The notes under the pieces are model-generated. The model did no database searches. It saw nothing but the letters and a program-made list of their open reading frames with translations, and had not been told where the DNA came from. Of a DNA stretch of 27,555 nt, positions 1-27,555 are shown in pieces. How positions within the stretch are numbered: the first letter of the stretch is position 1; every line of letters begins with the position of its first letter. Source of the DNA: an uncultured Verrucomicrobiota bacterium. GTDB lineage: Bacteria; Verrucomicrobiota; Verrucomicrobiia; Limisphaerales; CAZVRY01. The position numbers and the translations under genes are program-made. The DNA is taken from NCBI GenBank assembly GCA_964629545.1, contig CAZVRY010000069.1:1-27555 (forward strand), read 5' to 3'.

Positions 1-56
1 CGGCCCGGTGGCGCTCCCGCCAAAATCGGAAGTTATTTTTGCACAGACCCTAAGCG

Positions 57-2396
57 ATGAACTTGTCGCGGGCGGCACCGGTTGGCTGGCTTCCTGCTGA
101 GCCGGCGAGGATGGACTCGAACCGCCGCCTGCCGGCCGATCTCCCCAGGTCGGCATCGTCGCGCCGCGTCCCGGGCTGGGGTAAAGACCTCAGGATCCGA
201 GGCGCGCCGTTCGCAGTTTTGCGTTGGGGGGTGCTCTGCGGAGGTGTGGCCTTCGCAGTTCTGGGCATGGGAATGCTGCAAGCGGTGGCGCAGACGCCGC
301 CGGAGACGGGAGGACGGCGCGTGGTCGGCTATTTTACGGAATGGGGCGTTTATGCGCCGAACTACCAGGTGGGGGATGTTCCGGCGGAGTGGTTGACGCA
401 TCTGCACTATGCGTTTTTGCGGCCGGTGTATGTCCGATCGAACGACACGGCGCGGGTCGAGTTGGTGGACCGTTATGCGGCGGTGGAGCAACGGTTCCCC
501 GGCGATTCCGACGCGGACCCGTTTCATGGGAACCTCGGTCAACTTATCCAGCTCAAGCGGGCGCACCCCCATCTGAGGACGTTGCTGACCGTGGGTGGGG
601 AGACGTTGTCGGCTGCGTTCTCGGACCTCGCGGCGTCGGCGTCGGCGCGGGCGGCGTTCGCGAAGAGTTGTCGGGAGATCTTGGTTCGCTATGGCTTCGA
701 TGGGGTCGATCTGGACTGGGAGTTCCCGGTCACGGGCGGGGCGGCCGACGTCGTGCATCGGCCGGCTGATGCCACCAACCAGGTCCTGCTGGTGGAGGCG
801 GTGCGAGGGGAACTGGATGCGCAGGCCGCGCAGGATGGGCGCGATTACCTGTTGACCCTTTCCGTCTCGGCCTCGGCTGATTCCCTCGATGTCCGCCACG
901 ATTTCCCTCGTCTGAGCGAACTGGCGGATTGGATTCAGGTGATGGCCTATCCGTTGGCGGGCCCGTGGTCGCCGGTGACCGCTCATCAGGCGCCGCTCTA
1001 CGGCAATCCGCGGTCGGCTGCGGGGGACGGTCATGCGGCGGAGGGCGTGCTGCATCTGGTGAGGCGTGGGGTGCCCCGGCAGAAGTTGGTCGTGGGGGTC
1101 CCTTTCTTCGGGCAGGGATTTCAAGGCGTCGGCGGGCCGGGGAACGGTCTGTTCCAATCGCATGGAGGCGCCACTAAGGAGGGCAGTTGGGTGCCGGGGC
1201 GGTTTGACTATCGCGATTTGCGGGACGGGGTTCGCGGGCATGGGTATCTCCAGGGGAACGGTTTCGAGCCCCATTGGGATGCGGCCGCGCACGCGCCGTT
1301 TCTCTACAACCCGTCGACGGGGGTCTTTATTACTTACGAGAATCCGCGGGCGCTGGAGCTGAAGGCACGGTTCATCCGGGAAGCGGACCTCGGGGGGGTG
1401 ATGTGTTGGTCGCTCGACGCGGATGCCGCGGATCACGAACTCTTGCGGACGTTGGTGACCACGCTGGGGGCTCCACTCGGGGGAGAGTCGTGGTCGCGCC
1501 ACCCTGCGATCTTCACGATGGATTTCGATGGCCATCCGGCGGCCTGGACCTATGCGTATGCCTACGCAGGGTATGGAGGAACGGGTTATCCGGAGCGACT
1601 CGTGCCGGAGACCCGTCTGCCGAATGCGGGGGTCATCGCGGCGTGGCCGGAAATGGGAGGATCGAGCGTCTTGCTGGCGGAGGGCGACTTTCGCGGCGTG
1701 CCGCCACCCGGGACGCAGGCGGGGGACGGCGAGGACGTGGAGTGGGCCTACGCCGGGCTGGGGCTGGGTGCGGGGACACTCGATCGGGGGACGAACTCGT
1801 TTGCGGGCGACGACCTGCGCGATTACACGCTCGAATTCAGGGCGGCGGCGCTCTCGGGCCTGCTCCCGGGGGCGGCAGGGTCGCGCGGTTCCTGGAAGCT
1901 CGAACTCCAAGTGGCGGATGACTTCCTTGTTCCCGCGGACGCGGACCTCGACGCGGACACGCTGGTGGCGTTGGCCGGCGACTTCGAGGCGGCAGAGACG
2001 GAGTTGACGTCCTTCACGTTCCGGTTGGATGAAGCCCGCGTGGTCGGAGGATCGGCAGCCCTCTGGCAACAGCATCGGGGGGAGGTGCGGCAGATGAATG
2101 TGAATTTCAACTTCTGGAATGTGCTGGCCGAGTTTGGCTTCGATGCCGGCAATCGGTGGGCCATCGACGATGTCGTATTGCGGACGACGACCCCCTTGCC
2201 TTCGCCGCCTCGATTGTCGGTGGTCCGGGGGCCGTTGACGCGCGGGTTGATCCTGCAATGGGAAGGGGACGGCATCCTGGAATGGGCTCCCCGAGCGGGG
2301 GGCGAGTTTGCGCCGGTGGAGGGTGCCGCGCCCCCTGCGCACATCGTCCCGGAAGCGGGCGCGGCCTTCTTTCGGGTGCGGTTGAGGGATCCCTGA
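57..2396 (+). CDS. Secreted glycoside hydrolase family 18 chitinase; about 480-aa GH18 TIM-barrel plus about 300-aa C-terminal domain of unknown function
   Basis: ORF 57..2396 (779 aa). Carries the GH18 catalytic signature DGVDLDWEFP (DxxDxDxE) and the N-terminal barrel motif VVGYFTEWGVY. A signal-like hydrophobic segment (LRWGVLCGGVAFAVLGMGMLQAVA) follows the first approx 55 residues, so the true start may be an internal Met such as nt 111. Confidence 0.85.
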   Translation: MNLSRAAPVGWLPAEPARMDSNRRLPADLPRSASSRRVPGWGKDLRIRGAPFAVLRWGVLCGGVAFAVLGMGMLQAVAQTPPETGGRRVVGYFTEWGVYAPNYQVGDVPAEWLTHLHYAFLRPVYVRSNDTARVELVDRYAAVEQRFPGDSDADPFHGNLGQLIQLKRAHPHLRTLLTVGGETLSAAFSDLAASASARAAFAKSCREILVRYGFDGVDLDWEFPVTGGAADVVHRPADATNQVLLVEAVRGELDAQAAQDGRDYLLTLSVSASADSLDVRHDFPRLSELADWIQVMAYPLAGPWSPVTAHQAPLYGNPRSAAGDGHAAEGVLHLVRRGVPRQKLVVGVPFFGQGFQGVGGPGNGLFQSHGGATKEGSWVPGRFDYRDLRDGVRGHGYLQGNGFEPHWDAAAHAPFLYNPSTGVFITYENPRALELKARFIREADLGGVMCWSLDADAADHELLRTLVTTLGAPLGGESWSRHPAIFTMDFDGHPAAWTYAYAYAGYGGTGYPERLVPETRLPNAGVIAAWPEMGGSSVLLAEGDFRGVPPPGTQAGDGEDVEWAYAGLGLGAGTLDRGTNSFAGDDLRDYTLEFRAAALSGLLPGAAGSRGSWKLELQVADDFLVPADADLDADTLVALAGDFEAAETELTSFTFRLDEARVVGGSAALWQQHRGEVRQMNVNFNFWNVLAEFGFDAGNRWAIDDVVLRTTTPLPSPPRLSVVRGPLTRGLILQWEGDGILEWAPRAGGEFAPVEGAAPPAHIVPEAGAAFFRVRLRDP

Positions 2397-2477
2397 GCAC
2401 GCCACCTGCCGCGGAAGTCTGGGATCTCGATTCTGGTCTTTACATTCGCCGGCTTCAGGGCACATTCGCCCGCCGTT

Positions 2478-2594
2478 ATGGACAAATTCTGGAGCATTAT
2501 GACGATGCCGATCGGGGTGGCCCTCTGCTTCGGGCCGGCCATGGTGGTGTGGTGGCTCACGGAAGGCCGCAAGGCAGGCGGGAAGCGCCGCTGA
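2478..2594 (+). CDS. Hypothetical 38-aa small membrane peptide (MDKFWSIMTMPIGVALCFGPAMVVWWLTEGRKAGGKRR); alternatively a stop-codon read-through extension of the chitinase frame
   Basis: ATG 2478 to TGA 2592-2594. It is not in the ORF track, probably because it is below the length cutoff. It has one predicted TM helix followed by a KR-rich tail and high GC at codon third positions. It is in the same frame as the chitinase, separated only by the TGA at 2394-2396, and there is no stop between 2397 and 2591. No obvious SD. Confidence 0.2.
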   Translation: MDKFWSIMTMPIGVALCFGPAMVVWWLTEGRKAGGKRR

Positions 2595-2696
2595 ACGTGC
2601 GCGCCTCCGGCCCGACCCCACCGCCGCGCCCCCCGCTCCCGACCCGGGGCCTGCACCCAGCCCGCCCCGGCTGAACCCATCCTTCTCAGGGGCACA

Positions 2697-3332
2697 TCAG
2701 GTCGCGGACCTGGGCTGGCTTCCCTTTCCCGCCGCCCCCTTTCGCCAACACCCGTCGAGGTGGTCATCGACCAATCCCATGGCCTGCATGAAGGCATAGA
2801 GGGTCGTGGGGCCCACATACGTCCACCCGCGTCGCTTCAGCTCCTTGGAAAGCGCTTTCGACTCCGGCGATTGGTTCAAGCCGGCGAGGAGGGCGCGGGT
2901 GAGGCGGGGCGGGCGCGAGCCGGGGGCCGGCTGAAACCGCCACACCAACGCGGCCAGCGAACCGCACTCGGCCGCCAACTCGCAGGCGCGGCGGGCGTTG
3001 TTGAGGGTCGATTCGATTTTGCCCCGATGCCGCACAATCCCGGGGTCCCCCAGCAACCGTTCCACCTCGCGCGTTCCCCATCGGGCCACCTCCCTGAAAT
3101 CGAAGCCGGCGAAGGCGCGGCGGAAGTTCTCCCGCTTGCGCAGGATGGTGAGCCAACTGAGCCCAGACTGGAAACCCTCGAGGATGAGCTTCTCGAAGAG
3201 GCGGCGGTCGTCGGTGACGGGGACGCCCCATTCGTCGTCATGGTAGGCGATGTAGTCGGGGGCGTCGGCGCACCACCAGCAGCGTGAGCGCCCGTCCGCA
3301 CCCGTGACGAGACCTGAATCGGCGTCGGCCAT
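2697..3332 (-). CDS. tag: DNA-3-methyladenine glycosylase I (Tag)
   Basis: This is the 3' 636 nt of ORF 2697..4988(-), giving 211 aa from MADADSG... It matches the Tag signature YIAYHDDEWGVPV...LFEKLILEGFQSGLSWLTILRKRENFRRAF. ATG at 3332 (plus-strand CAT 3330-3332). The upstream part of the 763-aa ORF is an out-of-frame overlap with the CocE gene. Confidence 0.9.
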   Translation of the reverse strand: MADADSGLVTGADGRSRCWWCADAPDYIAYHDDEWGVPVTDDRRLFEKLILEGFQSGLSWLTILRKRENFRRAFAGFDFREVARWGTREVERLLGDPGIVRHRGKIESTLNNARRACELAAECGSLAALVWRFQPAPGSRPPRLTRALLAGLNQSPESKALSKELKRRGWTYVGPTTLYAFMQAMGLVDDHLDGCWRKGAAGKGSQPRSAT

Positions 3333-3508
3333 ACAGGGCGAGAGAATGGAGAAAGCGCGACGACGCGGCAAGGCTGGGCAACGCGTGCCGCCAGGTCCCC
3401 CGCATGGTGTCCAGCCTTTAGGCGGTCTGGGGTGGACGGCACGCTGAAGCGTGGACCCCCAACGACGCGAAGGCACTCGCCGACCGGTTCGACCGGCGGC
3501 CCGGCCTC

Positions 3509-5158
3509 TCACCGTGCCGGCGGCCCGACGGGCAGGCTGATCTGACTTCCGTCCCTTCCGACCGACACCGTCAACTCGGCCCGACGCGGGTCGCCGGTGC
3601 GCGGCGGCTGGCCATTCTGCCGGTTCATTTCCAACGCGGGCGAACTGCTGGAGGCCACGTGCACCCGGAGGCGATGACCGCGATTGAAGACGATGCTGGT
3701 TGGCCAGAGCGGGACGGTCAGGGCCACCGTGTCTCCCGGCTGCATCGGTTCTTCCCGGTCTAATCCGTTCCGCAGTCGCAGCCGCCACGCCCCCTCGCAC
3801 ACCATCATGGAACGTCCGTCCGGATACACATCGCACACGCGCACGATCAGGTCGGCGTCGGGCGCGTCGCAGCGCACGTGCAAGCGGGCCGAAGCATGCC
3901 CGGTCACTTCCAACGGTTCCGCCAGGGCGGCCGTCGTGAAGACCAACACATCGGCCCGGCCTTCGATCGGGCGCTGATCCTTGGGGCCGGCCGGGATGGT
4001 CAGTTCGTACCCCCCCACGGTGGGGACCGGTTGGGCGGGGTCGCTCGTGTAGGACAGGCTGCCGGCCGGGCCAGGATCGTCGAAGGAGGCCGTGCGATCG
4101 GCGCGCAGGTGCAGCACCTTGGTCCTGACCTCCGCCGGCGGCCACACGGGGGACGTCCGCCACACGTTGCCGGGCGCCCCGGCTTCGCCCGCTGCCCCCA
4201 TCACGTAGTAAGTGACGGCCGGCGCGGTCAACAGCCCGTTGGCCTCCCCCTGCAGGGTCGCCGCAAACCACTTCCACGAATCGTGCACGTCGCCCGGCGT
4301 CCGGTTCGCCCCCGGGAACTCCAGGTCGCCCGCTTTCTCCTTCAACACGCCATGCGTCCACGGGCCCATGACCAGTTTCTGCCGGCCCCGCGCGGCCGGT
4401 CCGCCGTGATGCTGATACCCCTGAAAGGCCTCCACCGTGGCCTGCGCGAAGATGTCGAACCAGCCGCCGATATGCACCCCGGCCGCGTTGACGTTGTCGT
4501 AATGCGCGATCATCTCGCGGTCCCGCCAAAAGCGCGTGAGCGGGTAATTGGTGGTCCATCGATCCAGGGCGTGAGGCGCGAACTTGGTCTGCCGAAGCCA
4601 ATCCTCGGTCATCGCCTGGCGGAAGATGCCGCCCCGGTAAATGCTCTCGCGGAAGAGGCTGGGCGTGCCCACGGTGAGATGTTGGCTGACCAGGTTCGCG
4701 GCCCCCGTCCCGGCCAGCAGATACTGGGTGATCGCGCCCGCCGAGCCGCCCCAAGTCCCGAGTCGTCCGTTCGACCACGGTTGTTGCGCGATCCACGCCG
4801 CGGTGTCGTAGCCGTCCCACTGGCCCTCTGCCTGGCCGTCGGCATCGAACGGCAAATTCTCCCCTTCCGAGGCGAACCGCCCGCGGGTGTCTTGGGCCAC
4901 GAAGACGTAACCGCGGCGATTGGCCTCGGGGCCGAGCCCGGCGCCCAGGGCCTTGTTGTAGGGGAAACGGAGCAAAATGACCGGCCACCGGCCCTCACCC
5001 TCGGGCACGTAGACGTCGGTGGCCAGCTTGGTGCCGTCGCGCATCGCCACCTGGTGAGTTTGCGGAGCGGCGGCGTGCGAGGAACAGGGGCTCAGGGTGG
5101 ACAAGAGCAGGCAGGCACAGCCCAGCGAGAAGCGCATCCAGGGAGTCATGGCCGCCAT
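3509..5158 (-). CDS. CocE/NonD-family alpha/beta hydrolase (peptidase S15 / X-Pro dipeptidyl-peptidase-like), secreted
   Basis: ORF 3509..5206(-). Family-typical N-terminus MRDGTKLATDVYVPEGEGRWPVILLRFPYN plus QDTRGRFASEGE. Signal peptide MRFSLGCACLLLSTLSPCSSHAAAP. The track start at 5206 is a TTG. ATG candidates are at 5158, 5149 and 5140, and I chose 5158. Confidence 0.85.
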   Translation of the reverse strand: MAAMTPWMRFSLGCACLLLSTLSPCSSHAAAPQTHQVAMRDGTKLATDVYVPEGEGRWPVILLRFPYNKALGAGLGPEANRRGYVFVAQDTRGRFASEGENLPFDADGQAEGQWDGYDTAAWIAQQPWSNGRLGTWGGSAGAITQYLLAGTGAANLVSQHLTVGTPSLFRESIYRGGIFRQAMTEDWLRQTKFAPHALDRWTTNYPLTRFWRDREMIAHYDNVNAAGVHIGGWFDIFAQATVEAFQGYQHHGGPAARGRQKLVMGPWTHGVLKEKAGDLEFPGANRTPGDVHDSWKWFAATLQGEANGLLTAPAVTYYVMGAAGEAGAPGNVWRTSPVWPPAEVRTKVLHLRADRTASFDDPGPAGSLSYTSDPAQPVPTVGGYELTIPAGPKDQRPIEGRADVLVFTTAALAEPLEVTGHASARLHVRCDAPDADLIVRVCDVYPDGRSMMVCEGAWRLRLRNGLDREEPMQPGDTVALTVPLWPTSIVFNRGHRLRVHVASSSSPALEMNRQNGQPPRTGDPRRAELTVSVGRDGSQISLPVGPPAR

Positions 5159-5207
5159 CCAAACCCAGCCCCATCGGAAAGTCACGGCGGGAATCGAGCT
5201 GAGCAAA

Positions 5208-5275
5208 GGGCGGACGGAAAAAGAACGACGACGGTTGCGTGCGGGTCGTCGCCGGTCCTTCCGTCCGCCCCAGAA
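5208..5275. promoter_or_regulatory. Long perfect-stem hairpin (12-bp stem GGGCGGACGGAA / TTCCGTCCGCCC, about 40-nt loop with sub-palindrome) in the leader of the CocE gene, downstream of the flotillin-ATPase operon
   Basis: The inverted repeat is read directly: gggcggacggaa starts at 5208, ttccgtccgccc ends at about 5275, and cgacgacgg / cgtcgtcg lies in the loop. On the minus strand the stem is followed by TTTGCT, which is a weak U-tract. It could be a terminator for the upstream operon or a leader structure. Confidence 0.3.
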
Positions 5276-5383
5276 CCCAAACAGATCGTCGAACCGCTTG
5301 CGCGCATCCGAACGGATCTGGTTCCGAACTCTAGCAAGGGGCGTGCCGGGTGACCCAGGGGGCCGCGATCATGGCCCCTCCCC

Positions 5384-5500
5384 AGCCATTCTCATTGTGA
5401 ACGAATGAGTCCCCCTCTCCCTTTCTCCCTCTCCCCAACCCCTCTCCCTCGCTTCGCTTTCAAGGGTCGGGGAGAGGGATGGGGTGAGGGGACGGTTCAT
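5384..5500. repeat. MITE/REP-like palindromic repeat, copy R1 (short variant; family-B-like terminus AGCCATTCTCATT fused to family-A core)
   Basis: Shares the core tcccctctccc...ctctccccaaccc...cgcttcgctttcaagggt(c/t)ggggagagggatggggtgagggg with copies at 18027-18173 and 23726-23872. Internal palindrome ctctccccaaccc/gggtyggggagag. Confidence 0.55.
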
Positions 5501-5650
5501 GGAGAGGAGCCAGGGTTCAGCCTTGAGCCTCTTGCCGTGAGGTCCATTGCGCGCTCCGCCCACGGCCTGAGGAAGGACGGCGGGAATCGATCCGGGTCGC
5601 CCTCGCGTCCGTTCTTGGGATCCGCCTGTCCCACGAATGGGACCTGCCTC

Positions 5651-6472
5651 CTATCTCGTCCCGGTCAAGTTGGGCATCCGCTTGAACCGGTCCAAAGCCC
5701 CGCGCCGCCAGTCGCCAGGCTCGGCCGGGGCAGGAGGCGCGCTCGGCGACGGGGCGACGGGAGTTGGCGTGGGCATGGCCGTGGGGGCGGGGGGTGTGGC
5801 GGGCGGCGCGGGGGCGGGGATCGGCCCGGGCTCGGAAGGCCGCCGCGGCTCGAAGAACGAGCTCGAGGCGAAGGGGGAGGCCGCGGGGGCGGCCGCCGGG
5901 GCGGGGGCGGCCGCGGGGATGGAGGCGGCGGCGAGCACCTGGGTCTCCTCTTCCTCGGGCGCGCTCCGCCAGCAGACGCGCACGGAGGGCGCGGGTCCCG
6001 CGCTGACGAGGATTTCCTCGCAGCCGAGATGCTGGAGGTCCACCTTGTCGGCCAGTCTGCCGGCCTGGACGACGGCGCTCAGCATTGCGTGCACGGTGCG
6101 TTGGCTCTGGGACCCCGACAGGATCAAGCGCAGCCGGGCCTCCGGGACCTCTTCCACCCACGCCAAACGGGCGACCAGGCGCCGGTTGAGGCCGAGTTCC
6201 ATGTCGACGCCGATCAACTCGAAGCCGGCCTCGCGGAAGGTCTCGGCGCCGGCATCGATTTCGCGCAAGGTCTGGAGCAACCGTTCCTCGGTGTCCGCCT
6301 GCAGCCCGGACACGGCCGCCATCACGTCGGCCCGCATCTGTTGGACTTGCCCCGTCGTGCTGACCAGCGCCTCCCGGATATCGGCCACCTTGGGCGGGAC
6401 GCTCTCGATGATCTGTTGGACCTGGGCGGCCTTCTCGCGCAGGGTTTGCAGGCGGCGGGCGTATTTTTTCAT
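5651..6472 (-). CDS. Hypothetical 273-aa protein: about 170-aa predicted helical/coiled-coil N-terminal domain plus Pro/Ala-rich low-complexity C-terminus. Third gene of the flotillin-ATPase operon.
   Basis: ORF 5651..6472(-), ATG at 6472. Only 12 nt separate it from the stop of the giant ATPase gene (6485). The N-terminal composition is globular/amphipathic (MKKYARRLQTLREKAAQVQQIIESVPPKVADIREALVSTTGQVQQMRADV...), unlike the R/S/G-rich junk in the overlapping plus-strand ORFs. The C-terminus is AAPAPAAAPAAS...PAPAPPATPPAPTAMPTPTPVAPSPSAPPAPAEP. Confidence 0.6.
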   Translation of the reverse strand: MKKYARRLQTLREKAAQVQQIIESVPPKVADIREALVSTTGQVQQMRADVMAAVSGLQADTEERLLQTLREIDAGAETFREAGFELIGVDMELGLNRRLVARLAWVEEVPEARLRLILSGSQSQRTVHAMLSAVVQAGRLADKVDLQHLGCEEILVSAGPAPSVRVCWRSAPEEEETQVLAAASIPAAAPAPAAAPAASPFASSSFFEPRRPSEPGPIPAPAPPATPPAPTAMPTPTPVAPSPSAPPAPAEPGDWRRGALDRFKRMPNLTGTR

Positions 6473-6484
6473 GGGACGCAGGGG

Positions 6485-9400
6485 TTAGCCGCCGGTCCGG
6501 GACTCGGGACCGGGCGTGGGGGGAGGGGTCTGGCTTTGCTCGAGGGCCTGGTGGAAGCGTTCGAGGAAGGCGCGCTCGTTGGTGAGCATTTCCTGGGTCA
6601 GTTCGATTTCGACCGTGCCTTGCTTGGCCCGGGCCACCAGCAGGTCCTCGACATTCCGCAAGTGATCCCGCTGTCGCACCGCCGCGTCCTTGAGCGTGGC
6701 CAGCGTGCTGTGGATCATCTCCATCTCGTGCGACAGGCTGCTGACCTTCTCGGCCATGGAACCGGTGTGGACGGCGGTGATGGCCCGGCTGAGGTCTTCG
6801 CGCAACGCGCGCAATCCTTCCTGGAGCTGGGCCGCGAGCATCGAGCCCTCGCGTTCTCGCGCCAACACGGGCGGCGTGGCCGGGCTGGCCAGGTTGCGCT
6901 CGACCGCCGCCCGCAGTTGCTCGAGTTGGTGGGCCAGGGGACCGAGGTCGACGGCGAGCGAGGGCGTCGGAGACGGTGGCAGGGCGGCCGGCGAGGCCCG
7001 CCCCTGCTCGAGGGCCGAGCCGAGCCGGTCGAGCGCCTGCCCCAGCGGAGTCCAATCCACCACGACCTGGGGCGGGGCCGCGGGCGGCGGGGGCGTCCGC
7101 AGGCCTTGGACCACCGCCGCGCTCAGTTGCTCGAGACCGTGGCTGAGCGGAGCCAGGTCCACAACCACGGGCGTCGGCGCCTTCGCCAGTTGGCGGTCTA
7201 AGGTCTCTTGGATCGCTTGCAGACCGGACTGGAAATTGGCCAATTGCCCGACGATGCGTCCGACGCTGTCCTGCTGGCCGCCGCCGCCCATGAGGAGGTT
7301 GCGTTGGAAGGTCTGCTTGATGGCCTCCCAGCGCGCCTGTTCCTCGGGGGTCTGCCAAGCGAAGAGGGTTTTGAATTTGAGCAGGTTCGCCTCGGCCCCC
7401 GTGGTGAGGGTCTGCGATTCATTGCGGTAATGATCGAGGAGCAACGCCCGGACCTCGTCGTCGTTCATGATGGCCACGACCTTTTCGGCCAGGCGATTCA
7501 TGTTGCGATAGGAACCCTGCAACTTGAAGGGCGGCTCGGTCCGGAACTCGTCGGCCTGGGCGGCGGAGTGGATGTACTCCTGGTTGACCCGCAGGACCAC
7601 CTCGCGGAGGGCGACCAGTTTTTTCATCACGGCCAGGATCTCCTCGACCTCCTGGGACGAGTAGCTGGCCTCGAAGGCGATGCCCTCGCGCGCGCCGGTC
7701 TCGGCCATCTGTATGAAGGCGCGCACGTCCTGTTGGCTCTTGTTGGCGAGGGGGGCAAGGACGGGGTTCGAGGTGATGGCGTTCTCGAGGTAGCTGGCCT
7801 TGAAGCGGTCGGCGCTGCCGCCGATGATATCGCCCAGGTTGTAGGTGTCGGCCCGGTTCGCGAGCATGTCGGGCAGCTTGAACTTCTGGCCGCTCTCGGT
7901 GTAGGGGTTGCCCGCCATCACCACCACCACCTTGCGGCCCCGCAGATCGTAGGTTCGCGGGCGCCCCTGCCAGACCCCCTCGATCTTGCGCTGGGCGTCG
8001 CACAGGGAGATGAACTTCTGCAGGAACTCGGCGTGGCAATGCTGGATGTCGTCCACGCACAGCATCACGTTGTCCCCCATCTCCAGGGCCAGGTTCAGCT
8101 TCTCGATTTCCTCGCGCGCGGCCGCGTTGGGCGCTTCCTCGGGGTCCAAGGACGTCACCCCATGTCCGAGGGCGGGTCCGTTGACTTTGACGAAGATGAT
8201 GCCCAGCCGGTTGGCGAGGTATTCCATGAGGGTGGTCTTGCCGTAGCCCGGGGGTGAGATCAGCAACAGCATCCCCATCAGGTCCGTGCGCTTGGCGTCG
8301 CCGGCCGCCCCGATTTGTTTGGCCAGATTGTCGCCCACCAGCGGCAAGTAGACCTCGTCGATCAGTTGGTTGCGCACGAACGAGGTCAGCACCCGCGGCT
8401 TGAACGCCTCCAGCCGCAACTGTTCGCGCGCCCGGTCCAGGAGGCGCTGCTTGATCTGTTGGAACCGGGTGAAACGCGGCGCCACCGCGCGCTCGAACCG
8501 CTCCAGCCGCCTCCGGTAATCCAGGTAATCGAAGGTGTAACGGTTGCCCGCGATCCGCCCATGCACCCCCTTCATCCCCTCCAACTCCCGGCGCAGCCCC
8601 GCCTGCACCACCGTGTAACGCATCGTCTCCCCGCAAAACACCAGGGCCGCGACCATTTCGACGAAGGGAAGGCCGGCCGGCTGCTCGAGGAGGAACCCGC
8701 GCACCCAGTCGCGCACCAACTGCCATTCGCTGGCGGGCGAGGCGGCCAAGGCCTGCCGCGCCTCGACGAAGGTGCGCTCGCTCCCCTTGGTCACCAGGTG
8801 CTGGCGGAAGGCGCGGGCCAAACGCTCCGCCTCGTCGCTGACGGTGAAGGCGTCGCCCGTGATGGATTCGTAGAACAGGTACTCCGCCGCCGGCGCCGCC
8901 ACCTCGGGCGGGAACAGGCCGGTGTCCTGGACGAACCCGCCGAGCAACCCCTCCAGCCCGGCCAGGTAGTCCCGCTGCACCTCGTCGCCCGGGAACAGCC
9001 GGTTGCGCGCGGCGAACCCCTTGAGCTTGGCCGCCCACAGGGACTTGGTTTCCGCGGGGCAGAAGCGCAGCCAATAGACCACCGCACAGGCTCGCGCCGC
9101 GGGATGGTAGCGCGCCAACTGCAACGCCACGTGGGTCGTGAGCAGGGCCTGGAAAATCTGCGCCCCGTCCAGGTCGTGCACCCCTTTGGTGTAGCCCTCC
9201 TGGTAGCGTCCCGCCATGAACTCCTGCACCAGGACCAGGCGTTCCTCCTCCGATTTGGCCAGCGCTTCCGCCCACCGGCAGCGCGCGGGGGCGGACAGCT
9301 CGGAGGGCGCGGCCGGGACCGGCGCGGCGCCCTGGCCGAGATGTTGCAGCAACTGCCAGGCGAGATATTCCGCCCGGTAAACGTCCGGATTCTCCGACAC

Positions 9401-12181
9401 GACCTCCTGATCCCACACGTCCCGGATGGCCAGCAGTTCCTCGTCGCGAATCGGCTCGAAGTATTTCGTGCTCGTGAGGTGCAGACACGGCCCCTCCTGG
9501 CGGAGCACCACCGTGAGGTCGAGGGGCTGGGTATTGATGTTGAACCGGTGGCGCCCGAGTTGGATCACGGCCGCCCCGCCCACGAAGAGTTCCTGCCGGT
9601 CCTTGAGTTGGCGCACGGCCTCCTGCTGCACGCTCTTGAGCCGACCCTGCAAATCATCCGCCTTGATCGAGTCCCCCAAGGCCAGCAGGGCGGCGATGAT
9701 CTCGCGGACCTTGGCGATCATGAGGTCCGAGGCCATGTAGGTGTTGATTTCCTCCACCCGCTGGAAGGTGCCCAGCCGGTTCTGGATCACCTTGAGGATC
9801 CGCTCCGCCGCGGTCATTTGGGCGGACGCCTTGCGGTTGCGCTGTTCGACCAGCGCCACTTTCCGCTGCTCGAAGGCCTCGTAGAGCGACGCCCGCTTCT
9901 CCGAAAGCTGGACCGTGTATTCCTCGAAATCGGCGAAGGCCCCCTCGAGTTCCTCCAGTTGCACCGTGATGCGGTTCAGGTACTCGTCGCACTTGGCCGG
10001 GGTGTCGCAGAGGTCCAGGTAACTCGAGGCCGACTGCCCCAGCAGTTTGACCTGGGCCGCAAACTGGGCCGCTCCCTCGCTCGCCACCAGCGCTTGCAGC
10101 CGCTTCTTCAGCCCCGCCTTGACCTGGTTCAGGGTGGCGTAAATCGAGGTGATGCCGTCGATGATCCGGGTCGCCTCGGTCGCGTCCTCGATCCGGAGGC
10201 TGTTCACGATCTCGATCAGCATCTCGAGCTCGCCCCCCGCCTCCGCCACCGCTTTCTCGATCTTCCGTCCCTCCGCCACTTTGCCGACCTGGTCGACGGC
10301 GGCCAGGTGTTCCTGGGCCTGCTTGCGATACGGTTCGAGCGCCTCGGGTTTGAGCAGGAACGTGACGCAGGCGCGGGCCAGTTCCTCGCCTTGGGCCACC
10401 ACCGTCCCCTCGAGCGCGTCCACCTGCGCCAGGTCGACGTAGCGCGCTTCCTTCAACGTGATGAGCTCGCCGCGCAGGTGGCGGAGGGCGGCCAGGTTGA
10501 CCACGAACTCGTTCAGCGTGCGGAAGCTGGCCCGGCGGATGGTGTGGCCGCGCTCCTCGCAACGGCGCCGCGCGTCCTGCACCCGCTGGATCGCCTCGCG
10601 CTGGAGGCGGCGCACCTTGTCGAACTCCTCCACCGCTTGATCGGCGGTCTGGCGCACCTGGCGCAGCGACTCGTGCAGCCCGAAGCCCTCCTCGCTGGCC
10701 AGCCACGGATAGGCGTCCAACATCGTGCCGCACCGCCGCACAACGTCCGCATACAACTCGGCATAGGGGGTCGGCCGGCCGATCAGGGTCAGCACCTCGT
10801 TGCCCTCGGCCAGACAGCGCACCACGTCCTTGTTTCCCACCTGGTAGAGGAAGGCCTTGCGCTGGCCCTCGGGCTCATAGCCGGGCTGGAAGAACGGCGT
10901 CTGCCGCAACTGGATCGTGTGATGCTTCTGCGGTTCCTCGTCGCCCCGGAACAACAGCAGGTGGCCATCGGCGAAGAGGGAGAACCCGTGGCAGGTGATG
11001 CGCTCCTCGACCTTCTGCGTGATCAGCCGGTAGGGCATCAGCACGTAGAGCCCCGATTCGCGATGGTAGAAGACGAAGAGCGAATCCTCCCCGCCCGGCC
11101 CGTGGACCACCCGCTCGAGGCGGAGATTCTGCTCGCGGCTCTCGAACCGCTTGAGCTCGCCGGTCCCGAGGTAGTAGCCGTCCGGGAAGATCAGCCCATG
11201 CCCCTCCGGCAGGAGCGCGCACGATTGGCCGATCGTGTCCACCCGCACGACCGTCTGCTGCTTCTCGTTGAAGATGAAATGCCGCGCCACCTCCTCCTTG
11301 TAGGGGCGCACCCGCAGCAGGATCAGGTGCTCGAAGATGGCGTAGGCGATCTCGGCGTCGTCCACCTTCTGGTTCGCATCGTCCACCGGCTCCGAGTAAA
11401 TCCCCTCCCCCGTGCTGGTGTTGTCCTCCACCTTGATGGTCAGGTCGCCGCTCACGCACTCCACGAACAGGCGGTCCTCGATCGAGACATGCGGATGGTC
11501 CCCGTAGCGGAACGACTCGCGGTCGGGGGTTTGCCAGCGGAACTCGTGCCGGGGCGGGAAGCCGATTTTTCGGAACTCGGTCTCGGCCCGGCTGTCCAGG
11601 AACCGGAGTTGTCCGCCCTGGAAGGCCCATTTGAAGACGGCCACGTCCTCCAGGCCCGCCCCCACCTGGAACACCATGTAGAGCTTGCCCTCGATGAGCG
11701 AGAACTTGGCGAACGCCGCCCGCTCATAGATGTTGTAGAGGCGCTTGAAGTCGGTGAGGAAGGTCCGGTCCTGGAGGGGCGCCAGTTCGGCCTCCTTGAA
11801 GGCCCCCGACTCGGCATCGCGCTGGTAAATCGCGAACACGTCGCCCAGCTCGATCTCCTTCTTGAGCCCGAACTGGACGTTGAAGCCGAAGAGGAACCGC
11901 CCCCGCCCCAGCGGCACCATGTCGCGCGGGACACAGTTGTGCGCGGTGGTCACGCGGTCGGACTGGAGCAGTTTGAACTCCACCGACCCGAAGACCTCGC
12001 GGCGCCGCGCATCCAGCCGGGCCATCCCCTCCCGCAGGGCCGTGCCCTGCACTTGCAGCCGTTGCCGGATGATCTCGTAGGTGGCGCTGCCGAGGGCCTG
12101 CGCCGGCGAGGGGGCCGCGGGGGCCGCCGCCGGGGCCGCCGCCTCCGCCGACCCAGCGGGCTGAGGAGCCGGATCCGCCAT
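6485..12181 (-). CDS. Giant (1898 aa) multidomain P-loop AAA+ ATPase with coiled-coil regions; function unknown
   Basis: ORF 6485..12181(-), ATG at 12181, 8 nt after the flotillin stop. Walker A LLLISPPGYGKTTLMEY (nt approx 8233-8253). Walker B VMLCVDDIQH (nt approx 8044-8062). Sensor-like VVVVMAGNPYTESG. Pro/Ala-rich N-terminus MADPAPQPAGSAEAAAPAAAPAAPSP. Long heptad-like helical stretches. Three imperfect approx 35-aa repeats VDLxPLxxxLEQLxxAV...P-rich encoded at nt approx 6890-7175. Confidence 0.85.
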   Translation of the reverse strand: MADPAPQPAGSAEAAAPAAAPAAPSPAQALGSATYEIIRQRLQVQGTALREGMARLDARRREVFGSVEFKLLQSDRVTTAHNCVPRDMVPLGRGRFLFGFNVQFGLKKEIELGDVFAIYQRDAESGAFKEAELAPLQDRTFLTDFKRLYNIYERAAFAKFSLIEGKLYMVFQVGAGLEDVAVFKWAFQGGQLRFLDSRAETEFRKIGFPPRHEFRWQTPDRESFRYGDHPHVSIEDRLFVECVSGDLTIKVEDNTSTGEGIYSEPVDDANQKVDDAEIAYAIFEHLILLRVRPYKEEVARHFIFNEKQQTVVRVDTIGQSCALLPEGHGLIFPDGYYLGTGELKRFESREQNLRLERVVHGPGGEDSLFVFYHRESGLYVLMPYRLITQKVEERITCHGFSLFADGHLLLFRGDEEPQKHHTIQLRQTPFFQPGYEPEGQRKAFLYQVGNKDVVRCLAEGNEVLTLIGRPTPYAELYADVVRRCGTMLDAYPWLASEEGFGLHESLRQVRQTADQAVEEFDKVRRLQREAIQRVQDARRRCEERGHTIRRASFRTLNEFVVNLAALRHLRGELITLKEARYVDLAQVDALEGTVVAQGEELARACVTFLLKPEALEPYRKQAQEHLAAVDQVGKVAEGRKIEKAVAEAGGELEMLIEIVNSLRIEDATEATRIIDGITSIYATLNQVKAGLKKRLQALVASEGAAQFAAQVKLLGQSASSYLDLCDTPAKCDEYLNRITVQLEELEGAFADFEEYTVQLSEKRASLYEAFEQRKVALVEQRNRKASAQMTAAERILKVIQNRLGTFQRVEEINTYMASDLMIAKVREIIAALLALGDSIKADDLQGRLKSVQQEAVRQLKDRQELFVGGAAVIQLGRHRFNINTQPLDLTVVLRQEGPCLHLTSTKYFEPIRDEELLAIRDVWDQEVVSENPDVYRAEYLAWQLLQHLGQGAAPVPAAPSELSAPARCRWAEALAKSEEERLVLVQEFMAGRYQEGYTKGVHDLDGAQIFQALLTTHVALQLARYHPAARACAVVYWLRFCPAETKSLWAAKLKGFAARNRLFPGDEVQRDYLAGLEGLLGGFVQDTGLFPPEVAAPAAEYLFYESITGDAFTVSDEAERLARAFRQHLVTKGSERTFVEARQALAASPASEWQLVRDWVRGFLLEQPAGLPFVEMVAALVFCGETMRYTVVQAGLRRELEGMKGVHGRIAGNRYTFDYLDYRRRLERFERAVAPRFTRFQQIKQRLLDRAREQLRLEAFKPRVLTSFVRNQLIDEVYLPLVGDNLAKQIGAAGDAKRTDLMGMLLLISPPGYGKTTLMEYLANRLGIIFVKVNGPALGHGVTSLDPEEAPNAAAREEIEKLNLALEMGDNVMLCVDDIQHCHAEFLQKFISLCDAQRKIEGVWQGRPRTYDLRGRKVVVVMAGNPYTESGQKFKLPDMLANRADTYNLGDIIGGSADRFKASYLENAITSNPVLAPLANKSQQDVRAFIQMAETGAREGIAFEASYSSQEVEEILAVMKKLVALREVVLRVNQEYIHSAAQADEFRTEPPFKLQGSYRNMNRLAEKVVAIMNDDEVRALLLDHYRNESQTLTTGAEANLLKFKTLFAWQTPEEQARWEAIKQTFQRNLLMGGGGQQDSVGRIVGQLANFQSGLQAIQETLDRQLAKAPTPVVVDLAPLSHGLEQLSAAVVQGLRTPPPPAAPPQVVVDWTPLGQALDRLGSALEQGRASPAALPPSPTPSLAVDLGPLAHQLEQLRAAVERNLASPATPPVLAREREGSMLAAQLQEGLRALREDLSRAITAVHTGSMAEKVSSLSHEMEMIHSTLATLKDAAVRQRDHLRNVEDLLVARAKQGTVEIELTQEMLTNERAFLERFHQALEQSQTPPPTPGPESRTGG

Positions 12182-12189
12182 GGCCAGCC

Positions 12190-14391
12190 TTAGCGCGAGA
12201 CCGTCTTCGCCAACACCGTGGTCGCGGCCGTCTCCGCCAACCCCTGCTCGCGGGCCAGGCCCAGCGCCGACTGCAACACCGCCTGCAACCCCTGGTCCGC
12301 CGTCGAGGCCATCAGCTTGGTCAGCAGCGCGGCGATGGTCAGGTTTTTCAGGTCCTCCGATTTAAGGCCGAAGTCGGCCACCCACTGCCGGAGCTGCGTC
12401 TTGAAGCGCTCGGGATCGCCGGTGAAGAAGGTGTTCTTGATGTCGGTGAGGGTGCCGCTGCTGGCCACCAGCCGGTCCACCGCCTTGCCGCCGCTGACCG
12501 CCTTCACCACCTTCTCGAAGAAGTCGTTCTCGCCGCCCACGATCTCGATGTGCGCGCTCTTGAGCGCCTCGCCGACCAGGGCCGAGTGGGCCGAGGCGAT
12601 GTCGCGCTGGACGTGGATGGCGGCCAGTTCGACGTCGCGCTCCTTGGCCAGGCGGAGCCGGAATTCCTCATGCTGCTGACCGGCCTCGTGCAGGAGCTTC
12701 ATGGACTTGGCCTTCTCCTCGATGCCCTTGGCCTCGGCCAACATCTTGGCCTCCGTGCCCTTGGCCTCGGCCAGGAGCTTCGCCTCGATGCCCGTCGCCG
12801 TCGCCAACTCCTTGTCCTTGGTCCCTTCGGCCTCCGCCTCGGCCTGGCTCTGCGTCACCTCCGCGGTGGAATCGCCCTTGGCCTTGATGACCTCGGCCTC
12901 GGCCAGCCCCAGCTCCTTGATGGCCGACGCATCCGCCTTCTTGGCCCCGGCCTTGGCCGTGATCACCTTGGCCTCGGCCAGCCCGGGGGCCGCTTCCTTG
13001 GCGGCAAACCCCTCGGCCTCCTGCTCCATCGCGTGCCGGCGGCGCTCGGACGCCTTGGCCTCCGCGTCGGCCAGCGTCTGGATGCGCTCCGCCTCCCGCA
13101 GCGCCGCCTCGCGGGCGGCCTCGGCCTCGATGACCGTCTTGATCTTGGCCGCCTCGGCCAGGTTGCGGTCCGCCTCCTTCTGGGCCTCCGCGGCCACCAC
13201 TTTCTCGACCTGATCCCGCTTGGCGTTCATCTCCGCCTCGATCAACGTCACCTCGCGAACCCGCTCGGCCGTCATCCGCGCCTCGATGTTGGTCTTCTCC
13301 TCCTGCTGCTGCACGACGGCTTTCTGTTCGGCGACGACGATGGCGCGCTTCCGTTCCACTTCGACTCCGGCTTCGGCCACCTTGGCCTCCTTCTCCATCT
13401 CGGCCAGCGCCACGGCGCGCTCGCGGCGGACCCGGGCCTGGTCGCCTTCCTGAATCGATTCCTGCTCGAGCCGCTGCTTCTCCTTCTTGACCGTGTATTC
13501 GCGCTCCTGGACGGCCCGGTTCATGTCCTCGGTCCGCAGCCGGATCGACTCCTCGGCCTCGAGGCGTTTGCCCTCGACCTCCTGGCGGCGGCCCTCGATG
13601 ACCTTGCGCGCCTCGGCCTCCTCGTTGGCCTTGACCTCGGTGATGGCCCGCGTCTGCTTGGCCGTGTCTTCCTCGTTGCGCCGCTTCTGCTCGCGCCGGG
13701 CAATGTCGGCGTCGGCGTTCTCCTTCTCGATCTGCACGCCCGCCCGCTGCGAATGCTCGTTGGCGATGACCCGTTCGCGCTGGGTGATTTCGGTGATTTT
13801 CTTGATGCCCTCGGAATCGAGGACGTTGTTGGGGTCGTGCTGGTCGAGCGGCGTCTGTTCGAGGTAGTCGATGGCCACGTCCTGGAGGAGGAACCCGTCC
13901 AGGTCCTTGCCGATCGTGTTTTGGATCTGGTCGCGGAACTTGATGCGCTCAGTGAACAGCTCGTGGAACTCCATCTGTTTGCCCGCCGTCTTGAGCGCCT
14001 CGGAGAACTTCGCCTCGAACAGTTCGCGGAGCTGGGAGATGTCCGACACCCGCTCCGGCGTCAGCATCTGCGCCACTTTCCGCACGCACTCCTCGTTGGC
14101 ATCCACCCGGATGTAGAACGCCACAATGATGTCGGCGCGGATGTTGTCCTTGCAGACCAGGCCGTCCTTCCCCTTGCGCTGGATCTCGAGCTTCTTCACC
14201 GAGATGTCGACGATGTGATAGGTCTGGACCATCGGGACCCGCACCATCCAGTCGAACGCCACCTTCAGCCCGCCCCAGCCCGTCTTCACGCCGGCCCGGC
14301 CCGGCTCGATCTTGCGAATGCAGAACAAGGACAGCGCGGCGGCACAGGCGCCGGCCACCAGCACGAAACCGCCAAGGAGATAGGGCCACAT
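12190..14391 (-). CDS. Flotillin-family SPFH/band-7 protein (YqiK/FloT-like), 733 aa: N-terminal TM helix, SPFH domain, long Glu/Ala-rich coiled-coil (EA-repeat) region and conserved flotillin C-terminus
   Basis: ORF 12190..14391(-). N-terminal TM MWPYLLGGFVLVAGACAAALSLF. SPFH motifs GVKTGWGG...YHIVDISVKKLEI...GKDGLVCKDNIRADIIVAFYIRV, which resemble E. coli YqiK. EA repeats AEAKVITAKAGAKK...LAEAKGTEAKMLAEAKGIEEKAK. The overlapping plus-strand ORF 12550..14397 is an antisense artefact. Confidence 0.9.
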   Translation of the reverse strand: MWPYLLGGFVLVAGACAAALSLFCIRKIEPGRAGVKTGWGGLKVAFDWMVRVPMVQTYHIVDISVKKLEIQRKGKDGLVCKDNIRADIIVAFYIRVDANEECVRKVAQMLTPERVSDISQLRELFEAKFSEALKTAGKQMEFHELFTERIKFRDQIQNTIGKDLDGFLLQDVAIDYLEQTPLDQHDPNNVLDSEGIKKITEITQRERVIANEHSQRAGVQIEKENADADIARREQKRRNEEDTAKQTRAITEVKANEEAEARKVIEGRRQEVEGKRLEAEESIRLRTEDMNRAVQEREYTVKKEKQRLEQESIQEGDQARVRRERAVALAEMEKEAKVAEAGVEVERKRAIVVAEQKAVVQQQEEKTNIEARMTAERVREVTLIEAEMNAKRDQVEKVVAAEAQKEADRNLAEAAKIKTVIEAEAAREAALREAERIQTLADAEAKASERRRHAMEQEAEGFAAKEAAPGLAEAKVITAKAGAKKADASAIKELGLAEAEVIKAKGDSTAEVTQSQAEAEAEGTKDKELATATGIEAKLLAEAKGTEAKMLAEAKGIEEKAKSMKLLHEAGQQHEEFRLRLAKERDVELAAIHVQRDIASAHSALVGEALKSAHIEIVGGENDFFEKVVKAVSGGKAVDRLVASSGTLTDIKNTFFTGDPERFKTQLRQWVADFGLKSEDLKNLTIAALLTKLMASTADQGLQAVLQSALGLAREQGLAETAATTVLAKTVSR

Positions 14392-14601
14392 AGGTGAGGT
14401 GGGTTCAGGATGTTCGAGTCGTTAGCATGGCTCCATCCCGGCCGCTCCCGCGCAACGCCCGCCCCGGCGAACGACCGGATGAGTTGTGACGCTCCCTGAA
14501 GTAGCAAACGCCCGCCAACCGGGCCAATACAATTCTCGCGCGTTTTTCCCACCGCCCCCCGGCTCCCGGGCGGCCGCTGCGCTCCGCCGCGCCCCCGCCC
14601 C

Positions 14602-15906
14602 CTACATCCGCAACACCAGGGCGGCCAGGCCCAGGAAGAAGAAAAACCCGGCCACGTCCGTCACCGTCGTGAGGAATATGCTCGAAGCCAGCGCCGGATC
14701 GACCCGGCACGCCCGCAGGCCCAGCGGGATCAAGACCCCCGAGAGCGCAGCCGCCACCTGGTTGAGCACCATGGCCGCCCCCGCCACCAGGCCCAGCGCG
14801 AGGCTGCCTTTCCAGAGATAACCCGCCAGCCCCACGATCAGCCCAATGGCCAGGCCGTTCGCCCAGCCCAAAATCAGCTCCTTGCCCAGCGCGCGCCGGC
14901 CCTCCCCGGGCGGCAGTTCGCCCAGGGCCAAATCGCGAATGATAATCGTCAGCGTTTGCATCCCGGCGTTCCCGCCCTGGCCGGCAATGATCGGCAGGAA
15001 AATCGCCAGCGCGGTCCACTGCGCGATCGTGCTCTCGAACACCCCCACCACCGCCGCCGCCGCAAAGGCGGTCCCCAGATTCACCAGCAACCAAGGCAGA
15101 CGCCGCCGCAGCGACTTCGTCCACGGCGTCAACACCCGCTCCTCCCCGGACAAACCAACCATCAACTGCATGTCCTCGGTCGCCTCCTTGCGGGCAATCT
15201 CCAGGGCGTCGTTGGCCTTGACCACCCCCACCAACCGCCCCTCCGCATCCAGCACCGGCAACCCCAGGTAATGATAATGCTCGAACTGCCGGGCCAGTTC
15301 CTCCTGGTCCGCCTCCACCCGCACCGCCTTCACCTCCCGATTCATGATCTCGCGCAACCGCCGGTCGGGCCGCCGAAAGACCAGGTCCCGCAGGCTGACG
15401 ATGCCCACCAGCCGCTGCTCCGCGTCGGTCACGTAAAGGTAGGCGATGTCCCGAGAGGGCGCGTCGGCTTCCCGGCGACGCAGCACCTCGCGGGCCTGCT
15501 CGATCGTCATGTCCTCCGCCAGCGCGATGAAGCGATTGGCCATGATCCCCCCGGCTGTGTCCTCAGGATAACGCAGGAGCGTCCGCACCGCCCCGGCCTG
15601 CTCCGCCCCCAAGCGGGCCAAGACCTCCCGACGCAACCCCGGCGGCGCCTCCTGGAGCACGTCGACGGCGTCCTGCGGGGGCATGCGCTGAAGGAACTGG
15701 GCCAGGGTGGCGGGTTCCATGGCGGCCACCAGGCCGCCGACCTGTTCCTGGTCCACCTCGGCCAGCGTGGCGGCCGCCTGCTCGGGAGGCAACTGTCCCA
15801 GCACCCGGCCGGCTTCCTCCGTGCTTAAGCGCTGCAAATGATCGGCCAGGTCCGCGGCATGCAGGCCCTGGCACTGTTCCAGCGTCAGCGGTTCGAGTTC
15901 GCTCAT
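14602..15906 (-). CDS. mgtE: Magnesium transporter MgtE (N-domain, CBS pair, 5-TM channel domain)
   Basis: ORF 14602..16011(-). The track start runs 35 codons into a MITE (peptide ...PSFKMRMADPRV). The true start is most likely MSELEPLTLEQ at nt 15906 (plus-strand CAT 15904-15906). MgtE hallmarks are GGIMANRFIALAEDMTIEQAREVLRR, the CBS region and the C-terminal TM region with GQGGNAGMQTLTI. Confidence 0.9.
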   Translation of the reverse strand: MSELEPLTLEQCQGLHAADLADHLQRLSTEEAGRVLGQLPPEQAAATLAEVDQEQVGGLVAAMEPATLAQFLQRMPPQDAVDVLQEAPPGLRREVLARLGAEQAGAVRTLLRYPEDTAGGIMANRFIALAEDMTIEQAREVLRRREADAPSRDIAYLYVTDAEQRLVGIVSLRDLVFRRPDRRLREIMNREVKAVRVEADQEELARQFEHYHYLGLPVLDAEGRLVGVVKANDALEIARKEATEDMQLMVGLSGEERVLTPWTKSLRRRLPWLLVNLGTAFAAAAVVGVFESTIAQWTALAIFLPIIAGQGGNAGMQTLTIIIRDLALGELPPGEGRRALGKELILGWANGLAIGLIVGLAGYLWKGSLALGLVAGAAMVLNQVAAALSGVLIPLGLRACRVDPALASSIFLTTVTDVAGFFFFLGLAALVLRM

Positions 15907-15960
15907 GCCCCGAGCTTGGCAAGAAGTCGAGCCCTTGGGAAGGACCCGGACCCGCGGATC

Positions 15961-16103
15961 AGCCATTCTCATTTTGAAACTCGGACGGCCCCTCACCCGG
16001 CCTTTGGCCACCCTCTCCCCGCGCCTTTTATGCCAGAAGGCAGCCGAGGCGCGGGGAGAGGGAAGGGGAGAGGGGGACTTCTTCTTTCAAAATGAGAATT
16101 GCT
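15961..16103. repeat. MITE-like palindromic repeat, copy R2 (family B): near-perfect 19-bp terminal inverted repeats AGCCATTCTCATTTTGAAA / TTTCAAAATGAGAATTGCT enclosing the internal palindrome CCCTCTCCCCGCGCC...GGCGCGGGGAGAGGG
   Basis: Terminal inverted repeats (TIRs) and the internal palindrome are read directly. The element is flanked by the 10-bp direct repeat CCCGCGGATC (15951-15960 and 16105-16114). This could be a target-site duplication or part of a tandem unit. Confidence 0.65.
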
Positions 16104-16114
16104 GCCCGCGGATC

Positions 16115-16235
16115 AGCCATTCTCATCTTGAAAGGAGGACTCCCCTCTCCCCTTCCCTCACGCCCCCTGGGCTGCCGTCGGCGGTCAACGGCGCGGGGCG
16201 AGGGTGGCCAGTGGCCGGGTGAAGGGCTCTTCAAA
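16115..16235. repeat. Second, tandem, partly truncated family-B MITE-like copy (R3)
   Basis: Starts AGCCATTCTCATCTTGAAAGG. The interior gagggtggccagtggccgggtgaagggctcttc is the reverse complement of the R2 interior cggcccctcacccggcctttggccaccctc, and the internal palindrome is ccctcacgcccc...ggggcgaggg. The right terminus is degenerate (cttcaaagg). Confidence 0.5.
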
Positions 16236-16267
16236 GGCCGAGACAACGATGATGCAACCGTCTCTCG

Positions 16268-16678
16268 ATGCGTGAGCGGATTTGCGAATCGACGCACTGC
16301 GCTTATTGCTTGACGGACCCTGGATCGAGAACCTGGGTTGCGCCCCAAACCGCTGCGCAACATTGCCACCGCCTTGGGTCCTGGGTATCGTTGCCTCCAG
16401 TGAGCACTCACCGCCAAGCGTTCTGGGCCAGGCATCGGGGCTTGGTCTGGTCGAATCCGGACGCCACGGATGCCGTGCACATCCGGGCGGCGTTGCTGCA
16501 CCCTCGTTTCAGCCAATTGCTCGCGATTGCCGCGGAATTCGGGCCGCCGCGGTTGAGCAGGGAATGGGCCGCACTGAGTGCGGAAATGCCCGCGGAGACA
16601 AACCGCGTGCGTCCCGCGGTCGAGCGTGCGCTCCGCAATATCGAGAAGGGATTCGCGGATGCTGCTGCCCGACACTGA
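16268..16678 (+). CDS. Possible AbiEi-like antitoxin/regulator partner of the downstream AbiEii toxin. The start is uncertain and the protein is probably shorter than the 136-aa track ORF.
   Basis: The ORF ends 20 nt inside the start of the AbiEii-family gene, the short overlap typical of toxin-antitoxin pairs. It lies in a lower-GC stretch. The N-terminal 50 residues of the track ORF look non-protein-like, and I recognise no wHTH motif. Confidence 0.3.
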   Translation: MRERICESTHCAYCLTDPGSRTWVAPQTAAQHCHRLGSWVSLPPVSTHRQAFWARHRGLVWSNPDATDAVHIRAALLHPRFSQLLAIAAEFGPPRLSREWAALSAEMPAETNRVRPAVERALRNIEKGFADAAARH

Positions 16679-17372
16679 ACGCGTGTGGCAATTCCTGCAG
16701 AGGCAGCCAGCGCTGGCAGGCTTTGTCCTGGTGGGCGGCTCGGCCCTGGCGCTCCGGTTGAAGCACCGGATCAGCGAAGATCTCGACCTGGTTCTCCCCG
16801 CGCAGAAACTGCCTCGGGCTCCGCTGGATGTTCTGCGCCTGGCGGCTCAAGCGGAGAATCTGGAATTTCGACTGCTGGACGACGAAGCTGCCGTCATGGC
16901 GTTCGCCGAGGGCGGTCTTGAATTGCACGATTACCAGCAGAACTACCTGGTCAACGACCGCATTCGGCTGTCGATGTTCACGCCAGAGCCATCTCTGGCC
17001 AAAGTGCTCACCGGGCCGCCCGAGCCGAGGGTCCGAGTCGCGACATTGCCCGAGCTCTTCAAGTCCAAGTGCCTTGTTTCGGCCCTCCGTTCGAAAACCC
17101 GCGATTGGTTCGACCTGTATGTGCTGCTTCGAAACCATGGCTTCACCGCCCTGGATTACCGGACCGCCTTTCTCGAAGCCGGCCTTGAACCCCAATGCGA
17201 CATCGGCTTGAGCCGCCTGTGCAGCGGCCGGCCGCAAGCCGATGACGAAGGTTACCGTCACCTCATGCCCGACCCGCCCTCGCTGGCCGAAATGAGGGCC
17301 TTCTTCACCGCGATGCGCGACCAACTTGAACAAACACTCGCCGCCGAAGTCGCCTCCCGACGGCCCAGGTGA
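16659..17372 (+). CDS. abiEii: AbiEii/AbiGii-family (DUF1814) nucleotidyltransferase toxin of a type IV toxin-antitoxin / abortive-infection system
   Basis: ORF 16578..17372(+). Probable start MLLPDTERVWQF at 16659. Nucleotidyltransferase motif LVGGSALALRLKHRISEDLDLV (GG[ST]AL...RxSxDLD). Second AbiEii hallmark KSKCLVSALRSKTRDWFDLYVLL (K..A..R.K.RD.[YF]DL). Confidence 0.75.
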   Translation: MLLPDTERVWQFLQRQPALAGFVLVGGSALALRLKHRISEDLDLVLPAQKLPRAPLDVLRLAAQAENLEFRLLDDEAAVMAFAEGGLELHDYQQNYLVNDRIRLSMFTPEPSLAKVLTGPPEPRVRVATLPELFKSKCLVSALRSKTRDWFDLYVLLRNHGFTALDYRTAFLEAGLEPQCDIGLSRLCSGRPQADDEGYRHLMPDPPSLAEMRAFFTAMRDQLEQTLAAEVASRRPR

Positions 17373-17389
17373 AACGGCGGGTGCAACTC

Positions 17390-17501
17390 GACACCAGCCT
17401 TTCGCGCGCTGGCGGGCGAACCATTTCAATGCGAGGTCATGCCGCTCGTGGCTGGGCCAGCGCAAGGCGAGGAGCAGGTTGGTGTCGAGCAGGTAGCCCT
17501 T
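17390..17501 (-). pseudogene. vapC: VapC (PIN-domain toxin) N-terminal remnant, truncated where the abiE module begins; no ATG start
   Basis: Minus-strand frame 2 reads RKGYLLDTNLLLALRWPSHERHDLALKWFARQRAKGW, the canonical VapC N-terminus with the first catalytic Asp in LLDTN. It then runs into sequence antisense to abiEii (CRVAPAVS..., junk). The codon before KGY is AGG rather than ATG. Confidence 0.5.
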
Positions 17502-17728
17502 CCTACGCCCTCCGCCTCGAGGCGGCGCACGTCGTCCGTGGTCACTCTCGGCGAATCCGCCGGCAGATCGAACACCACGAGGCCATCCTTGTCCTGGGCG
17601 GGAGTGGAGGCGTTCAGCCCCTTGCGCAAGAGATCCGAGACGGCCCTGCCGAGCGAGACGCCCCGCAGCCTGGCCTGGCGGGCGGCCAGTTCGTGAACGT
17701 CATCGTCGAGAGTCAGTGTCGCTCTCAT
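17426..17728 (-). CDS. vapB: VapB-like RHH-type antitoxin (about 74 conserved aa) with a 26-aa aberrant C-terminal extension that reads across the vapC remnant in another frame
   Basis: ORF 17426..17728(-). MRATLTLDDDVHELAARQARLRGVSLGRAVSDLLRKGL is a typical VapB/ribbon-helix-helix antitoxin N-terminus. Conserved sequence ends about nt 17507. The tail GRATCSTPTCSSPCAGPATSGMTSH overlaps the VapC-like frame. Confidence 0.6.
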   Translation of the reverse strand: MRATLTLDDDVHELAARQARLRGVSLGRAVSDLLRKGLNASTPAQDKDGLVVFDLPADSPRVTTDDVRRLEAEGVGRATCSTPTCSSPCAGPATSGMTSH

Positions 17729-17770
17729 GGCCTCACGATGCTGTTACTCCCGTTTGATGTCAATTAGCTC

Positions 17771-17999
17771 GATGTGCATCACTCCAGCGATGCGGTGGCA
17801 GCGCCCCTCATTCCATGCCTCCCTCTCGCCCGAAGACGCCCGGTCCGCGCAGGCGCTGACGAAACCAGCGGCCGGGCGCGCCGTTCGCGGTTCGCGGACG
17901 CGACCCTACGGCGCCGCCGCCGTCGGCGCCGCCTGCGCTTGGCCCGCCACCTGGCGCCGCTGCTGCGTGTAGTATTCGGTCACCCACGCATCGCGGCGT
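17771..17999 (-). pseudogene. nosL: Duplicated 3' fragment of nosL plus its downstream flank (copy 1), carrying a 160-bp internal deletion relative to the intact copy
   Basis: 17771-17957 aligns to 19623-19807 at about 97% identity (5-6 mismatches). 17958-17999 aligns to 19968-20010. The junction shares the microhomology GGCGC. The 64-aa ORF 17808..18002(-) parallels the nosL C-terminus and the downstream ORF of the intact copy. Confidence 0.6.
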
Positions 18000-18026
18000 C
18001 AACTCGCATGGGTGGCCAGGTTTCCG

Positions 18027-18173
18027 TTATTCATCAGTGCAGAAGTAAGCATACACCCCTCACCCCATCCCTCTCCCCAACCCTTGAAAGCGAAGCGATG
18101 GAACGGGGTTGGGGAGAGGGAGAAAGGGAGAGGGGAGCCATCCTGTGTCTGCCTACTTATGCACTCATCAATA
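18027..18173. repeat. MITE/REP-like palindromic repeat, copy R4 (family A, full length about 147 bp). Imperfect TIRs ATTCATCAGTGCAGAAGTAAGCA / TGCCTACTTATGCACTCATCAAT; core ctctccccaaccc...gggttggggagag.
   Basis: Reverse-complement orientation of the copy at 23726-23872, almost identical over the core. Inserted directly after the nosL fragment. Confidence 0.65.
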
Positions 18174-18189
18174 CCAGTCGTTGGGCGTC

Positions 18190-18651
18190 TGGCGGGTCCT
18201 GCGCCGCCCGGTCTTCCTGGCGTCGGGCGCGCTTTGGGGATCGGCCGAGGTCTTCCAGGCCCAGGCCAGTCCGGACGGGCGGTGGCTGGCGGTGGCGAAG
18301 GACGACGGCGTCCGTTTGCTGGAGTTGCAGGCGGGCCAGGAACGGGCATTCGCCGCCGTTCCAAGGACCCGGGCGGCGTGCTTCTTACCGGATGGCGCCG
18401 CGCTGGGCGTGGCGTCGACGGGAGGATTGTCTATCCACCCGATCACCTCCGGCGGCGCTTTGGAACCAGGGCGCGCTTGCCTGGTCCCGGGTTTGGAGGC
18501 CGTGCGGCAATTGGCGATGAGTGACGATGGTCGTTGGTGCGCTGAGGCGGCCTTCGACGCTGTAACCATTCGCAACACCGATTCCTGGGCCACGCACTTT
18601 CGGGTGCCCCGCCAGTTGGCCGAGCTGGGTTTGGACTGGGAGGGACCTTGA
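18190..18651 (+). pseudogene. WD40/PD40-like beta-propeller fragment (about 3 blades) without a credible start; probable gene remnant
   Basis: ORF 18109..18651(+), whose ATG lies inside MITE R4. Blade-like repeats SPDGRWLAVAKDDGVRLLEL, FLPDGAALGVASTGGLSIHPI and MSDDGRWCAEAAFDAVTIRN. Confidence 0.3.
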
Positions 18652-18668
18652 ACCTTGGCCGGGAGACT

Positions 18669-19199
18669 TCAGATCTTAGGCACGGTGCGGCGGATCTGCT
18701 CGAGCAGCGCGCGCGTACCGTGCCGCTCGCACCAGCCCTCGATGTAAGGCCAATCGAGCTTATCGCCCTGGACACCCATCACGGCGCGCACGTCGTCTTG
18801 ATCGCGACTACGCGCCCAGCGAAGCTTCATGATGATCACGTCCTCGGGCGTCGGCAGCCAGATTTGCCGTCCGTAGGCATTGACCGCCACCCGGCGCTGA
18901 AATCGAGCCTGATCGTGCGAATCGTTCGAGAGCAGGAACAGTTCAACTTTGAAAGGGCTCTGTGTGTGTTGGATCAACTGCCGGAACGTGCCCGTGTTCG
19001 TCTCGAAAGACAGTTGCGGATCGGCTTCAAAATCCGTTCCCAGCCGTTCCATAAAATCGCGTCCAACGCCGCCGCTCAGCTCGACGACGAAATCCGCGTC
19101 TTTGGTCGAACGCGGGATGCCGTAATAATTACTGGAGAACGAACCCGCCAGGAGGTAGGCGATGCCCGATGCCGCAAGCGCATCAGCCACCCTCACCAT
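18669..19199 (-). CDS. Minimal nucleotidyltransferase (Pol-beta superfamily, MNT-like) protein, about 176 aa
   Basis: ORF 18669..19334(-). Probable start MVRVADALAASG at 19199, with GGAAG 10 nt upstream. Nucleotidyltransferase motif LLAGSFSSNYYGIPRSTKDADFVV (hG[GS]x9-13Dh[DE]h). C-terminal KLRWARSRDQDDVRAVMG resembles the second AbiEii motif. Lower GC than surroundings. Confidence 0.6.
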   Translation of the reverse strand: MVRVADALAASGIAYLLAGSFSSNYYGIPRSTKDADFVVELSGGVGRDFMERLGTDFEADPQLSFETNTGTFRQLIQHTQSPFKVELFLLSNDSHDQARFQRRVAVNAYGRQIWLPTPEDVIIMKLRWARSRDQDDVRAVMGVQGDKLDWPYIEGWCERHGTRALLEQIRRTVPKI

Positions 19200-19216
19200 C
19201 AAGCTCGCTTCCGGAG

Positions 19217-19504
19217 TCACGGGCGGTCCTCCAGGTTGCGTAGCAGCTCCAACCGGTCCTCGAGGATTCGCCGTTGCTCCGCTTCGTCCGCTGCGGGGAA
19301 TTGATTCCGGATGCCCGCCATCGTGATGGAGCACGCGTAAGCGAAGAGTTCCTCGCCCAGCAATAGCTTCTGTTCCGGCGCCATCGCGCGCGCCTCACGC
19401 AACTCCTCGCGATACAGCTCATCGATCAACCGCTGGGTCCGCGGCGGCGGCGCGTAGGGCTGGGCCTGCTCCCGCAGCGCGTCAGTCTGGCGGTTCGGCG
19501 TCAT
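19217..19504 (-). CDS. Small (95 aa) His-free helical protein encoded 17 nt upstream of the MNT-like gene; candidate antitoxin/partner
   Basis: ORF 19217..19504(-), ATG at 19504. The stop is 17 nt before the MNT start. It has no His, so no HEPN Rx4-6H motif. Acidic helical sequence (ELYREELREARAMAPEQKLLLGEELF...EQRRILEDRLELLRNLE). Confidence 0.45.
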   Translation of the reverse strand: MTPNRQTDALREQAQPYAPPPRTQRLIDELYREELREARAMAPEQKLLLGEELFAYACSITMAGIRNQFPAADEAEQRRILEDRLELLRNLEDRP

Positions 19505-19756
19505 GCCGATAATTCAACATGCCCGGCCCGTTTGCGCAACTCCTCCAAGACCAGCGGGAGCAGTTCATCGGTCGCCGTGGGATCGCCGGCTTGGCCCGCC
19601 CCAGCGCCAAAATGAGAACTGCTGATGTGCATCACTCCAGCGATGCGGTGGCAGCGCAGCTCATTCCATGCCTCCCTCGCCCGAGGACGCCCGGTCCGCG
19701 CAGGCGCTGACCAAACCAGCGGCCGGGCGCGCCGTTCGCGGTTCGCGGACACGACC

Positions 19757-20230
19757 CTACGGCGCCGCCGCCGTCGGCGCCGCCTGCGCTCGGCCCGCCA
19801 CCTGGCGCAGCAGCTCCAGCGTGATCTCGTCCGCCGTCAAGATGCGGTCCCCGTAGTGGTCCTGCTTGAACTGCTCGGCGGCCGCCCGGCCGGCGATGGG
19901 CACGAGGGCCTTCCCCATCGGGCCCACGACGTCCGAACCGCTGACAAAGAGGACGTCCCCGACCGGGCGCCGCTGCTGCGTGTAGTATTCGGTCACCCAC
20001 GCATCGCGGCTGCCCTCGCCCTGAGGGCTGCGCCAGTAGGCGAACATGCATCGCTCGCAGCAGAAGCGATCCGGGCGGCCCTGCGGGTCGGTCAGGCCGG
20101 CGATCCAGCGCGGCGCCTGGTCCACCAGCATGCCGCACTTGCGACAGCGGTCGCCTTGGGGGCGACACCCGCCGGCCAACACCAGCGCACAAGCCAACCA
20201 CAACCAACCGCGTGCTCGGATGAATTTCAT
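19757..20230 (-). CDS. nosL: NosL-family copper-binding lipoprotein (157 aa)
   Basis: Within ORF 19757..20698(-). Start MKFIRARGWLWLACALVLAGGC (lipobox LAGGC) at 20230. Conserved NosL motifs CRKCGM (CxxCGM), RFCCERCM (kFCs) and EYYTQQ...GDVLFVSGSDVVGPMGKALVPIAGRAAAEQF, compared with P. stutzeri NosL CHVCGM...KFCS...AYYVVGTSLKGAMGASLASF. Confidence 0.8.
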   Translation of the reverse strand: MKFIRARGWLWLACALVLAGGCRPQGDRCRKCGMLVDQAPRWIAGLTDPQGRPDRFCCERCMFAYWRSPQGEGSRDAWVTEYYTQQRRPVGDVLFVSGSDVVGPMGKALVPIAGRAAAEQFKQDHYGDRILTADEITLELLRQVAGRAQAAPTAAAP

Positions 20231-20368
20231 ATTGCTGAGTTCATTTGTAAGCAGACATGCAACGGCTCCCCTCTCCCTGTCTCTCCCCACCCCCCCTGTA
20301 TCACTTCGCTTTCCAGGGTTGGGGAGAGGGGGCGGGGTGGGTGTCTGCTGATTTCCGCACTCGCCCAT
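20231..20368. repeat. MITE/REP-like palindromic repeat, copy R5 (family A variant). It fills the nosL/membrane-protein intergenic gap exactly.
   Basis: The left arm attgctgagttcatttgtaagcagacatgcaacggctcccctctccc aligns to the R6 arm attgatgagtgcataagtagacagacacgggatggctcccctctccc. Core ctctccccacccc...ttccagggttggggagaggg. It begins 1 nt after the nosL ATG (CAT 20228-20230) and ends 3 nt before the upstream stop at 20371. Confidence 0.6.
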
Positions 20369-20370
20369 GG

Positions 20371-21405
20371 CTACACCTTTCCAAAGACCGTGACCCCGCC
20401 CGCTTGGAGCCAGTAACGCGCCACCGGAACCGCTCCGCAGACCAGGACGGCCAACCAAGCCAACGCCGCCCAGCCCCCCAGCGTCCGCTCCATGGCCTCG
20501 AGGGACGCGGGCTCGGCCACGGCGGGGCGTTGGAGTTCGATCAGACCAAGACCCGCCCCGTTGATGCTCGCCAGCAGGAGCGCGCCGAAGAGCGGCCAAC
20601 CCAGGCCGCCGCCCTGCGCGTGCAGCAGGCAAAACGGACAGAGGTGCGTGGGCGTGCCCAGGATGTGCGGCGCGACCACGGTCAGTATCGCGGGCCATAC
20701 GGCCACGGAGGCAACCGCCGACCCGGCGCCCGCCCCCAAGGCCGCCCCGCGGGTCGGACGCCGCCAGGTGCGCGCCGAGACCCCGCCCGCCACCACCACG
20801 GCGGCGAGACCGAGAACGGCCGCCGGCCCCGGGGCCAGCAAACGGGCGCCCGCGTGGTGTTGCACGACCGCGGCGTCCACCCAGACCGAACAGCAGGAGG
20901 CGATGACCTTGAAATCCAGTTGCCAGGCGAAGGCCAGCGCCAGGCCCAGATCAGCCACCGCGAATGCAGCCACCGGCAGCAGGGCCAGAAACTTGCGTCG
21001 CGTGAGGACCGGGGCCTCCAATCGCAGGTCGAACCGGTGCAGCACGACCCACCACCCGCAGACCAGCGCGGTCAACGCGCTCGCCAGGAGGCTGGGAAAA
21101 CCCATGGGCGCAGAGGCGAGGACCCCAAACGCACACATCGCCCCGCGAATGCTCCCCACCAAATGATCGGCCACGAACACGGCCAGGCCCAGCCCCAGAA
21201 TCTCCAACAGCAGGGCGACCTGGAGGACCGAGGCCGCCAACTCGGCCTGGCGTTCGAGGGCGAGTTGGGCTTCGCTCGATTGCCCCGGGCGCCACCGTCG
21301 CGCCACCTGGAACCCGAGGATGCCCCCGGCCACACAGAGCGCGGCGGCCACCGCGGTCTGGAGCACCCGGGCCAGCAGCCACAAGTTGAGAAAGTTCGTG
21401 GCCAT
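20371..21405 (-). CDS. Hypothetical polytopic membrane protein (about 344 aa, at least 8 predicted TM segments) with His/Cys-rich motifs (HLCPFCLLHAQGG, VVQHHAG); possible metal-handling component
   Basis: ORF 20371..21489(-). Probable start MATNFLNLWLLARVL at 21405, preceded by a strong SD (GAGGGAGGAGGG). Lies 10 nt downstream of the ABC ATPase stop. Confidence 0.6.
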   Translation of the reverse strand: MATNFLNLWLLARVLQTAVAAALCVAGGILGFQVARRWRPGQSSEAQLALERQAELAASVLQVALLLEILGLGLAVFVADHLVGSIRGAMCAFGVLASAPMGFPSLLASALTALVCGWWVVLHRFDLRLEAPVLTRRKFLALLPVAAFAVADLGLALAFAWQLDFKVIASCCSVWVDAAVVQHHAGARLLAPGPAAVLGLAAVVVAGGVSARTWRRPTRGAALGAGAGSAVASVAVWPAILTVVAPHILGTPTHLCPFCLLHAQGGGLGWPLFGALLLASINGAGLGLIELQRPAVAEPASLEAMERTLGGWAALAWLAVLVCGAVPVARYWLQAGGVTVFGKV

Positions 21406-21415
21406 CCCTCCTCCC

Positions 21416-22105
21416 TCAACGCTCCAACGCCCCGTCCACCAGCCGGACCACCCCGTCCACCCTCGGATCCTCCGCCAACCGCCGGTCATGGGTTGTAGCC
21501 AGGAGCGTCCGGCCTTCTGCGCGCAGGCGCAGGAGTTCTTCCACCAGGATGCGCACGTTCTCCGTATCCAGCGCCGCCGTGGGTTCGTCCAGCATCAGCA
21601 CCGGGGCTTCCGTCACCAGGGCGCGGATCAAGGCGGCGCGCTGGCGTTCCCCGGCGGAGAGCCGCTCCACGCGCTGGTGGGCGAAGGGGGTCAGGCCGAA
21701 CCGTTCCAACAGGTCGTGGGCGCGCCGCTGGTCCTCCCTTCCGGGCCCGCCCGCGGGCACCAGGGGCAGGACGATGTTCTCGAGCAGGCTCATGCCGGTG
21801 GCCAGCGCAAACTCCTGAAACACCATCCCCACCAGGTGGCGGCGGACCAGGGCCCGATGATGATCGCGCAAGTGGGTGATGCAGCGGCCCGCCAAATGCA
21901 CCTCCCCGGCCGTCGGCGCGACCATGCCGGCCAACAACGCAAGCAACGTGGTCTTCCCGGAACCGCTCGGACCGCTCACGATCCAGAACTCCCGCTCCGG
22001 AACGGTCAGGTCGATGTCCCGCAAGGCGACCTTCTCCCTCCGTCCGGCCGCGTAACGCTTGGTCAAGGCCACCGCGCGCACCATCGCTGACCCCGCCGCG
22101 TTCAT
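21416..22105 (-). CDS. ABC transporter ATP-binding protein (LolD/MacB/FtsE-like)
   Basis: ORF 21416..22105(-). Walker A GPSGSGKTTLL, signature LSAGERQRAALIRAL, Walker B LMLDEPTAALD. Its ATG overlaps the permease stop (ATGA at 22102-22105). Confidence 0.9.
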   Translation of the reverse strand: MNAAGSAMVRAVALTKRYAAGRREKVALRDIDLTVPEREFWIVSGPSGSGKTTLLALLAGMVAPTAGEVHLAGRCITHLRDHHRALVRRHLVGMVFQEFALATGMSLLENIVLPLVPAGGPGREDQRRAHDLLERFGLTPFAHQRVERLSAGERQRAALIRALVTEAPVLMLDEPTAALDTENVRILVEELLRLRAEGRTLLATTHDRRLAEDPRVDGVVRLVDGALER

Positions 22106-23343
22106 TGCTCGCCGCGCACTAACCCATGCGGGTCAAGCGTCGCCGTCCGCCAGGCCGGCACCAGGCTCGCCGCCACCCACGGCAACACCACCAGACTGAG
22201 CAACACCAGCAGTTGCCCCGGGCCTAGCGCGGGCGTCAGGCGCAAGGCCGGATAGATGCTGCTCCAGCCCAGCAACGCGTCGCCCAACCCAGGGGCCCGG
22301 GCGTAGAACACATACGCGTAGGCCGCCAACACTCCCAGCCCAGCCCCGTACAACGCAATGACCGCATTCTCCCACAGCCGCGCGATCAACACGTCGCTCG
22401 TCCGCCATCCGACCGCCTTGAGCACGCCGATCTCGCGGCGCTCGCCCGGACCCACCCCCGTCAACCGATCCCAAGCCAGGACCAAAAAGGCCGTCAGCGC
22501 CGGTAACAACATCGCCCCCAGCATCCCCCCACGCGTATCGAACGTCAGATCGTAGGTCCGCGTCATCAGCTGCCGATCCACCACCCGCGCGCTCGGCCAG
22601 CGCTCCACGATCTTGCGCGCCACCACCGTGGCTTCGTCGGGCGTGCTCAGCCGGATGGCGCCATCCGTGGCCCAGCCGGCGGGGATCTGCAGGAACGCGC
22701 GCGCGTCGGCCTCGGTCATCAGGATCACGTCGCAGGTCCACAGGGCAACCTCGGACCGGAACAGGCCCACCAGTTCAAGCCGCTTCATGGCGCCCCCCAC
22801 CGGCAACGTCACCGCCTCGCCCACCTCCAGCCCGAGGAAGGCCGCCAGCGTCTGCCCCATCACCACCTCGCCCGAACCGTCCGGACGCGGCATCCGCCCC
22901 ACGGTCGACACGACGGAAAGATCTCGCGCCGCCGACGGCTCGCGCGGGTCGAGGCCAACCACCGTGAAGTTGCCTGACAGCGTGGGGACAAAGTAGTAAC
23001 CCCAGACCCGAGAGCGAACCTCCATCACGCCCGGAATGGAGCCTAAGCCGGCCAGCTCCTGTTCCCGGATCAAGGCCGGACGGCCCGCCGCCAGTGCCTG
23101 CACGGTCAAATCGGGCAAGGCCGCCGCCGCCAGACGGAATTCCCGGCGGAGTGCCTCGGTGAGAAACAACACCGACGCCAGGGCGAAGGTCAGGAGACCC
23201 AGCGCCACGCCCAGTGCCGTCGTCCGCCCCGCCCGCCGCCGCACGCTCCCCAGGGCAAAGCGCACCAGCGCCGCCTGGCGCTTCCACCCGCGGCCAAAGC
23301 CCGCCGCGGATAGGAACTCAAACCTCGTTCCGGCGCCCTTCAT
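22102..23343 (-). CDS. ABC transporter permease, FtsX/MacB/LolCE family (4 TM plus periplasmic domain)
   Basis: ORF 22102..23343(-). FtsX-domain motif REIGVLKAVGWRTSDV. N-terminal TM, a large periplasmic loop and a C-terminal 3-TM bundle. Confidence 0.85.
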   Translation of the reverse strand: MKGAGTRFEFLSAAGFGRGWKRQAALVRFALGSVRRRAGRTTALGVALGLLTFALASVLFLTEALRREFRLAAAALPDLTVQALAAGRPALIREQELAGLGSIPGVMEVRSRVWGYYFVPTLSGNFTVVGLDPREPSAARDLSVVSTVGRMPRPDGSGEVVMGQTLAAFLGLEVGEAVTLPVGGAMKRLELVGLFRSEVALWTCDVILMTEADARAFLQIPAGWATDGAIRLSTPDEATVVARKIVERWPSARVVDRQLMTRTYDLTFDTRGGMLGAMLLPALTAFLVLAWDRLTGVGPGERREIGVLKAVGWRTSDVLIARLWENAVIALYGAGLGVLAAYAYVFYARAPGLGDALLGWSSIYPALRLTPALGPGQLLVLLSLVVLPWVAASLVPAWRTATLDPHGLVRGEQ

Positions 23344-23726
23344 GGCTCAAGAGGAGAATGGCTGGGAGGTTGGATCTTGGGGCGTCCCGCCTCGAGTGCC
23401 CTGGAGAATTCATAGGGAGGCCCCAGGCAAGCGCCCGCCGGATCGTTATCGAGCAGGGCCGGCCCATCCGCAAAGGCCGCCCCCGGCTCGCTCAGGGAGG
23501 GATGACGCAGCCAGCGCGAGGAACTGGACAGGGCCAGGTCGGCCCACCCCGCCAAACGGACCATCGAATGCACGTAGAGGCCACGAGCGACCTGCGCCTC
23601 CCGCCGCGCCGCCGCGTCCGCTAGCATCCCAACCAAGCCCGCCACCAGGGCGGCCAGCCACAAAAGGTGTCCCCAGCCCCGCGCGCAGGATGCCAGGCCG
23701 GACCCCGTTGCGCCGTCGCCCGTCAT
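23340..23726 (-). CDS. Hypothetical 128-aa single-TM protein whose stop overlaps the permease start (ATGA) and whose ATG sits at the boundary of MITE R6
   Basis: Internal Met (residue 91) of ORF 23340..23996(-). TM segment GHLLWLAALVAGLVGMLADAAA. The TGA/ATG overlap at 23340-23343 suggests translational coupling. The start context CAATATG is supplied by the MITE terminus, as at nosL. Confidence 0.3.
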   Translation of the reverse strand: MTGDGATGSGLASCARGWGHLLWLAALVAGLVGMLADAAARREAQVARGLYVHSMVRLAGWADLALSSSSRWLRHPSLSEPGAAFADGPALLDNDPAGACLGPPYEFSRALEAGRPKIQPPSHSPLEP

Positions 23727-23872
23727 ATTGATGAGTGCATAAGTAGACAGACACGGGATGGCTCCCCTCTCCCTATCTCCCTCTCCCCAACCCCGCTCCA
23801 TCGCTTCGCCTTCAAGGGTTGGGGAGAGGGATGGGGTGAGGGGTGTATGCTTACTTCTGCACTGATGAATAA
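23726..23872. repeat. MITE/REP-like palindromic repeat, copy R6 (family A, full length, opposite orientation to R4)
   Basis: TIRs attgatgagtgcataagtagacagacac ... gtgtatgcttacttctgcactgatgaat. Core ctctccccaaccccgctccatcgcttcgccttcaagggttggggagagggatggggtgagggg. Confidence 0.65.
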
Positions 23873-24068
23873 GCACTCCCGCGCAGCGCAGACCGCGGTG
23901 GCAGGTCTCGCGAGGGGCTCGTGGCCGCTGGGAGAAAGAACGCCCATCAGCCATTCCCGCCGGCCCACTTCCCGGCCCGGCCGGCGCGTCACCCACAACA
24001 ACCGCGCCGCGGCATCCAACACCGGCGACACCCGCCCCGCCGTTGTCGGCATGGCTGCAATCATGGCG

Positions 24069-24896
24069 TTAGAACTGAAAGCGACTGCCAACGCTGCCGA
24101 CGGAGATGCGCTCGGGGAAGGCGGCCCAGAGACGCGCGGTCGCCGCCGCCCCCGTGCAATGGGCCGGCACGAGCGTCTGCAAGTCCCGCGCGCGCAGCGC
24201 CTCCAGGGTGGCTTGCAGGCGCTCGGGCTTGGCCTGCAGGAGATGCAGTCCCCCAAGCACCGCCCGAATCCGCCTTCCCCCGGTCAGTTTCTCGACGTGA
24301 AGGAGCGTGTTGACCACGCCGGCATGCCCGCAGCCCAGCAAGACCACCACGCCCTCCGAGGTGTCGACACATAACGCCTGATCGTCGACCAACAGGTCCG
24401 GCTGCCGACAGTCCGCGTCCAGAAAGAAGGCCCCCCCCACATCCTCGAACGGAGTGACGCGCGGGATCTCCCCCGTGAGAAACACCCGGTCCGACAGGGC
24501 CGTCGGCGTGCGCGTGGACACCCAACCCGGCTCGGGGGCCTCGAGGATCCGCCGCGTGCGCTCGGGCAGGCCGATCGGGCGGCTGGTGCCGTCCGGATTG
24601 CCGCCATACTTCGGCGCCAGCGCGGCGGGATGGAGATGCAGACGAGCGCGCGGCGCCAGTCGGCAAACCGCCTCCAGCCCCCCCGTGTGATCATAGTGGC
24701 CATGACTGAAGGCGATCATCTCCACCTCCCGCAGAGCAACCCCCAAACGATCGGCGTTGGCGAGGACCAGCTCGCTTTGGCCCGTGTCAAACAGGAGCTG
24801 ATGCCGACCCACGACCAGGTGCACCGCAAGCCCGTGTTCGGCCTGCAACCCGGGCCCATACACGGTGTTCTCGACGAGGTAAGTGATCCAAATCAT
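24069..24896 (-). CDS. MBL-fold metallo-hydrolase (COG1237-like beta-lactamase superfamily II)
   Basis: ORF 24069..24959(-). Probable start MIWITYLVENT at 24896. Metal-binding motif IAFSHGHYDHTGG, plus downstream His/Asp ligands (LGCGHAGVVN). Confidence 0.85.
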   Translation of the reverse strand: MIWITYLVENTVYGPGLQAEHGLAVHLVVGRHQLLFDTGQSELVLANADRLGVALREVEMIAFSHGHYDHTGGLEAVCRLAPRARLHLHPAALAPKYGGNPDGTSRPIGLPERTRRILEAPEPGWVSTRTPTALSDRVFLTGEIPRVTPFEDVGGAFFLDADCRQPDLLVDDQALCVDTSEGVVVLLGCGHAGVVNTLLHVEKLTGGRRIRAVLGGLHLLQAKPERLQATLEALRARDLQTLVPAHCTGAAATARLWAAFPERISVGSVGSRFQF

Positions 24897-25402
24897 AGAC
24901 GTCACCTTGCGCCAACCGCAGGCACCACCACTGGCATAGCAGCGGAGGTGCCAAACCAAGGAGACGGGGCGGAACGGTGGTCTGGCGGGGTAAAGTGGAA
25001 TCCCGCCCGGTTCAGAAACCCGCCCCCTCCCCCAGCCACGCGAATTGCCACGGTCACACCCCGCGCAGAGTGGCTATTTGCCATGCCGCGGACGGAGGAC
25101 CACTCGGGGCGTCCCCGCCCCCGCCCTCCCCCTCCCCACCCCGGGGCGCTCGGTGGACTGGGGCGAGGTGCTCCTCCCTCGGGGTGGGCGGCGTTCCCGC
25201 GGGGTGAGCGGGTCGCGACGGCGGTTCCCCCGCGCTGCCCCACCTCCGGTCGGACGCGGCCTCCCGAACTTGGCACAAGACCAGCATCAGGACCGCAGAC
25301 TCCGTTCCCCGCCAGCGTCGGCACCCAGGCCCGCCTCTGCCGCCCCGACCTCCTGGTCGGGATCGAAGCCCTGGCCGCACTCTGCCGCAACCCGAACTCC
25401 TG

Positions 25403-27478
25403 ATGAGCCTCGTGGGCCCCCACCTCCGACGCCCGCAGCCGGCCTGCAGCCGCCCGTGGGGAGCATCGCTGACCCGTTGGTCGCGCCTCGGCGTGCTCCT
25501 GGCCCTGATTGGAACCGGGTCGCATCGCCTCCTCCCGGCGGCCCCCCAACCCGAGGTTGCCCTGGTGGTCACGCAACGGAGCCGCACCAACGCCCCGCCA
25601 GGGCCGCCAGCCACAACGATCCCCGCCGGCCGCCCCGACCAAAACCTCTGGACCGGCACCCGCCTCGTCGCCGTCACGCCGAACGGTCCCGGGCGGATCC
25701 TCACCGAGTCCTTTGCCTCCGCCTGCGATCCCAACGTCAGCCTCGACGGCCGCACCATCCTCTTCGCCGGCCAGCAAACCCCCCACGCCCCCTGGCGGGT
25801 CTACCAGATGAACGCAGACGGCTCCGCGCCACGCCCCGTGTCGCCGCCGGACATGGAAGGATGGAGCCCCATCTCCGTGTCCACGCTCTTCACCCTCGAT
25901 TCCCCCGAACCTTGGTTCACCACGGTCTTTGTGGGACGCCGCCGCGCGCCCGCCGCCGGAGACCCCGGCGCCGCACCGCAACTGTTCAACGTAAAACTGG
26001 ACGGAACCGAGCTTCGCCAACTGACCTTCCACGCCGGGCCCGCGCTGGACCCCATCCAGCGCTGGGACGGACGCCTCGTCTACGCCGCCCAACGCCCGCA
26101 GTTGGAAGCCGGCCCCGACCAGATGCGATCCGGCCTGTTCGCCATCCACCTCGAGGGCGCCGACCACGAACTCTACGCCGCCACCGCGCCGGATCTCTGC
26201 CCGCAACGGCCGTGCGCGACGGCCGGCGGCTGGTTGGTCTTCACCGAAAGCCCTCCGGCCCCTCCCAGCGAAGGGCGTCCTCCCGCCGCCGCCCTCGGGC
26301 CCACTCCTCACCCCCTGCCTCCACCGAACCCAACGATCGGCGGCCAGCTCGCCGCCGTCCACGAAAGCCGCCCCCATGCCTCCTACCGGAAACTCACCGA
26401 CGATCCCACCGTGCTCTACGCCTTCCCCTCTCCCTGGGTGGATGACGCCGTCCTGGTCGCACGCCGACCGAGAGCGGCCGGGGGTTCCTGGGCCATCGGG
26501 ATCTGGGAGATGAGGACGGGGCGCTGGGAACCGCTTTACGACACGCCCGACCACGACGAACTGCAAGCCGTGGTCCTGGGCCCGCGTCCGCCTCCGGACG
26601 GTCACTCGACGGTCGTCAACACCAAGGCCACCACGGGCGTCCTCTACGGACTCAACGTCTACGACGCCGAAGAACACCTGCGGACGAACCTGCCCGCGGG
26701 ATCCGTCCAACGGGTCCGCCTGATGGAAATGGTCGCCGCACCCCCCGCCCGCGACGGCCACGGCGCATCCCCCGGCCCGCCGCGATGGGTCCGGCGTTTG
26801 ATCGGCGAGGCCCCGGTGGAGGCCGACGGGTCGTTCAATGTGGAAGTGCCGGCCAGCGTGCCGGTCGTCCTGCAGACTCTCGACGAACGAGGATTGGCCC
26901 TGGCCACCTGCGGCGAACTCTGGGTCCAACCCAAGGAAACCCGCGGCTGCGTCGGATGCCATGAGGACCCCGAACTCATCCCCGAAAACCTCTACGTCGA
27001 GGCGCTCCGCCGCCCCTCCCACCGCCTCGTCCTCCCACCCGAACAGCGGCGAGCCGTCAGCTTCCGGCACGATGTCGCCCCGATCCTCCGGGACCATTGC
27101 GCCACCGCCGACTGTCACGCGTCCGCCGATTCCCCGCTGCCCATGGCGCTGGGCGCAAACCAAGGCGCCGCGCCCGCGCTGGAGGCCACCTACCTGGCCC
27201 TCCGGCGCCCCCTCCACCCTGCCCCTGCAGGTGCGGGGACGGACTGGCCCCTCGGACGCTATGTCGACGCCGGCCGGGCCCGCACGAGCTGGCTGACTTG
27301 GCAAGTGATGGGCACCAACACCAGCCGGCCGTGGGATCGTCTGCCCACCACCCCGACCCGCATCGTCAAGACGATGCCGCCGGTCGGCAAGGCCGCCCCG
27401 CTCAGCCCCGCGGAACTCACCACCCTCGTCCAATGGATCGATCTGGGAGCCACCCTCGACCCGCCATCCTCTCCATGA
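25403..27478 (+). CDS. Secreted PD40/TolB-like beta-propeller protein with a C-terminal Planctomycete-type cytochrome c (PSCyt1-like) region carrying CxxCH
   Basis: ORF 25403..27478(+). Signal-like WSRLGVLLALIGTG. PD40 repeats (DPNVSLDGRTILFAGQQ...WRVYQMNADGS; LFNVKLDGTELRQLTF). C-terminal GCVGCHEDPEL (canonical CXXCH). FRHDVAPILRDHCATADCHASAD ... LSPAELTTLVQWIDLGA matches the PSCyt1 pattern. Confidence 0.75.
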   Translation: MSLVGPHLRRPQPACSRPWGASLTRWSRLGVLLALIGTGSHRLLPAAPQPEVALVVTQRSRTNAPPGPPATTIPAGRPDQNLWTGTRLVAVTPNGPGRILTESFASACDPNVSLDGRTILFAGQQTPHAPWRVYQMNADGSAPRPVSPPDMEGWSPISVSTLFTLDSPEPWFTTVFVGRRRAPAAGDPGAAPQLFNVKLDGTELRQLTFHAGPALDPIQRWDGRLVYAAQRPQLEAGPDQMRSGLFAIHLEGADHELYAATAPDLCPQRPCATAGGWLVFTESPPAPPSEGRPPAAALGPTPHPLPPPNPTIGGQLAAVHESRPHASYRKLTDDPTVLYAFPSPWVDDAVLVARRPRAAGGSWAIGIWEMRTGRWEPLYDTPDHDELQAVVLGPRPPPDGHSTVVNTKATTGVLYGLNVYDAEEHLRTNLPAGSVQRVRLMEMVAAPPARDGHGASPGPPRWVRRLIGEAPVEADGSFNVEVPASVPVVLQTLDERGLALATCGELWVQPKETRGCVGCHEDPELIPENLYVEALRRPSHRLVLPPEQRRAVSFRHDVAPILRDHCATADCHASADSPLPMALGANQGAAPALEATYLALRRPLHPAPAGAGTDWPLGRYVDAGRARTSWLTWQVMGTNTSRPWDRLPTTPTRIVKTMPPVGKAAPLSPAELTTLVQWIDLGATLDPPSSP

Positions 27479-27501
27479 ACCGGAAAGGCAGAAGGAAGAG
27501 T

Positions 27502-27555
27502 GCAAGAGGCAGAATTCGTACTCTTGCTCTTGCTCTTGCTCTTGCTCTTGCTCCC
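27502..27555. repeat. Hairpin (GCAAGAG / CTCTTGC, 12-nt loop) followed by the hexanucleotide microsatellite (CTCTTG)n, at least 5.5 units, truncated by the window end
   Basis: The tandem repeat runs 27521-27555 and the inverted repeat spans 27502-27527. It lies 24 nt after the stop of the PD40 gene. It may be a terminator stem plus a simple-sequence repeat. Confidence 0.6.

Follow-up and report, generated by a model that had tools for sequence, protein, structure and literature searches.

Organization of the operon

The window, that is, the whole stretch of DNA analysed here, comprises 27,555 nucleotides from an uncultured Verrucomicrobiota bacterium. Three open reading frames lie on its minus strand, exactly at the positions given in the initial annotation. 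Gene 1 (12190..14391, minus strand) encodes a YqiK-type flotillin of 733 aa, gene 2 (6485..12181, minus strand) encodes a DUF3686/DUF7902 AAA+ ATPase of 1898 aa, as assigned by Pfam, and gene 3 (5651..6472, minus strand) encodes a lineage-specific soluble protein of 273 aa that belongs to a small unannotated family. The flotillin and ATPase genes are separated by 8 nt (GGCTGGCC), and the ATPase gene and gene 3 by 12 nt. No terminator-like site was found between the three genes when the coding strand was scanned. The GC3 was 0.89-0.93 in all three genes, as is typical of coding sequence in this contig of 67% GC. The coordinates and gaps confirm the compact co-directional unit described initially, and the flotillin, the ATPase and gene 3 make up a real operon.

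The presumed promoter region is the intergenic region of 210 nt (14392..14601, minus strand) that extends from the stop codon of the MgtE gene to the flotillin start. The sequence upstream of the flotillin gene gave no convincing site for sigma-70 or sigma-54, and no sigma-54 site had the correct spacing.

The flotillin

The gene 1 protein had been called an unambiguous flotillin. This is correct by comparison with E. coli YqiK, with which it shares 32% identity over 456 aa (BLASTP, E 6e-39) and which hhalign matches at 99.95%. Pfam is silent: neither Pfam nor NCBIfam gave a match for the window flotillin even at E<=10, and Pfam Band_7 matched one of eight family members (E 9e-11), which was not the window protein. 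The assignment is therefore based on BLASTP and hhalign to YqiK and not on Pfam. Homologues of gene 1 are named "flotillin family protein" or "YqiK" in public sources. The protein is also 33-39% identical to the proteins encoded upstream of the ATPase gene in Hymenobacter, Pseudomonas pQBR103, Streptomyces and Deinococcus.

An N-terminal hydrophobic membrane anchor (residues 1-28; 14308..14391, minus strand) aligns with the N-terminal segment of YqiK and contains the sole Kyte-Doolittle windows above 1.6 in the protein. It is followed by the SPFH/band-7 domain (about residues 29-205; 13777..14307, minus strand), which aligns to the SPFH region of YqiK and is the most conserved block of the flotillin alignment A1 (GLVCKDNIRADI, AKFSEALK, AIDYLEQTP). 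The Ala/Glu-rich coiled-coil region (about residues 206-600; 12592..13776, minus strand) was recognized by its composition (A 20%, E 19%) and by the alignment with the YqiK coiled coil, which reaches about residue 446. The C-terminal domain (residues 601-733; 12193..12591, minus strand) is subfamily-specific and is kept among the ATPase-linked flotillins. The last 190 residues or so (540-733), this domain among them, did not align with the "Flot" C-terminal domain of YqiK (hhalign 1.2%), and the window protein gave no match to the "Flot" domain PF15975, which YqiK matches at E 6e-41. Thus, of the flotillin features, the protein has the anchor, the SPFH/band-7 domain and the Ala/Glu-rich coiled coil, but not PF15975. 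The C-terminal domain might be the site of contact with the ATPase.

The giant AAA+ ATPase

The domain search of the giant protein, which had been suggested as a check, returned DUFs and a generic AAA core only and not a characterised family. Pfam detected PF12458 (DUF3686; E 1.5e-161, 538 bits against a cut-off of 25), PF25472 (DUF7902; E 5e-26, 91 bits against a cut-off of 26) and AAA/AAA_5/AAA_22. Homologues from Bacteroidota, Gammaproteobacteria, Actinomycetota and Deinococcota are collinear with the protein over about 1650 aa and 39-50% identical to it. More than 2000 relatives are present in the database, and species-representative genomes gave at least 595 matches. No solved relative was found, and the protein has no membrane segment.

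The N-terminal part is a β-propeller corresponding to DUF3686 (residues 49-491; 10709..12037, minus strand). The AlphaFold model is all-β at residues 74-427, with pLDDT mostly 75-90, and its Foldseek matches (E 1e-4 to 1e-6) are β-propellers, among them the clathrin terminal domain, prolyl oligopeptidase and paraoxonase. The next region consists of long helices and coiled coil (residues 492-865; 9587..10708, minus strand) and includes DUF7902 (residues 613-696; 10094-10345, minus strand). The model has helices of 20-58 residues at positions 444-865, with pLDDT 81-93 from residue 481 on. A small β domain and a conserved helical domain follow in the model (residues 866-1260; 8402..9586, minus strand). 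The strands at 872-902 have low confidence, and the helical domain at about 970-1250 has pLDDT mostly 82-97. Conserved motifs in this part include HRFN.NTQPLDL and RYQEGY.KG.HD.D.

The AAA+ module covers residues 1261-1640 (7262..8401, minus strand), and its motifs were checked by translation. They are Walker A GYGKTT (residues 1312-1317; 8231-8248), Walker B VDDIQH (residues 1376-1381; 8039-8056), sensor-1 GNPYTE (7895-7912) and the candidate arginine finger ANRAD (7847-7861), all on the minus strand. Across 8 sequences from 5 phyla, the Walker A K, the Walker B DD, the sensor-1 N and the arginine do not vary. The single P-loop ATPase core noted initially is real, and so are the C-terminal repeats: three copies of about 35 aa (VDLxPLxxxLExL; 6911-7165, minus strand) start at residues 1673, 1707 and 1744. 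They lie in the C-terminal tail (residues 1641-1898; 6488..7261, minus strand), which is variable in the alignment, has low model confidence and is missing or different outside the clade of the window. The model also places a β-hairpin (residues about 1399-1412) after Walker B and before sensor-1. Walker B is DD, not DE, and in our reading of the sequence no aromatic residue stands in the loop at the expected pore-loop place. These two features make the classical threading unfoldase mechanism uncertain for this ATPase.

The Pfam text for DUF3686 reads "ATPase involved in DNA repair" and the NCBI product name is "DNA repair ATPase". If these names were right, the adjacency of the flotillin would be incidental. 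Weak matches of sequence and fold do reach RuvB and MCM, in 14 Bacteroidota loci the operon is flanked by a divergent gene for a LexA-like HTH+S24 regulator, and the window encodes a Tag glycosylase about 2.4 kb downstream of the operon. However, the RuvB and MCM matches concern the generic AAA+ core only, and the RuvB models scored 18-22 bits against cut-offs of 282-299. The weak PDB sequence matches of the core were to p97 and RuvB, and the weak Foldseek matches (E >= 2e-3) were to MCM, RuvB, ClpB NBD2 and NorQ/CbbQ, spread over several clades. Pfam gave no DNA-binding, helicase-specific or nuclease domain, the Tag gene, the one repair gene among the neighbours, adjoins no other locus, and the conserved partners are membrane proteins. 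DUF3686 and PF12458 are not mentioned in the literature searched, so the "DNA repair" name has no traceable evidence. A role in DNA repair is thus highly improbable. For the NCBI label of gene 2, no support was present in anything found.

The lineage-specific protein of gene 3

The gene 3 protein had no match in Pfam or NCBIfam, no meaningful match in PADLOC and no hydrophobic segment. Its family contains 197 clusters at E<=1e-3, all of 85-320 aa and mostly about 250-300 aa, seen only in the verrucomicrobial clade of the window. The N-terminal part of the protein (residues 1-173; 5954-6472, minus strand) is folded, and its tail (5654-5953, minus strand) is Pro/Ala-rich, with 26 Pro and 23 Ala among 98 residues. 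Two short motifs, SFFE.R and RFKKMP, persist in the tail, the latter in 105 of 140 representatives. Among the related loci, gene 3 lies directly 3' of the ATPase gene in L005, L006, L007, L009, L086 and L087-L089 and is convergent to it in L010 and L011. Gene 3 stays next to the ATPase gene, at its 3' end, even as the context further downstream changes. A relationship to YqiJ, PspA or CesT/Tir was ruled out (hhalign <=1.2%). The gene 3 protein is most likely an adaptor or regulator that docks by its tail motifs, possibly on the propeller.

Conservation of the flotillin-ATPase pair

Gene neighbourhoods were compared as the initial annotation had proposed, in the 68 related loci whose upstream DNA was long enough. 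In 65 of them, in unrelated taxa, a flotillin homologue closely precedes the ATPase gene on the same strand. The pairing spans Verrucomicrobiota, Planctomycetota, Bacteroidota, Desulfobacterota, Clostridia, Kiritimatiellota, Omnitrophota, Fibrobacterota, Actinomycetota, Deinococcota and Gammaproteobacteria, at least 10 bacterial phyla in all. Four annotated plasmids, from four phyla, show the same order and strand. In loci with a wider gap, unrelated insertions separate the two genes. The flanking genes are not conserved, which indicates that the pair itself is the unit. Two outcomes had been named that would count against the proposal, a well-characterised family for the giant protein and an adjacency confined to this genome; the protein is uncharacterised and the adjacency conserved, so neither occurred.

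Further partners are found in many of these loci. A YqiJ-like gene (Pfam YqiJ_N) lies upstream of the flotillin gene in 56 related loci, PspA is present in 16 and CesT/Tir in 14. In many genomes the pair shares its operon with a YqiJ/NfeD membrane protein, joined in Bacteroidota, and in Pseudomonas aeruginosa as described in the literature, by a CesT/Tir-like chaperone and PspA, the bacterial ESCRT-III. A profile built from the 56 homologues detected no YqiJ in the window or in L005-L011. The window gave no match to the PspA or Tir profiles, and PspA and YqiJ are missing within 10 kb in the window and its close relatives; any link to PspA at the window locus must therefore act in trans. The window copy is a stripped variant, with no YqiJ/NfeD, no PspA and a third gene added. 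The earlier view that the ATPase stands in place of the usual NfeD/YqiJ partner holds in this clade only; the 56 loci that keep YqiJ are more distant.

Defence genes near the operon

The locus had been described as bordering a region of toxin and abortive-infection genes and repeats. An AbiEii toxin gene (16578-17372, plus strand; E 7e-17), a DUF6036/DUF2204 nucleotidyltransferase gene (18669-19334, minus strand) and repeated elements are indeed present in the window, but the MgtE transporter gene (14602-16011) lies between them and the operon.

The genes for the AbiEii toxin and the other nucleotidyltransferase, 2-5 kb from the operon, would fit a role in anti-phage defence or abortive infection, in which the flotillin would sense the perturbation of the membrane by a phage and the giant ATPase would be the effector or switch. 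Such a role would also agree with the patchy, transfer-prone distribution, which includes large plasmids and chromids in seven genera, with the average identity of about 48% between ATPases of distant phyla, and with the induction of PA3728-PA3732 together upon phage infection in Pseudomonas aeruginosa (PMC12041424). That induction, however, is expected of a phage-shock response anyway. None of the three proteins had a significant match in PADLOC-DB v2 (best E 0.003-0.009, in coiled-coil, P-loop or low-complexity stretches), and a search of 2.9 million viral contigs gave no relative. Pfam detected no effector domain of the nuclease, protease, NADase or pore-forming kind. Defence genes, the AbiEii region included, are not conserved neighbours of the related loci; the conserved partners are the envelope-stress proteins PspA, YqiJ and CesT/Tir. 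The anti-phage option raised at the outset thus gained no positive evidence from PADLOC, the viral contigs or the AbiEii region, and we consider it unlikely.

Proposed function

The pair is conserved, its partners are YqiJ, PspA and CesT/Tir, and the architecture of the ATPase and hints from Pseudomonas aeruginosa point the same way. For these reasons, we believe with moderate confidence that the operon belongs to a kind of cytoplasmic-membrane stress and remodelling module that comparative genomics has already catalogued, in which a YqiK-type flotillin is paired with its own giant AAA+ ATPase. The most likely function, to which we give about an even chance, is that of an envelope-stress module where the ATPase remodels flotillin (and PspA) scaffolds. 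The flotillin, held by its N-terminal segment, would oligomerize into a large scaffold on the membrane's inner face. The ATPase would dock on this scaffold via its propeller and coiled coil and, using ATP, would assemble, disassemble or remodel the polymers of flotillin, and of PspA where present, during envelope stress. Its action could be analogous to that of Vps4 on ESCRT-III, or of FtsH inside the HflK/C cage. Several observations count against this function: PspA and YqiJ are missing near the window locus, Walker B is DD and the pore-loop aromatic is missing, the fold matches of the AAA+ core are weak and scattered, and the deletion of paFlo3 in Pseudomonas aeruginosa had marginal phenotypes only. 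The verrucomicrobial clade of the window would have lost YqiJ and gained a soluble protein with a disordered two-motif tail.

Another explanation is that the flotillin scaffolds a factor that chaperones or assembles other membrane protein complexes, for example transporters or secretion machines, and that no flotillin or PspA scaffold is remodelled. Chaperone-like roles in the assembly of sub-membrane complexes were proposed by Ravi et al. (2024). β-Propellers often bind short peptides of clients, and the fold of the ATPase propeller matches the clathrin terminal domain. The PS1-hairpin AAA+ relatives NorQ and CbbQ are complex-maturation factors. Transporter genes adjoin some loci, namely MgtE in the window and K+/ArsB transporters with a CBS protein in Streptomyces. 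However, no client gene is conserved beside the pair, and the sole universally conserved partner is the flotillin. We consider this explanation possible but rather improbable.

Within the reading of a remodelling module, a more specific and quite tentative version may be proposed. The ATPase might be a dedicated remodeller of flotillin cages, a bacterial counterpart of Vps4 or NSF for SPFH scaffolds, recruited via its propeller by short linear motifs. In the clade of the window, gene 3 might supply SFFE.R and RFKKMP, replacing YqiJ/NfeD as adaptor or regulator.

Comparison with known systems

The pairing of a flotillin with a giant AAA+ protein was taken to be undescribed in the initial annotation. 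It had already been reported, within envelope-stress (phage-shock) operons, in the purely computational study of Ravi et al. (2024, mSystems). There the pairing occurs with YqiJ/YuaF, often with CesT/Tir-PspA, and abbreviated operons lacking this dyad are widely distributed. Both protein families recur in the window in the published order and orientation, with the flotillin directly upstream and co-directional. The homologues of the window ATPase in flavobacteria, 42-45% identical to it, have exactly the layout of Dokdonia in Table S3 of that study, and the published architecture of propeller, coiled coil and AAA+ agrees with the models made for the window ATPase. Unlike the full form, the window has no CesT/Tir-PspA dyad and no CesT/Tir, PspA or YqiJ within reach, and the gene 3 family is an extra downstream gene unmentioned by Ravi et al. 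What is new here is modest; the gene 3 protein was previously unnoticed.

The "biofilm-associated cluster" bacABCDEF of Pseudomonas aeruginosa (PA3732-PA3727) encodes, in order, the DUF2170 CesT/Tir-like BacA, the PspA-like BacB, the 23-kDa membrane NfeD-like BacC, BacD, which is the 76-kDa SPFH protein PaFlo3, and BacE, which is PA3728 (PMC2587700, PMC10948618, PMC13086221). The cluster is transcribed as one unit, and in a bacA mutant the levels of all six proteins go up together (PMC10948618). Envelope stress and phage infection both induce the cluster. The label given to PA3728 is "ATPase" (PMC8190622), PA3731 (PspA) accumulates upon osmotic shock (PMC2587700), and deletion of paFlo3 gave marginal phenotypes only (PMC13086221). 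In this species, the SPFH protein PA14_16180 is paired with a short NfeD (PMC13086221). The cluster fits the layout of Ravi et al., and BacE is likened to the DUF3686 ATPase by gene order, sizes and the "ATPase" label only. The bac operon has six genes, PspA and a proposed sigma-54 promoter, whereas the window has three genes and no correctly spaced sigma-54 site.

The NfeD-flotillin pairs yqiJ-yqiK of E. coli and yuaF-floT of Bacillus subtilis form operons that contain no AAA+ ATPase. The window flotillin is homologous to YqiK over the anchor, SPFH domain and coiled coil, and differs in having its own C-terminal domain in place of a detectable Pfam Flot domain. Most relatives of the window locus keep a YqiJ gene upstream, as in E. 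coli yqiJ-yqiK, whereas the window does not.

In HflK/HflC-FtsH, an SPFH cage encloses an AAA+ protease, and a scaffold is functionally coupled to an ATPase at the inner membrane. The likeness is an analogy only: FtsH is a membrane-anchored protease of the classical AAA clade that lacks a propeller and coiled coil, and the window ATPase has no protease domain, with homology limited to the generic AAA core. The same applies to Vps4-ESCRT-III and the PspA-associated AAA+ proteins, where an AAA+ ATPase is linked to a membrane-remodelling polymer, a link made here by genome context. Vps4 is a small protein of the classical clade, with an MIT domain and canonical pore loops. The window ATPase, in contrast, has 1898 aa, a DD Walker B and a β-hairpin before sensor-1. 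The parallel with Vps4-ESCRT-III was also drawn by Ravi et al. (2024) for PspA-linked ATPases.

Organization of the operon

Three genes on the minus strand form the operon: gene 1 (12190-14391, 733 aa), gene 2 (6485-12181, 1898 aa) and gene 3 (5651-6472, 273 aa). The positions and sizes of these ORFs in the initial annotation were exact, as confirmed by translation. The intergenic gaps are 8 and 12 nt, and on the coding strand neither holds a terminator-like site. The third-codon GC of the three genes is 0.89-0.93, on a contig of 27,555 bp with 67% GC. The closest relatives of the window are Limisphaerales/Pedosphaerales-type Verrucomicrobiota. A sigma-54 promoter of the kind proposed for bacA was also considered; the candidate TGGC...TTGC at 14504-14517 is 1 base short of the canonical spacing and was not accepted.

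The gene 1 protein had no match in Pfam or NCBIfam even at E ≤ 10, and the sole match in a PDB sequence search, to the QmcA coiled-coil, was marginal. Therefore, its identity was set through E. coli YqiK (32% identity over 456 residues, E 6e-39; hhalign 99.95%). The hydrophobic anchor at the N-terminus, the SPFH domain and the coiled coil rich in Ala and Glu all fall within the alignment. Homologues are named 'flotillin family protein' or 'YqiK' in public sources, and one of eight family members matched Pfam Band_7. The C-terminal ~190 residues (540-733) did not align with the 'Flot' domain of YqiK; they are conserved among the flotillins adjoining the ATPase.

The giant ATPase

The gene 2 protein matched Pfam DUF3686 (residues 49-491, E 1.5e-161), DUF7902 (residues 613-696) and generic AAA models (residues 1303-1432). 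The motifs that had been claimed for it were all found by residue position: Walker A GYGKTT at 1312-1317, Walker B VDDIQH at 1376-1381 (window 8039-8056), and three repeats in the C-terminal part, which begin at residues 1673, 1707 and 1744. It contains no hydrophobic segment. A PDB search gave no related solved structure beyond the AAA core, and a PDB profile search with the family returned nothing at E ≤ 1e-4. In the AlphaFold model of residues 1-960 (pLDDT 78.6), a helix (32-64) is followed by an all-β domain (74-427) and very long helices (444-865). Foldseek related the β domain to β-propellers, including the clathrin terminal domain, prolyl oligopeptidase and paraoxonase. The model of residues 860-1898 (pLDDT 73.9) has a confident helical domain (~970-1250) and an AAA+ fold (~1320-1630) in which a β-hairpin separates Walker B from sensor-1; its tail is modelled with low confidence. 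Foldseek matches to the AAA+ fold were weak (E ≥ 2e-3) and scattered over MCM, RuvB, ClpB-D2 and NorQ/CbbQ. The modelled fold suggests the pre-sensor-1-hairpin type rather than the classical clade, although this clade assignment is weak.

The family is collinear over ~1650 residues in five phyla. The Walker A Lys, the Walker B DD, the sensor-1 Asn and the Arg of ANRAD are invariant in eight sequences from these five phyla. Thus, all eight carry Asp-Asp in place of the usual Asp-Glu in Walker B, which could mean slow or regulated hydrolysis. An aromatic pore-loop residue is absent from the gene 2 protein. The product is a soluble, probably active AAA+ ATPase that has a coiled coil and a propeller for protein interaction.

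The NCBI name of the family is 'DNA repair ATPase'. No paper in the literature searched mentions DUF3686 or PF12458, so the name has no support here. That the ATPase acts in DNA repair, for which the family name is the one argument, is highly improbable.

Conservation of the flotillin–ATPase pair

The pairing was followed by tblastn of annotated plasmids and by a scan in which each species was represented by one genome. Full-length ATPase homologues (38-50% identity) were found by tblastn on annotated plasmids of Hymenobacter, Streptomyces, Nonomuraea, Deinococcus, Proteus, Halomonas, Pseudomonas fluorescens (pQBR103), Photobacterium and Vibrio. All four plasmid loci inspected carry a gene for a 640-720-aa protein just upstream of the ATPase, annotated as flotillin, SPFH or hypothetical, and the four proteins are 33-39% identical to the flotillin of the window. 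The species-representative genomes gave at least 595 confirmed ATPase matches, and the scan yielded 80 loci, which span at least eight phyla. The family counts more than 2000 proteins in databases, with ~48% identity between phyla. A flotillin homologue lies on the same strand, ≤2.6 kb upstream of the ATPase, in 65 of the 68 loci whose upstream DNA exceeds 3 kb. In the other three (loci L021, L022 and L058), the upstream genes are unrelated and no other SPFH protein stands out as a partner. The linkage of the two genes is real and ancient. As a measure of their co-evolution, the identities of flotillin and ATPase to the window pair are uninformative: the Pearson correlation of 0.87 is driven by the close clade, and the Spearman correlation is 0.23.

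Where the two genes are far apart, unrelated insertions lie between them, namely IS200-like transposases, an AbiEii gene and lipoproteins. By sequence inspection, an AbiEii-like gene lies in the gap in a Desulfococcaceae genome (L023, 8715-9383, plus strand). IS200/REP-type transposase-like ORFs, assigned in the same way, lie there in a Saprospiraceae MAG (L042, 5662-6186, plus strand) and in Roseibacillus (L062, 6802-7251, plus strand).

Clustering of all ORFs around the ATPase gave the ATPase in 81 loci, the flotillin in 74, a YqiJ-like membrane protein (Pfam YqiJ_N) in 56, PspA in 16, and a CesT/Tir-like protein and a divergent HTH+S24 (LexA-like) regulator in 14 each. No gene downstream of the ATPase was found conserved across phyla, and the genes that flank the operon in the window (MgtE, an S15 peptidase and Tag) are neighbours at none of the other loci. 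Thus, the conserved unit is the flotillin–ATPase pair, usually with YqiJ first.

In 14 Bacteroidota loci, a gene for an XRE-type HTH with an S24 (LexA-like) peptidase is divergent to a Tir-PspA-YqiJ-flotillin-ATPase operon. It lies ~5-6 kb upstream of the ATPase (L016, L029, L033, L034, L043, L056, L066, L069, L072, L077, L079, L081, L084 and others), and its product may be a self-cleaving repressor of that operon. The feature is also in Table S3 of Ravi et al. 2024 (PMC11237479). On the 425-kb plasmid pQBR103 of P. fluorescens SBW25 (L002, 1-12178), the pair directly follows a PspA/IM30 gene set in the order PspA/IM30, rhomboid, DUF2491, DUF350, DUF1190 and glutathionylspermidine-synthase-like, which is similar to the yjf operon of E. 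coli. This plasmid therefore joins two PspA-linked modules that Ravi et al. described separately.

Gene 3

The gene 3 protein matched no protein family. When 1.8 billion cluster representatives were searched exhaustively, only 197 relatives were found, 60 of them at E ≤ 1e-30. They are 85-320 aa long, mostly ~250-300, and each aligned from its own N-terminus. Among the loci available, the gene is limited to the clade of the window. It is directly 3' of the ATPase gene in eight related loci (L005, L006, L007, L009, L086 and L087-L089) and convergent to it in two (L010 and L011), and the genes past it vary between contigs. The composition of its tail is variable, yet SFFE.R and the C-terminal ALDRFKKMP are kept; of 140 representatives, 105 have the F[KR]xMP core of the latter. 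That the protein could be a divergent form of YqiJ, PspA or CesT/Tir was rejected (hhalign ≤1.2%). In a profile search of the clade, no YqiJ or PspA gene was found within 10 kb. We infer that the gene 3 protein is an accessory subunit particular to this clade; it may be an adaptor docking through linear motifs.

Surrounding contig and the anti-phage alternative

The operon had been described as bordering a region rich in toxin and abortive-infection modules. An AbiEii-family nucleotidyltransferase toxin (16578-17372, plus strand, Pfam E 7e-17) and a second nucleotidyltransferase (DUF6036/DUF2204; 18669-19334, minus strand) are indeed present, but the MgtE gene stands between them and the operon. 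A 100-aa ORF (17426-17728, minus strand) without a family match has an N-terminus resembling a ribbon-helix-helix antitoxin. Anti-phage defence by the operon is unlikely: there was no significant PADLOC match, no relatives were found on viral contigs, an effector domain was not found, and defence genes are not conserved neighbours.

The suspected MITEs proved to be dispersed, MITE-like repeats. A direct repeat of ~230 nt (94-96% identical) lies at 17771-17997 and 19624-20010, repeats of ~40 nt lie just upstream of the MgtE gene (15951-15991 and 16105-16145), and inverted arms of 50-63 nt lie at 18069-18173 and 20230-20330. In L005, the flotillin–ATPase gap is filled by repeat-derived ORFs of a similar kind. 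The rest of the contig (19757-27478) contains genes for a NosL-like protein, for an ABC transporter ATPase together with a MacB/FtsX permease, for a protein of the metallo-β-lactamase fold, and for a protein of 691 aa whose middle domain resembles hydrazine synthase α (PF18582, E 5e-20). None of them appears to be related to the operon.

Possible function

The operon-level linkage of a soluble AAA+ ATPase to a membrane-anchored flotillin is conserved, and further linkage to YqiJ/NfeD and PspA is frequent. We know of no energy-consuming partner of bacterial flotillins that has been studied. By analogy with Vps4/ESCRT-III and HflKC/FtsH, the ATPase would dock, on the inner side of the membrane, to assemblies of flotillin (and PspA), and under envelope stress it would spend ATP on their assembly, disassembly or remodelling. 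We hold this proposal at about an even chance, with caution because of the DD Walker B, the missing aromatic pore-loop residue and the weak clade assignment. That the ATPase is instead a chaperone for other membrane clients is less likely. The family is large, strongly conserved, widespread and almost always next to a flotillin gene, yet it is misleadingly labelled 'DNA repair', and relabelling it matters for annotation. The pair, for example PA3728-PA3729 of Pseudomonas aeruginosa or that of pQBR103, is a tractable way to ask whether bacterial SPFH/PspA scaffolds are actively remodelled.

Comparison with known systems

The pairing had been taken as undescribed. However, it is already contained, computationally only, in Ravi et al. 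2024 (PMC11237479), who reported an operon of CesT/Tir-PspA and three further genes, one a YqiJ/YuaF protein, and a wide distribution of abbreviated operons (flotillin, YqiJ and sometimes the ATPase). Their Table S3 layout for Dokdonia is the layout around flavobacterial homologues of the window ATPase, so the pairing counts as described. The class is catalogued by comparative genomics and experimentally touched only lightly, in Pseudomonas aeruginosa.

The P. aeruginosa bacABCDEF operon fits the flotillin–ATPase layout, with BacE likened to the ATPase by gene order, size and the 'ATPase' label only. BacA is CesT/Tir-like (DUF2170) and BacB resembles PspA (PMC10948618, PMC2587700, PMC13086221). 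PA3730, a membrane protein of 23 kDa, has been described as a short NfeD, and PA3729/PA14_16180 is the 76-kDa SPFH protein PaFlo3 (PMC2587700, PMC13086221). BacE (PA3728, listed as 'ATPase', PMC8190622) and then BacF follow PA3729. The six genes are co-transcribed, and in a bacA mutant the levels of all six proteins increase together (PMC10948618). Phage infection jointly induces PA3728-PA3732 (PMC12041424), and osmotic shock leads to accumulation of PA3731 (PMC2587700). Within this catalogued flotillin-AAA+ class, the window operon is a trimmed, clade-specific variant, and its contribution is that variant only: YqiJ was lost and a new small protein was gained.

Follow-up and report, generated by a model that had tools for sequence, protein, structure and literature searches.

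An operon in which a flotillin gene accompanies the gene of a large multidomain ATPase has already been described by comparative genomics, together with the architecture of the ATPase, in a 2024 study in mSystems with Dokdonia donghaensis as an example (PMC11237479). This description was made without experiments and gives neither a structure nor a clade assignment, and the YqiJ and CesT/Tir-PspA partners were found to be optional, resulting in "abbreviated operons" (PMC11237479). Related membrane systems are FtsH-HflK/C, in which an SPFH cage surrounds an AAA+ protease, and the SPFH-NfeD cages, of which QmcA-YbbJ is an example (background in PMC13220708, PMC13086221, PMC11260169). The assembly, opening, and recycling of SPFH/flotillin cages are a standing question in bacteria and eukaryotes. 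To our knowledge, no ATP-driven factor that acts on flotillin has been reported. A full-text literature search for DUF3686, DUF7902, PF12458, and flotillin plus "DNA repair ATPase" retrieved no papers.

The locus analyzed here is part of a stretch of 27,555 nucleotides from an uncultured Verrucomicrobiota bacterium, referred to below as the window. It shares with the published system the combination of DUF3686, DUF7902, and an AAA domain in one protein, the succession of a propeller and a coiled coil, and the flotillin gene upstream. It differs in that the clade to which it belongs has no YqiJ/NfeD, PspA, or CesT gene in the operon and adds one to four helical repeats, a helical hairpin, and a private 273-residue protein. 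The kind of system is already known, and what is new is this clade-specific variant with its repeat tail, its small partner, and its lack of NfeD.

A widespread family of giant ATPases

The 1,898-residue protein is real but uncharacterized and belongs to a family of giant ATPases that is widespread in bacteria and combines a beta-propeller, a long helical arm, and a MoxR/dynein-type AAA+ motor. The coding signature of its ORF is strong (GC3 of 0.90). From the N to the C terminus, a disordered tail, a helix, a propeller of about 7 blades, some 420 residues of long helices, a conserved helical domain, a single AAA+ module, and its lid follow each other (Table 1), and the AF2 models of the monomer had pLDDT values of 83.6 and 86.4. 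The conserved core ends at about residue 1662, where the alignments to distant homologs stop. No membrane segment was predicted in the ATPase.

At E values of 1e-30 or better, the family was found in at least 585 species genomes and comprises at least 550 clusters at 50% identity; its homologs number more than 2,000. Its distribution over at least nine phyla is patchy and extends to megaplasmids; the matches include Pseudomonas fluorescens pQBR103, Streptomyces, Proteus mirabilis, and Flavobacteriia, and genetically tractable organisms are among these carriers.

Table 1. Location of the ATPase gene, its segments and motifs, and its two neighboring genes in the window
Feature	Residues	Position (nt)	Strand	Basis or remark
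Flotillin/YqiK-like upstream partner, TM-SPFH(Band_7)-long coiled coil-C-terminal domain	733 aa	12190..14391	-	Stop codon 8 nt before ATPase start
Giant ATPase ORF	1898 aa + stop codon	6485..12181	-	ORF list, translation
Pro/Ala-rich disordered N-terminal tail	1-25	12107..12181	-	pLDDT 35-41 (AF2)
Conserved N-terminal long helix	26-64	11990..12106	-	AF2 helix H26-64, pLDDT >90
Beta-propeller, ~7 blades, core of DUF3686	70-427	10901..11974	-	Pfam, AF2, Foldseek
Long-helix (coiled-coil-like) arm, ~420 aa	444-865	9587..10852	-	AF2 helices of 22-58 residues, pLDDT 71-96
DUF7902 (PF25472), within helical arm	613-696	10094-10345	-	Pfam E=5e-26, 91 bits vs cut-off 26
Small beta unit and conserved helical middle domain	872-1262	8396..9568	-	AF2 pLDDT mostly >90
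Invariant motif E-G-Y-x-K-G-V-H-D-x-D in middle domain	E995-D1005	9167-9199	-	Invariant columns, 35 diverse sequences
AAA+ alpha/beta core	1272-1450	7832..8368	-	
Walker A SPPGYGKTT	1309-1317	8231-8257	-	After predicted strand 1304-1308
Walker B LCVDDIQ	1374-1380	8042-8062	-	VMLCVDD (1372-1378) on predicted strand
Pre-sensor-1 beta-hairpin, predicted	1399-1412	7946-7987	-	
Sensor-1 motif VVVVMAGNPYTESG	1418-1431	7889-7930	-	Contains N1425
Arg-finger candidate	R1443	7853-7855	-	Last residue of helix 1438-1443; invariant; role predicted
Helical lid and end of conserved core	1457-1662	7196..7813	-	AF2 helices, pLDDT mostly 90-97 to ~aa 1630, 69-79 beyond
Sensor-2 candidate in invariant QGSYR	R1559	7505-7519	-	Lid helices aa 1457-1640
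Three tandem ~35-aa units	1669-1772	6866..7177	-	Shuffle test, HMM, column conservation
C-terminal helical hairpin, then short Pro-rich end	1777-1883	6533..6853	-	AF2 H898-925 and H930-1004 (model numbering), pLDDT 67-80
Clade-specific 273-aa protein	273 aa	5651..6472	-	Start 12 nt after ATPase stop; translation, junction

The N-terminal two-thirds: propeller, helical arm, and middle domain

A preliminary description of the window had reported no recognizable motif in the first 1,250 or so residues, but this region was found to contain the DUF3686 propeller, DUF7902 within the long helices, and a conserved helical domain. DUF3686 (PF12458) covers residues 49 to 491 with an E value of 1.5e-161 and a score of 538 bits against a Pfam cut-off of 25. 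The propeller was modeled as an all-beta structure with strands in sets of four (pLDDT of about 90 to 95), and its Foldseek matches were the prolyl-oligopeptidase propeller, WD40/IFT-A, and tricorn. It is preceded by a tail that is poorly conserved, with 27% gaps among close homologs, and by a helix in which R41 and R60 are invariant.

The names "DNA repair ATPase" and "ATPase involved in DNA repair," given by RefSeq/PGAP and the Pfam description of DUF3686, suggest a role in DNA repair. We consider such a role very improbable. The search for known folds at the N terminus by structure prediction, Foldseek, and Pfam identified the propeller and no DNA-binding domain, and neither a DNA-binding nor a nuclease domain was found in the entire 1,898 residues. 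The protein has one contiguous AAA+ module (residues 1272 to 1640) and not the split ABC-type head of SbcC/RecN/SMC, of which the second nucleotide-binding half was not found at the N terminus. Apart from the database names, support comes from weak similarities to RuvB_N and MCM, which do not extend beyond the generic AAA+ core, and the RuvB match, at 21.9 bits, is far below the family cut-off of 282. Repair genes are also missing from the conserved neighbors. The database label is unsupported and probably misleading.

The middle domain contains an invariant EGYxKGVHDxD motif, and its residues R1030 and H1207 are likewise invariant in the 35 diverse sequences. No sequence relative of this domain was found in Pfam or the PDB: a profile of residues 870 to 1262 was compared with PDB sequences and 35 members were scanned with Pfam, neither of which yielded a consistent match. 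Reading VHDxD as an HD-phosphohydrolase signature is unsupported by the same searches. The motif hints at an activity that is not covered by the flotillin-remodeling model proposed below.

The AAA+ module

The AAA+ module is single, is of the MoxR/midasin/dynein type, and has all of its catalytic motifs intact. The preliminary description had placed a Walker A and a Walker B motif some 60 residues apart, had pointed out DD rather than DE in the latter, and had considered this compatible with an AAA+/AAA_5-MoxR-like fold, and the present analysis agrees on these points. Both motifs are present, with 62 residues from K1315 to D1377. Walker A is invariant in 52 diverse homologs and identical in 250 of 256 family members, and the DD of Walker B is a family signature that occurs in 249 members, DE being found in 0/256. 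In the predicted structure, the motifs are part of an AAA+ fold that superposes on solved AAA+ domains, and Pfam AAA_5 matches residues 1305 to 1432 marginally above the cut-off (24.3 bits versus 22). The residues S1309 to T1316, D1377/D1378, N1425, R1443, and R1559 are invariant in the 52 sequences, which share 32 to 48% identity, and QGSYR is present in 242/256 members. The sensor-1 motif had been termed "sensor-1/arginine-finger-like": it does contain the sensor-1 residue N1425, directly after strand 1418-1424, whereas the candidate arginine finger R1443 lies 18 residues beyond it.

Scores similar to that of AAA_5 were obtained for PF00004 (25.6 versus a cut-off of 21.2) and AAA_22 (27.3 versus 27). 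A profile of the AAA+ region matched PDB sequences only around the P-loop of p97 and RuvB; the AAA+ clade therefore cannot be assigned from sequence alone, and a comparison of structures was needed. The closest structural neighbors of the module belong to the MoxR/AAA_5 group (MoxR, midasin, dynein). However, the identity of the module to CbbQ, NorQ, and the AAA_5 modules of midasin/dynein is only 14 to 18%. In contrast to these proteins, the window ATPase has DD instead of DE in Walker B and has no VWA partner, and no beta-hairpin was predicted in its helix-2 region, the beta2-alpha2 segment (residues 1335 to 1352) being modeled as a loop and a short helix. It has one AAA+ module after an N-terminal extension of 1,260 residues, compared to a stand-alone protein of about 270 residues or a chain of six modules.

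CbbQ and NorQ, the closest structures, are the MoxR maturases of Rubisco and NO reductase, respectively. The ATPase could analogously be a chaperone of the MoxR type, dedicated to a single protein complex that it matures or equips with cofactors, in which case flotillin would serve as a membrane platform only and the scaffold would not be remodeled. The AAA_5 match above the cut-off is in line with this idea, and the propeller could bind the client. MoxR-type AAA+ proteins usually work with a VWA partner. However, no VWA match was detected in the genes of the window or in the conserved neighbor clusters of 81 loci, no candidate client gene is conserved nearby, and the conserved neighbors are exclusively membrane-scaffold and stress genes (flotillin, YqiJ/NfeD, PspA, and CesT). 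A function as chaperone is thus considered improbable.

The C-terminal repeats and the 273-residue protein

The three tandem repeats of about 35 residues that had been noticed behind the motor are real and not of low complexity. They start at residues 1671, 1706, and 1742, about 360 residues after Walker A, and each consists of a conserved 26-residue motif (P-x-V-x-V-D-L-x-P-L-x3-L-E-A-L...) followed by a Pro-rich linker. The scores of repeat pairs (51 to 65 in pairwise local BLOSUM62 alignments) are far above those of shuffled sequences (17 +/- 4; 0 of 2,000 shuffles reached them), and no other 26-mer of the protein scored above 23. The repeat HMM matched with E values of 2e-13 to 9e-15, and the columns of 129 repeat copies are strongly conserved (D 98%, P 97%, L 97%, E 91%, and L 90%). 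Since Tandem Repeats Finder detected no DNA-level tandem repeat in this region, the copies are old and diverged. A recent duplication of DNA was ruled out, as the similarity is visible at the protein level only. AF2 modeled the region as three isolated helices with pLDDT values mostly below 50.

The number of repeats is not conserved. Between 0 and 4 copies were found in 120 close homologs of at least 65% identity, 2 of which have none, and the repeats are absent from relatives of 55% identity or less. The HMM built from the 129 copies found none in 149 of 150 distant representatives (50% clustering), for which reason the idea of a family-wide module was rejected; the repeats are clade-specific. 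The subsequent segment, previously described as a terminal coiled coil, is indeed predicted to be helical but in the form of a hairpin, which is conserved within the close clade only.

The 273-residue protein encoded downstream is composed of a folded N-terminal domain (residues 1 to about 165), the motif SSSFFEPR, a Pro-rich linker, and a conserved C-terminal GDWRxxALDRFKxMPxL, as seen in an alignment of 11 homologs. The Pro-rich C-terminal tail attributed to it earlier is present, and the terminal tails are predicted to be disordered, which is consistent with the suggested role as flexible tethers. No Pfam, PDB, or PADLOC family was found for this protein; the homolog search returned only 5 close matches, and further ones came from the loci themselves. 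Its gene was found in six to seven of the eight closest Verrucomicrobiota loci (L001 to L004 and L006 to L008, not L005). The clade with this gene is also the clade with the repeat tail, a co-occurrence that could be due to shared ancestry instead of function.

The flotillin partner and the operon

The key pointer to function is a gene that the preliminary description had left out, namely, the flotillin gene that ends 8 nt upstream of the ATPase and is conserved across phyla. Its full-length product had no Pfam match, and the first 250 residues alone recovered Band_7 (E=5e-11; 43.4 bits versus a cut-off of 23.6); RefSeq names its homologs "flotillin family protein" or "SPFH domain-containing protein." Of the 60 loci with enough flanking sequence, which represent six phyla, 58 have a TM-SPFH-coiled-coil flotillin gene upstream of the ATPase in the same orientation, and the other 2 have none there. 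Flotillin and ATPase are more than 700 bp apart in 11 loci, with variable genes in between. A YqiJ/NfeD-like gene is present in 48/57 loci and PspA in 16, and in Bacteroidota the PspA and CesT/Tir genes are found farther upstream. Loci of Flavobacteriia and Cytophagia match the published operon gene for gene (HTH-S24, CesT, PspA, YqiJ, flotillin, ATPase), and the linkage recurs on P. fluorescens pQBR103 (PspA-...-SPFH-ATPase) and on a Streptomyces plasmid. Neither the window operon nor any of the eight closest loci (L001 to L008) has YqiJ/NfeD, PspA, or CesT; MgtE is encoded upstream in the window. MgtE and the S15 peptidase that flank the operon are conserved as neighbors in 0 of 81 loci. The window also has an AbiEii-like gene at a distance of about 2 kb from the operon. 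The flotillin-ATPase interval of some loci contains inserted small genes that vary and are in part toxin-antitoxin-like.

It is decidedly improbable that the locus is an anti-phage or conflict system, in which a large NTPase with a propeller sensor and a membrane SPFH protein would jointly detect infection and set off a response at the membrane. The patchy spread over at least nine phyla, the carriage on megaplasmids, the toxin-antitoxin-like genes in the flotillin-ATPase interval, and the nearby AbiEii-like gene would fit such a role. However, PADLOC matches to the three proteins were at noise level only, no effector domain (nuclease, TIR, or pore-former) could be recognized, no homolog was found in 50,697 phage records, and the conserved partners PspA, YqiJ, and CesT are stress and not defense genes.

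Proposed function

On balance, the ORF probably codes for the ATPase subunit in a conserved membrane module of two to four genes, (YqiJ/NfeD)-flotillin-giant ATPase, that functions as a flotillin-associated AAA+ remodeling machine. The ATPase most likely works on membrane scaffolds because its gene almost always directly follows that of a membrane flotillin. We infer that it interacts with flotillin, forms rings, and is localized at the membrane. Points against this reading are the missing VWA partner, the lack of a predicted membrane segment in the ATPase, the 2 loci that have no flotillin gene upstream, and the 11 loci in which variable genes separate the pair. The AAA+ modules would assemble into a ring from which the helical arms hold out the propellers as binding platforms, and the ATP-driven movement would act at the cytoplasmic face of the inner membrane. 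There, the ATPase may act on the flotillin (SPFH) cage and on the PspA/ESCRT-III-like polymers associated with it, which it would put together, open, or take apart, or it may pull clients out of them, and this remodeling would serve the maintenance of the envelope or the response to membrane stress. In the clade of the window, which has no YqiJ/NfeD, the repeat tail and the 273-residue protein, with its two short motifs and Pro-rich tether, probably provide multivalent docking instead.

A more specific version of this remodeling model is tentative and rather unlikely. According to it, the ATPase would be a dedicated motor of the flotillin cage, a ring with six propeller-tipped arms that grip the cage and use ATP to open or dismantle it; the EGYxKGVHDxD domain would be an element of a new kind, either force-transmitting or catalytic, and the one to four repeats of the clade would dock the 273-residue adaptor. 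Since the ATPase family is widespread, tightly linked to flotillin, and has intact catalytic motifs, it is a concrete candidate for an ATP-driven factor that acts on flotillin.

Comparison with other AAA+ and SPFH systems

As in FtsH-HflK/C, an AAA+ machine would be paired with a membrane-anchored SPFH oligomer. However, the window ATPase lacks both the protease domain and the membrane anchor of FtsH and belongs to another AAA+ clade; the analogy would concern the mechanism only, homology being limited to the AAA+ core. Most relatives of the window ATPase share with QmcA-YbbJ the logic of an SPFH-NfeD operon. The likeness to Vps4 with ESCRT-III and to the AAA+ partners of PspA is that an AAA+ ATPase is genomically linked to membrane-remodeling polymers, the link to PspA being the common operon of relatives of the window ATPase in Bacteroidota and on pQBR103. 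If the model of a dedicated cage motor is true, the ATPase would be the SPFH counterpart of Vps4 acting on ESCRT-III.

Domain order of the giant ATPase

The giant ATPase is encoded by an uninterrupted ORF of 1898 codons (6485..12181, minus strand) in a window of 68% G+C, with a GC3 of 0.90 and a codon-position G+C as in the real genes of the contig. The preliminary description regarded the first approximately 1250 residues as free of motifs, which is contradicted by a Pfam scan that assigned aa 49-491 to DUF3686 (E=1.5e-161) and aa 613-696 to DUF7902 (E=5e-26). The same scan placed AAA, AAA_5 and AAA_22 at aa 1303-1432, barely over their cut-offs. Two AlphaFold2 models, based on an alignment of 80 sequences of 26-75% identity, were confident for aa 1-1200 (pLDDT 86.4) and for aa 880-1898 (pLDDT 83.6, pTM 0.70). 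The N-terminal tail was modelled as disordered, as had been proposed from its composition, and Foldseek matched the N-terminal model to beta-propellers, namely the prolyl-oligopeptidase propeller, WD40/IFT-A and tricorn.

Features of the giant ATPase, in residues of the 1898-aa protein
Feature	Position (aa)	Source
Pro/Ala tail, disordered	1-25	AlphaFold2
Long helix	26-64	AlphaFold2
All-beta domain, ~seven four-stranded sheets	70-427	AlphaFold2
Helices of up to 58 residues	444-865	AlphaFold2
Small beta unit	872-910	AlphaFold2
Helical domain	936-1186	AlphaFold2
AAA+ alpha/beta core	~1272-1450	AlphaFold2
Walker A, SPPGYGKTT	1309-1317	Translation
Walker B, LCVDDIQ	1374-1380	Translation
VVVVMAGNPYTESG motif	1418-1431	Translation
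Helical lid	up to ~1640	AlphaFold2
Three isolated helices (repeats)	1669-1772	AlphaFold2, pLDDT mostly <50
Three ~35-aa repeat units	starts at 1671, 1706, 1742	Translation
Helical hairpin	1777-1883	AlphaFold2

The middle domain, modelled confidently as all-helical, has neither a Pfam nor a PDB sequence relative. Its identity is 27-34% among the more distant loci used, and E995-G-Y-x-K-G-V-H-D-x-D1005 (window 9167-9199), R1030 and H1207 are invariant. The EGYxKGVHDxD motif may be a site of catalysis or of force transmission, outside what any current model explains.

An intact AAA+ core

The catalytic set of the AAA+ module is complete. In 52 sequences of 32-48% identity, S1309-T1316, D1377 and D1378 are invariant, as are N1425 (sensor 1), R1443 (Arg-finger position) and R1559 within QGSYR (sensor-2 position). 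Walker B carries DD in 249 of 256 family members and DE in none, so that the Asp-Asp pair is characteristic of the family rather than a defect. This region is the most conserved part of the protein, with 59-80% identity across phyla; its sequence likeness to solved AAA+ proteins is confined to the surroundings of the P-loop. The Walker A, Walker B, VVVVMAGNPYTESG and repeat motifs were all found in the translation where they had first been read. Since Foldseek matched the C-terminal model to the AAA+ proteins MCM, CbbQ, NorQ and RuvB, the motifs do not lie outside an ASCE P-loop fold but are embedded in it. The AlphaFold2 model of this region predicts a pre-sensor-1 beta-hairpin (aa 1399-1412) but no helix-2 hairpin. 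The fold is of the MoxR/midasin/dynein type, and AAA_5/MoxR-like, as suggested in the preliminary description, is the best structural assignment judging from the models. As a reading of function, a MoxR-like maturase acting on some client protein is one that we consider unlikely.

Family size, spread and name

A search of 5.8 billion proteins returned more than 2045 relatives at E<=1e-10. The best 120 (65-73% identity, 1737-1931 aa) belong to Verrucomicrobiota and, where named, are called "DNA repair ATPase", "AAA family ATPase" or "MoxR-like ATPase". An exhaustive HMMER scan with aa 700-1898 against 1.84 billion 50%-identity representatives yielded 1471 clusters at E<=1e-3 and 550 at E<=1e-30, and among 185,579 species genomes at least 585 loci have a relative. 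The 80 loci retained come from Verrucomicrobiota, Planctomycetota, Bacteroidota, Desulfobacterota, Clostridia and Fibrobacterota, and plasmid records extend the family to Pseudomonadota, Actinomycetota and Deinococcota. Phage records contained no match; a role in a conflict or defence system appears improbable to us. A function in DNA repair, as the database label has it, is very improbable: the protein is without a split ABC head, neither a DNA-binding nor a nuclease domain was found in it, RuvB scores far under family cut-offs, and no repair genes are among the conserved neighbours of related loci. The name is thus without support.

A lineage-specific repeat tail

The tandem repeats noted at the outset are real: their units give pairwise local BLOSUM62 scores of 51-65 as compared with 17 +/- 4 in shuffles (0 of 2000 as high), and no other part of the protein scored above 23. 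The repeat-unit DNA contains no tandem repeat, and the duplication is therefore old. In an HMM made from 129 copies, the consensus reads P-Q-V-V-V-D-L-A-P-L-G-K-G-L-E-A-L-R-A-A-V-E-K-R-L, after which comes a Pro-rich linker; the columns D (98%), P (97%), L (97%), E (91%) and L (90%) are conserved, unlike in low-complexity sequence. Copy number is not conserved, the 120 close homologues having one (29), two (70), three (16), four (3) or no copies (2). What had been missed is the restricted distribution. Of the eight closest Verrucomicrobiota loci, seven contain the motif; it also gives a single weak match in one Planctomycetota locus and is present in only 1 of 150 representatives of <=55% identity, that one being a fragment. 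For most full-length members, which are 1600-1800 aa long, alignment to the query stops at approximately aa 1662. The repeats, short helices borne on Pro-rich linkers, form a lineage-specific appendage at the C-terminus that varies in copy number; they do not define the family as a module. The repeat HMM also half-matches (aa 1653-1671, E=2.4e-4) GLQAIQETLDRQLAKAPTP, the helix that closes the family-wide core (aa 1651-1669, window 7175-7231), and the clade-specific repeats may thus have been amplified from this helix.

Genomic context

The preliminary description, right on the AAA+/MoxR-like core, the reality of the repeats and the disorder of the tails, overlooked the flotillin context. The stop of a 733-aa gene (12190..14391, minus strand) lies 8 nt ahead of the ATPase start. 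Its product has an N-terminal hydrophobic segment, SPFH/Band_7 (E=5e-11 from a scan of the first 250 aa alone), a long coiled coil rich in Glu and Ala, and a C-terminal domain that is conserved, and by its sequence is identified as a YqiK-like flotillin. A flotillin homologue is found upstream on the same strand in 58 of the 60 loci whose upstream sequence reaches at least 2.6 kb, so that the linkage is near-obligatory. Linkage to YqiJ/NfeD and PspA is frequent: a gene for a YqiJ/NfeD-like membrane protein of approximately 220 aa precedes flotillin in 48 of 57 loci, and in Bacteroidota PspA and a CesT/Tir-YbjN-like gene lie further upstream. In Flavobacteriia and Hymenobacter (loci L028, L029, L058, L061, L068 and L070), the CesT-PspA-YqiJ-flotillin-ATPase operon is preceded, on the opposite strand, by a divergent LexA-like regulator (HTH_3 and weak Peptidase_S24), a gene arrangement that hints at stress-induced derepression.

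A Streptomyces plasmid has the order hypothetical - "flotillin family protein" - "DNA repair ATPase". On the P. fluorescens SBW25 megaplasmid pQBR103 (locus L082, NC_009444.1 85.1-97.6 kb), the pair is fused to a yjfIJKLMC-like PspA/polyamine operon, in the order PspA - rhomboid - DUF2491 - DUF350 - DUF1190 - glutathionylspermidine-synthase-like - hypothetical - SPFH - "DNA repair ATPase". In SBW25, this plasmid offers a genetically tractable place for function tests. Several Bacteroidota and Verrucomicrobiota loci (L018, L024, L064 and L072; also L044 and L054) have 0.6-2.4 kb of non-conserved small genes between flotillin and ATPase, including lipoproteins, small membrane proteins, toxin-antitoxin-like pairs and a transposase-like ORF. 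This interval is a variable slot within an otherwise conserved module.

YqiJ/NfeD, PspA and CesT are absent at the locus in the clade of the window (L001-L008). Six of these eight loci have a gene for a 257-303-aa protein downstream of the ATPase, and a tblastn match in L003, a truncated contig, adds a seventh. In the window the gene (273 aa) starts 12 nt past the ATPase stop. The protein has a conserved N-domain of approximately 165 aa, an SSSFFEPR motif, a Pro-rich linker and a conserved C-terminal GDWRxxALDRFKxMPxL; family and homologue searches gave no assignment. The homologues of two more distant Verrucomicrobiota (L007:11563-12417 and L008:8422-9285, both minus strand), downstream of the ATPase gene on the opposite strand, are 25-27% identical over the N-domain, have an acidic tail instead of a Pro-rich one, and differ in the C-terminal motif.

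Elsewhere in the window, an MgtE magnesium transporter gene (14602-16011, minus strand) adjoins flotillin upstream on the same strand after approximately 210 nt; MgtE neighbours the module in 0 of 81 related loci. An AbiEii-type nucleotidyltransferase toxin domain (16578-17372, plus strand; Pfam E=7e-17) lies approximately 2 kb from the flotillin start. A long mechanical ORF (2697-4988, minus strand), with a methyladenine glycosylase (Tag) domain confined to its last approximately 180 aa, is overlapped in another frame by a well-supported S15 X-Pro dipeptidyl-peptidase ORF (3509-5206, minus strand), and the real genes at 2697-5206 are probably a short tag gene (approximately 2697-3300) and the peptidase, which flanks the operon here and is no conserved neighbour in related loci. 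The cluster at 19757-23343 (minus strand) comprises genes for a NosL-domain protein, an ABC ATPase and a permease of the MacB/FtsX type, together with an unassigned ORF of 372 aa, and may be an export system related to copper or lipoproteins. A 691-aa protein (25403-27478, plus strand) carries HZS_alpha (hydrazine synthase alpha, E=5e-20) as its middle domain.

Proposed function and relation to known systems

We favour, with some reserve, the following reading as a whole. The giant ATPase would form a ring through its AAA+ module, and its helical arms and propellers would grip the partner. ATP would be spent during membrane stress on assembling, opening or dismantling the flotillin scaffold and/or PspA polymers, or on extracting clients. 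In the clade of the window, the repeat helices and the tethered peptide motifs of the small protein would provide multivalent docking as a substitute for NfeD.

Exactly this flotillin-ATPase operon is described in a comparative-genomics paper on the PSP system, which also notes that shortened operons lacking PspA are more widespread (PMC11237479). In the literature searched, neither DUF3686 nor DUF7902 is named in any paper, and no experiment on a family member is reported. Both the family and its linkage are thus already known as predictions, and what is new here is a member with a clade-specific tail and partner. SPFH proteins are described as building large membrane-anchored cages, such as HflK/C around FtsH, QmcA-YbbJ and flotillin-1/2. 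As the ATP-driven factor still missing for such flotillin/SPFH scaffolds, the family makes a good candidate; this idea is already present in outline in the literature, and the window adds to it a lineage-specific elaboration and nothing beyond.
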